Source: Bacteroidales bacterium
GTDB taxonomy: Bacteria; Bacteroidota; Bacteroidia; Bacteroidales; F082
Assembly: GCA_017630195.1 (NCBI GenBank)
Contig: JAGBVS010000021.1
Span: 39,262 to 103,261 of the forward strand
DNA length: 64,000 nt
Reading direction: 5' to 3'
Both the position numbers and the translations under genes were made by a program. The notes under the pieces were generated by a model. That model saw only the letters and a program-made list of their open reading frames with translations. It searched no databases and was not told where the DNA came from. The stretch's first letter is position 1; every line of letters starts with the position of its first letter. This document shows positions 1 to 64,000 of the stretch, piece by piece.

Positions 1-602
1 TTATCCACACCTCTGAATCCAGCAAACAGTTCTATCAAACCATACATCAACACGAACCATTTTGCTTTGATTGGTATTGCGAAGTATATATAAAGCGTTG
101 AATTTGGGAACATCATACCGAAAGCGAGCAAGATGCCATACACGGCTCCAGATGCACCTACTGTCGTTAACAAATTAAGATATTCGCCCATTGGAATGAT
201 ATGTCCACTCATATTAACATTCTGATAACCAGACAATGTTGTTGCAAATTGAATGTATTGTACAACTTCTTGTATGATGCCTGCTCCTATTCCGCATACG
301 AAATAAAACAGCAGGAATCTGTTGGCACCCCAGATATTTTCGAGAGTGTTTCCGAACATCCACAGCGCAAACATATTGAAGAAAAGATGTGCAAAATCGC
401 CATGCATAAACATGTAAGTCACAAGCTGATACGGTTGAAAATCAGAGGCGCCTATATAATGTAAACCTAAATAATCTTTAAGGTCAATGCGAAGAACGAC
501 ATCTGCAGCAATCGTAGCCAAGAAAAACAATACGTTTATTATCAACAAGTTCTTAACCACTGTAGGCAAAACTGCAAAACCACTTGGTCTGAAATTACTC
601 AT
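1..602 (-). CDS. Rhomboid family intramembrane serine protease (3' end cut by window edge)
   Basis: Absent from the ORF track because it runs off the window. My translation from the ATG at 602 reads MSNFRPSGFAVLPTVVKNLLIINVLFF... It has several TM stretches, HGDFAHLFFNM, and GASGAVYG (rhomboid catalytic Ser motif). Its start lies 1 nt after the mutL stop. Confidence 0.8.
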   Translation of the reverse strand, partial: MSNFRPSGFAVLPTVVKNLLIINVLFFLATIAADVVLRIDLKDYLGLHYIGASDFQPYQLVTYMFMHGDFAHLFFNMFALWMFGNTLENIWGANRFLLFYFVCGIGAGIIQEVVQYIQFATTLSGYQNVNMSGHIIPMGEYLNLLTTVGASGAVYGILLAFGMMFPNSTLYIYFAIPIKAKWFVLMYGLIELFAGFRGVD

Positions 603-603
603 A

Positions 604-2415
604 TTAGTTCAATCGTGTTTTTAATTCATTAACATTCAATATTGTATATATTTTCTTGCCATCTGGAGAAACCTCTGCGACGGCGCAACCGAACAAACGG
701 TCTATCAAATCCTGCATCTCTGTCGGACTTAATGTTTGGCCTGATTTTATCGCTAATTGCGACGCCAATGAACGTGCAAGATTCAGTTTTCTATCTAACT
801 TCAAATCAACGAGATTTGTTTTATACATATCCAAAATCTTTTCTAAAAGCGCAATGGCATCGTTGTTTTTGCTGTCAGCCGGAGTTCCGTTGATGACGAA
901 AGTTGAAGCGTTCATCTGCTGTATTCTAAATCCAATCTTCTCTAAATCAGGCATTATCTCTTTCAACAATGAAACGTCATTAGGACTTAAAGAAATATGC
1001 TGCGGGAACAACTCTTGCTGCGAGGCCTCGATGCTGTTTTCCATTTCTCTAAGATATTTTTCGTATAGTATTCTCATGTGTGCAAGATGCTGATCCACAA
1101 TAAGAAGACCCGATTTCATAGTTGTCACTATATATGACTGTTGAAGCTGGATATAAAGATTCTTGTTTTCGACTACGGTCGCCGCGGTGACTTCGTCGAA
1201 GTTGCTGATTTTATTTATATTGCTTGAAACTGTATCATTATTATCCTCATACATTATCCTCCAGTTGCCAGAAGATTGACGTGTTTGAGGCTGCGTTTTA
1301 AAAGGATTGAAGCTTGGATTGTAATCTATTTTAGGTTCAATCACAGGTCTGTCCATTCTGCTTGCTTCACCGAAATCAATGCCTAAATCCGGTGTTACGT
1401 CAAAGTCGAGCATCGGAGCTAAATTATTCTGTCCTATTGCTTTACGTACGGCAGAATGAAGTATTGCATAAACCAATTTAACATCTTGGAAATTAACTTC
1501 CGTCTTGGTTGGATGTATGTTTATGTCAATTTCATTAGGATTTATTTCAATGTCAATGAAATAACCAGGATAGCAATCTTTCGGAATCAATTCCTGATAA
1601 GCGTTTTCTATAGCATGATGAAGGTAAGAATGCTTTATAAAACGTTTGTTAACAAAGAAATACTGTTCGCCTCTTGTCTTTCTGAGAAATTCAGGCTTGA
1701 CAATGAAACCGTTGATAGTAGCAGTTTCCGTCTCCTGCTGAACAGGAAGAATCTTTTTATCGTAGTCTTTACCGAAAAGTCCTACTATTCTTTGTTTTAA
1801 GGTTCCTTTAGGGAGATGGTAAATTTCCTTTTCATTATTTACGAGAGAAAAGCCCACTTCAGGATTCATCATAGAAACGCGGAAAAACTCATCTGTAATG
1901 TGTCGCATTTCAACCTCATTAGATTTCAAGAAGTTACGACGAGCGGGTATATTAAAGAAAAGATTTTTCACCGTAAAATTAGTTCCAATAGACATCGGTT
2001 TTGGCAGCTGTTCTTTTACTACCGAGCCTTCGATGAGTATTTTTGTTCCCAACTCGTCTTCTTTGCGTCGTGTCATCAGCTCAACTTGTGCCACAGCAGC
2101 GATACTTGCCAAAGCCTCACCTCTAAATCCCATGGTACGAATTGAGAACAAGTCTTCTGCTTTTTTAATCTTGGAAGTAGCATGACGTTCAAAACAAAGA
2201 CGCGCATCAGTCTCAGACATTCCGCATCCGTTGTCAATAACGGCAATCATGGTGCGGCCTGAGTCTTTTATTATCAAATCAATCTGCGTTGCTCCAGCAT
2301 CTAAAGCGTTTTCCATCAACTCCTTAACTACTGAAGCTGGACGTTGGATAACTTCGCCGGCGGCAATCTGATTAGCGACGGAATCTGGTAATAATTTAAT
2401 TATATCGAAGGACAT
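604..2415 (-). CDS. mutL: DNA mismatch repair protein MutL
   Basis: 603 aa. N-terminal GHKL ATPase motifs are present (IAAGEVI, ENALDAGA, DNGCGM, GFRGEAL), and the length and C-terminal dimerisation region are typical. Confidence 0.97.
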   Translation of the reverse strand: MSFDIIKLLPDSVANQIAAGEVIQRPASVVKELMENALDAGATQIDLIIKDSGRTMIAVIDNGCGMSETDARLCFERHATSKIKKAEDLFSIRTMGFRGEALASIAAVAQVELMTRRKEDELGTKILIEGSVVKEQLPKPMSIGTNFTVKNLFFNIPARRNFLKSNEVEMRHITDEFFRVSMMNPEVGFSLVNNEKEIYHLPKGTLKQRIVGLFGKDYDKKILPVQQETETATINGFIVKPEFLRKTRGEQYFFVNKRFIKHSYLHHAIENAYQELIPKDCYPGYFIDIEINPNEIDINIHPTKTEVNFQDVKLVYAILHSAVRKAIGQNNLAPMLDFDVTPDLGIDFGEASRMDRPVIEPKIDYNPSFNPFKTQPQTRQSSGNWRIMYEDNNDTVSSNINKISNFDEVTAATVVENKNLYIQLQQSYIVTTMKSGLLIVDQHLAHMRILYEKYLREMENSIEASQQELFPQHISLSPNDVSLLKEIMPDLEKIGFRIQQMNASTFVINGTPADSKNNDAIALLEKILDMYKTNLVDLKLDRKLNLARSLASQLAIKSGQTLSPTEMQDLIDRLFGCAVAEVSPDGKKIYTILNVNELKTRLN

Positions 2416-2428
2416 AAATCATTGATTT

Positions 2429-2752
2429 TTATTTTCCTAAACTAAGAAACATTTCTATGAAATTTTCGATTACTGGTGTTCCGAAGATGAAGTATGTGAT
2501 AAATGCTATCAGACTTAAAAGCACGATATGGCGCATTCCATTGAAACCGAATTTCTTCTTTTCTTGCATTTCTTCAGGAGAATAACCGAATCCTCTTCTA
2601 ATTCTTATTCTACGCTTCTCAGCTTCAGAAAGTTTTGAATCCAATCCCATCTCAGCCTTTTTCTTTTCAAGAGCTTCTTTTGCAGGATCGAAGTAACGAG
2701 GTATATAATTGAATTGCCTTGGTTTAGGCGCATGAAAAAAGTAAAATCCCAT
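2429..2752 (-). CDS. Small hypothetical membrane protein
   Basis: The ORF track gives 2429..2848. The internal ATG at 2752 (MGFYFFHAPKPRQ...) sits about 30 nt downstream of a minus-strand TATCTTTG box (2781-2788). There is a C-terminal hydrophobic helix. No family was recognised. Confidence 0.45.
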   Translation of the reverse strand: MGFYFFHAPKPRQFNYIPRYFDPAKEALEKKKAEMGLDSKLSEAEKRRIRIRRGFGYSPEEMQEKKKFGFNGMRHIVLLSLIAFITYFIFGTPVIENFIEMFLSLGK

Positions 2753-2874
2753 TTTTAAAAAATTTAAATTGTTTAGCGTACAAAGATAATTATTTTTTCT
2801 TAGTTTTTGCCCATTCACAAAAGCCTTTTTTCGTATCTTTGACGACAATTTTATTAAGATAAATTTTAAAAAAA

Positions 2875-3045
2875 ATGACTAAAAAATGCCCACGATGCAA
2901 TAGTGAATTTGAATGTCAACATAGCTCAACTTGTTGGTGCTCAAAATATTCAATTAAGGATAACGTAAGATTGTTTCTTAAAGATAATTATTCCGATTGT
3001 CTCTGTGAAAATTGCTTGAAAGAAGTCATTGAATTGCATCAATAA
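2875..3045 (+). CDS. Cysteine-rich CWC-type small protein (56 aa)
   Basis: Below the ORF-track cutoff. My translation is MTKKCPRCNSEFECQHSSTCWCSKYSIKDNVRLFLKDNYSDCLCENCLKEVIELHQ. It has CxxC...CWC...CxC..C spacing, and a TATCTTTG box precedes it at 2834-2841. Confidence 0.6.
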   Translation: MTKKCPRCNSEFECQHSSTCWCSKYSIKDNVRLFLKDNYSDCLCENCLKEVIELHQ

Positions 3046-3046
3046 T

Positions 3047-4183
3047 ATGAAAAAAATTATACTCATTTTGTTTTCAGCAATTTACATGATGAGCTCATGT
3101 GATGTTGTATCAAAAAAAAGTGATATAAGCGAGAACACAAATGATGCTTTAAACTTAGTTTCGTATGCTGAAAACTTTGAAATATATCCTTTAGAAATAG
3201 GATATAAATTAGTTATCAAATATTTATCATCACAAAACGAATACTATCTTTTAAGTGATACTGTTTCTATACCTAACAATTTGACAGACAAAACAATAAT
3301 AAGAACTCCTGTCAAATCAGCAGTTGCATTTTCTTCAACACAATGGTCTGTATTTCAAAAACTTGGAGAAATTGACAAGGTAAAAGGAATATTAGAAAGC
3401 AATTATACCAAAAACGAAGATATTTTAGAACTTGTTGCAAGAGGCAAAATCACTGACGTTGGAATGTCAACTAATGTTAACGCCGAGAAGCTCATAAATC
3501 TGCATCCAGATTTGATTTTATACACTCCATATTCAGGTGTCGATTTTTCTCATTTGGGAAGACTCAGCGGTGCAACGATGCTTTCTTTCCCCGATTATCT
3601 TGAATCTCACCCACTTGGCCGTGCCGAATGGATGAAAGTCGTTGGACTTTTATGTGGAAAAGAAGAAGTCACTAATAAATGGTTTGATGATATCGTAAGA
3701 CGTTATGAATCACTTTCGGACAAATGTTCAAAAATCGAAGACAAGCCGACAGTATTTTCCGATTTGCCTTTTGAAAATCAATGGTATGTACCTGGCGGAA
3801 AAAGTTATATAGCTAAGATTTTCGCAGATGCCGGCGGCGATTATATCTGGAAAGACAACGAATCGACGGGAAGTCTTCACATCGATGCTGAAAGCGTATT
3901 ATTAAAAGCCCAGCAAGCTGATTTCTGGAGAGTTATCAATTCGTATGACACTCCGTTCACTTACGAAAGATTGGAAAAAGAAAATGAATTATACCCGCTT
4001 TTTAAAGCTTTTGAGGAAAAACAGCTATTAGTTTGCGATGTAAGAGAAACTGGATATTTTGAAAAGTCGCAATATGAACCCGACATTCTATTGGCCGATT
4101 TTATCTATCATTTTCATCCAGAATTATTGACAAACGAGTGGGAAAATTACACTCCAAAATACTTCAAGCGATTAGTTAAATAA
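3047..4183 (+). CDS. ABC transporter substrate-binding lipoprotein, BtuF/FhuD-type (iron-siderophore/cobalamin class)
   Basis: The ATG at 3047 gives MKKIILILFSAIYMMSSCD (lipobox Cys). The size and position match a periplasmic-binding-protein gene directly upstream of the FecCD permease and ATPase genes. Confidence 0.8.
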   Translation: MKKIILILFSAIYMMSSCDVVSKKSDISENTNDALNLVSYAENFEIYPLEIGYKLVIKYLSSQNEYYLLSDTVSIPNNLTDKTIIRTPVKSAVAFSSTQWSVFQKLGEIDKVKGILESNYTKNEDILELVARGKITDVGMSTNVNAEKLINLHPDLILYTPYSGVDFSHLGRLSGATMLSFPDYLESHPLGRAEWMKVVGLLCGKEEVTNKWFDDIVRRYESLSDKCSKIEDKPTVFSDLPFENQWYVPGGKSYIAKIFADAGGDYIWKDNESTGSLHIDAESVLLKAQQADFWRVINSYDTPFTYERLEKENELYPLFKAFEEKQLLVCDVRETGYFEKSQYEPDILLADFIYHFHPELLTNEWENYTPKYFKRLVK

Positions 4184-5205
4184 TGACTCGTAATAAAATA
4201 AATATCAGCATTTTAATTGCAATAATATTTTTAGGAATATTATTGTTTATAATAAACCTATTAGTAGGTTCAGTCGCTATTCCTTTCACAGATTTATTTG
4301 ATGTTTTATGCGGCAAGAAATCGAATCCTACAGTTGCAACAATCGTCCTTGATTACAGGTTGCCACAAGCCGTCACAGCAATATATGCAGGTGCAGCCTT
4401 GTCGGTAGCAGGACTTTTAATGCAGACTTTATTTAGAAATCCCCTCGCCGACCCATCGATGTTAGGAATCAGCAGCGGTGCCGGATTAGGAGTCGCCATA
4501 ATAATTTTAATGACAGGCGTTTTAGGCGGCTCAGCTCTTTCGACAATGGGAATATGGTCGAATCTCGGAGTCAGCCTCGCCGCTTTTGCTGGCGCCACCT
4601 TAGTCTTAATGTTGATATTAGGTTTTAGTAGCCGAGTAAGAAACATGACTACATTGATAATCATTGGCTTGATGATTTCATACCTTGCTGGTTCAATGAC
4701 CGACATAATGAAATTTTTCAGCATGAAAGAAGACATTCACGCTTTTGTTATTTGGGGAATGGGCTCATATTCGGCTGTCGGAACAAGCAAACTGATGTTT
4801 TTCTCAACGAGCATAACACTCGGATTATTTGCAAGTCTGTTTATGTCAAAGAATTTAAATATCCTATTGTTGGGAGATTTATACGCAGACAATTTAGGGT
4901 TGAACGTTAAGAGAAACAGCATTTTTATCATACTTATTTCCGGCTATTTAACAGCTATAGTGACAGCATATTGTGGTCCTATAGCTTTTTTAGGATTAGC
5001 CATTCCGCACATGACACGATTTATATTCAAGACAAGCGACCATAGGATATTAGTCCCTACCGTTATGTTAATTGGAATGATTGTCAGCTTGTTATGTAAT
5101 ATAATAGCAAGAATGCCAGGTTTAGAAGGCAATCTTCCCATCAATGCTGTCACTGCTTTTATAGGTGCGCCAGTCGTGATTTGGGTTATTTTAAGAAAAA
5201 GATGA
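4183..5205 (+). CDS. FecCD/BtuC-family ABC transporter permease
   Basis: 340 aa polytopic membrane protein with typical FecCD family sequence (RNPLADPSMLGISSGAGLG). Its start overlaps the upstream stop. Confidence 0.9.
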   Translation: MTRNKINISILIAIIFLGILLFIINLLVGSVAIPFTDLFDVLCGKKSNPTVATIVLDYRLPQAVTAIYAGAALSVAGLLMQTLFRNPLADPSMLGISSGAGLGVAIIILMTGVLGGSALSTMGIWSNLGVSLAAFAGATLVLMLILGFSSRVRNMTTLIIIGLMISYLAGSMTDIMKFFSMKEDIHAFVIWGMGSYSAVGTSKLMFFSTSITLGLFASLFMSKNLNILLLGDLYADNLGLNVKRNSIFIILISGYLTAIVTAYCGPIAFLGLAIPHMTRFIFKTSDHRILVPTVMLIGMIVSLLCNIIARMPGLEGNLPINAVTAFIGAPVVIWVILRKR

Positions 5206-5233
5206 AGTAGTTGATTTTTAATTATAAAACAAC

Positions 5234-5971
5234 ATGGAAGTTTTAAAGGTCAAAGATTTACATATTGGTTATAGAGACAAAGCTATTTTACCACCGATAA
5301 ACGTCAGTTTGAATGAAGGTAATTTGATTGCTTTAATTGGGCCTAATGGAGCAGGAAAATCAACGCTTTTCAAGACATTGACAGCATATATAAAACCCGT
5401 TAGCGGAAGTATAGAATTGATGGGAAAAGAGCTTTCCTCGTATTCCGCAAAAGAAAAAGCCATGTTGATAGGATTAGTCCTTACAGAGCGTCCTGATGAC
5501 ATGTTTTTAAAAGTATATGATGTGGTTTCAAGCGGACGCTGTCCTTACACAAACTTCTTTGGAAAGATAGAAAAAGATGATGAAAACATAATTCAAGAAT
5601 CGCTTGAAATAGTTGGCATAAATCAATTGAAAGACAGATATTTCAACACACTAAGTGATGGAGAAAAACAAAAGGTGATGATAGCAAAGACATTAGCTCA
5701 GGACACTCCTATTATATTTATGGACGAGCCCACTGCCTTCATCGATTATCCGAGTAAAATCGAGCTGTTTTCTTTGATGAAAATGCTGACAAAAGAACGA
5801 AACAAGACCATAATTTTCAGTTCGCACGACTTGGAATTATTGTTGCGTTACACCGATGACATCTGGCTTATTTCAAAAGGAAAACAGCTGATTTCAGCAA
5901 AGAAAGACGATCTTATTGGAAACGATATTTTAAAAGAATATTTCAACCTAAAGGAAGACATTAAAATCTGA
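5234..5971 (+). CDS. ABC transporter ATP-binding protein (FecE/BtuD-like)
   Basis: Walker A GPNGAGKST, signature LSDGEKQ, Walker B IIFMDEP. Confidence 0.92.
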   Translation: MEVLKVKDLHIGYRDKAILPPINVSLNEGNLIALIGPNGAGKSTLFKTLTAYIKPVSGSIELMGKELSSYSAKEKAMLIGLVLTERPDDMFLKVYDVVSSGRCPYTNFFGKIEKDDENIIQESLEIVGINQLKDRYFNTLSDGEKQKVMIAKTLAQDTPIIFMDEPTAFIDYPSKIELFSLMKMLTKERNKTIIFSSHDLELLLRYTDDIWLISKGKQLISAKKDDLIGNDILKEYFNLKEDIKI

Positions 5972-6363
5972 TGGAAAACTATATTTTTGAATTAAAAATG
6001 AAAGTCCGCGACTACGAATGTGACGGACAAGGAATTGTAAACAACGCTAATTATCAACATTATACAGAACACACTCGCCATGAATTCATAGAATCGAGAG
6101 GTGTGAAATTCGCTGATTTACACGAGCAAGGCATCGACCCAGTCGTTGCTCGTATCTCTTTGACTTACAAGACACCTTTAAGAGGCGGCGATGAGTTTTA
6201 TTGCAGACTCAATGTAAAGAAAGAAGGTATCAGATACGTTTTTTACCAAGACATTTATAGAGCATCTGACGAGAAATTATGCGTCAAGGCTGTCGTTGAA
6301 TGCGTCTGTGTCATCAACGGAAGATTAGGAACACACGAGATGTTCGATGCAATGTGCGAGTAA
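5971..6363 (+). CDS. Acyl-CoA thioesterase, YbgC/4HBT hot-dog family
   Basis: 130 aa. The N-terminal VRDYECDGQGIVNNANY pattern is typical of YbgC-type thioesterases. Confidence 0.8.
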   Translation: MENYIFELKMKVRDYECDGQGIVNNANYQHYTEHTRHEFIESRGVKFADLHEQGIDPVVARISLTYKTPLRGGDEFYCRLNVKKEGIRYVFYQDIYRASDEKLCVKAVVECVCVINGRLGTHEMFDAMCE

Positions 6364-6368
6364 AACAA

Positions 6369-6704
6369 TTAAATATCAATGGATTGAGAACTTCCGTCTT
6401 TCATTACAAGAAGTACAAATTCATTGATTTCTGATTTTCTTGAAAAGAAACGATGTCTGATGTCAGAAGCATGCTGTCTCCAATAAGCTTCTCTAACGCC
6501 TTCCTCTGCTAACGTTTTAACAAGCATATTCTTTCTATCACGAATTTCGCATCTTCCTGAGTTATATGCAATTACAAACAATGTTTCATTTATATTGAAA
6601 TCAGCATGATTTACTGATTCACCATTACCGACTTTACGGATTATGGTGCCGCTGTCCGTTCTGATATATGCTTGTCCGTCAGGTCTTATCTCAAAATAAT
6701 TCAT
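6369..6704 (-). CDS. Hypothetical protein (111 aa)
   Basis: Clean ORF whose start overlaps the stop of the upstream MGMT-family gene by 1 nt. No motif recognised. Confidence 0.45.
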   Translation of the reverse strand: MNYFEIRPDGQAYIRTDSGTIIRKVGNGESVNHADFNINETLFVIAYNSGRCEIRDRKNMLVKTLAEEGVREAYWRQHASDIRHRFFSRKSEINEFVLLVMKDGSSQSIDI

Positions 6705-7003
6705 TATATTTCAATATATTTCTTTAATACCTTGTAATCAGTTATTTCAACACCTTCGGATTCAAGCAGTTCTCTCTGTTTCTCTATACCACCAAATCCG
6801 AAGTTCTTGGCTAATTCTCCTTTTGAATTGACAACTCTATGGCATGGTACAATTATCGGTGTAGGGTTCTTATGTAACACATTTCCAACGACTCTTGCCA
6901 GATTCTTATTACCTAACATCTCTCCTATCTGACCGTATGTCACAACACTACCACGAGGGATATTGCTGACAATATCATATATTTTATCAGACAACTCGCT
7001 CAT
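6704..7003 (-). CDS. MGMT-family protein (methylated-DNA-protein-cysteine methyltransferase DNA-binding domain only)
   Basis: 99 aa with the PCHRVV active-site motif and a YGQIG helix-turn-wing region. Confidence 0.85.
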   Translation of the reverse strand: MSELSDKIYDIVSNIPRGSVVTYGQIGEMLGNKNLARVVGNVLHKNPTPIIVPCHRVVNSKGELAKNFGFGGIEKQRELLESEGVEITDYKVLKKYIEI

Positions 7004-9049
7004 TTATTTTGTTATTATTGAATATTCTGCTATGCCGCAGTTTCTACTTCCATCCGTGTTTTTCGTAGGAACAAACTTAACTGTCTTTCCTTTTACCACT
7101 TCAAATCTCACGATTTGTTCTATCGGATTATTCTTGATGTTTCCGAAAGTTCCATTTTTAATTAATTTTCCGTCAATATATAATTCATAATCAACGATAT
7201 GACGAGATGCGTCTCTACTTTGATTTGGCAAATACCTGAATCCGCAGATTTTCTGTTCTTCATTAAATTCAAAGGTAAGCGGTTCATTATTGTCGATATA
7301 CATTGTAGAATATATATTAGCGTCAATGATTTTTCTTGTTCCTTCTTTTGGTTCAATAATGTTAAAGAAATCGTGTGACAAGTCAAATTCCTTTATTGCC
7401 ACAGAACTTTTATTTTTTGATTCTACATCATAGGAAATAGCTTTTACGATTACGTTTTCATTGAAAATGAAAGGTTTATCATATCTCAATGAATTTTCAT
7501 TTGGTTCAGAACCGTCGAGAGTGTAGAAAACAGCAGCGTCTTTATCAGACGATTCAATCTTTACATAATTATCGAAATCACGAGAAATAGTCGGTTCAGT
7601 AAGCAAAACTGGAGCGCAATAAGCTTCTATATTATTGATGCACAATGGTCCGCGACTTTCTTCAAAATAGATTATCAGTTTATCAAGTTCGACAGTGCCA
7701 AAGCGAACTATACGTTTGTAACCAATAGTCGATAATGTATCAAAAGCATTGATTTTAAACCATTTGCCATTCAACTCACCTTCCATATAAAAATCGCTTA
7801 CTCTTTGTCCGAGAGGAACATATTCTTGGAGCATTACCCTATTCATTTTTACTGGCTTATCGAATGTAAATGAGATAGTTCCGAAGTTGTAGTCATCTTC
7901 AGTAGCCCAATAAGTATCCCAGTCATCATCGATTACGTTTTCTGCTTTGAACTTACGGCCTCTTTCGCTATCGGCATTCACTTTAGCATTTTTTAAGATA
8001 TTATCTTTCAAATCATTAGAAATGAGATTATGCCATTCTAAAGCTCTTATAGAATCTAAAGCAGGAATTTTTCCGTCAAGATTTATTGGGAAATTAAGCA
8101 GGAGATTTGCGTTATGGCCAACACTACGATAGTAAATATCAGCAAGTTGTGCGATGCTTTTCACTTGATGATCTTCGCGTTTATGATAGAACCAACCCGG
8201 GCGAATCGACACATCCACTTCTGCTGGAATCCAATGCGTTCCATTTGCAGAACCATGTGTGAGATATTTGTGATTATCATCAATTTCAGGATTTATCATA
8301 CACCAATCAGAGTCGCCAGCCCAGCCCTGTTCATTGCCGACCCAACGTATTGTCTGACAAGTACCACCGAAAATCATAGCATTAGGATGACGTTTTAAGA
8401 TAGTATCACGAGCTCGTTCGTAATCATAATATTCTTTGGCATTTATAGAACGTGACTCGTCGGATCCGCCGTAATATCCATTACCGCCGTTAGCGCCATC
8501 GAACCAAAATTCAAACAACTCACCGTAATTACTTGTAAGTTCATCAATTTGTTTATGATAAGTCTCCACATAATCCTCATAACCATATTGGGCGTGATTT
8601 CTATCCCAAGGAGAAAGATAGAGACCGAATTTAAGTCCGTGTTTCTTGCAAGCATCTGAGAGCTCTTTCACCATATCGCCTTTACCGTTTTTGTAAGGAG
8701 AATTAGCGATGCTATAGTCAGTTGTTTTAGTCTGCCACAGACAGAATCCGTCGTGATGTTTTGCTGTGAGAATCACGCCTTTCATGCCACATTGTTTGAG
8801 AGTCATGACCCACTGTTCGCAGTCGAGTTCCGTTGGATTGAAAGTAGAAACCGGAGTGTTGCCGTAGCCCCATTCTAAGTCATTATATGTATTCAGTCCG
8901 AAATGCACGAAGGCATAAGTTTCAAGTTTATGCCAATCGATTTGCTGTTGAGTTGGTGTTGGTTCAATTGCTTCCGGAATGTGATTGTTAGTATTAGTAC
9001 AAGACGATAATATGTTAATTATCAATATGAACAATAATATTTTTTTCAT
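7004..9049 (-). CDS. Alpha-L-fucosidase (GH29) with C-terminal discoidin-like/accessory domains
   Basis: Lipoprotein signal MKKILLFILIINILSSC. It carries the GH29 hallmark ILTAKHHDGFCLWQT and a YLSPWD segment; total length is 681 aa. Confidence 0.9.
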   Translation of the reverse strand: MKKILLFILIINILSSCTNTNNHIPEAIEPTPTQQQIDWHKLETYAFVHFGLNTYNDLEWGYGNTPVSTFNPTELDCEQWVMTLKQCGMKGVILTAKHHDGFCLWQTKTTDYSIANSPYKNGKGDMVKELSDACKKHGLKFGLYLSPWDRNHAQYGYEDYVETYHKQIDELTSNYGELFEFWFDGANGGNGYYGGSDESRSINAKEYYDYERARDTILKRHPNAMIFGGTCQTIRWVGNEQGWAGDSDWCMINPEIDDNHKYLTHGSANGTHWIPAEVDVSIRPGWFYHKREDHQVKSIAQLADIYYRSVGHNANLLLNFPINLDGKIPALDSIRALEWHNLISNDLKDNILKNAKVNADSERGRKFKAENVIDDDWDTYWATEDDYNFGTISFTFDKPVKMNRVMLQEYVPLGQRVSDFYMEGELNGKWFKINAFDTLSTIGYKRIVRFGTVELDKLIIYFEESRGPLCINNIEAYCAPVLLTEPTISRDFDNYVKIESSDKDAAVFYTLDGSEPNENSLRYDKPFIFNENVIVKAISYDVESKNKSSVAIKEFDLSHDFFNIIEPKEGTRKIIDANIYSTMYIDNNEPLTFEFNEEQKICGFRYLPNQSRDASRHIVDYELYIDGKLIKNGTFGNIKNNPIEQIVRFEVVKGKTVKFVPTKNTDGSRNCGIAEYSIITK

Positions 9050-9088
9050 ATTCGCAGCAATTTAGAACCAACAAATCTCTTACTATTT

Positions 9089-9919
9089 TTATTTAACAAA
9101 CAATTTATCGATATAATCACCAATCTTAACAATATAGAAGCCACTGTCTAAGCAACTTATGTTTATTTCTACATTATTAGACGTTATAGTTTCAGATAAA
9201 ACAATTTTGCCAGTAACATCGATAATTGATAAATTATCATTTGTAATTTCTTTGAGTTCTATTTTAAGATAATCACTTGCTGGATTAGGATAGATCTCCA
9301 TTCCTTTAACACATTCATTATCACTTATATTGTCATCATCGTAATTAAGAATCTTTATGTCATCCATTGCCATTTGATAAGTTCCGTTTTTAACAAAAGC
9401 CAGCATGATTTTCTTTCCTCTCCATGGATTAAGACTTAATTTATACTCTTCGGTATAATGGAATGGAGAATTAAAATCATTGGCAAGCAGATAAGCTTGT
9501 TCCCACGATGAGTTGTCAACATCATAAATCATTATATAAAACTTGTTAACATACATTTGTTCAGAGTGATACCATAACCAATAGTATAATGTAGTTTCGC
9601 CGATTTCAGGTATAGGAATAGGTGGTGTCATGAGCCAATCGTGTGTAGTTTCTTGGTACATAGTACCACCGATCCATGCGGCGGAATCGCCTGAATGAAC
9701 GTAACCGAATGAAGTTGTTTCTGTGATATCCCATTTTTCCCATGGGTCGAGGCCTGTAGCAGGATAATCTTGAGGTTCGAGTTCAATTCCTTGCGACACA
9801 CCCATTGTCCAGCCTTTATCGAATCCAGGGCCTTCAAAACTTGTTGATAATATTGTTGTTTGCGCGAAAGTAGCTGTTAAAAATAAACAGAATAAGATTG
9901 TAAATGTTAATTTTTTCAT
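9089..9919 (-). CDS. Secreted protein with T9SS type A C-terminal sorting domain
   Basis: It has a signal peptide, and the C-terminus IYPNPASDYLKIEL...GFYIVKI is a typical Por/T9SS CTD. The N-terminal part resembles choice-of-anchor J domains (SFEGPGFDKGW). Confidence 0.8.
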   Translation of the reverse strand: MKKLTFTILFCLFLTATFAQTTILSTSFEGPGFDKGWTMGVSQGIELEPQDYPATGLDPWEKWDITETTSFGYVHSGDSAAWIGGTMYQETTHDWLMTPPIPIPEIGETTLYYWLWYHSEQMYVNKFYIMIYDVDNSSWEQAYLLANDFNSPFHYTEEYKLSLNPWRGKKIMLAFVKNGTYQMAMDDIKILNYDDDNISDNECVKGMEIYPNPASDYLKIELKEITNDNLSIIDVTGKIVLSETITSNNVEINISCLDSGFYIVKIGDYIDKLFVK

Positions 9920-10013
9920 AACAATAGCTTTTTAAAATTAGTCGTACAAATTTAGACAACTAAAAACAAAAAAGCAAGAAAAAAAAACATGGAAATTTAA
10001 TTTTCAAATATCA

Positions 10014-10826
10014 TCAAAGAACCTCTTTGATTCTTACGAGTTTTTCGAGTAGTGGTTCCACTAATTCTAAACGAAGCATATTAGCTCCGTCAGATTTTGC
10101 TTCTGATGGATTTGGGTGAGTTTCCATAAAAAGTCCGTCAGCGCCTACCGCTATAGCGGCTTTAGAAATCAGTTCTATGAGTTCAGGTTTGCCACCAGTC
10201 ACACCAGAAGTCTGGTTTGGCTGTTGTAACGAATGGGTTACATCCATAATAACAGGGACGTTACATTGCTGCATATCATAGATATTTCTATAATCAACGA
10301 CTAAATCCTGATAGCCGAAGAAGTTACCTCTTTCTGTAAGCATCACAGAATTATTTCCCATTTGTTGAACTTTCTCCACTGCGAACTTCATCGAAGCCCC
10401 TGACAAAAACTGTCCTTTTTTGATATTAACTGTTTTTCCTGTTTTTGCAGCGGCTACCAACAAATCGGTTTGTCTGCACAAGAATGCCGGAATCTGGAGT
10501 ATATCAACATATTGAGCCGCCAATGATGCTTCTTCCACGGCATGTATGTCAGTGACGACAGGAATGTTAAATTCTTTTTTGATTCCAGCCAAGACATTAA
10601 GAGCCTTCTCATCTCCTATTCCCATAAACGAATCCAAGCGAGAACGATTAGCCTTACGGTATGAACCTTTGAAAACCAATGGAATGTTGTAAGATTCACA
10701 AATCTTGACTAAATGTTCTGCTATTTTGTATGGTGACTCTTCATCTTCAATGACGCAAGGTCCGGCGAGAAGGAAGAATCTATTTTCTTTAAGATTTTTA
10801 AGGAATGGGAAATGAGAATGTTCCAT
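10014..10826 (-). CDS. kdsA: 3-deoxy-8-phosphooctulonate synthase
   Basis: 270 aa with KdsA-typical segments LLAGPCVIE, FKGSYRKANRS, DVTHSLQ. Confidence 0.93.
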   Translation of the reverse strand: MEHSHFPFLKNLKENRFFLLAGPCVIEDEESPYKIAEHLVKICESYNIPLVFKGSYRKANRSRLDSFMGIGDEKALNVLAGIKKEFNIPVVTDIHAVEEASLAAQYVDILQIPAFLCRQTDLLVAAAKTGKTVNIKKGQFLSGASMKFAVEKVQQMGNNSVMLTERGNFFGYQDLVVDYRNIYDMQQCNVPVIMDVTHSLQQPNQTSGVTGGKPELIELISKAAIAVGADGLFMETHPNPSEAKSDGANMLRLELVEPLLEKLVRIKEVL

Positions 10827-10830
10827 ATTG

Positions 10831-11346
10831 TTATTTGTTATAATATTTTAACAATTCAGCGAATGCTATTTTGAACCAAGGTGTATAATTTTGAGGGTTA
10901 TTTTTTATGTCAAGATTTATGTTTTCCATGGTTTCATATTTATATGAAGCAACTTCCTCGGCATTTATCTTTGGCATTTCGTCAGTTGTTCCAACAAAGA
11001 CATGGTCTATCTCATGTTCCATAAGTCCTTGTGTGACATCTGCTTTATATGTAAAATAAAAAATTTCTTCAAGTTGACATTTCATACCCATCTCTTCTTG
11101 GAGGCGGCGTGTTGTGGCTTGTTCGAGAGACTCTTCGTGACGAGGATGCGAACAACAAGTATTAGTCCATAATCCGGGAGTATGATATTTAGAAAAAGCT
11201 CTCTGTTGAAGCAACATTTCACCTTTAGTATTGAACACAAATATAGAGAATGCGCGATGCAACTCAGCTTTCACATGAGCTTCCATCTTCTCCATCAAGC
11301 CTATAGGATTATCGTCAGCATCAACGAGCACTACGTATTCTTGCAT
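10831..11346 (-). CDS. idi: Isopentenyl-diphosphate delta-isomerase, type 1 (Nudix fold)
   Basis: HRAFSIFVFN plus GLWTNTCCSHP (catalytic Cys) plus an EHEIDHVF segment; 171 aa. Confidence 0.9.
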   Translation of the reverse strand: MQEYVVLVDADDNPIGLMEKMEAHVKAELHRAFSIFVFNTKGEMLLQQRAFSKYHTPGLWTNTCCSHPRHEESLEQATTRRLQEEMGMKCQLEEIFYFTYKADVTQGLMEHEIDHVFVGTTDEMPKINAEEVASYKYETMENINLDIKNNPQNYTPWFKIAFAELLKYYNK

Positions 11347-11349
11347 ATT

Positions 11350-11398
11350 TTATAGTTTAAAGTTTATAGTTTAAAGTAGTTTAAAGTAGTTTAAAGTG
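11350..11398. repeat. Tandem word repeat (t)agtttaaagt, about 4 copies, directly upstream of the idi start
   Basis: Read directly: tatagtttaaagt ttatagtttaaagt agtttaaagt agtttaaagt. Confidence 0.9.
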
Positions 11399-11470
11399 AT
11401 GGATACAATTCCCTTTATGTTTATAAACTTCAAACTACTTTTGCCTTTATTCATTAGTCTTTAGACTTTA

Positions 11471-12544
11471 TCAGACATTAAATCTGATATTCAAAATATC
11501 TCCGTCTTGTACGATATAGTTTTTACCTTCCACACGGAATTTGCCGGCTTCTTTCACAGCGGCTTCAGAACCGTATTTAAGGAAATCGTCGGTGCTCATG
11601 ACTTCAGCTCTGATGAAACCGCGTTGCAAATCGGAGTGAATCACGCCGGCAGCAACAGGAGCTGTATCGCCGATATGTATTGTCCAAGCGCGTGTTTCGT
11701 CTGTTCCTGTTGTGAAAAATGATTGTAACTTGAGAGTTTGATAAGCATAACGAACGAGTTTATTGACACCAGGTTCTGTAAGGCCAGCGTCTTCCATGAA
11801 CATAGCTTTATCATCGTCGTCGAGTTCTGCTATTTCAGACTCCAATTTACCAGCGATGATTATCATTTCGTCGCCTTCTTTCAACGAAGCCTTCACTGCT
11901 TCTGAATATTTGTTACCTGTGAGAGCAGAAGCGTCGTCAACGTTGCAAACGTACATAATAGGTTTTGCTGTAAGCAACTGAATATCTTGGATATATTTTT
12001 TATCTTCTTCTGCCACTTTTGCATCACGGGCGTTCTGCATATTTTCAAGAGCCTCTTTATACACGGTAAGCACTTCGTATGCTTTTTTATTGTCTTTCTC
12101 GCCGTTCTTCATAAGTTTTTCAACACGTTGCAACTTACGGGTCACGAGGTCGAGGTCACGCACTTGAAGTTCTAAGTCAACGAGTTCCATATCGCGGACC
12201 GGGTCAACAGAGCCTTCGCTATGAGGAACGTTTTCTTCGTCAAAACAACGAAGAACATGAATGAGAGCATCAACGGTTTGGACCTCAGCGAGCAATTTAT
12301 TACCAACGCCTTCACCACCTTTTGTCAATCCAGGCAAATCGACTATTTCAACAGTTGCCGGAACGATTCTCTTTGAGTGAGAAATATTGTCGATTAATTT
12401 AAGACGTTCGTCACGCACTTCGCACATACCAATGTTTGTCTTTGTAGCGAAACCGCCTATTTCAGCTTTGGTATTTGATATACAATTAAATATAGTAGTT
12501 TTTCCTGTATTGGTCAAACCAATGATTCCACAATTCAATGCCAT
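11471..12544 (-). CDS. ychF: Redox-regulated ATPase YchF (Obg-like GTPase family)
   Basis: G1 motif GIIGLTNTGKTTIFN, and a C-terminal TGS-like region (HSDLQRGFIRAEV). Confidence 0.95.
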   Translation of the reverse strand: MALNCGIIGLTNTGKTTIFNCISNTKAEIGGFATKTNIGMCEVRDERLKLIDNISHSKRIVPATVEIVDLPGLTKGGEGVGNKLLAEVQTVDALIHVLRCFDEENVPHSEGSVDPVRDMELVDLELQVRDLDLVTRKLQRVEKLMKNGEKDNKKAYEVLTVYKEALENMQNARDAKVAEEDKKYIQDIQLLTAKPIMYVCNVDDASALTGNKYSEAVKASLKEGDEMIIIAGKLESEIAELDDDDKAMFMEDAGLTEPGVNKLVRYAYQTLKLQSFFTTGTDETRAWTIHIGDTAPVAAGVIHSDLQRGFIRAEVMSTDDFLKYGSEAAVKEAGKFRVEGKNYIVQDGDILNIRFNV

Positions 12545-12567
12545 AATTATTTATTTTTTTAGTCATG

Positions 12568-12575
12568 CAAAGATA
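12568..12575 (-). promoter_or_regulatory. Bacteroidetes -7 promoter box (TATCTTTG) for ychF
   Basis: The reverse complement of caaagata matches TAnnTTTG, 24 nt upstream of the ATG. TTTG-rich words lie further upstream. Confidence 0.6.
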
Positions 12576-12719
12576 ATAAAAGGCGTAAGACAAAAGGCAA
12601 AAGACAAAAGATTTTTTTGCTGATTCATATTAACACTTTAAAATGCGTTGTTGTTTTATAAAAAATGTCAAAACTGCTTTTTTTATTTTTCAACACGAGT
12701 TTTAAAGCCAATTTTTCAT

Positions 12720-12727
12720 TATCTTTG
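12720..12727 (+). promoter_or_regulatory. Bacteroidetes -7 promoter box (TATCTTTG) for parE
   Basis: TAnnTTTG match 50 nt upstream of the ATG at 12777. Confidence 0.6.
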
Positions 12728-12776
12728 CAGTTAGTTTTTTTATTGAGACATAAAGTATTTTTACCGGAGGAACATT

Positions 12777-14681
12777 ATGGAAAACAACGAGTTGGATTTT
12801 GTAAACATACCAGAATCGGCAGATTATAACGAAGAAAGCATAAAGCACTTGGAGTGGGCTGAACATATCAGGACACGACCTGGGATGTACATCGGCAAGG
12901 CAGGCGACGGATCTGCTCACGATGATGGTATATATGTCCTTCTCAAGGAAATTATCGACAACAGTATAGACGAATACGTGATGGGCTTTGGCAAGACAAT
13001 CGAAGTCAGCATCGTTGACGGCACAGTGCGCGTCCGCGACTACGGACGTGGCATCCCTTTAGGAAGTCTCCGCGACTGCGTCGGACAGATGAACACCGGT
13101 GGCAAATACGACTCAAAAGTATTTAAGAAATCTGTAGGTCTTAACGGCGTCGGTACCAAAGCCGTGAACGCCATGTCGTCACATTTCAAGGCACAATCGT
13201 ATCGCGACGGCAAGACAAAATACGTGGAATATTCCAAAGGCAACATAGTTACAGAATCAGAAATCATTGACAGTGAAGAGAAAAACGGAACAGAGATGAT
13301 CTTCACTCCCGACAGAGAGCTTTTCGGCAACTACCATTATATTATGGAATATGTCGAGGAGATGATCTGGAACTACGCCTTCCTCAACAGCGGCCTCGCC
13401 GTATATCTCAACGGGCAGAAATTCCAGGCAAAGAATGGACTCTACGACTTGCTGCTCCGCAAGATAGGAAAAGAAGAGACTTGCGCCTACCCTGTCATAC
13501 ACATCAAAGAAGGCGACTTTGAATGCGCTTTCACTCATTCAAATCTGACATCAAACGAAGAGTATTTCTCTTTCGCCAACGGTCAACACAACCCACTCGG
13601 AGGAACACACCTCAACGTGTTCCGCGAAGCGATAGCCAAGACCATCAGAGAATTCTATAACAAAGACTACGAGGTGTCAGACATACGCTCTTCTTTCGTG
13701 GCAGCGATAAGCATCAAAGTCATGAATCCTGAATATGAAGGACAGACCAAGACCAAGTTCAGCTCTACCTTCATGGAACCAGACGGCGTGACAATTCGCG
13801 CTTATATCACAGACATCATAAAACGTCATTTCGACAAATTCTTACATATCAATTCAGAAGTGGCAGAGGCTCTTATGCGTAAGATTCTCCAAAACGAGAA
13901 AGAACGCAAGGGAATGGCCAACATCAAGAAACTCGCCAAGGAAAGTGCGAAAAAGGTAAGCCTCAACAACAAGAAACTCCGTGAATGTCGTATCCATTAT
14001 AACACAAACCACGAAAAGAAACTGGAAACCACCTTGTTCATCACCGAGGGCGACTCAGCATCCGGAAGCATCACAAAGAGCCGCGACGCTCAGACACAAG
14101 CCGTCTTCAGTCTTAGAGGCAAACCACTGAACTGCCTCGGCTTGACAAAGAAAGTCGTCTATGAAAACGAAGAGTTCAATCTCCTTCAAGCAGCTCTTAA
14201 CATCGACGAGTCAATAGAAAATTTAAGATATAACAATATCGTTATCGCTACCGATGCCGATGTCGATGGCATGCACATCAGATTGTTGATGCTCATCTTC
14301 TTCTTGCAGTTCTACCCTGACGTAGTTCGTGACGGACACCTTTATATATTGCAGACTCCGCTGTTCCGCGTGAGAAACAAGAAGAAGACTATATATTGCT
14401 ATTCTGACGAAGAAAGAATCGAGGCTATCAAGAGCTTAGGAGCAAATCCGGAAATCACACGATTCAAAGGTCTCGGTGAGATTTCCCCTGACGAATTCAG
14501 CCACTTCATCGGTCCTAACATCAGATTAGAGCCAATCATCTTGCGCCACGACTCCAGCATCATGGAATTGCTGAAATTCTATATGGGAGGCAAGAACCCA
14601 CCAGAGAGACAGAAATATATCATCGACAACCTAAGAATGGAAGACGATACCAATATTGATAAATTAGAGCTTATTGGATGA
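12777..14681 (+). CDS. parE: Type IIA topoisomerase subunit B, most likely topoisomerase IV ParE
   Basis: GHKL N-box EIIDNSIDE, Toprim [11 protein letters not shown] and [12 protein letters not shown]. At 634 aa and with no adjacent gyrA it favours ParE, but GyrB is not excluded. Confidence 0.8.
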
Positions 14682-14691
14682 TAATATCATT

Positions 14692-14737
14692 AGGAATGTG
14701 GAATTAGAAATTATTTTCTGGACACATTCCTTTTTTC
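14692..14737 (+). terminator. Rho-independent terminator of parE
   Basis: aggaatgtg ... cacattcct stem with inner agaaa/tttct pairing, followed by tttttt. Confidence 0.6.
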
Positions 14738-14769
14738 ATTATGTCAAAATTCAAAACGTAAGACAAGAA

Positions 14770-14824
14770 TAAAAAAAACAGACGCTTCAATGTGTGTTAA
14801 TTTTTGGAAACATTGAAACGTCTC
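14770..14824 (-). terminator. Rho-independent terminator of the MATE gene
   Basis: On the minus strand, agacgtttcaatgt ... acattgaagcgtct forms a 14-bp stem with one G-U pair, followed by a T8 run. Confidence 0.65.
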
Positions 14825-14835
14825 TACATTTGCTC

Positions 14836-16158
14836 CTAACTCCTAACTAATTTCCTAAATCTCGTTATAAACAATATCGCAGCCAATAAGATTCCTGCCA
14901 TGAAACCACCGACAATGCCTTCTGCTCCGAGACCAAGTTTAAAACCAAGAAGATAACCTACTGGTATTTCAACCAAGATATAACATATCAATGCACAATA
15001 CATAGGAAATTTCACGTCGGTGAGTCCGCGCAAAGCTCCAAGCATAGTGACTTGTGTTCCATCGATGACTTCAAAGAAAGCAACGACGACAAACAATCTC
15101 GTCGTTATAGCGACAACATCTTCATCAGAACTGAAAATCATTGCCAAGTACTCGCCTCCGAAAGCGTATAACAAAGCGAAGAACACCATAATAGCGATGC
15201 CGAGATGAACACCAGAATAAGCGTGATTCTTGATAGAGTCCATATCTTTACGTCCCAAGTCATGAGAGACAAGAATCGTGGAGGCAGACGCCACACCGTT
15301 GGCAATCATAAAGGAAAATCCTATCATAGTCTGCACTATCTGGTTAGCAGCCAGCGTCTTCTCCCCTAACCATCCCATCATGATAGTCATGAATGTCAAA
15401 GAGAAAAGCTCGAGAGTGAGCTGCGTCGCAATAGGATAACCGACTTTAAGAACCTCGATTTGTTTTTTGAAAGAAATGTTTGCTCTTTTAAAATAAGAAA
15501 AATAATTTCTATATTCTTTTTTAATCAAAACAATGATGACAAACGCTATCGGCATCATGATTCTTGAAATGAGAGTAGCGACGCCTGCGCCGGTGACGCC
15601 GAGTTCAGGAAATCCCATATAACCATAGATGAAACCGAAGTTAAGGAAGATATTCAGGGCGTTGCAGCCTATCGTTATCAGCATGGAATAGAACGTATTG
15701 CCGAGGCCTTCGAGCATCTGCTTGAAAGACATAAACAGCATATATGGTATCAAGGAAAACGTAACGGTATAATAATAGCCATCCAAGATACCTAGCACCG
15801 ACTCAGGCTGACCGAACAGACGCAGCATCGGGTTGATGGCAAGGAGAAGTCCGCAGAGTATGATGCTTATCATGACGTTAAGCAGCATAGAGTTTTGGAA
15901 CAGAATTCCCGACTGCTGGCGTTCGTTTCTCGCATGATGCACCCCGACCAAAGGAGTGAGACCCATCGCGATACCGAGTCCAATCATGGTGATGTTGGTG
16001 ATGATAGCACTTGAGAGCGAAACTGCCGACAGTTCAACCGCGCCGAGGCGACCCACCATGATAGTATCCATAACCTGCACCAATTGCTGTCCCGCGAACG
16101 ACAATATCACCGGGAACGCAATACGAAGATTTTCTATGTAGTATTTTTTGTTTATCAT
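14836..16158 (-). CDS. MATE family multidrug efflux transporter
   Basis: 440 aa with about 12 TM segments. The N-terminus (ILSFAGQQLVQVMDTIMVGRLG) is typical of the NorM/MATE family. Confidence 0.9.
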   Translation of the reverse strand: MINKKYYIENLRIAFPVILSFAGQQLVQVMDTIMVGRLGAVELSAVSLSSAIITNITMIGLGIAMGLTPLVGVHHARNERQQSGILFQNSMLLNVMISIILCGLLLAINPMLRLFGQPESVLGILDGYYYTVTFSLIPYMLFMSFKQMLEGLGNTFYSMLITIGCNALNIFLNFGFIYGYMGFPELGVTGAGVATLISRIMMPIAFVIIVLIKKEYRNYFSYFKRANISFKKQIEVLKVGYPIATQLTLELFSLTFMTIMMGWLGEKTLAANQIVQTMIGFSFMIANGVASASTILVSHDLGRKDMDSIKNHAYSGVHLGIAIMVFFALLYAFGGEYLAMIFSSDEDVVAITTRLFVVVAFFEVIDGTQVTMLGALRGLTDVKFPMYCALICYILVEIPVGYLLGFKLGLGAEGIVGGFMAGILLAAILFITRFRKLVRS

Positions 16159-16308
16159 AATTTTACTTTAGCATTTAGCCCTTGGCCATTAGCCATTTGT
16201 CTTTTGTCTTTATCCAACAAAAAAACGCCTTGTCGAACCTTAACTTTTGCATTTACAAAAGGACGTCGGTTCAGCAAGACGTGCGAGTGCAAAAATACGA
16301 AAAAAATC

Positions 16309-16866
16309 CTACCCTACCATATCATTTATGTCATAATAAAGAAGTCTTGTTATATTATCCGATTCTTCTTTTCTAAGATACTGAAAATCGTTGTTTTCAT
16401 AAAAAGACAATGCAGCAGAATAAGCATCAACAGTTATGAAACGACAGCCTGTCTTGTTATCCACAAGAAAATACGATTTAATGAAATCAAGCAATATGGA
16501 ACCTATTCCGTTTCCATGAAAATCCTCATCAACACCCAGTCGGCATATCTTAACTGCAGGATAGCTTCTGATACGTTTCTCATTTACAAAACGAGTACGT
16601 CTGAAACGATTAAATTCCGTTTTATCATTGAAATCAGTTAATGAAACTCTATCGTTAGCCAGACTGAAATAACCAATAACCTTCTTTGATTCTTTATGTT
16701 CGAAAATATAAGTTACCGCTAACAAGGCTTTTCTATACAAATCCGACTGATTCAAGATAAAGTCGTTCAAATCAGCATCGCCGCAATTAAACGACTTTAC
16801 TCTCTCATCTTTTTGCAATCTTCGCACTTTATAAGCGCCAAAATCACCATTATGAAAATTAGTCAT
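16309..16866 (-). CDS. GNAT N-acetyltransferase, toxin-like (TacT/AtaT-type architecture)
   Basis: The FNCGDADLNDFIL ... VIGYFSLAND ... ICRLGVDEDFHGNGIGSILL pattern resembles GNAT toxins. The start is taken at ATG 16866; the track start 16881 is also possible. Confidence 0.7.
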   Translation of the reverse strand: MTNFHNGDFGAYKVRRLQKDERVKSFNCGDADLNDFILNQSDLYRKALLAVTYIFEHKESKKVIGYFSLANDRVSLTDFNDKTEFNRFRRTRFVNEKRIRSYPAVKICRLGVDEDFHGNGIGSILLDFIKSYFLVDNKTGCRFITVDAYSAALSFYENNDFQYLRKEESDNITRLLYYDINDMVG

Positions 16867-16870
16867 AAAA

Positions 16871-17023
16871 TTATCCTTCAAAGATCTTCATTATCATTTC
16901 ATAATTCCTGATACGTCTAGCCTTCTTTTCTGGATCTTCATAACGTTTTTCATTCATGCGCTCTTCAAATCTACGAGCGTCTTCTCCGTACAATATCGGA
17001 GTTTCTTTAATAGGACGTGCCAT
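16871..17023 (-). CDS. 50-aa putative antitoxin/partner of the GNAT protein
   Basis: Below the ORF-track cutoff. My translation is MARPIKETPILYGEDARRFEERMNEKRYEDPEKKARRIRNYEMIMKIFEG. It ends 4 nt before the GNAT ATG, and a TAATTTTG box lies about 20 nt upstream. Confidence 0.45.
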   Translation of the reverse strand: MARPIKETPILYGEDARRFEERMNEKRYEDPEKKARRIRNYEMIMKIFEG

Positions 17024-17244
17024 AATTTTCAGTTTTTAAAATTCATTGCAAAATTACATCCAAACTCATTAAAAGTCAAGAACTTTTTTCTTAAAAATTA
17101 TTAAGAGAAAATGTGAATTTTGAACTAATAATTTTCCATTTTCAGACTCATTAACTATCCATTTTTCATTTCATAGGTATATCGACACGTTTCAACTAAT
17201 TTTCAATTCTCTTATAGTCTTGTTGACTTGTAGTCTTTTCCTTT

Positions 17245-17351
17245 GGGCGTTCCGGCTCCGCCGTCGGGCTTTCCGCTATATCTTTTTTCGCTCCGACTTC
17301 GCATCCGTCTCCGTCTCCGCAAAAAAGGATGCCGCTCCAATCCCTAACGCA
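17245..17351. repeat. GC-rich interspersed element, copy A
   Basis: gggcgttccggctccgccgtcgggctttccgctatatcttt ... aaaggatgccgctccaatccctaacgca. The flanks are near-identical to copy B at 34627-34710. Confidence 0.9.
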
Positions 17352-17561
17352 TTGGGGCTACTAACACCAAGTCGCAAGCCTTGACCTAAATTTATTTTCT
17401 CTCGCAAAGACGCGAAGAAACACAAAGAAATTTAAAAGTCTCTGCGATACTCTGCGTCTCTGCGAGAGTACTACCCCAAAAGTCACTCCCACAGTCGCAT
17501 CAACGCCAGCGATGATGAAAGATTAGAGTTTTTCGCGGTGGTGGCAGAGCAGCAACAAAAA

Positions 17562-17596
17562 CAAAAAAAGAGCACCACATCTCAATGCAGCACTCT
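17562..17596 (-). terminator. Rho-independent terminator after the beta-propeller lipoprotein gene
   Basis: On the minus strand, AGAGTGCT...GGTGCTCT forms a stem followed by T7. It is homologous to the terminator at 35044-35077, with compensatory changes. Confidence 0.6.
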
Positions 17597-17632
17597 TACT
17601 TGTAGTCTTGTATTCTCGTTGTCTTGTAGTCT

Positions 17633-18715
17633 TTAATTAAACATCATCGCTCCTGGAACAATGCCGGCTTCAAATTTTGTCACGAAATTGCCGTTAGAAT
17701 CGAAGCGTAATACATCGCCGTTCTGCACGTAGTTCTTCACATCTGTAAGGTAAATGTCGCCATCCTCAGAAACTGCCACTGTCGAGAACACCATACTTTG
17801 GCTGTTGGCTGTTGGCTGTTGGCTATCGACAAACGGAGTTGTTGGAAGTTCATTTGCTTCAACCGACATCTTATATAAATCCAAAGTGCCGAAGCCGCCG
17901 TTCAAAATAAAGAGGTTCTCCCCTGCTTTGTCAATAGCCATTGATGATGGATAATCGCCTTCCGCAAAGTCGAAGCGTTTGACAATCTCTCTTGTCTTTG
18001 GATTGATGCAGAACAAAGCCGGCTCACATGGTGGCATGTAACCGCCGCTGCATAAAACCCAGATATTGTCATTTTTATCCAAAACGATGCTATGTGGTTC
18101 TGCTGTAACCGCCATCTCATCAACGAGTTGGTCTGTCGCAATATCAACAAACTGTATTGTCGAATTCGATGTTCCTGGCTGATAATAATTCGACCAATTT
18201 GTCACCACAACTTCATTGCCGACGCGCACCATTTTTTCCGTTGTGTTGCCTGTCTCAACGAAACCTGTCTTCTGCATTGTCTCAGGATTGAAAATCCAAA
18301 GTCCAGTTGATTCTTGGTCTGAGAGATATGCCTTGTTTTTATTAATGAGCATGATATGACGTGGAGAAGTAAGACCATCTAATTTAGCTTCATATTTCAA
18401 AGTCTTTTCATCGACTTTATAAACGTACTTGCTGTTATTCACCACGATATACATTCCGTTTTCGTCAATTGCCATAGAGTTGGCAACATCGCCGAGCGGA
18501 GCGAGATTAACTTTATAAAACAGATTGTTTTCCACCGTGTCAGCCTCCGGGTCATAAAATGTCAATGATGAATTGGCATACGTGAATGTTCCTTCATTCA
18601 AGATAAACAATCCCTTGGCGATGTTTTTGTCTTCCGATTCAGTATTATCGCCTCCACATGAGACGAAAGCCAAGATAATTCCTAATAATAAAATGTTAAA
18701 GAGTGTTTTTTTCAT
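17633..18715 (-). CDS. Surface lipoprotein, YncE/DUF5074-like beta-propeller (BtuG-like candidate)
   Basis: Lipobox LAFVSCGG. The sequence is repeat-rich and propeller-like. The gene lies 2 nt downstream of the riboswitch-controlled TonB receptor gene, and Bacteroides B12 loci pair BtuB with the propeller lipoprotein BtuG. Confidence 0.55.
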   Translation of the reverse strand: MKKTLFNILLLGIILAFVSCGGDNTESEDKNIAKGLFILNEGTFTYANSSLTFYDPEADTVENNLFYKVNLAPLGDVANSMAIDENGMYIVVNNSKYVYKVDEKTLKYEAKLDGLTSPRHIMLINKNKAYLSDQESTGLWIFNPETMQKTGFVETGNTTEKMVRVGNEVVVTNWSNYYQPGTSNSTIQFVDIATDQLVDEMAVTAEPHSIVLDKNDNIWVLCSGGYMPPCEPALFCINPKTREIVKRFDFAEGDYPSSMAIDKAGENLFILNGGFGTLDLYKMSVEANELPTTPFVDSQQPTANSQSMVFSTVAVSEDGDIYLTDVKNYVQNGDVLRFDSNGNFVTKFEAGIVPGAMMFN

Positions 18716-18717
18716 AT

Positions 18718-20658
18718 TTATAATTTAAATTCTAAATAAACTTCATAACTGCGTCCGGGCATCGCTCGCCAGAGTACAGTCTGATAATCGTTGTCTGTTA
18801 AATTGTTAATTCTAAATTCCAATCTAAATTTGCCCAATTGTTTTCCTAACGTTATATTATGTAACGTATAATAAGGCAGTTGATATGCAAAGAAATCACT
18901 ATCGTTCATAGAGGTATTTCTCTTGCCTGTAAATTCAAAAATGTAATTAATATTCCATGTCTTCCATTTTGCTTCTGCAAAGGCGTTAGCGTGATGCTTA
19001 GGAATGTAAATCAATTGTTTGCCATCGGAATCGTATTGTTGTGCGTATTCGCTCTCGTCGGTTGTATGGCTATAGACGTAATTTCCAGAAATAGAGAAAT
19101 TCCATAAAGCGTATCTGTAGATAGCCTTGACATGAAACTCCGCTCCTCGCGCAATCACTTCCGACACGTTCTTTGGCATCCAGTAACGATAATTCGTTGG
19201 AACCCATTGTATCCAGTCTTTCACCTTGGAATAATAAAGGCCGGTTCTAAAATCTAAATTGAAATTAATATTTTCATAAAGATAATTGATGTCAAGGTCA
19301 ACGGTCTTGCCGTTCTCGCCTTTGAGGTTTTCGTTGCCTCCCGGATTCCAATATAAATCGTTCAATGTCGGATTTCTGTAGTTATGACTGTATCCAGCAT
19401 TGAAAGTCAATCCTTTTACAAACGGCGCTCTATAAGTTAGAGTCGCTGTCGGGAAGAAACCTACGGATTTATCATCAACGATATCGTTACGAAGCGTCAG
19501 TCTTAAATCCAAATCATCATATATCTTGCCATCGACGGCTGCGTAAAAAGAAAGGATGTTTCTTTTTGGGGACGAGGTCGGGGTCGGGAGCTGGGAATAA
19601 TTCGATGATGTCACCTTTTCATTATCCAATTGTATTTTTGCATACAGTTTCCAACTTTTATATAAGTCTTGTTGTAAGTCAATGATTTGTCTAAAAACAT
19701 CTGACTTATTCAAGGAATTGATTTGCGTAACTGGATTTCCGTTAGATGTGTATGATTCCAAGAAGTAATCTTGTCTTTCGTGGAAATAAGCCGACTTCAC
19801 TTCTACCCTGCCTGTATTCCAATAATATTTGTAAGACAAGAAATTACGCGAGAAATCGTTATCGGCGTATTCTTTTGTATTATTGAACACGTTAGGCATT
19901 ATCTGCGGATAGTTTCTGTGGCTGAACTGATTCCATGAGACGAAAGTAAGAAGCGAGTTCTTGAATTGTACTTTTATTTCAGGCATGAAACCATAATCGA
20001 CGAAATCGGCGTTTTTCTGTTTCATCTCCTGATGTGGTATCGTAGCGATGTTGGTATAAGTGAAATCATTATCACTTGAGTTACGATACGCCTTGACTCT
20101 GGCGATGAAATTCTTGGCAGAATATCCGACAGTGAGATACAAGCCCCAAGTGTTGAAGCTGCCGTAAGTCTGACGCACATCTAGTATCAGTCCTTCGTTG
20201 AACTTCTGACTATTAGCGATATTGACGACTCCGCCGAGACCGCCGCTGTTGGCAGATGTCTTGCTCCCCCATTGAAGAGAGACCTCGTCGGTGAAGAAGA
20301 CAGGTATCATACTGAAATCCACTTCGCCGAGAGTTGGAGAGTTGAGCTGGAATCCGTTCCAAAGAACAAGAGTATGACTTGCTGTCGTTCCACGGAAAGA
20401 AGCCGATGCAGTACCGCCTGGACCGTTAGTCTTGATGAATACAGGAGAATGCTGGATGAGCAGCTGAGATAGAGATACCGTCTTGAGACGTTTCATTATC
20501 GCAGTGTCAATCTTACGCTCCATACTTTTCTGTTCCGCTTTTTTATATATCTGCGAAGCACTTATCTCTATTGTCTCAAGTATAATAGTATCGTTCTGCG
20601 CTGAAGCAGTAACACTCAGCACAAAGAAAATCGATAATATCATTAACAGACGAACCAT
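18718..20658 (-). CDS. TonB-dependent receptor (BtuB-like, cobalamin-regulated)
   Basis: Signal peptide, a plug region (SLSQLL, GGTASASFRGT), and a C-terminal beta-barrel ending in Y-x-F-type residues (YLEFKL). A B12 riboswitch lies in the leader. Confidence 0.88.
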   Translation of the reverse strand: MVRLLMILSIFFVLSVTASAQNDTIILETIEISASQIYKKAEQKSMERKIDTAIMKRLKTVSLSQLLIQHSPVFIKTNGPGGTASASFRGTTASHTLVLWNGFQLNSPTLGEVDFSMIPVFFTDEVSLQWGSKTSANSGGLGGVVNIANSQKFNEGLILDVRQTYGSFNTWGLYLTVGYSAKNFIARVKAYRNSSDNDFTYTNIATIPHQEMKQKNADFVDYGFMPEIKVQFKNSLLTFVSWNQFSHRNYPQIMPNVFNNTKEYADNDFSRNFLSYKYYWNTGRVEVKSAYFHERQDYFLESYTSNGNPVTQINSLNKSDVFRQIIDLQQDLYKSWKLYAKIQLDNEKVTSSNYSQLPTPTSSPKRNILSFYAAVDGKIYDDLDLRLTLRNDIVDDKSVGFFPTATLTYRAPFVKGLTFNAGYSHNYRNPTLNDLYWNPGGNENLKGENGKTVDLDINYLYENINFNLDFRTGLYYSKVKDWIQWVPTNYRYWMPKNVSEVIARGAEFHVKAIYRYALWNFSISGNYVYSHTTDESEYAQQYDSDGKQLIYIPKHHANAFAEAKWKTWNINYIFEFTGKRNTSMNDSDFFAYQLPYYTLHNITLGKQLGKFRLEFRINNLTDNDYQTVLWRAMPGRSYEVYLEFKL

Positions 20659-20859
20659 TTTTTAAGTCAAAAGTATATAAGACATTCCTAACTCCTAATT
20701 CTTAACCAACAAAGACCTTGGGTAAAAAACTCGTCAATACTTTTGCTGTTAATGACCGACTCTTATCCCGAAAGTCTTTTTTTAAGTCTATAAGACCACA
20801 AGACTACGAGACCACAAGCACTTGTTGTCTTGTTGTCTTGTTGACTTGTTGTCTTTAAT

Positions 20860-21015
20860 AAACGGCAGGTCTTCTGACTTACTCCTTACGTTCGGCGTCT
20901 TCCCATCTTTTGGAGAAAAGAAAGTGACATAATGTCGAACGCTGTTAGAGTTCACAGCAGCGGGAACTGTCCGGGATTCACACCCGATTCCCTATTGAGT
21001 CCTTTCGGACACCAT
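20860..21015 (-). promoter_or_regulatory. Cobalamin (B12) riboswitch
   Basis: The minus strand reads ggtgtccgaaaggactcaatagggaatcgggtgtgaatcccggacagttcccgctgctgtga ... agtcagaagacctgccg. The last segment is the B12 box. Confidence 0.85.
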
Positions 21016-21025
21016 TTATCGTTGG

Positions 21026-21033
21026 CAAAGATA
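21026..21033 (-). promoter_or_regulatory. -7 promoter box (TATCTTTG) driving the riboswitch-btuB-like operon
   Basis: The reverse complement of caaagata lies about 10 nt upstream of the riboswitch 5' end. Confidence 0.6.
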
Positions 21034-21191
21034 TAAAAAATTAGGAATTAGAAATGAGAAATGAGAAATTATTTTTTTAGGCTGTTTAACCTTTTTTTAA
21101 ATTAGAGATTAGATTTTTCAAGAAAAATCTGGAGGTTGAAAAGGCTATTTTACAATGATTTTATATGACCATTCTGAAACAATCGGAGCAC

Positions 21192-21737
21192 TTAAAATAC
21201 CGGACGTATCGAGTTGCCGTAGAATCGGTCTTCATTAAGGACAAAAGCATGTTCTAAGAATGTCATACTATATGCGCCATTTTCAAAATATGTCGGAGTC
21301 GAGCTCCAGCATTCGCCATATTCTCCAGCGCCATAGAGCGTTGTTTTAAAGCAAGAACCTGCAAAGGGGAAAAAGATACTGTTACCGTTAGGTCCTGTAC
21401 CCAAAATGCCTTTCACACCATTTCGGGTCATCTGTTCCCAATTACATTTATCAACCAATTCCATACATTCTTCATTTGTCGGCATTCTCCAGGGAGCTCC
21501 CCATTGGGTAGCAGCCGCATCATATAGAAGATTTCCACTCACATCTTCATTATTAAATGCGTCTCCGGATGTCAGATTATTATCCATGTCGTATGAAGAT
21601 TTCATCTCTATCTCGCCCCAAGCGAATTTGTCGCCGTATTCTTCAGGTTTGTCGGCACCTATGTTATATGTAGCCCATTTCAATCCTGAAGGAAGTCCGA
21701 GATCTACATATTCGTGACCATTTATAATATTTTTCAT
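21192..21737 (-). CDS. Hypothetical protein, DUF1566/FISUMP-like domain
   Basis: YVDLGLPSGLKWATYNIGA...FAWGE...WRMPTNEECMEL...YWSS-like pattern. There is no signal peptide, and the start overlaps the upstream stop by 4 nt. Confidence 0.45.
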   Translation of the reverse strand: MKNIINGHEYVDLGLPSGLKWATYNIGADKPEEYGDKFAWGEIEMKSSYDMDNNLTSGDAFNNEDVSGNLLYDAAATQWGAPWRMPTNEECMELVDKCNWEQMTRNGVKGILGTGPNGNSIFFPFAGSCFKTTLYGAGEYGECWSSTPTYFENGAYSMTFLEHAFVLNEDRFYGNSIRPVF

Positions 21738-22462
21738 TCCATGAACTTTTTACCTTGTTCGTATTCTTTCACCTTGCCTTTTATCTCGCCGTTTTTGTAT
21801 GTGCATTCTGTTTTAATGCTGCCGTCTTCATACAATTCATAAGCAGAACCGTTTGCGACATTTCCAGAAAACATCTTGACGGATTTAAGATAACCGCTTT
21901 CGTAATAAACTTCCTGCGGTCCTTCAAACTGTCCGTTTATGTAAGTGTACATCACGGCTTTTGGTCCTTGCATTTTATCTGCGTATGAATACCATACCGT
22001 CACGCCGTGTTTCTTTCCTTCTTTATATTCTGACTCTTCTTGAATGAAACCGTTATCATAACAGATGACATTACGTCCATCCAACTGTCCTTCTTTATAT
22101 TCCTGTTTTTTCAAGAGACGGCCGTTTCTGCCCCACTCGCACAAAGTTCCGTCAATAACATCGTTTTTATAATCTACCTTTTTTATAATATATCCATCTT
22201 TGTTAAACTCAAGGAAAAGACCATTTTTCTTTCCATCAACATATTGAATTATATAATGAGGAAGCTCTGTGTTAGGATGATTTTCAACCCATGTGCCTGT
22301 TTTCATTCCATTAAGGACTTCACCTGTAAGTTTTATATTACCTATACTTTGTTCCATCATGCCATCAGCTCTGTCTGATGTCTTGACGTTATAAATCTGC
22401 TGTGATGAAGCTGTTGTTGCTAACATCATCAATATTAATAATGTAAATAATGTCTTTTTCAT
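21734..22462 (-). CDS. MORN-repeat protein, YwqK family (named antitoxin in some annotations)
   Basis: Signal peptide plus repeated G-x-W/Y...Y..G..xG MORN-variant units. Confidence 0.65.
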   Translation of the reverse strand: MKKTLFTLLILMMLATTASSQQIYNVKTSDRADGMMEQSIGNIKLTGEVLNGMKTGTWVENHPNTELPHYIIQYVDGKKNGLFLEFNKDGYIIKKVDYKNDVIDGTLCEWGRNGRLLKKQEYKEGQLDGRNVICYDNGFIQEESEYKEGKKHGVTVWYSYADKMQGPKAVMYTYINGQFEGPQEVYYESGYLKSVKMFSGNVANGSAYELYEDGSIKTECTYKNGEIKGKVKEYEQGKKFME

Positions 22463-22494
22463 GTTATCTTAATTTTTATTGACAAAATATTTTC

Positions 22495-22526
22495 ATAAAA
22501 CAAGGGACGCGGCAAGCCACGTCCCT
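22495..22526 (-). terminator. Rho-independent terminator after the Nfn-like gene
   Basis: On the minus strand, gggacg tggcttgccg cgtccc is followed by ttgttttat. Confidence 0.5.
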
Positions 22527-22544
22527 ACTTATTGTCTTATAGAC

Positions 22545-24821
22545 TTATATACTTATAGACTTAATATATTCGTCAATGCCTTTAGCAGCTTTTTTACCTG
22601 CGCCCATAGCGAGGATTACCGTTGCTGCGCCGCTCACTGCGTCGCCACCGGCGAATACGCCTTTGCGTGTTGTCTGCATTGTGACTTCGTCGGCTATCAA
22701 GCATTTATGTCTATTAGCTTCAAGACCTGCTGTTGTGCTAAGAATCAATGGGTTTGGTGAAGTTCCGAGAGACATGATAACCATATCGACATCGAGGACA
22801 AACTCAGAACCTGCTTTTTCGACAGGGCTTCTTCTTCCTGAAGCATCTGGTTCACCGAGTTCCATTTCAACGCATGTCATGCCTTTTACCCAGCCGTTTT
22901 CGTCACCTAATATTTCTTTAGGATTTGTCAAGAGACGGAAGATAACGCCTTCTTCTTTAGCGTGATGCACTTCTTCAGCGCGTGCTGGGAGTTCTTGTTC
23001 TGAACGACGATAAACGACGTAAACTTCAGCGCCGAGTCGCAATGCTGTACGAGCAGCATCCATAGCTACGTTGCCGCCACCAACAACAGCGACTCTCTTA
23101 CCTACGAAGTTAGGTGTTTCAAAACCTTCTTTATATGCGAATAATAAATTGTTTCTTGTCAAGAATTCGTTAGCTGAAACGACGCCGCAGAGATTTTCAC
23201 CTGGGATGTTCATGAACTTAGGAAGACCTGCGCCTGAACCGATGAATACAGCTTCGAAGTTTTCTTTTTCCATCAAGTCGTCAATTGTAACGGTACGTCC
23301 GATGATGACGTCTTTTTCAAATGTAGCGCCAAGTTTTTTAAGGTTTTCTATTTCATGACGTACTACAGTTTCTTTTGGAAGACGGAATGAAGGTATGCCG
23401 TAAGACAAAACGCCGCCCAACTCATGAAGAGCTTCAAACACAGTGACGTCATAACCCATCATGAGAAGGTCTTTTGTACATGTGAGGCCAGCAGGACCGC
23501 TACCTACGACAGCTACCTTATGACCGTTCTTTGCGCTTGGTTTTTCAAATTCCACTTTGTTTTCGCGTGCCCAGTCGCCGACGAAACGTTCGAGTTTGCC
23601 GATAGCGATAGGTTCGAATTTCTTACCCATGACGCATGAGCCTTCGCATTGAGACTCTTGTGGACAAACGCGGCCACATACTGAAGGAAGAGCTGAATTG
23701 CGGTTGATGACGCGAGCTGCATCTTCAAAGTTGCCTTCTGCAACGAATTTAACGAATTGTGGGATTTCAATATTAACTGGACAAGCCTTGACACATTGAG
23801 GGTTCTTGCAGTTCAAGCAGCGTTGAGCTTCGATGATAGCCTCTTCTGCATCGTAGCCATAACATACTTCTTCAAAGTTTGTGGCTCTTACTTTAGGATC
23901 TTGCTCGCGGACTGGAACGCGTTTCTTGTTGTCACGCATTTCTTCTACGATGCCGCCTACATGACATTGGTGTCCTTCTTCTTTTTCTTCTCTCTCGAGA
24001 ATCTTATGTCCTTCTACATTATTATACATAGCCTGACGTTTCATCACGTTCTCGAAATCGACTTGTGCGCCATCGAATTCCGGACCATCGACGCAGGTGA
24101 ATTTTGTCTCGCCGCCTACAGTGACACGACAAGCGCCACACATACCTGTACCGTCAACCATGATTGAGTTCAAACTTACTGTACATTTGATGCCAAGTTT
24201 TGTTGAAAGTTGTGAAACGAACTTCATCATGATGAGCGGACCAATAGCGATGACTTCGTCATACTTCTTGCCTTCATCGACGAGACGTTGCAACATTTCT
24301 GTTACCAAGCCTTTATATTCTGATGAACCATCGTCTGTTGTGACATATAAGTTAGAAATTTGAGCGAGTTCATTTTCATAAACGAGAAGGCTTCTTGTTC
24401 TAGCGCCGACAATAACGTCAGCTTTAATGCCATGTTCGTATAACCACTTGACTTGTGGATAGATAGGTGCTATACCTACACCGCCGCCAACGAAAACAAA
24501 TCTCTTGTTCTTACGTTCTTCATCAGAGAGATGAACGAATTCTGATGGCTTTCCTAAAGGACCAACAACGTCAGCGAAACTATCGCCTACATTATATTCA
24601 GCCATTATTCTTGTTGACTTTCCGATAGCCTTGAAAACAATGATGATTGTTCCTTTTTCAACATCGTAATCGCTAATTGTCAATGGAATACGTTCTGACT
24701 TTTCAGTCATTTTAACGATTAAAAATTGTCCTGGCAAAGCTGATTTTGCCAAACGTGGAGCTTCAATCTCAAACAAATAAGTTTCTTGAGCTAACTCTTC
24801 TTTTCTAACTATAGTAAACAT
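22545..24821 (-). CDS. Fused PyrK/NfnA-like FAD-[2Fe-2S] subunit plus GltD/NfnB-like NADPH oxidoreductase
   Basis: The N-terminal half has a GMCGACRV...C cluster. The C-terminal half has CLNCKNPQCVKACPV, VAVVGSGPAGL and VAVVGGGNVAMDAART. Total length is 758 aa. Confidence 0.85.
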   Translation of the reverse strand: MFTIVRKEELAQETYLFEIEAPRLAKSALPGQFLIVKMTEKSERIPLTISDYDVEKGTIIIVFKAIGKSTRIMAEYNVGDSFADVVGPLGKPSEFVHLSDEERKNKRFVFVGGGVGIAPIYPQVKWLYEHGIKADVIVGARTRSLLVYENELAQISNLYVTTDDGSSEYKGLVTEMLQRLVDEGKKYDEVIAIGPLIMMKFVSQLSTKLGIKCTVSLNSIMVDGTGMCGACRVTVGGETKFTCVDGPEFDGAQVDFENVMKRQAMYNNVEGHKILEREEKEEGHQCHVGGIVEEMRDNKKRVPVREQDPKVRATNFEEVCYGYDAEEAIIEAQRCLNCKNPQCVKACPVNIEIPQFVKFVAEGNFEDAARVINRNSALPSVCGRVCPQESQCEGSCVMGKKFEPIAIGKLERFVGDWARENKVEFEKPSAKNGHKVAVVGSGPAGLTCTKDLLMMGYDVTVFEALHELGGVLSYGIPSFRLPKETVVRHEIENLKKLGATFEKDVIIGRTVTIDDLMEKENFEAVFIGSGAGLPKFMNIPGENLCGVVSANEFLTRNNLLFAYKEGFETPNFVGKRVAVVGGGNVAMDAARTALRLGAEVYVVYRRSEQELPARAEEVHHAKEEGVIFRLLTNPKEILGDENGWVKGMTCVEMELGEPDASGRRSPVEKAGSEFVLDVDMVIMSLGTSPNPLILSTTAGLEANRHKCLIADEVTMQTTRKGVFAGGDAVSGAATVILAMGAGKKAAKGIDEYIKSISI

Positions 24822-24867
24822 TACTAAATATTTTTAGATAAATTAATGCTAATGAATTTTAAAGTGG

Positions 24868-24875
24868 CAAAGATA
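24868..24875 (-). promoter_or_regulatory. -7 promoter box (TATCTTTG) for the Nfn-like gene
   Basis: The reverse complement of caaagata lies 47 nt upstream of the ATG, inside a module homologous to the ychF promoter region. Confidence 0.6.
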
Positions 24876-24992
24876 ATAAAAGACTAAAGACGAATGGCAA
24901 AAGACAAAAAGTTTTTTTAATATATATATATAAATAAAAAAAATAGAGCCAGATCAAATCCGACTCTATTTTTCTGTTTTGGGGAAAATGTA

Positions 24993-28934
<3,942 letters not shown>

Positions 28935-29070
28935 TTATTTTTTAATTATACATTTTTCCCATTATAAAAAAAACATTGCGAAGATACTTATTTTTCCGGT
29001 TAAAATCAAATTAATTAAGCTTTTGTTTTTAAGAGAAAAATATTATCTTTGCACATTAACTTTGAAGAAA

Positions 29071-29283
29071 ATGAAAAAGATAATAAAACTTTTTTTGGGC
29101 TCAGCTGTCATTATAATAATGACTTCATCATGCGAAAAAGCATGTATTTGCAGAAATGTTGACAACGGTTCTTCTGACATTCTATATGGCGTTTATTCTA
29201 AAAAGGATTGTGAGGCATATACCGAATATTATCAAACCGTATATGATGTTGACAACGTTGACTGTTCATACGAATGGAAATAA
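29071..29283 (+). CDS. Small Cys-rich lipoprotein (70 aa)
   Basis: The ATG at 29071 gives MKKIIKLFLGSAVIIIMTSSCEK. A TATCTTTG box lies at 29044-29051. Confidence 0.5.
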   Translation: MKKIIKLFLGSAVIIIMTSSCEKACICRNVDNGSSDILYGVYSKKDCEAYTEYYQTVYDVDNVDCSYEWK

Positions 29284-29296
29284 TTATAAAGCCTGA

Positions 29297-31420
<2,124 letters not shown>

Positions 31421-31462
31421 GTAAGATTTTACACCATTAAATATCAAGTGCGAATGTAAATA

Positions 31463-32461
31463 TCACAACATGAAATCAACAATCGCCATTGCAGTCATGG
31501 CTTCAACAATAGGCAGGACGCGAGGCGCTACACATACGTCGTGTCGTCCTTCTATGTCATAAACGATTTCATTGCCGTCAACATCTACAGTCTGCTGCGG
31601 CTGCATTATTGTCGGTATAGGCTTGAACGCCACATTGAAATATATTTTTTCGCCGTTGCTTATTCCACCTTGTATTCCGCCCGAATGATTGGTCTTAGTT
31701 CTTATCATGCCATTGTCGTTGAAAAAAGTATCGTTGCATTCTGAGCCACGCATTGAGGCGGCATTGAATCCTTCGCCGTATTCAAAGCCTTTAACGGCAT
31801 TGATACTGAACATGGCCTGCGCCAATATTGCCTGTAATTTTCTGAAATGAGGTTCACCGATTCCGGTCGGCACATTGTCGATTTCCACTCTTACAGCAGC
31901 ACCGACAGTATCTCTTTCATCTTTGACTTTTTGAAGAATGCATTGCATTTCTTCATGAGAGAAAAAGTCTTTTTTCACCTCGCCTATCTGTGTCACGAAA
32001 GAGCGTATTTCTATATTGTGAGATGAGAGTATTTGTTTGGCGAGGCATCCAGCCACTACGCATGGCAGCAACGTGCGAGCCGAGCCTCTTCCGCCTCCTC
32101 GATAATCACGCAGTCCGTATTTCTGCTGATATGTGTAATCTGCATGTGAAGGACGATAGATATTTTTGACGTTTTCATAGTCCGATGACTTGGCGTCTTC
32201 GTTTTTAACCATGAAAGCGATGGGAGTTCCTGTTGTCTTCCCGTCGAAAATTCCCGACAGAAAAATCACTTTGTCCGACTCTTTTCTCTGAGAGCTTATT
32301 GATGTGGAGGCTGTTTTTCTTTTTCTCAACTCCTCCTCTATTTTGTTAAAATCTATTAACAATCCTGCTGGACAGCCGTCGATGACGCCGCCTACAGCTT
32401 CTCCATGAGATTCTCCAAATGTCGTGAGACAGAATTTAGTTCCAAAAGTGTTTGCTCCCAT
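31463..32461 (-). CDS. aroC: Chorismate synthase
   Basis: FCLTTFGESHG and the family-typical GRHDVCVAPR segment. The start is set at the internal ATG 32461 (MGANTFG...). Confidence 0.93.
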   Translation of the reverse strand: MGANTFGTKFCLTTFGESHGEAVGGVIDGCPAGLLIDFNKIEEELRKRKTASTSISSQRKESDKVIFLSGIFDGKTTGTPIAFMVKNEDAKSSDYENVKNIYRPSHADYTYQQKYGLRDYRGGGRGSARTLLPCVVAGCLAKQILSSHNIEIRSFVTQIGEVKKDFFSHEEMQCILQKVKDERDTVGAAVRVEIDNVPTGIGEPHFRKLQAILAQAMFSINAVKGFEYGEGFNAASMRGSECNDTFFNDNGMIRTKTNHSGGIQGGISNGEKIYFNVAFKPIPTIMQPQQTVDVDGNEIVYDIEGRHDVCVAPRVLPIVEAMTAMAIVDFML

Positions 32462-32509
32462 ATCAAATAAAAAAAAGCTGCACATTTTCAGTGCAGCTTC
32501 GTAAATTTA

Positions 32510-34417
32510 TTACTGCTCGTTTAAGATTTTCAATTTAGCTTCTAAGACTTTAACATCATTTTTAGCTCTGTTGATTTTCTTTTCATATTCAGCTCTCATC
32601 AATTCTGACTGCTTGCTGCTTGAGAAGAATCCTATGTTGTTTTCCAAAACGATGATTTCTTCACGTAATTTAGTAATCTTGTTTGTCAAGATGTTGCGTT
32701 CTCTTCTTACCTTGTCGCGTGATTCAGGATCATCTTTCAATCCTTCTACCATGTTACGATATTCGGCTGTTGAGATTTCATTTTGAGTTATCTTCATCTT
32801 TTCAAACAATGCATCTATTGACTTACGATATTCGTCTTGTGTTGCTTCTTTATATTTCATTGGAACATAACCGATAGCCATCCATTCTCTTTGGAAAGCT
32901 TTGATAGCTTCCATATTTTCTGAACGATTAGATGTGATTTCGTATGCCTTAATGCGTTCGAGGAGTTCTCTCTTCAGTCTGAGGTTTTCATCTTCAACGC
33001 CTTTAATGCCGCTGAAGTGTTCCGACTTGTTTGTAAAGAATGTGTCGCATGCTGAACGGAAACGTTTCCAAATCTTGTCAGAATGACGTTTTGGAACTGG
33101 ACCTATTTTCTTCCATTCTTCTTGAAGTTTCTTGATTTGGTCTGTAGCTTTCTTCCATTCTCTGCTCTCTGCGATAGCTTCTGCTTCAACACAAAGCTGA
33201 ATCTTTCTGTTGTAGTTGTCTATTTGCTGTTCTTTAAGTTTGCTGAAGAATTCTTTCTTGTTGTTAAAGAACAAATCCATTGAACCTTTGAAACGATTCC
33301 AAATTTCATCGTTTTGTTTCTTCTGAGCTGGACCTATCGACTTCCAAACTTTAAAGAGTTCGTTAACTTCATTAGATTTCTTTTGCCATGCGCCTATGCT
33401 GCTGATATTGTCGTTCAATAATTCTTCTATTTTTTCGCATATAGCAACTTTGGCATCCAAGTTAGCTTGTTGTTCGTCTTGAATCTTTGAATAATGTTCG
33501 CGACGGATTTGGTTGATTTTATCTGTAGTGTTCTTGAAACGTTCCCAGATTTCATCTTTCTTTTCTTGTGGAACTGGGCCTATTTCTTTCCACTCGTCGT
33601 GATATTTCTGTAATAATTTGAAAGCTTTTGTAACTGATTTTTCAAGAAGGAGTTCTTCTGTCTTTTCACACAATTCGATTTTAGCTTCCAAGTTTTTCTT
33701 GAGGTCTAAATCACGCAATTCACGGTTAATCTTGACTTTATCGTAGAATTTTTCGATAAGGAAATGATAATTGTTCCATAAATTTGTGATTTCTGCAGCT
33801 GGAACCTGACCTATTTCTTTCCATCTGTCTTGAAGTACGCGAAATTCGTCGTATGTCTTCTTTAATGTTTCTTCAGAATTGATAAGTTGCTTGAGTTCTT
33901 CAAGAATAGCGTTTTTCAGTTGAAGATTAGCTAATTTTTGTTCTTCTAAAGATTCGTTGAATTTATTCTTGTTGTCTCTGAAAATATTGAAAGCTGCTCT
34001 GAATCTTATTTCGAGTGGGTCTTCAACATGTTCGTAGTTTTCTTTGTCACCGCCATCCAAAATAAATTGCTCCATTTCTTGATCTCTTTCTTCTTTACAT
34101 ATTCTCAAGAAGTTAGATTTAATAGAAACAACCTTGTCTTTTATTTTTACTACGTCCGTATCTTGTACTGTCTCTTCTAAAATTTCAATCAATTGCAATT
34201 TGTTGCAACTTGAGAAATCATATTCTGTTTCAGTTTCTTCATCATCTTCTTCACCCATTTCGAGATTCAAATCATTATCGATGTCTTCTACGACTTCAAC
34301 ATGTTTTGTCTCTTCCATAGGATTCTCATCTGTCGCTTTTACTTCTGTTTGGACAGCTTCAGGCATAATGTTAAGCTCTTCTGGCTTTACCATTTCATTA
34401 CGTTCGTTAGTATTCAT
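32510..34417 (-). CDS. DUF349 repeat protein
   Basis: An acidic N-terminus is followed by repeated about 75-aa units with W..IG...........EIW.RFK signatures (EIWERFK, EIWNRFK, KIWKRFR). Confidence 0.8.
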   Translation of the reverse strand: MNTNERNEMVKPEELNIMPEAVQTEVKATDENPMEETKHVEVVEDIDNDLNLEMGEEDDEETETEYDFSSCNKLQLIEILEETVQDTDVVKIKDKVVSIKSNFLRICKEERDQEMEQFILDGGDKENYEHVEDPLEIRFRAAFNIFRDNKNKFNESLEEQKLANLQLKNAILEELKQLINSEETLKKTYDEFRVLQDRWKEIGQVPAAEITNLWNNYHFLIEKFYDKVKINRELRDLDLKKNLEAKIELCEKTEELLLEKSVTKAFKLLQKYHDEWKEIGPVPQEKKDEIWERFKNTTDKINQIRREHYSKIQDEQQANLDAKVAICEKIEELLNDNISSIGAWQKKSNEVNELFKVWKSIGPAQKKQNDEIWNRFKGSMDLFFNNKKEFFSKLKEQQIDNYNRKIQLCVEAEAIAESREWKKATDQIKKLQEEWKKIGPVPKRHSDKIWKRFRSACDTFFTNKSEHFSGIKGVEDENLRLKRELLERIKAYEITSNRSENMEAIKAFQREWMAIGYVPMKYKEATQDEYRKSIDALFEKMKITQNEISTAEYRNMVEGLKDDPESRDKVRRERNILTNKITKLREEIIVLENNIGFFSSSKQSELMRAEYEKKINRAKNDVKVLEAKLKILNEQ

Positions 34418-34626
34418 ATTTTAATAATTTTAATTCTCCATCCCTTGCGAGATTTCGATTGGTGTTGATAACTAATGAATTGCTTGATTTTTTCTCAAAA
34501 CAATCCCTTTACTTCTATTCGTTTGCAAAGATAAAAATTATTTAATGTAAAGCGAAGAAAACTACAAAAAAAATTAGGAAATTTTCAGCCACTTCCACCA
34601 CATTCTATAAAGTATAAACTTTGTCT

Positions 34627-34710
34627 GGGCGTTCCGGCTCCGCCGTCGGGCTTTCCGCTATATCTTTGCTCGCTCCGCTCGCAAAGGATGCCGCTTCAAT
34701 CCCTAACGCA
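34627..34710. repeat. GC-rich interspersed element, copy B
   Basis: gggcgttccggctccgccgtcgggctttccgctatatcttt gctcgctccgctcgc aaaggatgccgcttcaatccctaacgca. Confidence 0.9.
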
Positions 34711-34885
34711 GGGCGAATTTTAGAACTTTAGAGCTCTAGAACTAGAACTATAAAAAATTATTAGAATCCCATAAAACTCCTGAATTCCCAAAAGCCGCAC
34801 GGCGGTGCGGCTCTACATGGGATACGACAATCCACAAAATTACACGAAACCACATGAAATGCTTTTTCCGTTAAAAAACCTATAA

Positions 34886-35036
34886 TCCCTCTATTCCCTC
34901 TAATTCCTCTGTCCCTCTATTCCCTCTGCCCCTCTAATCCCTCTGTCCCTCTATTCCCTCTAATTCCTCTGCCCCTCTAATCCCTCTGTCCCTCTATTCC
35001 CTCTAATTCCTCTAATTCCTCTGTCCCTCTAATCCC
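34886..35036. repeat. Complex CT-rich tandem repeat (17 units of 7-10 nt, consensus tccctctaNt)
   Basis: Units counted by eye. There is higher-order structure: the block tccctctat-tccctctaat-tcctctg recurs 3 times, and cccctctaa-tccctctg recurs twice. Confidence 0.95.
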
Positions 35037-35043
35037 GAAATCC

Positions 35044-35077
35044 AAAAAAAGAGCGCCACTTTCAACAGCAGCGCCCT
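35044..35077 (-). terminator. Rho-independent terminator after the methionine gamma-lyase-like gene
   Basis: On the minus strand, AGGGCGCT...GGCGCTCT forms a stem followed by T7. Confidence 0.6.
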
Positions 35078-35116
35078 ATACTTGTAGTCTTGTGGTCTTG
35101 TGGTCTTGTAGTCTTC

Positions 35117-36307
35117 TTATTCCGCATCAAGTGCATTAGAAAGGTCAGCGATTATATCTTCAACATTTTCGATGCCCACAGCGAGACGAATCAAACCGTC
35201 GGTGATACCAGCGCTTTCACGAGCTTCCTTGCTGAGTTTTGAGTGTGTCATGCTTGCTGGATGTTGAATCAATGTTTCAATACCGCCTAACGATACAGCC
35301 AACAATGCGAGATGTACGTTGTTCATCATCTTCTTGCCTGCTTCCAAACCGCCTTTAAGACTGAAAGCTATTGTTGAACCTGCGCCTTTCATCTGACGTT
35401 GTGCCAACTCATATTGTGGATGTGACTTCAATCCTGGATAAAGAACCCATTCTACTTTTGGATGATTTTCAAGAAATTCTGCAACCTTCATTGCGTTTTC
35501 TTGTGCTCTTTCCATACGGATTGGCAATGTCTTCAAACCACGACGTGTCAACCATGCTTGATGTGGGTCCATGTTGAATCCGATGTTAACCATGATTGAA
35601 CGTAATTTTGTGTAATTTTCTTTTTCTTTTGCAACAACAATACCGCCTACGATGTCAGCATGTCCGTTGATGAATTTTGTGATTGAATGTAAAACGACAT
35701 CAGCGCCAAGTGCCAAAGGTTGTTGTAAATATGGACTGCAGAATGTGTTGTCAACACAGACTGGAATATTGTGTTCGTGAGCTAATTTGCATATCGCTTC
35801 AATGTCCATGATTCCCATTGTTGGGTTGGCTGGAGTTTCAAGATAAATCAAAGCTGTGTTTTCTCTGATGGCGTTTTTAACGTTCTCAATGTCAGTAGCA
35901 TCGACGAAAGTTGATTCGACACCGAATTTTGGATATATCGATTCCATAACGCCTCTTGATGGTCCATATAATGAATTGTGTGCAACTAAGTGTTTGCCTT
36001 GTGACAAGAACGCCATGTAGACAGTATTAACAGCAGCCATGCCTGAGCTGACAGCGACAGCGCCGTAACCGCCTTCTAATGAAGCGACTGCGTCTTCTAA
36101 TTCTGTAATGGTTGGATTGCCAATACGTGTATAAATATATCCGTTTTCTTCGCCCGAGAAACAACGTGCTCCATGATCAGCGTCATTGAAACGGAATGTT
36201 GATGTCTGGAAAATTGGAGTTACCGCACTGCCTAAACAGTCGATAGCACCTGCGTGAACCGCTTTTGAGCCAAAGCCCATGTTTTCATCGTTATGCATGA
36301 TATTCAA
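35117..36307 (-). CDS. Cys/Met-metabolism PLP enzyme, likely methionine gamma-lyase
   Basis: TPIFQTSTF, GYIYTRIGNPT, and HSITKFINGHADIVGG (PLP lysine); 396 aa. Confidence 0.8.
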   Translation of the reverse strand: MNIMHNDENMGFGSKAVHAGAIDCLGSAVTPIFQTSTFRFNDADHGARCFSGEENGYIYTRIGNPTITELEDAVASLEGGYGAVAVSSGMAAVNTVYMAFLSQGKHLVAHNSLYGPSRGVMESIYPKFGVESTFVDATDIENVKNAIRENTALIYLETPANPTMGIMDIEAICKLAHEHNIPVCVDNTFCSPYLQQPLALGADVVLHSITKFINGHADIVGGIVVAKEKENYTKLRSIMVNIGFNMDPHQAWLTRRGLKTLPIRMERAQENAMKVAEFLENHPKVEWVLYPGLKSHPQYELAQRQMKGAGSTIAFSLKGGLEAGKKMMNNVHLALLAVSLGGIETLIQHPASMTHSKLSKEARESAGITDGLIRLAVGIENVEDIIADLSNALDAE

Positions 36308-36417
36308 TATTTTAAGTTAATTTTCAAATTTTAAAAGTGCTAAGTGCAAAATTATATTATTTTTGTCTTTCACACAAATTTAAATTTGTAAATTTGTAGT
36401 CATTCAATATTATTTCG

Positions 36418-37878
36418 ATGGAAAATTTAAAATCAATAAAAGAATCTATTATCAATTTGATAAATAACACTTTATCTGAAAACATCGTCGAGATCGTGAT
36501 GTTGCCAGCTTCAGGATCGTCTCGTATTTATTTCAGAATATTCACAGAAAACAAAACTTTAATAGCGACATATAATTCCAACATAGAGGAAAACAATGCG
36601 TTTTTCACTTTTACCAAACATTTCAGAAATATAAATCTTCCTGTGCCTGAGCTGATTGCAATTAGCGATGATAAATGCTGTTATCTGCAATCCGATTTCG
36701 GAGATGTTTGTTTATTCGATTACGTTAAAAAATGTGTGAAAAACAATAATTACGACGAAGAAACTATAAATCTATATAAACTTTCCATCGATAATCTTAT
36801 TGATTTTCAGATAGAAGGAAACAAAAATATTGATTATTCAGTAGCTTACCCAACTCCTTCTTTCGATAAAAATTCCATCATCGACGACCTTAACTACTTC
36901 AAATATTATTTCTTGAAAATCAACGAAGAAATTTCCTTTAACGAAACAAGGTTAAACTCTGACTTTCAAAGGCTTGCAAATTACGCCATGGAAGCTCCAT
37001 CAGATTTTTTCATGTATCGCGATTTTCAGTCAAGGAATATTATGGTGAAAAATAGTCTCACTTATTTCATTGACTATCAAGGAGGAAGAAAAGGACCGCT
37101 ACAATACGACCTCGTTTCTCTTTTATACCAAGTCAAGGCTCAAATGAATGAAAATCATAGAAATGAATTGCTTCTGCATTATAAGAAAAAATTAAGCAAT
37201 TATTTGAATCTTGAAGAAATCCAATTTGACAAATATTATAATTCTTTTGTTTTGCTAAGACTGCTGCAAGTTCTTGGAGCATACGGTTTTAGAGGTTTGA
37301 TTCAAAAGAAACATCATTTTATGGAAAGTATTCCTTTCGCATTGAAAGAGTTGATTTCACTAAGAAAAAAACTTGATTTTCCATTTGAAATGAAAGAATT
37401 ATTCAATGTTTTAAATCAAATGGATTTGTTGTTACCTAAATACAAACATATTGATAATGAAAAACTAACTGTAATCATCAATAGTTTTTCATATAAGAAC
37501 GGCGGGATTCCGGAAGACAGAAGCGGTAATGGCGGCGGTTTCGTTTTCGACTGCCGAGCCTTGCCTAATCCCGGACGTTATGATGAGTATAAAAAACTTA
37601 CTGGAGAAGACGCTGAAGTCCAGGATTTCTTGAATGAAAAGGAAGAGGTTCATCATTTCCTAAATACTACTCAATCTATCATTTGCCAATCCGTTGACAA
37701 TTATTTAGAACGCAATTTCAAAAATCTGTCCGTCAACTTCGGATGTACAGGCGGACAACATCGTTCTGTTTTCTTTGCACAAAAAACTGCAAACTTATTA
37801 CACGAGAAATATCCGAACATTAAAATTATTTTAAACCACGTCGTACAACACAAAAATTACGTTTATGAAACAAAATGA
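36418..37878 (+). CDS. Fusion protein: AmgK/APH-like sugar kinase domain plus RapZ C-terminal-like domain
   Basis: The N-terminal part has kinase motifs YRDFQSRNIMV and FIDYQGG. The C-terminal part has FDCRALPNPGRY...LTGEDAEV and FGCTGGQHRSV, as in RapZ/YhbJ. Confidence 0.7.
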   Translation: MENLKSIKESIINLINNTLSENIVEIVMLPASGSSRIYFRIFTENKTLIATYNSNIEENNAFFTFTKHFRNINLPVPELIAISDDKCCYLQSDFGDVCLFDYVKKCVKNNNYDEETINLYKLSIDNLIDFQIEGNKNIDYSVAYPTPSFDKNSIIDDLNYFKYYFLKINEEISFNETRLNSDFQRLANYAMEAPSDFFMYRDFQSRNIMVKNSLTYFIDYQGGRKGPLQYDLVSLLYQVKAQMNENHRNELLLHYKKKLSNYLNLEEIQFDKYYNSFVLLRLLQVLGAYGFRGLIQKKHHFMESIPFALKELISLRKKLDFPFEMKELFNVLNQMDLLLPKYKHIDNEKLTVIINSFSYKNGGIPEDRSGNGGGFVFDCRALPNPGRYDEYKKLTGEDAEVQDFLNEKEEVHHFLNTTQSIICQSVDNYLERNFKNLSVNFGCTGGQHRSVFFAQKTANLLHEKYPNIKIILNHVVQHKNYVYETK

Positions 37879-40800
37879 AAGAAGAACGGCATTTATACTT
37901 GCCGCAGGACTCGGAACAAGACTTAAAGAACTAACGTCCGAAAACCCTAAAGCATTGGTTGAATTGAATAAACAGCCATTACTTGAAGTTGTACTTGAAA
38001 ACTTAATTTCACAAAAATTCAATCATTTTGTAATAAATGTTCATCACTTTGCAGATAAGATAATTGATTTTCTAAAGTCAAAAAATTATAAAAACGTTGA
38101 AATAGAAATTTCAGATGAAAGAGATTTTCTTTATAACACCGGAGGCGGAATTTTAAAGGCTCTACCCTATTTTAAAGATAGCAAAGCTGTTCTGATTCAT
38201 AATGTCGATATTGTGACTGATATTGATTTCCACGCTGTTTATGATGATTTCGTAAAGTCCGAGGATGCTGCGTGGCTATTGACTCAGGAACGTGACAACA
38301 AACGAAAACTCGTCTTCGACAATAACGATTGTTTCGTTGGAAGATTTAATTTGGAGACTAATGAATATGATGGAGAAGTTCCATTCCGTGATGATTTCAA
38401 ACTAATGTCTTTCAGCGGATTGCATATAATAAAGCCTGAATATTTCAGTGGGTTTGAGTTGAACCCTTGTTATGTCTTCGACTTATATAAAGATATAGCA
38501 AAAAAAGCAGCTGTCAAATCCAAGCCTATCGAATCTGATTATTGGTTTGATTTGGGAACACAGAAACAACTTGAAGAGGCTTCAACAATGCTTCTTTCTC
38601 GCCAAAGCTTCATTTCCAAAATATCCAATTATATAACTGATAACTATAACCTTACCAAGGATTTACTGACAATTATATTCCCTAACAAACGTGCCGCTTT
38701 GGAACTAAGAAAGGAGCTTGAAAAAATCAAGAAAAATATTTGGCTTCCTAATATCATATCTATCCAAGAAGCGATGTCGATGTGGAGCGGAATGCAACTC
38801 CTTGATAACATTGACGTTATATTTGAACTCCTAAAAGTAATCAATGACGACAATCTCTCTGCTGACAGCAATCTGTTTGGACTTGCATCACAAATGGCAA
38901 AAGACTTTGATGAAATTGACCAATATAAAGTTTGCGCAAAAGACATTTTCGAGTATGTAAAAGACGCAAAAGAAGCTGATACATGGAACCCAAGTGAAGC
39001 GTTTTCAGAAACAGAAAAACGATATTTGGCTTTTTTTGCTTCTCTCTTAAAATATTATAACAAACTAAGGGAAAACTTAAAAGCAAACAATTGGGGCTAT
39101 TATGGAATGATTACCAGAACTTTATCTGAATTACCAGATGAAAAACTTCTTGAAACCGTTGGTGACAACAAGGTCATCTTTGCCGGATTCAATGCCATGA
39201 CTGCAACAGAAGAAGATATTATCGTAAGACTTGAGAGAAACGACAAAGCTGTGATACTCTGGGATTTGGATAAATATTATTTTAATGACACAAAACAAGA
39301 AGCTGGATTGTTTGCCAGAAACTTTTTAGATAAATATAAAAACATCAAAAGAAACTTTATTGAGGACAACTTCAACAATAAAAACATAAATATAATAGGT
39401 GTTTCCGGTTCAACAATTCAAACAAACGCACTAACACTTCAATTAAGTAAAGAAAAGAAAAAAATCAATTCAAAAGAAGTAGTCGTATTATCAGACGAAA
39501 CTCTATTACTACCTGTATTAAATTCAATACCAACATCTTATAGCGACATTTTTGTCACTATGGGTTACCCTTATTCAAAAACAGTCTTGCATCAGTTTCT
39601 GAATCACTTGTTTTCTTTCCAGAATAACATTAATACAAAAGACGAAACAGTTTATTTCTGGGGACTGAAACGACTTTTGGAAACAGAATTGATAAAGATA
39701 ATCTTTACAAAAGACGAATTATCATCATTGGATGATTGTTTGAACACACTTATTAAAAAATCCACATACTACATTGAAATAAATGATTTACAGGAATATT
39801 TCAAAGGCAACATCTGTAATTTTATTTTATTGTTATGCAAAAAATGGAGTCCAGAAAATTGCGTTGTAACAATCAATTCAACACTGAAGTTTATCAGTCA
39901 ATGCATATCAAGCGACAAGCTGTTTATTAAGAATCAGTTAAGCATAGCTGGCCGTATATTTAACAAAATAGAACGACTTTCGTTAAAATACAAAAGTCTT
40001 ATAAAAATGGCTGATATTGAGACACTTTATAAACAGTCGGCAAACGAGATGAGTGTTAAGTTGGAGAAAAACGACGAACATGAAAGTTCATCATCTCAAA
40101 CGCTGCAAGTTATGGGACTTTTGGAAACAAGAAATATTGACTTCGACATTGTGCATATTTTAAGTGTAAACGAAGGGATTTTACCTCAGTCAAAAAGCGC
40201 TAACAGCTTGATTCCATACGACATAAGAAAGCACTACAAACTTCCATTGTACAAAAACAAACAAGCAGTTTATGCTTATCACTTTTATAGATTGATACAA
40301 AAAGCCAAGACCGTCAACATATATTACAACACTTTAGCAGATGGTATGGGTGAAGGCGAACCAAGTAGATTCATACGACAGATTTTACACGAAATACCAG
40401 TTAAAACCAACAATATCAATATTATAAACACTGTTTATAAAAATCCTAACATCAATGTTAAAAACATCTTTACTTTTAAAATCGACAAAACAGATGATAT
40501 TATAGCAAAGATTGTAAAAAAAATCACTGGTAAAAACGATAAAAATGAAATAATAGGTTTGTCACCAACCTCAATTGCTTGTTATCTAAAATGTCCGATG
40601 CAATTTTATTTGAAATACATTGAAGATGTGAAAGATAACACTCCGGAAGAAACAATTCAATCTAATGTTATAGGAAGTATCATTCACTCTACTTTCGAAA
40701 ATTTATATAACGAATTTACTGACAATCATATAGATTATAAAAGTTACATAGAAATCGTTGAAAGCAAACTCTCTGAAGCTTATCAAAAAGCGTTAGAAAC

Positions 40801-41443
40801 AAATAATTTCCCCAATGGTTTGCCTGACAGCGGATTTAATTATCTAAGCAAGATAATGATTGATGAACTTATCAACAATTTCATTGGATATGAAAAAACT
40901 TTCTTATCCAATGGTAACACATTGAAAGTAATAGGTTTAGAAAAGAATTTACATCACACATTCAATATAAACGGCATAGACGTTAATCTAATTGGTTTTG
41001 CCGATAGAATAGACATGGCAAACGGAGAAACCATAAGAATTTTAGATTACAAAAGCGGCAGCGTGAAAGATAGTGACGTAGAAATTTCAAAAGATGTCAA
41101 AGAACTAAAAGATTTATCAGAAAAATCATTACAGCTTTTGATTTACAAATATTTATATAAAAAGATGAATAAAAATATTGCTATCGAAAACATCGAGCCT
41201 GCAATATTTGGATTGCTTAAAATGAACAGAGTGTTTTTCCCTCTCAAAAATTATAGCGATAGTTTCAACGACTATGAAGATGGAAAAGAAAACTTCATGA
41301 ACATTTGTGATAATCTTTTCACAGAACTATTTAAAGAACTTTTAGACAAAGAAAAACCATTTGAACAGACTGCCAATAATTCCGATTGTAAATATTGCAG
41401 TTTTACAGATATTTGCAAAAGAAATTCAAAAAACATGTTCTAA
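37865..41443 (+). CDS. Fusion protein: MurU-like sugar-phosphate nucleotidyltransferase plus AddB-like PD-(D/E)XK nuclease family protein
   Basis: The N-terminus has AAGLGTRLKELT. From about aa 242 it has IIFPNKRAALELRKEL, and the C-terminus has GFADRIDMANGETIRILDYKSG and CKYCSFTDIC. I checked around 38588 and found no stop between the two parts. The start overlaps the upstream gene by 14 nt. Confidence 0.7.
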   Translation: MKQNERRTAFILAAGLGTRLKELTSENPKALVELNKQPLLEVVLENLISQKFNHFVINVHHFADKIIDFLKSKNYKNVEIEISDERDFLYNTGGGILKALPYFKDSKAVLIHNVDIVTDIDFHAVYDDFVKSEDAAWLLTQERDNKRKLVFDNNDCFVGRFNLETNEYDGEVPFRDDFKLMSFSGLHIIKPEYFSGFELNPCYVFDLYKDIAKKAAVKSKPIESDYWFDLGTQKQLEEASTMLLSRQSFISKISNYITDNYNLTKDLLTIIFPNKRAALELRKELEKIKKNIWLPNIISIQEAMSMWSGMQLLDNIDVIFELLKVINDDNLSADSNLFGLASQMAKDFDEIDQYKVCAKDIFEYVKDAKEADTWNPSEAFSETEKRYLAFFASLLKYYNKLRENLKANNWGYYGMITRTLSELPDEKLLETVGDNKVIFAGFNAMTATEEDIIVRLERNDKAVILWDLDKYYFNDTKQEAGLFARNFLDKYKNIKRNFIEDNFNNKNINIIGVSGSTIQTNALTLQLSKEKKKINSKEVVVLSDETLLLPVLNSIPTSYSDIFVTMGYPYSKTVLHQFLNHLFSFQNNINTKDETVYFWGLKRLLETELIKIIFTKDELSSLDDCLNTLIKKSTYYIEINDLQEYFKGNICNFILLLCKKWSPENCVVTINSTLKFISQCISSDKLFIKNQLSIAGRIFNKIERLSLKYKSLIKMADIETLYKQSANEMSVKLEKNDEHESSSSQTLQVMGLLETRNIDFDIVHILSVNEGILPQSKSANSLIPYDIRKHYKLPLYKNKQAVYAYHFYRLIQKAKTVNIYYNTLADGMGEGEPSRFIRQILHEIPVKTNNINIINTVYKNPNINVKNIFTFKIDKTDDIIAKIVKKITGKNDKNEIIGLSPTSIACYLKCPMQFYLKYIEDVKDNTPEETIQSNVIGSIIHSTFENLYNEFTDNHIDYKSYIEIVESKLSEAYQKALETNNFPNGLPDSGFNYLSKIMIDELINNFIGYEKTFLSNGNTLKVIGLEKNLHHTFNINGIDVNLIGFADRIDMANGETIRILDYKSGSVKDSDVEISKDVKELKDLSEKSLQLLIYKYLYKKMNKNIAIENIEPAIFGLLKMNRVFFPLKNYSDSFNDYEDGKENFMNICDNLFTELFKELLDKEKPFEQTANNSDCKYCSFTDICKRNSKNMF

Positions 41444-41445
41444 TA

Positions 41446-42489
41446 TTATTTGCGTATCAAGTCTATATAGACTGGAAGATGATCGCTATAACCGCCATAA
41501 TATTTAGGCCCCACATAAGTTCTGAATAACTTTTTACCGCCGTAGGTTTCATCATCGACAAATAAAAAATCCTTATGAAATATTGCGGCGGATTTCTTTT
41601 CATAATGCAATGATTCTGATTCATTATACAAAGAACTGCTAATAATAATCTGATCAAAAATCTGCCATCTATATTGATGTTTTAACGTTCCTTCAAAACC
41701 AAGAGATTCTTTATTAGTAAAAAGGTTTATCAAAGTATCGTTATATGACGTATTTTCAGGAGGTTTCGCATTCAGTACATTTAAGATACTGTTATCAAAC
41801 GGTGTATCATTAAAATCTCCCATAATTATTATCTTAGGAATTGAGTTGTTAATTCTTATTAACGAATCAACTTTATTCTTTAATAATTTTGCAGTCATTT
41901 CTCTAAGATGAATAGTCTCTTTTTCACCTCCGTAACGAGAACTCCAATGATTCACGAAACAATGTATTGTATCGTTTTTCCTGTCATAGAATTTAGCGTA
42001 TAAAATATCTCTAGTTTTAAAATGTTTGTTGTTTGGACTTCTAACTTTAATTGCGCCACTGTTAATCAGTTGAAGTTTATCGGTAGAATACGCCAAAGCC
42101 ACATCTATTCCTCTCCTATCTTCGCCTTCATAATGAATTATTCTGTAATTATGTTTTTTCAAAGGAGTTTCCTGAAACAACATTGTTGTCACAAAAGCAT
42201 TTTCAACTTCACAAATACCCAAGACTGCAAGAGATTCGCCTTCCGAAAGAGACAAAATAGCCTTATACATATTATTACGTTTCTTGTAAAAACGGGAAAC
42301 AGTCCAACGTTGTCCGCCTCTTTCCGTAAACTCATTATAAGAACGAGTCGAATCAACGAATGGATCAAAGAAATTCTCGAAATTCCAAAACGCAACTCTG
42401 AAAGAATCTTTTTCCTGCGAATATATTTCCTTATCTATAAATAATTGAAATACAAGAAATAACAATAATACAACAAATAATTTTTTCAT
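41446..42489 (-). CDS. Secreted endonuclease/exonuclease/phosphatase (EEP) family protein
   Basis: The ATG at 42489 gives a signal peptide, MKKLFVVLLLFLVF. It has VAFWNFENFFD and a terminal SDHLPVYIDL motif. The track start at 42522 is a TTG. Confidence 0.8.
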   Translation of the reverse strand: MKKLFVVLLLFLVFQLFIDKEIYSQEKDSFRVAFWNFENFFDPFVDSTRSYNEFTERGGQRWTVSRFYKKRNNMYKAILSLSEGESLAVLGICEVENAFVTTMLFQETPLKKHNYRIIHYEGEDRRGIDVALAYSTDKLQLINSGAIKVRSPNNKHFKTRDILYAKFYDRKNDTIHCFVNHWSSRYGGEKETIHLREMTAKLLKNKVDSLIRINNSIPKIIIMGDFNDTPFDNSILNVLNAKPPENTSYNDTLINLFTNKESLGFEGTLKHQYRWQIFDQIIISSSLYNESESLHYEKKSAAIFHKDFLFVDDETYGGKKLFRTYVGPKYYGGYSDHLPVYIDLIRK

Positions 42490-42592
42490 AATAAAAGGTT
42501 TCATTTTTAGTTTCAGGAGCAAAATTATAGATAATTTTTGGATTGAAAAAATTTTCTGAGTATCTTTGTTCGCTTTTTAACAATAATTAACA

Positions 42593-43900
42593 ATGTTTTC
42601 AATTTTTAGGCGAATTTTACTCATATTTTTATTAACATTTGCACCTATCGCAATGATGTCGCAAGTGAAAATTCGTGTTGAATTTGAAAATCTTGAGGAT
42701 AGTCTATTCTACCTTTTAAAATATAAAAGCGACAAAACATACACAATCATAGATACTACTTTGGTTCCTAATCAGAAAAAAGTATTCAAAAACAAAACCA
42801 ATTATCCAGAAGGCATTTACTTATTAGCCGACAGCAAGCAAAATCCTATCTTTGAAATACTTTTAGGCAAAGACCAAAAGTTCTCGATTATGGTTGGAGA
42901 TCTGATGAGAAACGACACATATATTATTAAAGGCAGCAAAGAAACTTCGGATTACTTTGACATTTACGCAAAGACCAATTACAACAAGCTTTATATCAAA
43001 GCATTAGAAAGCGAAATCGAGTATTTTCCTGATAATGCAAGAAAAATTGATTCCATAAAATTGAATCACAATGAATATCTGGAATCGATAAAAATTAAAG
43101 ATAGGAATTCATTTCTAAAAACATATATAGGATACAACAAGGAAATCATTGTCCCACAAGAATATAAGAACAAGTCCGAGCAATATATAATTGACCATTA
43201 TTTTGATGACAAGAGTCTTAGCGACGTTCGTATCTTAAATACACGTCTGTTAAAGAATAAGTTAGACGATTATTTCAACAATTATTTGTCTAAACAAAGT
43301 ACAAATGTTATTCTTCAAAAAATTGATTATCTAATAAATCGAACAACAGCTGGATATAGAGACATTCCTCAAAATCTACTCGATCATAATGTGAGAGATT
43401 ATATCTTATGGTATTTATATTCCAAGTATTTTGATAACGATTTAATTTACATACACTTGTCGGACGTATATTTTTCAAAATTGGAAATCAACAATTTAAC
43501 GGAAAATATCAGAAGTGAGATTGTCAAGAGAGCCGATATATTAAGGAAAATCACTATTGGACGCCTCGCTCCTACTTTCACCTATATCGATGATGAAGGA
43601 AATCAAATCGATTTATCTGAAATTGATAGTAAAAATACAATCCTATTTTTCTATAAACCTGATTGTCAGAAATGTATCAGAGAAAAACGTATTTTAGGAT
43701 TGTTAAAGAACAGACAAAAAGATTTGACAATTTTATATATCAACATAAGCGAAGAAAATTATCATAATGTAAGTCAAGATATTGCAGTTCAATACGATAT
43801 AAAGACTACACCAACGATATACATTTTAGATAAAGATAAAAGGATAATTGCAAAGAATATTAAAGCAGAAGATATTGAGTTTTATAAAATTAAAAAATAA
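42593..43900 (+). CDS. Thioredoxin-fold (TlpA/AhpC-like) protein with a long N-terminal domain
   Basis: Signal peptide. The C-terminal thioredoxin fold carries a CxxC motif (FFYKPDCQKCIREK). A TATCTTTG box lies at 42561-42568. Confidence 0.7.
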   Translation: MFSIFRRILLIFLLTFAPIAMMSQVKIRVEFENLEDSLFYLLKYKSDKTYTIIDTTLVPNQKKVFKNKTNYPEGIYLLADSKQNPIFEILLGKDQKFSIMVGDLMRNDTYIIKGSKETSDYFDIYAKTNYNKLYIKALESEIEYFPDNARKIDSIKLNHNEYLESIKIKDRNSFLKTYIGYNKEIIVPQEYKNKSEQYIIDHYFDDKSLSDVRILNTRLLKNKLDDYFNNYLSKQSTNVILQKIDYLINRTTAGYRDIPQNLLDHNVRDYILWYLYSKYFDNDLIYIHLSDVYFSKLEINNLTENIRSEIVKRADILRKITIGRLAPTFTYIDDEGNQIDLSEIDSKNTILFFYKPDCQKCIREKRILGLLKNRQKDLTILYINISEENYHNVSQDIAVQYDIKTTPTIYILDKDKRIIAKNIKAEDIEFYKIKK

Positions 43901-43904
43901 TGCC

Positions 43905-45410
43905 ATGAGTTTTTTGAGTAAGGACACCATTTGCGCAATCGCAACAGCTTCAGGAACAGCAGCAGTTTCAATGATTAGAATGTCGGGAAAGGACAGCCAT
44001 AAGATTGCACTTTCAAGATTTGTTAGAAGAAAACAATTAGCATTGCATGAAATCACTCCAAACAGAATGTATTATGGAGAATTTGCCGATACAAGTGGTA
44101 AAATCATTGATGATGTTATGATTACATTTTTCAAAGCACCACATTCATATACTGGAGAAGACTCTGTCGAGATTGTATGTCACGGCTCTATTTTCATTCA
44201 GAATAATATTTTAGAGATACTGATACAAAGCGGAGCGCGATTGGCAGAAGCCGGCGAATACACCATGAGAGCGTTTGTTAACAACAAGATGGACCTCACC
44301 CAGGCTGAAGCTGTTGCCGACCTCATCTCATCACAGAACGAAGCAGAACATCGTGTAGCGATGAACCAGCTCAAAGGCGGATTTTCCAAAGAACTTCAAG
44401 TATTGAGAAGCAAGCTGTTAGACCTCACATCATTGATGGAACTCGAACTCGACTTCAGCGAAGAAGACGTAGAATTTGCCGACCGCACAAAACTCAACAA
44501 TTTGATAGACGAAGCATCTACTCACATCAACAAACTCACTGATTCTTTTAGACTTGGCAACACCATAAAGAGAGGCACACCTGTCGCTATTGTAGGCGAC
44601 ACCAACGCAGGAAAGAGCACCCTGCTCAACGCGCTGCTCGGTGAAGAAAGAGCCATCGTCTCCGACATAGCAGGAACCACACGCGACACCATCGAAGAAA
44701 CACTGAATATCAGCGGAAAGACATTCAGGTTCATCGACACAGCAGGCATCAGAGAGACAGAAGACACCATTGAGAAAATAGGCATTGAGCGCGCTTTCAA
44801 GAAGATTTCAGAAGCCGACATTGTATTAGGTCTCCTCGACTTAAATCAAAGCTCGGACACATATTTCAAATCTGCCAACTTCATCATTGACAATGTCAAC
44901 CTATTGAAACAAAAGCTGATATTGATATTCAACAAAGTCGATTTGAACCAACAAGCCATGTGGATGGACACAGAGTATATCATTGACAACCTTCGTGTTG
45001 CCATTGAAAAAAACATAGAAGATAACGGAGGCTATATGCTTGACGAGTACAAATACAGCATCACAGGACAAGACTGCTATGATATAAGGAACCTCATCAA
45101 ATACGATTTCATTTCAGCGAAGAACGAAGAAGACATCGAGAAGTTAAAGAAAAACATAGCGTTCTTTGGCAGAGACCTGACAGTAGGCGAAAACGAGGTA
45201 TTAGTCACCAACTTACGCCATTACGAAGCCTTAATAAAGGCAGCCGAGTCGTTGGTCAAGGTAAAGGATGGATTAGATTTCGGCATCTCCACAGAGTTCG
45301 TAGCCCAGGACTTAAAGGAAGTCCTTTATTATTTAGGCAGCATTACCGGTGAGATTAGCAGTGGCGACGTGCTCAATAATATTTTTGGAAGATTCTGCAT
45401 CGGAAAGTGA
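43905..45410 (+). CDS. mnmE: tRNA uridine-5-carboxymethylaminomethyl synthesis GTPase MnmE
   Basis: The ATG at 43905 gives MSFLSKDTICAIATASGTAAVSMIRMSG. It has the G1 motif GDTNAGKSTLLNAL and the invariant C-terminal FCIGK. Confidence 0.95.
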   Translation: MSFLSKDTICAIATASGTAAVSMIRMSGKDSHKIALSRFVRRKQLALHEITPNRMYYGEFADTSGKIIDDVMITFFKAPHSYTGEDSVEIVCHGSIFIQNNILEILIQSGARLAEAGEYTMRAFVNNKMDLTQAEAVADLISSQNEAEHRVAMNQLKGGFSKELQVLRSKLLDLTSLMELELDFSEEDVEFADRTKLNNLIDEASTHINKLTDSFRLGNTIKRGTPVAIVGDTNAGKSTLLNALLGEERAIVSDIAGTTRDTIEETLNISGKTFRFIDTAGIRETEDTIEKIGIERAFKKISEADIVLGLLDLNQSSDTYFKSANFIIDNVNLLKQKLILIFNKVDLNQQAMWMDTEYIIDNLRVAIEKNIEDNGGYMLDEYKYSITGQDCYDIRNLIKYDFISAKNEEDIEKLKKNIAFFGRDLTVGENEVLVTNLRHYEALIKAAESLVKVKDGLDFGISTEFVAQDLKEVLYYLGSITGEISSGDVLNNIFGRFCIGK

Positions 45411-45411
45411 G
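45394..45411 (+). repeat. Direct repeat L (last codons plus stop of mnmE), TCTGCATCGGAAAGTGAG
   Basis: An exact 18-mer copy recurs at 52642-52659. Confidence 0.9.
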
Positions 45412-45602
45412 TTATCAATCACCCAATAGTTTTTACGTCTGTTTTTGTACCTCCTGTGTACCTCGCCGCATGAAATACGATTTTGCATTGGCAAAGTGAT
45501 GGAAAATGTCGTCAACCGAACTAGTGAGTCACACTCTCAAGTTGAATTATTCTACTTTAGCAAATTGTTATCACATAATTTTGCCGAATAAGAAAAGTGT
45601 AT

Positions 45603-45650
45603 TATATTTGCATTTCCGAAACCACCATTTCGGAAATGATTATTTCGGAA
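45603..45650 (+). promoter_or_regulatory. -7 box (TATATTTG) followed by a 10-bp inverted repeat and a third half-site (TTTCGGAA)
   Basis: The sequence reads tatatttg catttccgaaa ccacc atttcggaaatg attatttcggaa, between the promoter box and the ATPase ATG at 45666. Confidence 0.5.
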
Positions 45651-45665
45651 CTAAATAAAAAGCGT

Positions 45666-46985
45666 ATGAGATTTTTTGATAGAACAGAGGAGATTACATC
45701 ACTCAAGGAGATACTTGAACTCTCAAAGAGTAATGCACAGTTTACGGTAGTGACAGGTCGTCGTCGTATCGGTAAAACATCGCTTGTGTGGAAGGCATAC
45801 GAGGATGAGCCGATACTCTATTTCTTTGTTGCCCGTAAGGCTGAGAGTGATTTGTGTACGGATTATATTCAAGAGATTGAGAACAAGTTGGGTATCCCTA
45901 CAATGGGCAGAGCAGAGCGATTCACAGAAATCTTCGAATACCTGATAAAACTCTCTATTGAGCGTCCAATTACACTATTTATAGATGAGTTTCAAGAATT
46001 CTTCAAGGTAAACAAGTCCGTATATAGCGATATGCAACGTATATGGGATATGTATCACACTAAGGCTCATATCAACCTTATAGTGTGCGGTTCTATCTTC
46101 TCGATGATGACTAAAATTTTCAAGGACAAGAAGGAGCCGCTGTATAATCGTCAGACTCGTTTTATATCGATTAAGCCATTCACCCCTACTGTATTGAAGG
46201 AGATTATGACGGAATATAATCCTAACTACACAGCCGAAGATTTGTTAGCGTTATACTCGTTTACAGGTGGCGTAGCAAAGTATGTTCAGTTGCTCGTTGA
46301 TGCTGGAGCAACAACCAAGACAAAGATGCTTAATCACATCATCAAAGCTGACTCTGTATTCTTGGGCGAAGGCAAGGCTATACTTATCGAGGAATTTGGC
46401 AAGGACTACGGAGTCTATTTCTCTATTCTTTCTGCTATCGCTCGTGGCAAGACATTACGCTCGGAGATTGAGCAGATTGTCGGCAGGGAGATTGGTGGCT
46501 ACCTCACAAAATTGGAGAAGGAGTACGAGCTTATTACCAAAAACCAACCTATCTTCGAAAAGAGTTCTACAAAGAAAGTTCGCTATACGATTGAGGACAA
46601 CTTCTTCACCTTTTGGTTCCGTTTCATATACAAGTATAACTATATGCTTGAAATCGAGAACTATGATGCTGTAAAGACTATCATCAACCGCGACTACGAG
46701 ACTTTCAGCGGTAAGATGCTTGAACGCTATTTCAAGCTTGTACTTATGGAGAGCAAGGCGTACACCCGCATCGGCAGTTGGTGGGATAGAAAGGGCGAGA
46801 ATGAGATTGATATTGTTGCCGAGAACGAATTAAACGACGAAGCTGTATTCATCGAGGTAAAGAGAAAAGAGGAAAGCTTTGATTCTATCGCTCTTAATGA
46901 GAAAGTGGATGTATTTACTAGAGCTACAGGCAAGTTTAAGGATTACACTGTATCGCAAAAAGGCTTGTCAATGACCGATATGTAA
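45666..46985 (+). CDS. AAA-type ATPase with C-terminal DUF234 (archaeal-ATPase-like, nuclease-fold tail)
   Basis: FFDRTEE...VTGRRRIGKTSL (Walker A), LFIDEFQ (Walker B), and a C-terminal EIDIVAE...VFIEVKR PD-ExK-like motif. The start is chosen at ATG 45666; the track start is 45597. Confidence 0.8.
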   Translation: MRFFDRTEEITSLKEILELSKSNAQFTVVTGRRRIGKTSLVWKAYEDEPILYFFVARKAESDLCTDYIQEIENKLGIPTMGRAERFTEIFEYLIKLSIERPITLFIDEFQEFFKVNKSVYSDMQRIWDMYHTKAHINLIVCGSIFSMMTKIFKDKKEPLYNRQTRFISIKPFTPTVLKEIMTEYNPNYTAEDLLALYSFTGGVAKYVQLLVDAGATTKTKMLNHIIKADSVFLGEGKAILIEEFGKDYGVYFSILSAIARGKTLRSEIEQIVGREIGGYLTKLEKEYELITKNQPIFEKSSTKKVRYTIEDNFFTFWFRFIYKYNYMLEIENYDAVKTIINRDYETFSGKMLERYFKLVLMESKAYTRIGSWWDRKGENEIDIVAENELNDEAVFIEVKRKEESFDSIALNEKVDVFTRATGKFKDYTVSQKGLSMTDM

Positions 46986-47551
46986 TATATTATGGAAGTT
47001 GTTAATTATTACATCTATCCTCTCGCTCCGAACTTAGGCAATGGTTTGAAGAGAACCACAACAAAGAGAAATGTTGTTGGGTAGTAACTTATCGCGGGAA
47101 ATGCCCAGAGTGGATTTTGAAGATAGAAGACTGATGACTGAGGCAAATGAACACGGATGGCATTTATGGATATGAATGTAATTTAGGGTTAAAATCCTTG
47201 ATGCTTTTTAGTAAAGTAAGATTCAATTTGGTGGATTTTGTATTAACTACTTATAAATAAAGCCCATATTCTAATCTACTAATATATACAACTGGATGAC
47301 ATTGACTGCATTAAAGATGATGTAGCATAAATCCACATTGTCATATTCACCACAAATCTCTTTTCTCACGCTCTCCGCGATTTGGAAATCTCAACCATCA
47401 AGCTCAAGATGCCGCACATCGAATCCGAGTACAGGTTAAAGTTGGTTGGGGTGATTAGGTGAATACAATCTTAATTTGTATCAAAAATTAAAGATGCAAC
47501 ATATCTAAACATTTATACTTTTCTTAAAAAAAGTGGCAAGGTTGATCAAAT

Positions 47552-47582
47552 AATAAAAAGAGGACAAGGTTTTCTTGTCCTC
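47552..47582 (-). terminator. Rho-independent terminator attached to the tRNA fragment
   Basis: On the minus strand, gaggacaag aaaac cttgtcctc forms a perfect 9-bp stem followed by tttttatt. Confidence 0.7.
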
Positions 47583-47589
47583 AAATATG

Positions 47590-47620
47590 TAGGCGGCAAG
47601 GGAATCGAACCCTCATGGCG
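47590..47620 (-). other. tRNA 3'-end fragment (T-arm plus acceptor 3' strand only)
   Basis: The minus strand reads ...gagggttcgattcccttgccgccta. This is a canonical GGTTCGATTCC T-loop and acceptor strand, but no D-arm or anticodon arm can be folded upstream. Confidence 0.7.
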
Positions 47621-48149
47621 AAAATATTGATTTCAAAGTAAGCTTTTACCGCGCATTTTCTTCGAGCATTAACCACCTATTCCGCCAAATGCCCACCACT
47701 TTAAGAAATTACCTAATGCTGTCATATTATTCAGGGTTTGATTAAAATTAAAAAAAGTAATACATCCAAGTACAAACTGGTAATAAGTTGGTAAAGGACA
47801 CCCGAATAAATGAGCGGATATTAAACATACTCCTACGTTCAATCAAATCCGATGCGAATATAGGGAAAACTTTTCAAACAAACTCCTTAATGTTCACTTT
47901 TTATCATCACACATTCCACATTCTACGAAAATCAGCACTTTATCTCACCATAATCCAAAAGTTATTTTGCAGTTATATTCTGATGGATGGTTTCACCATA
48001 ATAACACCGATTTCCTTTGCCATCAAATAGCAACCTACATCGCATTTGACAAGCCACCACAGGCAGTGTATTATCTGACAGAACAGACTCATTACGAGTC
48101 TCTTATTATTTATTTACACAAAATATAGATGGTGTAATTATATATTTAT

Positions 48150-49508
48150 TCAATACAACTTGTCGTCTCTATTAATCTCAAATATAGGATCATATGAAGG
48201 TCGATATTCAACACTATATTTACCATTTATCCCTAGAATAGGTATTTTATAATGTGCAGCTCGTTCTTGAGTGTCATTTGAATCATATTCCACCCATTCT
48301 TGAACATATATATATTCGTACTTTTTAAAGTGTTCAAAATTGGAGATAATATTTGTGATCGTCAAATTAAATTCAGAATCGTAATCACTATATGGCAAAA
48401 TATAAATAAATATTGAATCGAAAATATACAAGACTGCGGTACAGTACGGAGAAAACGCTGGAGACTTTTCTGTTTTAAAGAAAAGATCCAATACTGGTTG
48501 TTCAAAAAAGAATGTATATTGTTCCCCATATAAGAAAGGAGGCAAATCATTGCTCTCAAAATCACCGTGAACCCACTCCCCAGTGCGAACAAAATGACTC
48601 ATCTTATCAGATGGTATCATATCAACTGCAAATTTAACAAGAGCCTTGTAAATCCCCTGATACGAAACAGGCCCATTATTGTAAAGATGAATTTTTCCAG
48701 TTAATTTACCTTGATATAAATCATTAAATATATGCTCTTGTTTTACATATACTGCAGGCTGTTTAGTTACAGGATCGGGATGAATATGAAAATTGAGCCC
48801 TTCTTGATTATGAATTGCAGATTGCTTGCCTTTTATCTGCGAAAGATTGCGATTGATCTCAAGGAACCGAAATAAAGGTGTCTCAACATTATTTGAAAAT
48901 AAATTATTACAAATATCACATTCTTCATAAGCAAACAAAAGATGATTCCCCAAGCTCTCTTGTAACGCATGAGAAATACTTTTATATCGCTCAGCACCAG
49001 TACCTTTACAAAATCTACATATACGTTTTGACTTATCTTTCTCGCCTACATAAACCTTGTCTGTCAAAAAGCCAAAAGAGAATGTATCATAAGATAAATA
49101 AAGTCTACCCCAATTCTGCACAAAAACATTATCTGCTTTTCTAACATCTATTCCTAAAGTGCGAGATTCTGTTTCAAGAACAGACCGTTTTAAGTCCATG
49201 AGAGAAACATTTGTTCTCTGACGAATGAAATAATCCCCATCCTCAAATCCTTTAAAATAAACAGGTAATTGCTGAACGTTAGGGTATTTATCCTTGTATT
49301 TATCAGACAATTTTTGCATTACTTCAATAATCTGCGAATAGTAACAATAAACAGCATGAATGTTTCCTCCCTGAATAGCTTTTATACTATCAAATACTTG
49401 ATCTATTTCTTTTGCAACCCCATGATCTGCCGTTGAAAAATCTATTAGAGTTCTTTTCTTAGGAGACAAAAGATAGAACTTCTGAGGTTGTATGTCAAAA
49501 ATATCCAT
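48150..49508 (-). CDS. Uncharacterised 452-aa protein with a central HNH/zinc-ribbon nuclease motif
   Basis: CRFCKGTGAERYKSISHALQESLGNHLLFAYEECDICNNLF matches the CxxC...H...N...CxxCN layout of HNH (HNH_5-like) nucleases. The flanking N- and C-terminal domains were not recognised. Confidence 0.6.
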   Translation of the reverse strand: MDIFDIQPQKFYLLSPKKRTLIDFSTADHGVAKEIDQVFDSIKAIQGGNIHAVYCYYSQIIEVMQKLSDKYKDKYPNVQQLPVYFKGFEDGDYFIRQRTNVSLMDLKRSVLETESRTLGIDVRKADNVFVQNWGRLYLSYDTFSFGFLTDKVYVGEKDKSKRICRFCKGTGAERYKSISHALQESLGNHLLFAYEECDICNNLFSNNVETPLFRFLEINRNLSQIKGKQSAIHNQEGLNFHIHPDPVTKQPAVYVKQEHIFNDLYQGKLTGKIHLYNNGPVSYQGIYKALVKFAVDMIPSDKMSHFVRTGEWVHGDFESNDLPPFLYGEQYTFFFEQPVLDLFFKTEKSPAFSPYCTAVLYIFDSIFIYILPYSDYDSEFNLTITNIISNFEHFKKYEYIYVQEWVEYDSNDTQERAAHYKIPILGINGKYSVEYRPSYDPIFEINRDDKLY

Positions 49509-49550
49509 ATAATACAGAATTAATGTATATAATCTTATTGTAATGATGTT

Positions 49551-50441
49551 TTATGATTTGGGTATATCTTCCAATTTAATCAGTCTTAACCTGTTTTTTA
49601 GACTCCAGTGTTCCAAAATAAATCCATCTATTCTTTTTTTATCTGTACTAGAAAAATAACTTACTTCCCATTGAGATGTAGCGGGAACATTATTAAAAAA
49701 CCAATCCATATAATCTTCATCTACTGATGAAAATGAAAAACCATATATATGCACACACTCTAAATCTTTGAGAATCTCTTTTAATTCTTGATGTTTGTAA
49801 ATATGTTCGTATGGATTCTTATGATATTTACTTAATTCAAAAGATACTTGCTCCTCGTCATTGCTCATTGAATTTCCCTGAAGAAACGCATCGTGTCCAT
49901 ATATCAGACGTTCGTGTTTTGAAGATTGACCATGAATATGAAGAACTCGTTCTTCTGGTATTTTATACAACCCCTCAAGTACATCCGTATAATTAAAATT
50001 AATGAAAAATGAATCTTCTATTTCCAAATTGATGTACTTTGGGTTGGTTATTAAACTTTGACAACTTTCCACCCATTTTCCAAAACAGTATTGTAATATA
50101 TCAAGTAAACCTCTCAGACGTCTTGCGCAAGGTACATCAGGGTGCAAATTTGGAGGTAAATTATATTTTTCTTCGAAATTCTTTCTCCTTTTTATTTCTG
50201 ATAGAATTTCATCTTTAGATTTTTCTTGTGGCGTAAACTTCTTTATGTATTTCTTTATGTCTAATTTACCAAGTTGCACTTCAAAATCATTCCACCATTC
50301 AACATCCATATCATAGGTAGCCTGCATATTCTCGAAGATGAATGGATAATTATTTTCCAGCCACAAACGAAAATCCACATATCGTGTACGAAGTCCAGTA
50401 TGAATATCAAACCCGTTACCAATTATGTATAGATGCTTCAT
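49551..50441 (-). CDS. AbiH-family abortive infection protein homologue
   Basis: MKHLYIIGNGFDIHTGLRTRYVDF, FINFNYTDVLEGLY, VLHIHG and HIYGFSFSSVDEDY match the AbiH family pattern. Confidence 0.8.
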   Translation of the reverse strand: MKHLYIIGNGFDIHTGLRTRYVDFRLWLENNYPFIFENMQATYDMDVEWWNDFEVQLGKLDIKKYIKKFTPQEKSKDEILSEIKRRKNFEEKYNLPPNLHPDVPCARRLRGLLDILQYCFGKWVESCQSLITNPKYINLEIEDSFFINFNYTDVLEGLYKIPEERVLHIHGQSSKHERLIYGHDAFLQGNSMSNDEEQVSFELSKYHKNPYEHIYKHQELKEILKDLECVHIYGFSFSSVDEDYMDWFFNNVPATSQWEVSYFSSTDKKRIDGFILEHWSLKNRLRLIKLEDIPKS

Positions 50442-50538
50442 AGTGTTAATTAAATAAAATTAAAAACTATTCTTATTTTATGGATTACATATGAAATAAA
50501 GGAAGGTCTTATTACAATGACATAATACAGAATAAAGG

Positions 50539-51366
50539 TTAATTCAACCTCACCATCCCCGCCAACTGAACAAAATAATCATTCGACCAGATATCCAACT
50601 CCTTTGGATTGCGCACAAAAGGAAGTACATCCTCTTTTACTTGCTTTATATCAGCTGTAGAAAGGCGTTCTTTCAGCTTCTCCTTGAATTGTTCTAGAGT
50701 AATATCTTCGTCATTAAACTGCTTGCATCTTTCAGCCAAATGTACAAAATCCAGGGGCACATTATGGCGTACATACCATTCAAAGTCGTACCAATCGCGT
50801 CCCTTTACTCGGTTTTTCCACGCGCGATATACCAGGGCGTGCATCTTGCCGGCAAACAGATCGGATAGAGTGAAGCAACGAGTCATGAATGAATGAGGCT
50901 GCAACAACAGTTTTTGCTCAGTCTTAAAATTAAGTGGAGGACAAGTATCAACCTCTATCTTGATTTTAATAGATTTCTCTGTTTGAAACATAACATCATA
51001 GACATCGGTATTGTCCTTTAGAAAGGCAGACTCAACCTTGCCGAAATTCTTCTTATCCTTCTTCTTGATTTCTACTTCTCGTCCAACTATAGCAAACGTA
51101 TCAATTATAGGTTGGAAATATTTGCTGAAATCAAATGCATCATCCTGTGCTAGCAGAGAAAAGTCCATATCTTCACTAAAGCGTTGCAACCCATGAAAGA
51201 TTCTCAAACAAGTACCGCCATAGAATGCTGCAGATTCAAAAAATCCACCACTATACAAACCTGCAAGAATCACCTGTTGGTTTACTTCAAAAATAGCGTT
51301 TCGCTTATTCTGCTCTGTCATCAGATCATATCGTGACAACATGCTATCGTAAATTTCATTCTTCAT
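50539..51366 (-). CDS. abiEii: AbiEii/AbiGii-family nucleotidyltransferase toxin (type IV TA)
   Basis: 275 aa. GGTCLRIFHGLQRFSEDMDF is the typical NTase motif (GG..L....R.S.DlDf). The start overlaps the abiEi stop by 4 nt. Confidence 0.85.
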   Translation of the reverse strand: MKNEIYDSMLSRYDLMTEQNKRNAIFEVNQQVILAGLYSGGFFESAAFYGGTCLRIFHGLQRFSEDMDFSLLAQDDAFDFSKYFQPIIDTFAIVGREVEIKKKDKKNFGKVESAFLKDNTDVYDVMFQTEKSIKIKIEVDTCPPLNFKTEQKLLLQPHSFMTRCFTLSDLFAGKMHALVYRAWKNRVKGRDWYDFEWYVRHNVPLDFVHLAERCKQFNDEDITLEQFKEKLKERLSTADIKQVKEDVLPFVRNPKELDIWSNDYFVQLAGMVRLN

Positions 51367-51989
51367 CGTCTTAGAAACTTTAATACGGTTGCAATAGAAT
51401 CGACCTTCTTACCGACCTTTATATACTCTTCAAAAATATTAACGTCAAAATTATAGAATTCATCCATATCCATTCGGATATCATGTTCAAGATAGTTTTC
51501 AACATCCTTCATAAAACGCAGATTTACCTTGGATGAATTTGCTATCAGGTCGCACAAAGCCTTTTCGGGCGATGCTATCAAGAAAGCATATTCGCCCTTA
51601 TGAATACTTCTTACTCCAACAGAGAAAGCAGCTCGGGAAATATACTTGTAATCGTAATTACCAATAGGAGTCTGAAAACTTCGTGAATGCTTTATCGTCA
51701 TAGACTGATGTGTATACACAGCCTCTGGAATTAATCCATAATATCTTAATGCTGTTGACATAGAGATATATGAAGGAGCATAAAGATGATTGGCTATCAA
51801 TTCATTTGAAAGTGTCTTTCCGGAATGTTCAGGATTGACAACATAGAGCCCCCTCTTCAATCTTATGATATATCCGTTCTTCTCGAGCCAAACAACCTTC
51901 TTATCTGCAGACTTGAGCTCAGGATATAGCGATTCGATGACTGAAGTCGTTACTGGGATAGCTCCTATTTCCTTTAATTGTCTATTCAT
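51363..51989 (-). CDS. abiEi: AbiEi-family antitoxin (type IV TA)
   Basis: 208 aa with an N-terminal winged-helix region (LEKNGYIIRLKRGLYV), located directly upstream of abiEii. Confidence 0.8.
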   Translation of the reverse strand: MNRQLKEIGAIPVTTSVIESLYPELKSADKKVVWLEKNGYIIRLKRGLYVVNPEHSGKTLSNELIANHLYAPSYISMSTALRYYGLIPEAVYTHQSMTIKHSRSFQTPIGNYDYKYISRAAFSVGVRSIHKGEYAFLIASPEKALCDLIANSSKVNLRFMKDVENYLEHDIRMDMDEFYNFDVNIFEEYIKVGKKVDSIATVLKFLRR

Positions 51990-52061
51990 GTCGCAAATAT
52001 AGTAATATTTTGAATAATAAAAGAAGTATTTCTTCCTTTTCTGTTCAAATATTATCTATAT

Positions 52062-52141
52062 TCACATTTTCCCGACGAAAAAGAGCCTCCTTTTCACATT
52101 ATCCCATATTGTTCTAGTTGTAAAAATCACATTTTCCCCGA
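52062..52141. promoter_or_regulatory. Three direct repeats TCACATT(T/A)TCCC upstream of abiEi (candidate operator)
   Basis: The copies begin at 52062, 52093 and 52127, spaced 31 and 34 nt apart, 73-150 nt upstream of the abiEi ATG. Confidence 0.4.
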
Positions 52142-52641
52142 ATTTAATCCTTGCTGGGCAAAAGAAAAATTCAAAGACTTCTCTTCTTTTGAGAAGCAAA
52201 AAGGGTATGTTTTGGCACTTATAAAAAACACCTTCTAAAAGATAGACGGATATAAAGAAACACATAACATCTGCAAATGAGAGGAGCAAAGTGCATTTTA
52301 TAAGAGTGTAAAGCCACTGCTATGACAGACCTCTTAAATTTGGTGATAAAGGCAGTTTAGTTTACTCCTATTCTATATATACATTGGACTAAACTAAACC
52401 ACAAAATTAATAGCAATCGGAGGTGCAATTTCTGCTCCAATTAAAGGCAATTTTACCATGCAACGAAATGCAAATATGCTAAAAATTCTAAAAAGAGTGC
52501 GTTTTTGCAGATTTTATGGGTTTCTTTGCAAAAATGCAGTCCCCTGTCTGTCCCCCGAATAATTTTTTGTCCTTCGGTAAAACTTTGCAATATATTATGT
52601 ATAAAGTAATTATAAAGTTCTAGATAGGCGTTAAAAAAAAC

Positions 52642-52659
52642 TCTGCATCGGAAAGTGAG
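52642..52659 (+). repeat. Direct repeat R: orphan copy of the mnmE 3' end (reads LCIGK-stop)
   Basis: Exact 18-mer match to 45394-45411, with no mnmE-like sequence upstream of it. Confidence 0.9.
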
Positions 52660-52668
52660 AGATATCTT

Positions 52669-52676
52669 TATCTTTG
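52669..52676 (+). promoter_or_regulatory. -7 promoter box (TATCTTTG) for the phosphatidyltransferase gene
   Basis: TAnnTTTG match 17 nt upstream of the ATG at 52693. Confidence 0.55.
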
Positions 52677-52692
52677 CTCAATAAATTGAGTG

Positions 52693-53199
52693 ATGAGAAA
52701 ACAGATAGCGAACATAATTACAGCAAGCAGAATTTTAAGCAGTATTTGTCTATTGCTCAGTCCTGTTTTTTCCATTAGCTTTTACATCATATACATATAT
52801 TGTGGAATTACGGATATGGCAGACGGAGCAATTGCAAGGAGAACAAAATCCGACAGTGAATTGGGAGCAATATTAGACACAGTTGCCGACATTGTATTTG
52901 CAGCAGTGTGTTTTGTAAAGATACTGCCATCAATGCAATTTCCTGTTTGGTTATGGATTTGGATTGTCATTATAGCCATCATTAAAATAGGCAATTTTGT
53001 TTGGGTTTTGATTTGCAACAAAAAGCTGATATCCCTACATACCATTTTGAATAAAGCCACAGGATTTTTATTATTTCTTTTCCCCTTAACACTCGGTTTT
53101 ATTGAACCCGTCTATAGCTCTGCAGCAGTATGTCTCATGGCGACATTGTCGGCAATCGATGAGATGTGGCATATAAGGATGAGAAAAGAAGGTGTTTAG
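52693..53199 (+). CDS. CDP-alcohol phosphatidyltransferase family protein (small, PgsA-like)
   Basis: The signature D-x2-DG-x2-AR-x8-G-x3-D-x3-D is present as TDMADGAIARRTKSDSELGAILDTVAD. It is a polytopic membrane protein. Confidence 0.85.
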   Translation: MRKQIANIITASRILSSICLLLSPVFSISFYIIYIYCGITDMADGAIARRTKSDSELGAILDTVADIVFAAVCFVKILPSMQFPVWLWIWIVIIAIIKIGNFVWVLICNKKLISLHTILNKATGFLLFLFPLTLGFIEPVYSSAAVCLMATLSAIDEMWHIRMRKEGV

Positions 53200-53271
53200 T
53201 TAAAAAAGTATAAAAGTTTTTTTATCTTTTTCTTCTTTATATTGCATAATAATTCCTATTTTTGTAAGGAA

Positions 53272-53489
53272 ATGGTAAATTACAAAAAAGGATGGATAAA
53301 CCTCGAACTGCACAAAATAAGTGCTTGAGAACGTGGCATCAAACAGACTTGGCTTGCTGAACGGCTTGGCAAGAGTTTCTGTATAGTAAACTCCTACGTT
53401 TGTAATCGACGCCAACCGAGTTTAGATGTGCTATTTGAGATAGCAAATATATTAATGTAGATACAAAATATTTGATAGCAAATAAATAA
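53272..53489 (+). pseudogene. Disrupted XRE-family HTH regulator (possible former controller of the R-M operon)
   Basis: Frame from ATG 53272: MVNYKKGWINLELHKISA-TGA-ERGIKQTWLAERLGKSFCIVNSYVCNRRQPSLDVLFEIANILM-stop. The HTH core is intact, but there is an in-frame TGA at 53326-53328. The expected C-terminus (NVDTKYLIANK) is readable only after a +1 shift. A TATTTTTG box lies at 53257-53264. Confidence 0.55.
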
Positions 53490-53507
53490 AGAAACATAAT
53501 AATTAAA

Positions 53508-54533
53508 ATGGTTAATACTTTTAATATAAGTAATAGGCGTTATTTAGGAAATAAATATAAGCTCCTTGATTGGATAAAGAGTATTGTTAATGAAAACTGT
53601 ACTAATGTTCAATCGTTCTTTGATGTATTTTCTGGAACAGGTAGTGTCGCCTCTGCATTTATTGATAAAAAATTAGTGGTATGCGACTTGATGAAAAGTA
53701 ATTATTATGCTGCTTTATGTTGGTTCTCTCCTGAAAATATCGATAGAGATAAATTAGCTAGGCTTATCGAAGAATATAACGCACTCGACACAGCACTTGA
53801 AGATAATTATATGTCTCAAAACTTTTCGGAGACATATTTCGACAAGAAGACATGCCAAAAGATTGGGTATATCAGAGATGATATAGAGAAGAAACTTATG
53901 GATGGCATTGTCAATAAAAGAGAGCATGCCTGTATTATCACCTCATTGTTTTATGCAATGGATAGAATTAGCCATACATGCGGTCATTATGATTCATTTA
54001 TACGAGATGGTAGGTACGAAGGATTCTTGGAACTCAGAATGCCAGATAATGACTATCCTCTGAATGATAATAATCATATCTATTGTGCAAATAGCAATGA
54101 TATAGCTGAATTGGAAGATGTTGATATTGCATATTTGGATCCTCCTTATAATAGTCGCCAATATTGCGATGCATATCATTTGCTGGAGAATGTTGCACTT
54201 TGGACTAAACCTGAGGTATATGGCATTGCAAGAAAGATGGATCGCACTAATATGAAGAGTAAATACTGTAAAAGTATACAAGCTGCCATTGCTCTTGAAG
54301 ATCTTGTTCGAAAATTGAGATGTAGATATATCCTATTTAGTTATAATAACAACGGGAAGAAATTACAATGCAGAAGTAATGCAAAACTAACAGACGAAGA
54401 AATCATAAGAATCCTTTCCATAAGGGGAGATGTGCAAGTTTTCACTACTGAATACAAAGGCTTCGAAGCTGGATATGAAGCCAAGAACAAAGACAACCAA
54501 GAAAGACTCTTTTTATGCAGCGTAAACAAATAA
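53508..54533 (+). CDS. D12-class N6-adenine DNA methyltransferase (M1 of a type IIS system)
   Basis: RRYLGNKYKLLDWI, motif I FDVFSGTGSV, motif IV AYLDPPYNSRQY. Confidence 0.85.
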   Translation: MVNTFNISNRRYLGNKYKLLDWIKSIVNENCTNVQSFFDVFSGTGSVASAFIDKKLVVCDLMKSNYYAALCWFSPENIDRDKLARLIEEYNALDTALEDNYMSQNFSETYFDKKTCQKIGYIRDDIEKKLMDGIVNKREHACIITSLFYAMDRISHTCGHYDSFIRDGRYEGFLELRMPDNDYPLNDNNHIYCANSNDIAELEDVDIAYLDPPYNSRQYCDAYHLLENVALWTKPEVYGIARKMDRTNMKSKYCKSIQAAIALEDLVRKLRCRYILFSYNNNGKKLQCRSNAKLTDEEIIRILSIRGDVQVFTTEYKGFEAGYEAKNKDNQERLFLCSVNK

Positions 54534-55444
54534 AGAATTATATATCATCGCCATTGAATTATATCGGAGGTAAGGCTCGTATTTTAGATCAGATACTCCC
54601 CCATATGCCTTCGGATATAGATATTTTTGTTGATTTATTTTGTGGCGGATGCAATGTGGGTATGAATGTATCTGCAGATTATACTATTTATAATGATATA
54701 TCGAAGCCACTTATAAGTTTGCTAAAGGCATTTAAAAGAATGAATAACGAGACAATAATAAATAGGATCAACGCTCTCATTAATGAATTCGGTCTCAGTA
54801 AAACACGTAATCATAACTTTAAATTTTATGGTGGCGATGCTAATAAGGGAGTTTCTGCTTATAACAGAGAAAAATTTCTCTTGTTAAGAGAACGTTTTAA
54901 CTCTCATCCCAAGAAAGATAATCAATACTATATTTTATTGTATACATTGATATTATTTGGATTTAATAACCAATTAAGATTTAACGATAAAGGGGAGTTT
55001 AATCTTCCTGTTGGCAAACGAGATTTTAATACCGCAATCGAAGCAAAACTTGTTAAGTTTTTAGACGCACTTCGCATGCAGCCACATGAATTTCAGACGA
55101 AGGATTTTAGAAAATTTAATTTTGCCGATTTAACAGAGAATAGTCTTGTTTATTGCGATCCTCCGTATCTGATTACAACAGCAACATATAATGAGAAGGA
55201 TGGGTGGACGGAACAAGATGAACGAGACCTTTTCGCCATACTTGATAAACTCACAGAAAAGAGAATTAGATTCGTTCTAAGCAATGTTCTCCATCATGAA
55301 GGGAAAGAGAATTCATTACTTATAGAATGGATAGGTCAGCATAATTACAGAGTTCATAATCTGTTTATGGACTATCATTACAGTAATTATCAAAAGAAAT
55401 CAAAGAAAGCAGAATCGCAAGAGGTCTTAATAACAAATTACTAA
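54515..55444 (+). CDS. Dam-like D12-class N6-adenine DNA methyltransferase (M2)
   Basis: LNYIGGKARIL, FVDLFCGGCNVG, VYCDPPYL. The start overlaps M1 by 19 nt. Confidence 0.85.
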   Translation: MQRKQIKNYISSPLNYIGGKARILDQILPHMPSDIDIFVDLFCGGCNVGMNVSADYTIYNDISKPLISLLKAFKRMNNETIINRINALINEFGLSKTRNHNFKFYGGDANKGVSAYNREKFLLLRERFNSHPKKDNQYYILLYTLILFGFNNQLRFNDKGEFNLPVGKRDFNTAIEAKLVKFLDALRMQPHEFQTKDFRKFNFADLTENSLVYCDPPYLITTATYNEKDGWTEQDERDLFAILDKLTEKRIRFVLSNVLHHEGKENSLLIEWIGQHNYRVHNLFMDYHYSNYQKKSKKAESQEVLITNY

Positions 55445-55445
55445 C

Positions 55446-57548
55446 ATGGCTGAGTACAACAAGTTTATAGGGAAATACGAAAGAATTCCATATAGTTCGT
55501 TTGTTTGGAAATTTGGTACAACATCCTTTCGAACCCGAGAGTTTAATAGAATGACCGAATGGCAACTCCAATTACTGGATGACTTTTGGAAGAAACCAGA
55601 AAATAAAGATCAAGGTTGGGAGAAAAAATATATAGCTACTGATCAATTAGATATCTACGAAATAAAGAATAGATATTATGATTGGCTTGTTGAAAATGGT
55701 TTCACAAGAGGTGATGATAAGGTAAAGTATAAAGCTGCTCGAGAAAAAACGAGTGGATTATATGATATGGGGCTTATTAATGAAAACCATCGTCTTACAG
55801 ATGTTGGTCATAATTTATTGCAACTATCTGCCGATGGTGAGGCTTTTTTAAGAAAAACCCCATTAAACATATCTGAAGACTCTTTTCTATACCTCAAGCA
55901 ACTTCTGAAATTGAGTTCAAATGACACTGGTAATACAGTGCGCCCATTCATTGTCGTTTTGTATTTATTGTCTAAACTAGACTATTTAACTTATGAAGAG
56001 TTTAGATATCTAATGCCACTATGTACATCTTCATTCAATACTGAATATATTTTGAATTGTATTCAGGAAAATAGGGATAAAGCAAGTGGAATCGACAATA
56101 TAATTATTGACTTTTTGCTGAATAAAAGTAATTATCAAGAAGGACTTAAACGATTCATTGAAGAACCATTCTCAGAAGAATTGCTACTATCTGTTGGAAT
56201 GAACAGAAAAAGTGCCGATTATGATCGAGCATACATTCCTGTTTATCAAGAAATGTATGCTGTTTATATGTTAAATGATTCTTCGCGAATATATCCACTT
56301 TTCTTATCACTTAATAAATTGTCTACATCTATTAAGTGGAAGACAATAATGTTCAATACCAGCCTTAAAGCAGCAGTAAAAAAAGATCCAGAAGGTAGCC
56401 TAATACCGTTGCCTGCTATTATTACGCAATCAGAAGTGTCCTTCAAGGAGTTCTTCTATTTGACCATGCATCTAAATAAGGCAAAATCGATGCTTGAAGA
56501 TTATCTTGATCTGAATAGACGTTATTTAGGATTAACAAACTGCTTCATCTTTGAAGATGATCAAGTACGGCTGGATATCGTACCCAAACACTTTTTTAAT
56601 GCCGCAATCAATGAATTGTATAATCAAGCTTACGAGGAGTGTGATCTGTTGTTTGCAGATTGCACTATAGATAGTATTTGCCCTGCATTAACTTTTGATG
56701 AAAAACAAATTATCGATGGTATCAACAAAGAATTAGGAATCCATATAGATAGTATCGAAGAGGCTTACGATGAAGTTGACAAAGTTAGATACGACCGTTT
56801 TAATAAGTTAATTGACGAAAAATTTTCGGACGAAAAACTTTTAAAATTACTTAATAACTTTGACAATAGGACTGATTCTGAGATTTGTCAGATGGTGACT
56901 GATAATGCCGATATTCCTACAATATTTGAATATATACTTGGTATAATATGGTATAAAGTTAGTGGAAGAGAAGGCAAGATTCTCGACTATTTAAAATTAT
57001 CTCTTGATGCGAATCTATTACCTATAACCCACGCTGCTGGAGGGGAAGCTGATATTGTCTATGAGTATAAAGAAACAACAGATTATCCAAAACATAGTTT
57101 ACTGTTAGAAGCGACTCTTGCAGATAGTACCAATCAGCGCAGAATGGAAATGGAGCCAGTTTCAAGACATCTTGGCAATCATCTATTGAGGACTGGTAAC
57201 AGAAATAGCTATTGTGTATTTGCAACTAGTTATTTGCATATCAATGTAATTGGAGATTTCCGTATGAGAAAAATGGTAATGTATTGTGATCCACAGGATA
57301 CAAGTAAATATGTCTCGGATTTGAAAATTATGCCACTTTGCACCAATGATTTAAGATGTATTATTGAAAAGAAGATTTCATATGCTCAATTATATAAACA
57401 TTTTTGTATAGCATATGAATCTCAAGAAATGCATCCTCAGAAATGGTACGATGAATATGTCTGCATAGAGAACTCTAATCTATTCTATAATTTTGAAGAC
57501 CACCCCATGTGTATGGTTGCAGATGTAAAGGTAAAATATAATGAATAG
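55446..57548 (+). CDS. Type IIS restriction endonuclease, AlwI/BstNBI/PleI/MlyI family
   Basis: LLPITHAAGGEADIVYEY ... LLLEATLADSTNQRRMEMEPVSRH closely parallels, from memory, the catalytic region of N.BstNBI (LQPVTHAAGNQPDMEIIYE ... GEVTTSKGATQFKMESEPVTRH). The gene starts 2 nt after the M2 stop. Confidence 0.8.
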   Translation: MAEYNKFIGKYERIPYSSFVWKFGTTSFRTREFNRMTEWQLQLLDDFWKKPENKDQGWEKKYIATDQLDIYEIKNRYYDWLVENGFTRGDDKVKYKAAREKTSGLYDMGLINENHRLTDVGHNLLQLSADGEAFLRKTPLNISEDSFLYLKQLLKLSSNDTGNTVRPFIVVLYLLSKLDYLTYEEFRYLMPLCTSSFNTEYILNCIQENRDKASGIDNIIIDFLLNKSNYQEGLKRFIEEPFSEELLLSVGMNRKSADYDRAYIPVYQEMYAVYMLNDSSRIYPLFLSLNKLSTSIKWKTIMFNTSLKAAVKKDPEGSLIPLPAIITQSEVSFKEFFYLTMHLNKAKSMLEDYLDLNRRYLGLTNCFIFEDDQVRLDIVPKHFFNAAINELYNQAYEECDLLFADCTIDSICPALTFDEKQIIDGINKELGIHIDSIEEAYDEVDKVRYDRFNKLIDEKFSDEKLLKLLNNFDNRTDSEICQMVTDNADIPTIFEYILGIIWYKVSGREGKILDYLKLSLDANLLPITHAAGGEADIVYEYKETTDYPKHSLLLEATLADSTNQRRMEMEPVSRHLGNHLLRTGNRNSYCVFATSYLHINVIGDFRMRKMVMYCDPQDTSKYVSDLKIMPLCTNDLRCIIEKKISYAQLYKHFCIAYESQEMHPQKWYDEYVCIENSNLFYNFEDHPMCMVADVKVKYNE

Positions 57549-57569
57549 GAATGTTTTTTCAATATAAAC

Positions 57570-58520
57570 ATGAGTAGAATAGAAACTGCTATAAATAATC
57601 TCCTAAACCAGACAAATGGAGTTATCAATTCTCGCATTGAGGAAGTGCGATACTCTGTTGATGTACCTGAAACTAATGCAAAAGGGTATTGCTATTGCTT
57701 GAAGGTAGATGGTAATGGGAATCTAAGACTTCAAGATTTGATAGAGTATATTGATACAAGGATTGTTGATTATGCAATCCCTAAAAAAGAAATTGATGAG
57801 GCTGGAGATGATTATAATAGAACGGGGTCTACTCGTAAAATATTAGAATTACAAAAGAAGGCAGAGAATCTTTTTACAGATTTGAAGAAGACTGGCGAAG
57901 GAGGAGAAATACTATTATATATCCTTACGCAAGATATTCTTAAATTACCTCAGCTTATAAGCAAGATGTCGTTAAAAACTTCAGGTAAGTTACATTATCA
58001 AGGAGCTGATGGCATTCATTTTAAATACAATGAGACAACAAAAAATCTTGAGCTGTATTGGGCAGAGTCAAAGATGTATAAAGACTTAAATACGGCAATA
58101 ACAAGATGCTTTGAGAGTATAAAAGGGTTCTTGCTTGACCCACAAAGTTATACTTCAACACAAGAACGAGATATTGATTTAATAACCTCAAATATCCATC
58201 AAAATATAAATAATGAAGAATTAGAAAATGTTCTTCTGACATTCTTTGACAAGGATAGCGAGCTGTCTAATAATTTAGTATATAAAGGTATTTGCTTTAT
58301 AGGTTTTGATTATGATAAATATCCAACAAAGGACGATATAACAAAGACCACCAATGATATAAAGAATGCAATACTTGCTGAATATGATAATTGGCATAAT
58401 ACTCTAGGTGAAAAAATCAAAATGCATATCAACCTAGATAAGAAAGAAATACATATATTTTTAATGCCATTCCCTTCGGTAGAAGACTTTAGAAAACATT
58501 ACCTCGAAACAATAAAATAA
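57570..58520 (+). CDS. hamA: Hachiman HamA (DUF1837 nuclease-like protein)
   Basis: HYQGADGIHF...LYWAESKMY (D...ExK core of DUF1837); 316 aa, located directly upstream of a helicase with a TAATG overlap. Confidence 0.8.
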   Translation: MSRIETAINNLLNQTNGVINSRIEEVRYSVDVPETNAKGYCYCLKVDGNGNLRLQDLIEYIDTRIVDYAIPKKEIDEAGDDYNRTGSTRKILELQKKAENLFTDLKKTGEGGEILLYILTQDILKLPQLISKMSLKTSGKLHYQGADGIHFKYNETTKNLELYWAESKMYKDLNTAITRCFESIKGFLLDPQSYTSTQERDIDLITSNIHQNINNEELENVLLTFFDKDSELSNNLVYKGICFIGFDYDKYPTKDDITKTTNDIKNAILAEYDNWHNTLGEKIKMHINLDKKEIHIFLMPFPSVEDFRKHYLETIK

Positions 58521-61030
58521 TGTTAGTAGAAAAGGTATATAATTTAAATAGTTTTCAACGACAATATGAAGCGTTGCTTACATTGTCTGTGTGTGACACT
58601 ATTCCCAATCTAATTTGGAATAAAGATAAGTCAACTTTGTTATCTCTAATAGATTGGGACAATATGTTAAGTATTGCTTCTCTATTTTGCTATAGCGAAG
58701 AAAACAAATATGTTGATGCGGCCTTACGTATTGCCCAAACTTGTATTTTGCAAGAAAGTTGTACCGAGAATCAGAAAAATGCGTCTGCATTTATTTTAGA
58801 TACTTTAACTAATAAGCCGGCAATTAAACTTGCTATTACTAAGAAATATTTAAAAGAGAGCTATAAAGAGCACCTACCTTTTTCTCTAAAACTTCAACAA
58901 TGTAAGTCGGATTATGAGCACACAATTATTATCAATGAGGACATCATTACTTTAAACAGATTCCAGAAAGAGGTATATGCAGCTCACAAAAGCAACGAAA
59001 CTATTAGTATCTCGGCTCCCACATCCGCTGGAAAATCTTACATTCTTTGTACCTTAATTCTAGAGGAATTGTCCAAAGGAAATAAAAATATTGTTTATGT
59101 TGTTCCTACAAGAGCTCTTATAAGCCAAGTAGAAGCAGATTTAAGAGCATTATTAAAGCAGTATAATTTAGAGGCTCAAACAAATATTACTACCGTTCCT
59201 CCACAAGATGTGATCAATACTGAAATCTCTAATGTATATGTCTTTACACAGGAGCGTCTACACTGGTTCTTATTTGGAAATAATTCGACTAACATCGACT
59301 TGCTTATTGTTGATGAGGCTCATAAAATTGAGGATGGGAATAGAGGTATTTTACTACAACAAAAGATTGAAGATGTTGTAAAAGCCAACCCTAATGTAAA
59401 AGTCTATTTCTCAAGTCCTTTTACATCAAATCCTGAAATATTATTAGATAATGTTATAAATAATAGCCGAAAATGCAAGGTCAATACGCAATTTGTATCA
59501 GTAAATCAGAACTTATTGCATATATCGCAAGTACCACGAAAAATTAAAGAATGGCTCATTCATTTATGTACGATTGAAAAAACTATTTTATTGGGCAAAA
59601 TAGTTATGACCGATCGTCCCACTTCTGAATTACATAAGATTGTTCACACTGCATATCAAACATCAAACAAGGGTGGTTGTTTAATATATAGCAATGGTGC
59701 GGCAGAGGCTGAAAAAACAGCTATCTTATTGTCTAATTTATTGACTGACATCAAAAATACCCCAGAGATTATAGATCTTATTAAATTAGTTAAAAAGACA
59801 ATTCATAAAGATTATGTTTTAGCAACAGTGTTACGTAAAGGCATAGCTTTTCATTACGGAAATATGCCATTGCTAATAAGGGAGGAGATAGAGAGACTTT
59901 TTTCTATTGGCAAAATAGATTATTTAGTTTGTACATCCACTTTGTTGGAAGGAGTGAATCTCCCCGCAAAATCAATCATTATCCGAAAACCAACAAGAGG
60001 TAAAGGTAAGCCTCTTAATCAAAATGATTTTTGGAATTTAGCAGGTAGAGCAGGAAGATGGGGAAAAGAGTATAGTGGCAATATATTTTGTATTGCACCT
60101 TCTGACTGGGATGTTCAGCCAGAGCCGAATAAAACGAAGCAGGAAATCAAAAGAGCAATTAATACTATTGAAAATAATGGAGATGAATTATTAGAATATA
60201 TTCAGAATGAGTCTCCTAGGAAGGTTGCTGAAAGTAGACAAGATTTAGAATCTGCATTGGGGTATTTTTATATAAAACATATTATAGATAAAGAAGAATT
60301 TCCATCCGACTCCTTTTATGTAAAATTAATGCAAAAACTCAAAAATATTAACACTAAAATAACATTACCTAGTTCAATACTTAAGAAGAATCCTGGGATA
60401 TCACCTTTGGCACAGCAAACCTTGTTTAATTATTTCAATAGTCACATAAATACAATAGAAGAGTTAATACCTGTTTACCCTAATGATAGCAATGCATTTG
60501 ATGAATACACAAAACTTGTAGGTATTATAGGTCAAACGATATCATGTTATCCTGATGAATTAAATGCAGCAAGAGCGATCTTATTGATTAATTGGATGTC
60601 TGGCAAGCCATTATCATATCTTATTGATAAAAGTTTTAAATCTTATCAAAAGAATGGATACAATAAACCATTACCAGTAGTTATTAGGGAGGTAATGGAA
60701 AATGTTGAGAATTTCGTAAGATTTAAATTTGCAAAAGACTCTTGTTGCTATGTTGATATTCTACGATATGTGCTTGAACTAAATGGTAAACAAGATTTAA
60801 TAGATAATATTCCTCAATTAAGTTTATGGCTAGAGTTTGGTGTTTCACAAAAGACCCACCTCTCATTATTGGCTCTCGGGTTAAGCCGTAATACCGTACT
60901 AGAATTAGCGCAACTAACGGTTTCGACAGAGAAATCAATTGAAGAGTGCTTAACTTGGCTGAGGTCGTTAAATCTTGAAGAATTAGATTTATCACCGATA
61001 ATAATTAATGATATAAAAAAGGTTTTGTAG
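58520..61030 (+). CDS. hamB: Hachiman HamB (DEAD/DEAH-box SF2 helicase)
   Basis: Walker A SAPTSAGKSY, LIVDEAHKI (DEAH), helicase C motifs CTSTLLEGVNLPA and AGRAGR; 836 aa. Confidence 0.85.
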   Translation: MLVEKVYNLNSFQRQYEALLTLSVCDTIPNLIWNKDKSTLLSLIDWDNMLSIASLFCYSEENKYVDAALRIAQTCILQESCTENQKNASAFILDTLTNKPAIKLAITKKYLKESYKEHLPFSLKLQQCKSDYEHTIIINEDIITLNRFQKEVYAAHKSNETISISAPTSAGKSYILCTLILEELSKGNKNIVYVVPTRALISQVEADLRALLKQYNLEAQTNITTVPPQDVINTEISNVYVFTQERLHWFLFGNNSTNIDLLIVDEAHKIEDGNRGILLQQKIEDVVKANPNVKVYFSSPFTSNPEILLDNVINNSRKCKVNTQFVSVNQNLLHISQVPRKIKEWLIHLCTIEKTILLGKIVMTDRPTSELHKIVHTAYQTSNKGGCLIYSNGAAEAEKTAILLSNLLTDIKNTPEIIDLIKLVKKTIHKDYVLATVLRKGIAFHYGNMPLLIREEIERLFSIGKIDYLVCTSTLLEGVNLPAKSIIIRKPTRGKGKPLNQNDFWNLAGRAGRWGKEYSGNIFCIAPSDWDVQPEPNKTKQEIKRAINTIENNGDELLEYIQNESPRKVAESRQDLESALGYFYIKHIIDKEEFPSDSFYVKLMQKLKNINTKITLPSSILKKNPGISPLAQQTLFNYFNSHINTIEELIPVYPNDSNAFDEYTKLVGIIGQTISCYPDELNAARAILLINWMSGKPLSYLIDKSFKSYQKNGYNKPLPVVIREVMENVENFVRFKFAKDSCCYVDILRYVLELNGKQDLIDNIPQLSLWLEFGVSQKTHLSLLALGLSRNTVLELAQLTVSTEKSIEECLTWLRSLNLEELDLSPIIINDIKKVL

Positions 61031-61084
61031 TTACTATTATAAAGCACCTTTAGCATGCAACTTATAAAATTATAATGAATACAA

Positions 61085-62866
61085 ATGATAGAATTAACAG
61101 ATTTAAAATTTAATACATGTGCTTATTTTTATAAGATAAAAGAAGGATGTTTGATTACAGACAATGAAATCAAACAAATGTTAATTGAAGTTACTTCCAC
61201 AAAAATAAGAAAATATCTATTTGATATATGTCGAGTAGAAAACAATGGAGTTAAGTATTCTCTTCGAATATTCAAGGACAAACCTAAAATGCCTGGATTT
61301 ATTGCTATTGAGGACAATAATTGGAAAGAACAAAAGATTGGTTACTATTTGTTTATAGAATATTCTAATCATGTTGCGATATTTAAAAAAAACTGTATAA
61401 TTCCCAAAGATATTTCATCAAAATTTGAAAGCATTAATTACAACAAATTAATTAATCTATATACTGACAACAACACAGAGTTTAAAAAAATAAACATGCA
61501 GAATCTAGATGGTTCTGATCATGCAATGCGTTTCAAATCATATGGAGCACTTAACTTAAAGGAAAATATTTCTCCAATAGGTGCTAGTCGTTACTATATC
61601 AGATCTCTAAAAGGTAATAACGGAAATGATCATTTTGCTCTGACATTGAATACATCTAAAATACATGATTTTAAAGACATCTATACTTTGGATGAAATAT
61701 GCAAATGGGTAAAAGCAACTATTGATAAATTGAATGATAATAATATCGTTGCTTCAGATTTTCTCAATATCTTTGCTAAACCTGTAAAATATGAGGATAT
61801 ATATAATAATCTTCAGCCAACTTCTCTTCTGTTATTTACCGATTTAATAATGTTGCTAATAGATAAAGGTGCTAAATTTTCTTATTGTGATAAAAACAAA
61901 ATAATAAGTAATAAAGTGCTTTGTAGAGGATTAAGCATGGTACAACGTTGTTTCGAATCCGTAAATCGAGAAGATAAGGACGGTAAGATTTATTATTATA
62001 CGGGGCATAATAACTGTATTGAAATTAAATTACTTAAATCAGGCATCAAACTCATAAATTCAAAATGGGATAATATATCAATTAGTGAAACACCTGATGA
62101 AGAGTACGATGGAACGTTGTTAGATTTAATAAATAAAAATTCATTATTTAATCTTTATTTTACAGATACAGAATTAATATATAATAATCGCGTTTTATTC
62201 AGAGATACAAAGTTGTTGAGCAGCGCATATCATTTCCTTGATATATTAAAAGTTAGAATGAACGGAGAATTTTTATATGAAAAGCATAAAAAAAGTTCTC
62301 CTCGAGACTTAGAAAATTGGCACGAGCATAGTATTTTTAAATATGTAGAATCAACTTTTATGCCCGAGTATAGATATTTCATATGTGATGATTGTGGAAT
62401 AGAATGGGCTGATCACATTGGAATATCAGAAAATAGAATCACATTTTTCATTGAAAAGCATAAAACATCGCTGGATTCGGCATCGGATTTTCAAGATGTC
62501 GTTGGACAAGCTTTAAAAAATATAGCTAACCTTATGCCTTCAAAAAATCAATTAGATGAGAAACGAGAACTATGGAATATGAACTACTTAACATCGAATA
62601 TTCCAAGATTTAGGTCTAGAGAAGGTAATGTTAATGATGCTATTAATGAATGGTTAAAGAATAATCAAAGACCTAATTGTCAACGAGAGATATGTCTGGT
62701 TGTAGACTTTATAGAAAAGGAAAGATTTAAAAACCAACTCGAATCACTTATGAATGAGCAAGAAATTGATCATGAAGCAGAATTGAGAATGAGACTTTGG
62801 CTATTATCTTCATTTGTAAATACATGTCTGGAATATGGAGTTACTCCATTGATTTATTGTCGTTAG
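61085..62866 (+). CDS. Uncharacterised 593-aa protein (candidate defence component)
   Basis: Clean ORF 55 nt downstream of hamB on the same strand with the same low GC. The only motif seen is FICDDCGIEWADHIGISENRITFFIEKHKTSLDSASDFQ, which loosely resembles the PD-(D/E)xK core. The overall layout vaguely recalls the sporadically distributed TIGR04141/DUF6119 family, but this is unverified. Confidence 0.5.
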   Translation: MIELTDLKFNTCAYFYKIKEGCLITDNEIKQMLIEVTSTKIRKYLFDICRVENNGVKYSLRIFKDKPKMPGFIAIEDNNWKEQKIGYYLFIEYSNHVAIFKKNCIIPKDISSKFESINYNKLINLYTDNNTEFKKINMQNLDGSDHAMRFKSYGALNLKENISPIGASRYYIRSLKGNNGNDHFALTLNTSKIHDFKDIYTLDEICKWVKATIDKLNDNNIVASDFLNIFAKPVKYEDIYNNLQPTSLLLFTDLIMLLIDKGAKFSYCDKNKIISNKVLCRGLSMVQRCFESVNREDKDGKIYYYTGHNNCIEIKLLKSGIKLINSKWDNISISETPDEEYDGTLLDLINKNSLFNLYFTDTELIYNNRVLFRDTKLLSSAYHFLDILKVRMNGEFLYEKHKKSSPRDLENWHEHSIFKYVESTFMPEYRYFICDDCGIEWADHIGISENRITFFIEKHKTSLDSASDFQDVVGQALKNIANLMPSKNQLDEKRELWNMNYLTSNIPRFRSREGNVNDAINEWLKNNQRPNCQREICLVVDFIEKERFKNQLESLMNEQEIDHEAELRMRLWLLSSFVNTCLEYGVTPLIYCR

Positions 62867-63150
62867 ATTTATGCTTAATTAGGGAACGATATACATGTTT
62901 ACACCAAACTATAATTTTAAATGGCATCATCCATAATTTTGAGGTAGGTTTATCGTGAATAAAAATAGTTACTGCTTCATAATATAAACAAAAGAACTCC
63001 ACTAATTTCAATGGAATTCAATATGTTTTAGGTTCATTTAAATTTTGAATAAAATCTTGATTTTGTGTAAACATACTATACCCCTACTCTATCTCTCTAT
63101 TTAAAACGATGTGTGATGAGTGGCATGGTGCAAAAGACAGAATCTTCCTC

Positions 63151-63987
63151 CTACACATCCAAATACAACCAACGCTTTTCTTTCCAAAGATTGTTGTCAA
63201 GGTCGCATATCTCCTGGCCGCCGAGCTCGAGCATCTTGTCATGGAAGTCTTTGTCGTGGCCTCGGACAAAGCTGTGGGTTAGCTCATGGATGCAGAGCGC
63301 CTCGAGACTCTTCTCGGGCAGCTGCACACAGCCGGCGCAGAATGTGACGTCGTGGGTATCAAAATCGTATAAAGCCCAAAATCCCCTGAGTGCCTTCACA
63401 ATGATGCAATTTCTGTACTGGACATTGATACGCTCCGACACTCTTTGCAGCACCTGCGGTATGACTACCTGCGCTCTCTTGAATATCACCTCCTTCACCT
63501 TCTTGAGAATTGTCTCTTGAACATAGATGTAATTGAGATTGGCATTCTTAGGAAATGTGACGTAGCAGTCGCGGCCGTCGAGACGTGTGGTGTAACTGTC
63601 GCTGCTGCCTCTCGTTACCAGCAGCCTGAAATGGTGAGTGTCGAGTGTATAACCGTCATGAAACCTGTTCTTGCTGTCGCACGTCCACTCTTTGTTGACA
63701 CGCAGAATGTTCTCTTCGGCAAAGTAGAACAATTCGGCAAATGTGTCTTTCAGGTCACCAGACACGACAGTTTCGTTTATGTTATACCTCAACTGCGGGC
63801 TCTTCGGGCCATTGAGACTCTTCATAACTTTCACATTACCAATGCCGTCAATAAAACGGCTCATGCTGTTGCAATCCACAACATCCTTCAGTTGCTCTAT
63901 ACGCTCTTGTACCCATGCGCAAAACTTAGTGTTTCTTTTAGAATGACCGATATTGTTATAGGAGACCTGGTACAAGTCTTTTGCCAT
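63151..63987 (-). CDS. DUF45/YgjP-like (M48-type) zinc metallopeptidase
   Basis: LRGFWALYDF...VTFCAGCVQLPEKSLEALCIHELTHSFVRGHDKDFHDKM contains an HExxH...H..F motif as in DUF45. GC content here is much higher than in the preceding island. Confidence 0.7.
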   Translation of the reverse strand: MAKDLYQVSYNNIGHSKRNTKFCAWVQERIEQLKDVVDCNSMSRFIDGIGNVKVMKSLNGPKSPQLRYNINETVVSGDLKDTFAELFYFAEENILRVNKEWTCDSKNRFHDGYTLDTHHFRLLVTRGSSDSYTTRLDGRDCYVTFPKNANLNYIYVQETILKKVKEVIFKRAQVVIPQVLQRVSERINVQYRNCIIVKALRGFWALYDFDTHDVTFCAGCVQLPEKSLEALCIHELTHSFVRGHDKDFHDKMLELGGQEICDLDNNLWKEKRWLYLDV

Positions 63988-64000
63988 GAGCAGGTTTTTC

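Follow-up and report, generated by a model that had tools for sequence, protein, structure and literature searches.

The attachment site of SGI1 is constituted by the last 18 bp of thdF/trmE (= mnmE) (PMC2297512). In the SGI1 family and MGIVchHai6 of Gammaproteobacteria, integration into these 18 bp, which encode FCIGK plus the stop codon, regenerates the gene end and leaves 18-bp direct repeats, DR-L and DR-R (PMC2297512, PMC5704250, PMC5006074). In addition, SGI1 occurs in tandem arrays and possesses a toxin-antitoxin system for maintenance (PMC2297512, PMC5704250, PMC5006074). The concept of the cis-mobilizable element (CIME) and a model of integration, decay and accretion are likewise established (PMC5704250). 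As for Bacteroidetes, tRNA genes are the only element targets named in a 2017 review on mobilizable elements (PMC5704250), and the literature searched contained no description of mnmE/trmE serving as attachment site in Bacteroidota, the relevant papers all being concerned with SGI1-type elements.

The locus considered here lies within a window, that is, the whole stretch of 64,000 nucleotides of Bacteroidales DNA that was analysed, in which two copies of the mnmE end bracket a 7.2-kb block. An initial sequence-only reading took this repeat for the signature of an mnmE-end island with SGI1-style geometry, an interpretation that is largely supported. The codons concerned are the same as in SGI1 (PMC2297512). 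The two 18-mers are probably the attL and attR cores of a tyrosine-recombinase element, which integrated at the 3' end of mnmE and has since decayed and lost its integrase. The features at this site are as follows:

43905-45410, + strand: mnmE, tRNA modification GTPase of 501 aa (Pfam TrmE_N, MnmE_helical, MMR_HSR1; translation)
45394-45411, + strand: left direct repeat, probable attL core, TCTGCATCGGAAAGTGAG; homology to L178/L179 stops at 45408, inside the repeat
52642-52659, + strand: right direct repeat, probable attR core, same as the left; homology to L169-L177 and L179 restarts at 52669, 10 nt rightward

The first copy spans (F)CIGK, the TGA stop codon and one further base of mnmE. At the second copy there is indeed no mnmE gene in front, the mnmE-like identity ending abruptly at the 18-mer with matches at 3/5 of the preceding bases. 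Frequent recurrence of the 18-mer, for which a check had been advised, is not seen within the window: TCTGCATCGGAAAGTGAG has exactly two exact copies there, both on the + strand, with no third copy even if 2 mismatches are allowed and no FCIGK-stop pattern beyond the pair. A coincidence or a local duplication unconnected with mobile elements would account for the repeat insofar as some exact 18-mer pair arises in 8 of 60 Markov-simulated 64-kb sequences of this composition (~13%), which exceeds the few percent initially estimated. For this specific 50%-GC 18-mer, however, the chance of recurrence calculated from base composition is ~1e-6, and shuffled sequences yield an expectation of 0.01 matches with up to 2 mismatches. 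Moreover, the copies are located at both homology breakpoints, the duplication of the gene end recurs in six other Bacteroidota loci, and the same core adjoins integrases in phage attP, as outlined below. Together, the repeat statistics, the breakpoints, the phage attP and the six recurrent loci effectively refute coincidence, which retains a negligible probability. The only other dispersed exact repeat of at least 18 nt in the window is a 52-nt repeat at 17244/34626. Base composition was considered as a sign of foreign origin of mnmE (42% G+C versus 29-31% in the flanks) and rejected; the high G+C content is a property of the gene, because mnmE is equally G+C-rich in L001-L003.

Comparison with close relatives, whose loci are designated by L and a number, places the limits of the block at the positions where homology breaks. 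The window MnmE and its counterparts in sister lineages share 90-98% identity. Two of these lineages, L178 and L179, are 95.2% and 95.7% identical to the window over 11.5 kb before homology is lost at 45408; L179 and L169-L177 regain homology at 52669. Alleles of variable content, which had been proposed as a check, are present in several of these relatives. In L178, the gene of an intact integrase (378 aa) begins 148 bp past mnmE and precedes genes for a repressor, an SbcC-like protein, RecT and a DnaD-like loader, a gene order that marks the element as an intact prophage at exactly this site. L179 carries unrelated cargo between the same flanks, where L263 together with L169 contains 12.5 kb of SMODS/SLATT, RloB/AAA_15, kinase and Fic genes, and L002 features a frameshifted integrase 227 bp after mnmE. 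In the lineage of L180/L182/L184 (93% MnmE), positions 45411-47144 are 94.5% identical to the window, whereupon the content diverges. The block is composite and old, its left 1.7 kb being common to the lineage at 92.7% identity. Since the block is a mosaic, with the L180 lineage carrying other cargo past the left 1.7 kb, the two cores may stem from different integrations, a point against the decayed-element interpretation. Empty-site alleles, by which the island reading was also to be checked, did not emerge: mnmE directly followed by the sequence from 52660 onward was absent from all 12 contigs examined (12/12 occupied). The exact attR junction had 0 matches in metagenome_contigs, whose nearest relative has 62% MnmE identity, and the predicted empty site and circular junction had 0 matches in viral_contigs, collections hardly containing the species of the window. 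This missing allele counts against the decayed-element interpretation, as does the presence of the block in all conspecific contigs, which derive from five samples and hence give no sign of recent mobility.

Between the two cores, the following features were annotated:

45412-45509, + strand: left-arm relic of an NBU-like mobilizable element (45430-45509 78-89% identical to post-mnmE DNA in L155 and L038)
45597-46985, + strand: DUF234/ATPase_2 protein, PADLOC candidate defence family PDC-S27 (Pfam, PADLOC)
47331-47494, + strand: pseudogene relic consisting of 38 C-terminal codons from an element gene (L155 ORF 14913-15680) and the DNA after it
47585-47625, - strand: tRNA/tmRNA 3'-end-like fragment (T-arm and acceptor strand), then a hairpin, as read from the sequence
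47955-48086, + strand: relic comprising the upstream region and initial ~16 codons of an excisionase-like HTH_17 gene
48150-49508, - strand: 452-aa protein weakly matching HNH_5 (Pfam E = 7.5e-5, short of the curated threshold), presumed cargo
49551-50441, - strand: AbiH abortive-infection protein (Pfam 2.2e-41; PADLOC AbiH)
50539-51989, - strand: AbiEii toxin (50539-51366) and AbiEi antitoxin (51363-51989) (PADLOC AbiEii 3e-115, AbiEi 1e-74; Pfam)
52061-52141, + strand: three direct copies of the motif TCACATT(T/A)TCCC, which also occurs upstream of the relatives' CDP-OH gene
52539-52559, + strand: GTCCCC-N5-GTCCCCCGAA doublet (18/21 bases match L112; 2/300 shuffles reach the score)

Every gene initially named in the block was recovered, namely those of the DUF234 ATPase, the HNH-like protein (by its weak match), AbiH, AbiEii and AbiEi, and Pfam and PADLOC searches of every large ORF revealed only these. 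The 452-aa protein matches PHROG 26663, to which no function is assigned in PHROG, and has no match in PADLOC. Integration and transfer genes are absent from the block; the initial statement that no recombinase ORF lies between the repeats is borne out, given that neither tblastn nor Pfam detected an integrase in the block or elsewhere in the window. For the proposed tRNA fragment, a T-arm-like match exists but is weak (Rfam, 15 nt, 47599-47613(-), E = 0.34), and ARAGORN detects no tRNA; the fragment may be an att scar left by a different element.

The initial reading had left three options for the block, decay, mobilization in trans and membership of a tandem array, among which decay has the strongest support, as the block contains relics of a mobilizable element that bore an integrase. 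These L155-type relics (45430-45509, 47331-47494 and 47955-48086) follow the same order as in L155. In L155 and L038, the DNA matching the left arm is followed by an HTH_17 gene and the integrase. The second relic matches L155 with a tblastn E value of 4e-8 and 71% blastn identity over 149 nt, and the third is 84% identical over 69 nt to L155 17338-17405, with further matches in L117, L020 and L217 and 81% tblastn identity to HTH_17 residues 6-21. The left-arm relic also holds two GTACCTC direct repeats (45447-45453 and 45458-45464), which may represent arm-type integrase sites. At the right end, the GTCCCC-N5-GTCCCCCGAA doublet bears a marginal resemblance to the TGTCCCCC repeat clusters of one element class, which are situated between mnmE and the integrase in L001, L032, L044, L112, L118, L120, L164 and L179. 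Comparison of the right end of the window with the TGTCCCCC arms of L179, L001, L032 and L112 yielded only short, marginal matches, so that homology to these arms is a lead and no more. The reliance of the arm-site readings on short motifs counts against the interpretation as a decayed element.

According to this interpretation, the attP of the incoming element would have carried a mimic of the last mnmE codons (FCIGK and stop), so that integration left mnmE intact while the displaced copy of the gene end moved to the far junction, these two particular junctions presumably being the work of an integrase. Deletion and replacement would later have removed the integrase, excisionase, primase and mobilization genes, and the left arm, two gene relics, both att cores and the anti-phage cargo (PDC-S27/DUF234 ATPase, HNH-like protein, AbiH, AbiEi/Eii) would be the survivors. 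The block, which occupies an integration hotspot between mnmE and the CDP-alcohol transferase gene, is presumably no longer able to move alone.

Beyond the close relatives, the last mnmE codons, FCIGK and stop, are an attachment site, and the 3' end of mnmE is heavily used as such by Bacteroidota phages and mobilizable elements. On the strand of mnmE and 150-1900 bp downstream of it, a tyrosine integrase is encoded in 36/160 independent loci (about 22%), comprising 17/80 GTDB genome loci and 19/80 metagenome loci distributed throughout Bacteroidota; upstream of mnmE there are almost none. The sister lineage with the intact prophage is among the 36. These mnmE-adjacent integrases display an Arm-DNA-bind_5/SAM_5/Phage_integrase architecture. 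In IMG/VR, 32 of the 75 contigs with TTCTGCATCGGAAAGT possess such an integrase ~220 bp downstream, and 27 of these 32 lack an upstream mnmE, which corresponds to an attP arrangement; one contig is circular (47,624 bp, 77-bp terminal overlap). The L216 integrase shares 97% identity with its counterpart in the L002 prophage. At least two kinds of elements reside at mnmE: temperate phages, with the integrase 150-260 bp past the stop, and NBU-like integrative mobilizable elements (L155 type) with the order HTH_17, Int, ..., HTH_17, DUF3987, DUF6371, MobC. An mnmE-targeting family in Bacteroidota, as the sequence-only reading had suggested, hence exists, as evidenced by the integrases in both sets of loci and the attP mimics in IMG/VR. 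The flanks of the relatives' mnmE loci comprise 10 kb, which is too short to reach the attR of an intact mnmE-adjacent element, and within such flanks no chromosome showed a complete integrase-bearing element bounded by the two repeats, which also counts against the decayed-element interpretation.

In L036, L042, L050, L056, L063 and L075, the same strand bears a second mnmE-end copy at a distance of 1.9-7 kb downstream and without an intervening integrase, compared to a background of 4 matches in 2.27 Mb of shuffled sequence on both strands, and some of these second copies differ from the resident copy at synonymous sites. In L050 and L056, which belong to unrelated hosts, the repeats enclose ~2-kb blocks with only AbiEi and AbiEii, and one viral contig shows an AbiEii fragment beside an mnmE-end core. 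The recurrence of these minimal blocks, together with the intact and identical cores of the window, the intact integrases for the mnmE site in sister lineages and the documented cis-mobilization of CIMEs in streptococci (PMC5704250), would fit a working integrase-less hitcher, whose cores are recombined by incoming mnmE-targeting integrases and which is moved in trans, or in cis after accretion. Such activity is unlikely for the window block, as it is fixed in all conspecific contigs, its circular junction was not found in viral_contigs and its arms are degraded or heterogeneous, with GTACCTC repeats on the left versus GTCCCC repeats on the right. Moreover, the AbiE pair of the window and those of L050 and L056 are distant (25% identity) and differ in orientation, a pattern more consistent with addiction modules that survived independently than with a single mobile cassette. 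It is equally doubtful that integrase-less defence cassettes with mnmE-end cores, such as the 7.2-kb block and the ~2-kb blocks of L050 and L056, form a functional class of minimal hitchers; if they did, integrases of phages and mobilizable elements would spread them, and the mnmE site would resemble an integron-like platform for anti-phage genes across Bacteroidota.

Immediately after the second copy, a promoter box and an unrelated gene had been noted, and both are present:

52669-53199, + strand: conserved right flank, box and CDP-alcohol phosphatidyltransferase gene (Pfam; 91-93% identical homologues in relatives)
52669-52676, + strand: TAnnTTTG promoter-like box, TATCTTTG
52693-53199, + strand: CDP-alcohol phosphatidyltransferase (CDP-OH) gene, 168 aa, ATG at 52693 (Pfam)

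The notion that core DNA resumes past this copy applies to the conserved CDP-OH gene but not to the region beyond, which is a second variable defence region. In the window, it contains two D12 methyltransferases and RE_AlwI (restriction-modification), Hachiman and PDC-S71 (Pfam, PADLOC), and relatives replace the restriction-modification/Hachiman genes with GmrSD, Dcm/Z1/SLFN helicase or DUF2357/PDDEXK_7, their CDP-OH genes being flanked by differing cargo on both sides. With PDC-S27, AbiH and AbiE inside the block, further systems beyond it and other systems in relatives, the locus is a defence island. The second 18-mer could accordingly be the internal junction of a tandem array, built by successive mnmE-site integrations from mnmE to >63 kb and including CDP-OH, the D12 methyltransferases, the AlwI-type endonuclease, Hachiman and PDC-S71, with the oldest attR and perhaps an integrase outside the window. 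The DNA after CDP-OH is also defence cargo that varies between relatives, accretion is documented for SGI1 and mobilizable elements (PMC2297512, PMC5704250), and L217 and L246 resemble arrays that contain internal cores. An array is nevertheless improbable here, given that the window has neither a third 18-mer (2 mismatches allowed), nor a further FCIGK-stop pattern, nor an integrase, and that the CDP-OH gene with its promoter is a fixed anchor at 91-93% identity in all relatives with variable DNA on either side, which looks like two neighbouring hotspots and not one array. Next to mnmE, the CDP-OH gene is absent from all 80 more distant Bacteroidota genome loci, and the mnmE-CDP-OH frame is therefore genus-specific. 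No recognisable mnmE-end copy occurs at the same position of the relatives' right junction, which counts against the preferred reading of a decayed mnmE-end element. A candidate for a decayed copy at this junction (CCTTGTATTTCCTGGCGAATTGC) was dismissed with only 8/19 matching bases, as was the similarity of the relatives' 125-bp segment to window positions 52106-52668, which is not significant beyond the TCACATTTTCCC motif (27/500 shuffles reach the score).

While the block itself is an ordinary decayed element, the analysis pins a very common Bacteroidota integration hotspot to a precise sequence, the FCIGK-stop codons of mnmE, and provides a simple rule by which defence islands, prophages and mobilizable elements can be delimited in the genomes of Bacteroidales from gut and rumen. 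The mnmE-adjacent integrases have a known, conserved attB and might serve as integration tools alongside NBU2-based vectors.

Compared with known systems, the block shares with the SGI1 family the site, the last 18 bp of mnmE, and the 18-bp direct repeats. No integrase of the SGI1 type, or any other, is present in the block or the window, and Pfam and PADLOC reveal nothing of the SGI1 backbone (Int/Xis, replication, mpsAB/oriT, traN/G/H homologues, sgaCD) in the block. The relatives' mnmE integrases have the Bacteroidota Arm-DNA-bind_5/Phage_int_SAM_5 domain architecture, and the Bacteroidota mnmE elements are phages and NBU-like elements, whereas SGI1 comprises IncC-dependent islands. Since the SGI1 backbone is missing, use of the mnmE end is convergent, one of the two possibilities initially raised: a second phylum with a different integrase lineage has arrived at the same 18 bp as SGI1 in Gammaproteobacteria. 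A further parallel is provided by the dusA-specific integrases, which in the account of PMC4482086 form a dedicated clade associated with prophages and islands at one conserved tRNA-modification gene in many genomes; these elements are described at the 5' end of the gene in Proteobacteria, in contrast to the 3' end used in Bacteroidota. With NBU1/NBU2-type elements, the L155-type relatives have in common a tyrosine integrase, HTH_17 proteins, a DUF3987/primase module and MobC, but NBU1, NBU2, MTnPi4 and Tn6031 target the 3' ends of tRNA genes (PMC5704250) instead of mnmE. The block retains the left arm and two relics (16 codons of HTH_17 and 38 codons of another gene) without integrase, primase or mobilization gene and is a relic, not a functional member, of these NBU-like mobilizable elements. 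The closest known kind is the CIME, as exemplified by the ICESt1/ICESt3 relatives of streptococci, which likewise arise by decay of an integrated element at the accretion-prone 3' end of a gene (PMC5704250). The block differs from these in being a mosaic whose ends may derive from different elements and in its anti-phage cargo. Lacking integration and transfer genes, holding L155-type relics in L155 order, and being bounded by identical 18-bp cores that recur in phage attP and next to integrases, the block has no integrase yet is delimited by att sites and is therefore what the literature terms a CIME.

The 18-bp sequence TCTGCATCGGAAAGTGAG, which forms the end of mnmE, occurs in the window in exactly two copies, one at the mnmE stop codon and one at 52642-52659, as the sequence-only reading had described. 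Both lie on the + strand and delimit a block of 7.2 kb with the following features:

43905-45410: mnmE, 501 aa
45394-45411, + strand: left copy (attL core), covering bases 2 and 3 of a Phe codon, the CIGK codons, the TGA stop and one extra base
inside the block: DUF234/ATPase_2 protein, PADLOC candidate family PDC-S27
inside the block: 452-aa protein with a weak HNH_5 match
inside the block: AbiH
inside the block: AbiEii and AbiEi
52642-52659, + strand: right copy (attR core)

Further copies with up to two mismatches are absent from the 64-kb window (shuffle expectation 0.01 matches), and no mnmE-like sequence precedes the right copy, where identity breaks sharply at the 18-mer. A coincidental repeat is highly improbable. 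An exact 18-mer pair of any kind is present in 8 of 60 simulated sequences, so that the few percent initially estimated was somewhat low, and the recurrence chance for TCTGCATCGGAAAGTGAG itself (50% GC) is about 1e-6 by our own calculation. Apart from it, the window contains a single dispersed exact repeat of at least 18 nt, a 52-nt sequence (17244-17295 and 34626-34677), which is also found in the related loci L178-L180; like the TCCCTCT-rich units arrayed in tandem around 34.9 kb (34886-35030), it is unrelated to the mnmE-end finding.

The gene content between the copies (DUF234 ATPase, HNH protein, AbiH-like gene, AbiEi/Eii) agrees with the first description, and the reported lack of a recombinase between the repeats extends to the entire 64 kb, in which no integrase was detected. 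To the right of the second copy, a TATCTTTG box is followed by a CDP-alcohol phosphatidyltransferase (CDP-OH) gene. The G+C content of mnmE (42%) exceeds that of its neighbours (29-31%) and of the window (36.5%); this contrast was rejected as a sign of transfer, since the comparison loci L001-L003 show it equally and it is therefore a property of the gene.

At the level of aligned sequence, the block is a discrete unit. In the sister lineages L178 (JAZRIZ010000044.1) and L179, the 11.5 kb upstream is 95.2% and 95.7% identical to the window at the DNA level (MnmE 98% and 96%), and in both homology is lost at 45408, within the left copy. Homology is regained at 52669, 10 nt past the right copy, in L179 and in L169-L177, relatives retrieved via the CDP-OH protein (91-93% protein identity). 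The second core could instead be a junction inside a longer array, a reading worth considering but unlikely. Between the same two flanks, the window carries the 7.2-kb block, L178 a prophage with an intact integrase, L179 unrelated cargo, L180 a DUF234 gene followed by FRG, DUF2971 and DUF5700 genes, and L263 together with L169 12.5 kb comprising SMODS/SLATT, RloB/AAA_15, kinase and Fic genes. Of the two kinds of allele proposed as a check, variable content was hence recovered, while the empty site, predicted as GGAAGAT-TCTGCATCGGAAAGTGAG-AGATATCTTTATC, was encountered neither in contig look-ups of relatives nor in metagenome and viral contig scans. Ongoing movement of the block in trans or in cis, for which the predicted circular junction is GTTAAAAAAAAC-TCTGCATCGGAAAGTGAG-TTATCAATCACC, is similarly doubtful. 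Both cores are retained, and the block is present in all conspecific contigs (five samples).

Four metagenome contigs of the same genus (L261, L264, L265, L183) stop 22-58 nt past the mnmE stop codon, as expected if sample strains differ at the mnmE junction and give rise to a fork in the assembly graph at that point. At the opposite end, three direct copies of TCACATT(T/A)TCCC (52061-52141) are kept upstream of the CDP-OH gene in L170-L177 and L179 despite differing cargo to their left, and could be protein-binding sites at an element end or a regulatory region. Beyond the CDP-OH gene, the interval 53200-63150 encodes two D12 methyltransferases, an RE_AlwI endonuclease, Hachiman (HamA/HamB) and PDC-S71; in relatives it holds GmrSD, Dcm/HATPase/Z1/SLFN helicase or DUF2357/PDDEXK_7, limited by the CDP-OH gene on one side and YgjP-like/lipase/ADH genes on the other. 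Variable defence DNA therefore flanks the CDP-OH gene, which sits between two hotspots and has shrunk to a 122-bp relic in L179.

The main result is that phages and mobilizable elements of Bacteroidota commonly use the mnmE end as an attachment site with a precisely defined position. L002 (JAZRNQ010000170.1), whose MnmE is 90% identical, carries a frameshifted tyrosine integrase that begins 227 bp past the mnmE stop and combines the domains Arm-DNA-bind_5, Phage_int_SAM_5 and Phage_integrase. With this integrase as tblastn query, a related gene was found immediately after mnmE and in the same orientation in 17 of 80 loci from GTDB species, including Bacteroides, Parabacteroides, Flavobacterium, Myroides, Draconibacterium and Labilibacter, and in 19 of 80 metagenome loci, with almost none upstream. 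The corresponding attP was sought by scanning IMG/VR for TTCTGCATCGGAAAGT, which yielded 75 loci; in 32 of them, such an integrase begins about 220 bp beyond the match, and 27 of these 32 have no mnmE upstream. In those 27, the gene-end mimic therefore lies inside viral DNA beside the integrase gene, the layout of an attP. One such contig (47,624 bp) is circular, given its 77-bp terminal overlap, and another TTCTGCATCGGAAAGT-bearing viral contig encodes an integrase that shares 97% identity with the one in the L002 prophage. Two kinds of element use the site, namely temperate phages, as in L178 (repressor, SbcC-like protein, RecT, DnaD-like loader), and NBU-like mobilizable elements, as in L155 (in order: two HTH_17, Int, two unknown genes, HTH_17, DUF3987, DUF6371, MobC).

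Second gene ends are likewise found elsewhere. Six further loci (L036, L042, L050, L056, L063, L075) repeat the C-I/V-G-K-stop DNA pattern 1.9-7 kb past mnmE in the same orientation, and none of their blocks contains an integrase. Shuffled sequence gave 4 matches in 2.27 Mb over both strands. Some of these second copies show synonymous differences to the resident gene end, like those between DR-L and DR-R of SGI1. An AbiEi/AbiEii pair is the sole content between mnmE and the second copy in L050 (11371-13527) and L056 (11440-13340), and it seems that AbiE modules are typically what persists longest, or travels along, at the site. The hosts of these two loci are unrelated (one Flavobacteriales, one Bacteroidales genome), and an AbiEii fragment lies about 70 nt from a core in the viral locus L246.

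Tandem pairs of mnmE-end-like cores, one of GTG (Val) and one of ATC (Ile) type at a constant offset of 19-21 nt (e.g. TTTTGCATCGGGAAGTAG-A-TTTTGCGTGGGAAAGTGA), were observed in L179 (11480-11520), L032 (11368-11412) and, with no mnmE upstream, the viral loci L186, L188, L190, L201, L211, L218, L219 and L248. Unlike this arrangement, simple attP x attB exchange predicts a single core per junction; the double core may belong to the way attP is built in one phage group. In L217 (IMGVR_UViG_2904829168_000003, 1-6500), an L155-type fragment with HTH_17, DUF3987 and a shortened DUF6371-like ORF terminates exactly at an FCIGK-stop core (5110-5132), immediately followed by a phage-type integrase, which looks like accretion of two different mnmE-targeting elements plus deletion.

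In the window's block, remnants of a mobilizable element of the L155 type are retained in the order of L155:

45430-45509: left-arm relic, 78-89% identical to the DNA right after mnmE in L155 and L038, with a GTACCTC direct-repeat pair
47331-47444: gene relic encoding the 38 C-terminal residues of an L155 gene product (E = 4e-8)
47955-48086: HTH_17 relic, matching codons 1-16 of the L155 HTH_17 gene and the DNA upstream of it

The L155 integrase, primase and mobilization genes, located between and after these points, are absent from the block, and their place is taken by the DUF234 ATPase and the HNH/AbiH/AbiE genes. Old as well as mosaic, the block shares 45411-47144 with the L180 lineage at 94.5% identity (overall identity 92.7%), with content diverging beyond. 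A tRNA/tmRNA T-arm-like fragment at about 47585-47625 may, on weak evidence, be the scar of yet another element. At the right end, a GTCCCC-N5-GTCCCCCGAA doublet resembles, with a marginal match, the TGTCCCCC clusters that one phage class carries in the interval from mnmE to the integrase.

For elements such as SGI1, entry into a gene 3' end by a tyrosine recombinase via an end-mimicking attP is predicted to leave the gene intact with an identical short core at each junction and, after decay, an element devoid of integration genes between attL and attR, i.e., a cis-mobilizable element (CIME) (PMC2297512, PMC5704250). The window agrees with all of these sequence-level predictions. An element would thus have entered the mnmE 3' end via such an attP and subsequently decayed, losing its integration genes and keeping attL and attR; intact prophages at the site would be expected to end in a second copy, TTCTGCATCGG(A/G)AAGT. 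Site-specific integration at mnmE followed by decay to a CIME probably explains the block, in support of the initial interpretation, of whose three options (decay, mobilisation in trans, tandem-array unit) decay fits best. An integrase presumably made these two particular junctions, both cores may derive from a single event, and the block is presumably immobile at present. The longer array and continued movement are refinements of this explanation rather than true alternatives.

The Bacteroidetes mobilizable elements that a 2017 review lists target tRNA genes, not trmE (PMC5704250), and no report of mnmE as attachment site in Bacteroidota was found in the open-access literature searched. Taken alone, the block is an ordinary fossil. 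Of moderate interest is the more general finding of a common mnmE-end attachment site in Bacteroidota, convergent with SGI1. SGI1 and MGIVchHai6 share the 18-bp target with the window's block, which, however, lacks the SGI1 backbone and belongs to a different phylum, where the mnmE-adjacent integrases possess Bacteroidota-type arm-binding and SAM-like domains. The block is an SGI1-style insertion in manner but stands outside the SGI1 family by membership, and its nearest category is the CIME, here derived from an NBU-like element.

Follow-up and report, generated by a model that had tools for sequence, protein, structure and literature searches.

PDC-S71 behind Hachiman: a probable free-standing, single-gene defence-island candidate in a ruminant-gut Bacteroidales

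Described systems closest to the locus

The protein described here can be compared with several known families. The TIGR04141/DUF6119 proteins are of a similar size class and have a patchy distribution. RdgC, a ring-shaped DNA-binding protein, is a modulator of RecA without catalytic activity of its own. ZorC attaches to dsDNA through its EH domain and acts together with the Snf2-type ZorD (PMC11946911). Hachiman type II includes a third gene, HamC, coding for a small NTF2-like DUF3223 protein, which is present in 3.8% of Hachiman systems as a facultative extra gene either up- or downstream of hamAB (PMC8565338). Finally, 145 phage defence candidates (PDCs) were identified from their location within BREX, DISARM or Type I R-M systems, their nomination following mobilome and housekeeping filters (Payne et al. 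2024, 10.1101/2024.01.29.577857).

The window, by which the entire analysed stretch of 64,000 nucleotides is meant, carries AbiE, AlwI R-M and Hachiman as its defence systems (Pfam, PADLOC). The last two belong to a same-strand array that is headed by the AlwI-type R-M genes (53508..57548, + strand), which code for an AlwI-type restriction enzyme (RE_AlwI, 2.3e-73) and two D12-class adenine methyltransferases (Pfam MethyltransfD12, matched twice). The array continues with a type I Hachiman (57570..61030, + strand), consisting of hamA (57570-58520; Pfam HamA 2.7e-57, PADLOC HamA1 4.3e-109) and hamB (58520-61030; PADLOC HamB1 1.8e-275), and ends with the open reading frame (ORF) that is the subject of this report.

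The ORF (61085..62866, + strand) is complete, starts with ATG and codes for 593 aa plus a stop; it lies on the hamB strand, as the first-pass annotation had claimed. The spacer that follows the end of hamB at 61030 had been given as 55 nt and is 54 nt when read from the sequence (61031..61084, + strand). A terminator scan finds no terminator-like hairpin in this spacer, and the Bacteroidetes -7 motif TAnnTTTG does not occur within the 240 nt upstream of the ORF, the nearest copy being at 60724. Co-transcription with hamAB would thus be possible. The very low GC content that had been claimed for the ORF is borne out: when measured in 500-nt windows, it is 0.24-0.31 across the ORF, which is the AT-richest stretch of the island, as against 0.29-0.34 across hamAB and 0.36-0.42 in the larger part of the window. 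The compositional boundary behind the ORF is also real. It falls in the convergent intergenic region (62867..63150), where the GC content climbs to 0.45-0.50 from about position 63000, about 150-280 nt past the stop codon. A terminator-like hairpin (63019-62994, - strand) is positioned between the ORF and a YgjP-like gene, which was recognised by its Pfam match (63151-63987, - strand).

Membership and spread of the PDC-S71 family

The first-pass annotation had described the ORF as unannotatable. Pfam and NCBIfam do give nothing, but PADLOC-DB matches the whole protein to PDLC05077, 'PDC-S71', with E=7e-145 and 482 bits, aligning residues 1-593 with positions 1-588 of a model of 589. PADLOC gives no other match for the ORF. 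The ORF is a clear member of this catalogued candidate family, and nothing sets it apart from the family, with which it shares a length of about 590-600 aa, a single-gene organisation and a place within or beside other defence systems. The name 'PDC-S71' is absent from the literature searched and from the text supplements of 10.1101/2024.01.29.577857; literature searches on TIGR04141/DUF6119 and on RdgC in defence returned nothing relevant.

Homologues of the protein are numerous. One search gave 178, and another gave 1115 clusters at 50% identity (E<=1e-3), with nearly all of the top 150 clusters measuring 580-640 aa. As there are about 1100 homologue clusters, nearly all of them full length, the ORF is clearly a real gene. 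Relatives occur in 284 of 185,579 species representatives and are spread over at least seven phyla, which include Bacteroidota, Pseudomonadota, Campylobacterota, Bacillota, Acidobacteriota and Planctomycetota. Neither 50,697 phage records (INPHARED, tblastn) nor IMG/VR (motif search and tblastn) yielded a relative, and just 8 plasmid records match, most of them with the helicase fusions described below.

When the ORF and 79 different family members, drawn from two sets (A1 and A3) that are both headed by the window protein, are compared with Pfam and NCBIfam, no DUF6119, TIGR04141, HamA, RdgC or nuclease model is matched. The likeness to TIGR04141/DUF6119 that had been suggested for the C-terminal part of the protein therefore finds no backing in the 79 members (PF19614, NCBIfam), with the cut-offs for A1 set at E<=0.1 in Pfam and at E<=1 in NCBIfam and that for A3 at E<=0.01, the presence of these models in the libraries being without a positive control. 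One family member, UniRef100_A0ABS7Z9X2, carries a TIGR04141-type name in UniRef and is 'hypothetical' at NCBI.

Predicted architecture of the protein

The full-length AlphaFold2 (AF2) model of the protein (pLDDT 87.5, pTM 0.71) consists of two parts. The N-terminal region (about residues 1-390; 61085..62254, + strand) is beta-rich and, according to Foldseek, has an RdgC-like fold. The full-length model matches E. coli RdgC (2owl_B) with E=5.5e-5 and a probability of 1.0 over 294 columns, followed by CENP-L/Iml3 and Whirly. As the TM scores are low (0.22/0.37) and the rmsd is 8.9 Å, the match to RdgC supports the general fold only. The model of the C-terminal domain alone gives no match to RdgC, CENP-L or Whirly, so that the likeness most probably lies in residues 1-391. 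At the sequence level, neither the ORF nor the 79 family members match RdgC (PF04381) in Pfam. The predicted fold suggests that the RdgC-like module binds DNA. RdgC differs from PDC-S71 in that it has no catalytic-looking C-terminal domain and is a housekeeping modulator of RecA, not an island gene.

The C-terminal alpha/beta domain (residues 392-593; 62258..62863, + strand) is predicted with higher scores when modelled on its own (pLDDT 94.3, pTM 0.91). Its elements follow the order alpha1-beta1-beta2-beta3-alpha2...beta4, with helices at residues 417-428 and 466-478 and strands at 431-434, 444-448, 451-458 and 533-540 in the AF2 model. The C-terminal block that had been singled out earlier is present at residues 431-470 (YFICDD-CGI-EWADHI-GISENRIT-FFIEKHK-T-SLDSASDFQ) and shows the highest conservation within the family; its second spacer has 8 residues, not 9 as claimed. 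In the alignments the conserved block extends from F432 to Q470 (62378..62494, + strand) and reads FICDD-x3-EWADHI-x8-FFIEKHK-x-SLDSASDFQ, and the conservation runs on past Q470 as GQALKN to residue 479 (window position 62521). D435, D436, E440, D443, K458, A466, Q475, K478 and N479 do not vary even where members are only 23-30% identical. The domain core is preceded by a loop with the conserved motif 'SEKG', in which E399-K400 (62279..62284, + strand) are both invariant in A1; in A3, K400 is invariant and E399 is kept in at least 90% of the sequences. The invariant charged residues cluster on the alpha-beta-beta-beta-alpha-beta core.

The predicted order of the core is compatible with that of HamA and of PD-(D/E)xK enzymes, with an invariant Asp (D443) at the start of beta2 and an invariant Lys (K458) at the end of beta3. 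Position 456, however, is occupied by His across most of the family and by Ile, Val or Cys in the clade of the window protein, so that the canonical acid of (D/E)xK is absent. The other invariant acids D435, D436 and E440 could substitute for it. Together with E399-K400, Q475 and K478-N479, these three residues define a signature distinct from that of PD-(D/E)xK. Motif and topology make it plausible that the C-terminal domain is a nuclease-like, metal-dependent domain. A structure search with this domain finds no significant relative (best E=0.056 in PDB and 0.012 in BFVD), and the low-probability Foldseek lists are rich in PD-(D/E)xK folds, namely HincII, HamA (8vxy_A), CdiA-CT, R2 RLE, Cas4 and VRR-NUC. 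The specific likeness to HamA/DUF1837 that had been proposed does not hold up, the C-terminal profile aligning with a 4-sequence HamA profile at a probability of 0.7% (hhalign) and 8vxy_A being matched at E=0.41 (Foldseek); neither Pfam HamA nor PADLOC HamA matches the ORF. The ABO glycosyltransferases that came up in a sequence-profile search of the PDB were rejected as a chance DxD-like match.

In one subclade, the helical segment after K458 has a weak similarity to EH_Signature (PF15611). The best match (23.2 bits, E=5e-5; residues 471-539 on positions 271-331 of a profile of 423) is below the Pfam gathering threshold of 27.5 bits, and the similarity is absent from the window protein. These sub-threshold matches hint at a possible non-catalytic, DNA-binding role for a portion of the C-terminal domain.

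The PDC-S71 module is also found behind an SF2 helicase in proteins of about 1023 aa from Bacillus and Bradyrhizobium plasmids (PADLOC 1.5e-34 and 3.3e-41). The Bacillus fusion adjoins Gabija. The fused module keeps D436, E440, D443, H456, K458, SAS, Q475, K478 and N479, and its SF2 ATPase also matches Pfam SWI2_SNF2. A search seeded with the module gave 32 matches, among which DUF6119 is absent. The possibility that the fused helicase is HamB-like was considered and rejected, as it has no similarity to HamB. The occurrence of the fusion in some lineages fits a DNA-directed activity that can couple to DNA translocation.

Genomic company and rival explanations

The neighbourhoods of the family were surveyed in 80 species-representative loci. 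No partner gene is conserved across them, and the neighbours vary in size, strand and spacing. The commonest neighbour clusters are integrase-like (6/80), HamB-like (4/80) and Type I R-M (3/80). The closest relatives, which are 81%, 69% and 55% identical to the window protein, lie after Gabija, after an LlaJI-type R-M or within capsule loci (one of the latter loci also coding for a TIR protein), and a relative of 47% identity likewise has neighbours other than Hachiman. Elsewhere a homologue has AbiH directly upstream and HicAB close by, another is followed after 9 nt by a SIR2_2 protein, a third is flanked by AAA_15/DUF3226, a methyltransferase and HATPase_c_3, and a fourth has McrBC and AbiH nearby. 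Three homologues lie in capsule-biosynthesis loci rather than classical defence islands, and the capsule-locus copies are accompanied by AbiH, DUF4145 or TIR genes. In ten annotated contexts the immediate neighbours are overwhelmingly defence systems. A PADLOC scan of 133 pooled neighbour proteins recovers many different defence families; giving no counts per protein, it backs the diversity of the neighbours qualitatively. Helicases, sought with seven helicase seeds, are found within two genes of PDC-S71 in 3 of 78 loci, so that there is no general pairing with a helicase. PDC-S71 thus has no obligate partner, and its usual place is beside unrelated defence systems. Among the options put forward in the first-pass annotation, that of an independent single-gene defence protein is the best supported, given the full-length PDC-S71 match and the changing partners. 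For its suggestion of an anti-anti-defence sensor, the observations speak neither way.

That annotation had also considered a third Hachiman component and had asked whether homologues lie specifically beside hamAB. As a general rule this finds no support: hamA and hamB adjoin the PDC-S71 gene in 3 of the 80 genome loci, and about 96% of the sampled loci are without Hachiman. Of the metagenome loci, 53 have flanks of 3.5 kb or more, and among these Hachiman is adjacent in two contigs (L126/L127), which share one arrangement. The gene order is not fixed either, with the ORF being downstream of hamB in the window and upstream of hamA elsewhere. In Aliarcobacter (L091) the PDC-S71 gene is followed after 4 nt by hamA and then, after 3 nt, by hamB; in Winogradskyella (L076) the corresponding spacers are 16 nt and 8 nt. 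The spacing is looser in a Clostridiales locus (L074) and in the two metagenome contigs, and in one further locus (L061) a HamB-like PDC-M23 system is 2 kb away. The four Hachiman-adjacent proteins fall in different clades of the family tree, so that the pairing has arisen repeatedly. The sister taxa of each of these proteins are without Hachiman. By a rough estimate, Hachiman makes up about 1% of all defence systems, so that the 3-5 adjacencies counted among some 130 informative loci represent no more than a slight enrichment, of the kind that is typical for defence islands. There may be a loose affinity between PDC-S71 and Hachiman.

Could the ORF nevertheless work with Hachiman in this locus, as a co-transcribed accessory or back-up effector to which HamB supplies unwound DNA or which fires when HamAB is inhibited? 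The uninterrupted 54-nt junction with hamB, the separate tight pairings in other phyla, the functional coupling to a helicase that the SF2 fusion suggests, and the precedent of HamC (PMC8565338), whose position relative to hamAB varies as does that of PDC-S71, all speak for such a partnership. The ORF itself is not HamC, this assignment having been rejected as Pfam DUF3223 is not matched at E<=1 and PADLOC matches PDC-S71 alone; unlike HamC, most PDC-S71 genes are nowhere near Hachiman. With its nearest relatives and sister taxa keeping other company, a fused helicase unlike HamB and an adjacency count that is at most mildly enriched, the partnership is unlikely. The same low likelihood attaches to its broadest form, in which PDC-S71 would be a plug-in DNA-clamp-plus-nuclease effector for helicase-based immunity, captured repeatedly at operon spacing beside Hachiman, in four or more phyla, and beside Gabija, and would here be co-transcribed as a third gene of Hachiman, extending HamAB or serving as its back-up. 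It is also unlikely, if slightly less so, that the ORF is a non-catalytic DNA-binding sensor or adaptor in the manner of ZorC or RdgC, which recruits or regulates a neighbouring nuclease or helicase, or the host RecA/RecBCD. The resemblance of the N-terminal fold to non-catalytic RdgC, the EH_Signature matches considered together with the dsDNA binding of ZorC (PMC11946911), the fusion to an ATPase of the SF2/SWI2_SNF2 type and the lack of a significant nuclease match in the structure searches point in this direction. The invariant D435, D436, E440, D443 and K458, and also E399/K400 and E422, are more typical of a metal-dependent active site, and the 80 loci contain no conserved partner gene that could act as the effector. 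Furthermore, PDC-S71 occurs without the ZorAB context, and ZorC is outside the top 50 Foldseek matches of either model. Least likely of all is a function outside defence, in mobile elements or DNA metabolism (for example as an accessory of recombination, replication or partition), with the gene hitch-hiking in variable islands. Integrase-like genes recur more often than any other neighbour, and the RdgC-like fold, the very low GC content, the patchy distribution, the capsule-locus copies and a literature search that found no published defence phenotype would all suit such a function. Against it stand the absence of relatives from the phage records and IMG/VR, the few plasmid records, the defence genes that surround the family in the annotated contexts and travel with it even in capsule loci, and its original discovery, after filtering, within BREX, DISARM or Type I R-M operons (10.1101/2024.01.29.577857).

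By combining these observations, the ORF is probably a free-standing, single-gene defence-island candidate of the PDC-S71 family, which is lodged 3' of an AlwI R-M/Hachiman array in a ruminant-gut Bacteroidales. Its action can be pictured as follows. The RdgC-like N-terminal module would bind DNA, possibly as a clamp-like dimer as in RdgC, and would thereby bring the C-terminal domain to phage or plasmid DNA that is invading or replicating. E422, D435/D436, E440, D443, K458, Q475 and K478/N479 might then coordinate a metal and cut the nucleic acid, with the invader being destroyed or the cell undergoing abortive infection.

As the ORF is a textbook member of a catalogued candidate family, it should not be presented as a new or orphan part of Hachiman. 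What is added here is the first anatomical description of PDC-S71, comprising a putative RdgC-like DNA-binding half and a conserved C-terminal domain that has no solved structural relative, along with the helicase-fused variant and a census that describes a partner-less, island-resident family of more than 1000 clusters at 50% identity. The minority but recurrent pairing with Hachiman provides a cheap hypothesis for synergy. If its role in defence is true, PDC-S71 would represent a new single-protein effector architecture, in which D435, D436, E440, D443 and K458 are the targets for mutation.

A catalogued candidate gene at the edge of a defence island

The ORF downstream of hamB runs from 61085 to 62866 on the plus strand (ATG start, 593 codons), exactly where the first-pass annotation had placed it. 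No credible match was found in Pfam or NCBIfam. The protein matches, end to end, the PADLOC-DB v2 model PDLC05077, 'PDC-S71' (E=7e-145, 482 bits, 1-593 versus 1-588 of 589). PDC stands for 'phage defence candidate', a set of 145 untested single- or multi-gene candidates nominated by Payne et al. for their embedding in BREX, DISARM or Type I R-M systems and for passing mobilome and housekeeping filters (10.1101/2024.01.29.577857). The name PDC-S71 was not found in the literature or supplements searched. The ORF is thus catalogued but uncharacterised, a new member of a known candidate family and not a new family.

The family is widespread. A word-indexed search returned 178 homologues, almost all 590-610 aa long and unnamed, and 1.84 billion representatives, searched exhaustively with a profile, gave 1115 clusters (50% identity level) with E<=1e-3 (428 with E<=1e-30), full length in nearly all of the best 150 of the 1115. 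Relatives occur in at least 284 of 185,579 genomes (one per GTDB species), a lower bound because the scan used two motifs. The carriers are dominated by Bacteroidota and include Gamma- and Betaproteobacteria, Campylobacterota, Bacillota, Acidobacteriota and Planctomycetota. Neither of the phage collections IMG/VR and INPHARED yielded a relative. In a few genomes (sampled loci L103, 9968-10663 and 10697-11719, L077 and L079) the gene is broken into two adjacent ORFs, probably frameshifts or pseudogenes, as is expected of an island gene that is dispensable and possibly toxic.

The GC content of the ORF (0.24-0.31 in 500-nt windows) is the lowest of an AT-rich island (0.29-0.34) in a window mostly at 0.36-0.42. 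The compositional boundary reported to follow it is clear, with GC rising to 0.45-0.50 from about 63000. The next gene, convergent on the minus strand (63151-63987), encodes a YgjP-like metallopeptidase. On longer contigs this protein has 334 aa, and the next genes encode a GDSL-like lipase and a REase-ARP/PDDEXK_13 protein (L011:12067-14895), so that defence-type genes may extend into the higher-GC flank. The same island is present on nine metagenome contigs. Two deposited entries, each a 'hypothetical protein', are identical to the product of 61085-62863: MBO7209682.1, from a Bacteroidales MAG, and MBO5809457.1, whose MAG carries the label Methanobrevibacter sp. and which is probably a mis-binned contaminant.

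Upstream, and on the same strand as hamAB, lie two genes for D12-class N6-adenine methyltransferases, with frames that overlap or abut, and after them one for an AlwI-family (type IIS-like) restriction enzyme (53508-57548). They are the first in a same-strand array running to hamAB and the ORF. Farther left, two minus-strand ORFs of 275 and 208 aa (50539-51989) are candidates for an AbiE-like pair by their lengths and position. They correspond to an AbiEii gene, matched by Pfam, and its upstream 208-aa partner, without a Pfam match, on the same-island contigs; an AbiE toxin-antitoxin pair here would push the defence island leftwards. A small CDP-alcohol phosphatidyltransferase-like ORF (52690-53199; 169 aa here and 127-168 aa in the calls for related contigs) stands alone between this pair and the R-M genes, an odd lipid-metabolism fragment in a defence island.

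Genomic neighbours and the relation to Hachiman

The ORF is separated from hamB, which ends at 61030, by a gap that had been given as 55 nt and measures 54 nt. The spacer contains no terminator-like hairpin, and the Bacteroidetes -7 motif (TAnnTTTG), present 82 nt upstream of hamA, is absent within 240 nt upstream of the ORF. These patterns are weakly consistent with possible co-transcription of the ORF with hamAB in the window. Hachiman type II is known to have a facultative third gene, HamC/DUF3223 (PMC8565338); the ORF has no DUF3223 match in Pfam and was rejected as HamC.

When ORFs were called in 80 species-level loci and all neighbours up to four genes away were clustered, no conserved partner gene appeared. 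The biggest clusters were tyrosine-integrase-like proteins (6/80), HamB-like helicases (4/80) and Type I R-M subunits (3/80). The relative at 81% identity is the last gene in the order Dcm methyltransferase, GajA, GajB, S71, and that at 69% follows a methyltransferase, AAA_5 and RE_LlaJI and precedes an integrase. At 55% identity the gene is found within a capsule-biosynthesis locus that also encodes a TIR protein, some 5 kb upstream; at 47% its neighbours are a SIR2_2 giant protein, AAA_15/DUF3226 with a methyltransferase, or a capsule locus, AbiH and McrBC being close by. Three independent Bacteroidota copies (L001:10001-11797, L020:10001-11815, L108:8001-9797) are embedded, on the same strand, in biosynthesis loci for capsular or surface polysaccharides, among genes for glycosyltransferases, epimerases, EpsG and Polysacc_synt, and their defence-type companions are AbiH, DUF4145 and a TIR protein. 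Capsule loci may be insertion sinks or co-regulated hosts for defence genes in Bacteroidota.

A complete Hachiman system adjoins S71 in three of the 80 loci. In Aliarcobacter (L091) the order is S71, 4 nt, hamA, 3 nt, hamB, and in Winogradskyella (L076) S71, 16 nt, hamA, 8 nt, hamB, with HamA and HamB confirmed by PADLOC in both; in Clostridiales (L074) the spacing is looser and the assignment is by tblastn alone. In Algoriphagus (L061) a Hachiman-like PDC-M23 system lies 2 kb from S71. Of a further 80 loci, metagenomic and from the proteobacterial clade, 53 have a flank of 3.5 kb or more on one side; this second sample contributed one Hachiman arrangement, shared by L126 and L127, and a HamB-like helicase in L139. 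The Hachiman-adjacent S71 proteins, the window's included, share 28-40% pairwise identity and fall in separate clades whose sister taxa lack Hachiman, and the placement of S71 relative to hamAB in the window is unlike that in the other loci. Hachiman is thus one of several recurring neighbours, in an evolutionarily labile pairing that is at most mildly enriched. The ORF is an independent defence-island resident. Among the roles offered earlier, that of an independent single-gene defence protein is the one supported, by the PDC-S71 match and the lack of a conserved partner; that of an accessory Hachiman component is unlikely, given the 3/80 loci and the other neighbours of the closest relatives.

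The Aliarcobacter locus is itself a packed same-strand array (L091:9161-19450) with gaps of 3-12 nt or overlaps. It consists of a 273-aa protein with weak mad3/PbeC matches, S71, HamA, HamB, an unknown 492-aa protein and one of 901 aa whose matches are to Mokosh MkoA/MkoC-like helicases, and may represent a composite defence operon.

Predicted architecture and possible activity

The full-length AlphaFold2 model, built from a 40-sequence alignment, has a pLDDT of 87.5 and a pTM of 0.71. Its one significant Foldseek match in the PDB is E. coli RdgC (2owl_B, E=5.5e-5, probability 1.0, 294 columns), followed in rank by Iml3/CENP-L and Whirly proteins, which have a DNA-binding fold in common with RdgC. 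Residues 392-593 modelled alone (pLDDT 94.3, pTM 0.91) match none of these in the PDB, which places the RdgC-like part in the N-terminal ~390 residues. This C-terminal domain has no significant structural relative (best E=0.056 in the PDB, 0.012 in BFVD). Scattered through both low-probability lists are PD-(D/E)xK enzymes, among them HincII, HamA (8vxy_A), CdiA-CT, R2 RLE, the Hantaan endonuclease, VRR-NUC, RecB-type and Cas4 proteins. The predicted elements (helix 417-428, strands 431-434, 444-448 and 451-458, helix 466-478, strand 533-540) follow the alpha-beta-beta-beta-alpha-beta pattern of that superfamily. K400, D435, D436, E440, D443, K458, A466, Q475, K478 and N479 are invariant in members only 23-30% identical, and E399, E422 and C434 nearly so. 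D443 at the start of beta2 and K458 at the end of beta3 mirror the classical D...K pair, whereas the middle acid is absent, position 456 being mostly His and Ile/Val/Cys in the window's clade.

The RdgC-like fold, the element order and the invariant residues lead us to propose a DNA-binding module joined to a nuclease-like domain. The N-terminal module would bind DNA, possibly as a clamp, and deliver to its target the C-terminal domain, which might be a divergent metal-dependent nuclease-like module. A catalytic role for this domain is a tentative reading of the model, a real possibility somewhat short of probable. The C-terminal sequence block described in the first-pass annotation is present, with a second spacer of 8 residues, not 9. 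The HamA-like core seen in it reflects, at most, a fold common to the superfamily: profile-profile comparison with HamA gave a probability of 0.7%. The likeness to TIGR04141/DUF6119 was also not supported, neither model matching any of 79 different family members; for one member the UniRef name is 'Sporadically distributed protein, TIGR04141 family', although NCBI has it as hypothetical.

It is also conceivable, if unlikely, that S71 is a non-catalytic DNA-binding adaptor. In one subclade Pfam EH_Signature, the ZorC domain of Zorya, gives consistent matches (17.5-23.2 bits, best E=5e-5) below its 27.5-bit threshold, over residues 471-539 of the family proteins P0008, P0026, P0028, P0029, P0004 and P0015 (about 466-534 in the window's protein). 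The helical segment after K458 could therefore be remotely homologous to EH_Signature. ZorC, which works together with the Snf2-type ZorD, is a dsDNA-binding protein (PMC11946911). The best structural matches of the S71 models do not include ZorC.

Searches of plasmids by tblastn revealed natural fusions: DEAD/DEAH-box proteins of ~1023 aa on Bacillus megaplasmids and on Bradyrhizobium and Rhizobium plasmids, in which an almost entire PDC-S71 module makes up the C-terminal half, behind an SF2 helicase region (Bacillus bombysepticus CP126687.1, L022:4486-7557; Bradyrhizobium japonicum NZ_CP066352.1, L023:3613-6681). PADLOC assigns PDC-S71 to residues 473-1000 of the Bacillus protein WIL44903.1 (1.5e-34), which has an N-terminal ResIII/DEAD/SWI2_SNF2 (SF2 helicase) region and is immediately preceded by a gajA-gajB (Gabija) pair, and to residues 554-1020 of WP_248889879.1 (3.3e-41). 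This small subfamily keeps the signature residues, and its architecture appears not to have been described previously. The fusion supports a DNA-directed activity able to couple to a translocase. No relation of the fused helicase to HamB was found, and the fusion does not tie the module specifically to Hachiman. That S71 is an effector cooperating with helicases and, in the window's island, a genuine third gene of Hachiman is quite unlikely. A second kind of fusion is seen in P0216 (1018 aa), where a ~430-aa N-terminal extension with Peptidase_S41 (C-terminal processing protease) precedes a full PDC-S71 module.

PDC-S71 is a large, structurally distinctive and entirely uncharacterised family, for which the present analysis provides concrete residues and constructs for testing.
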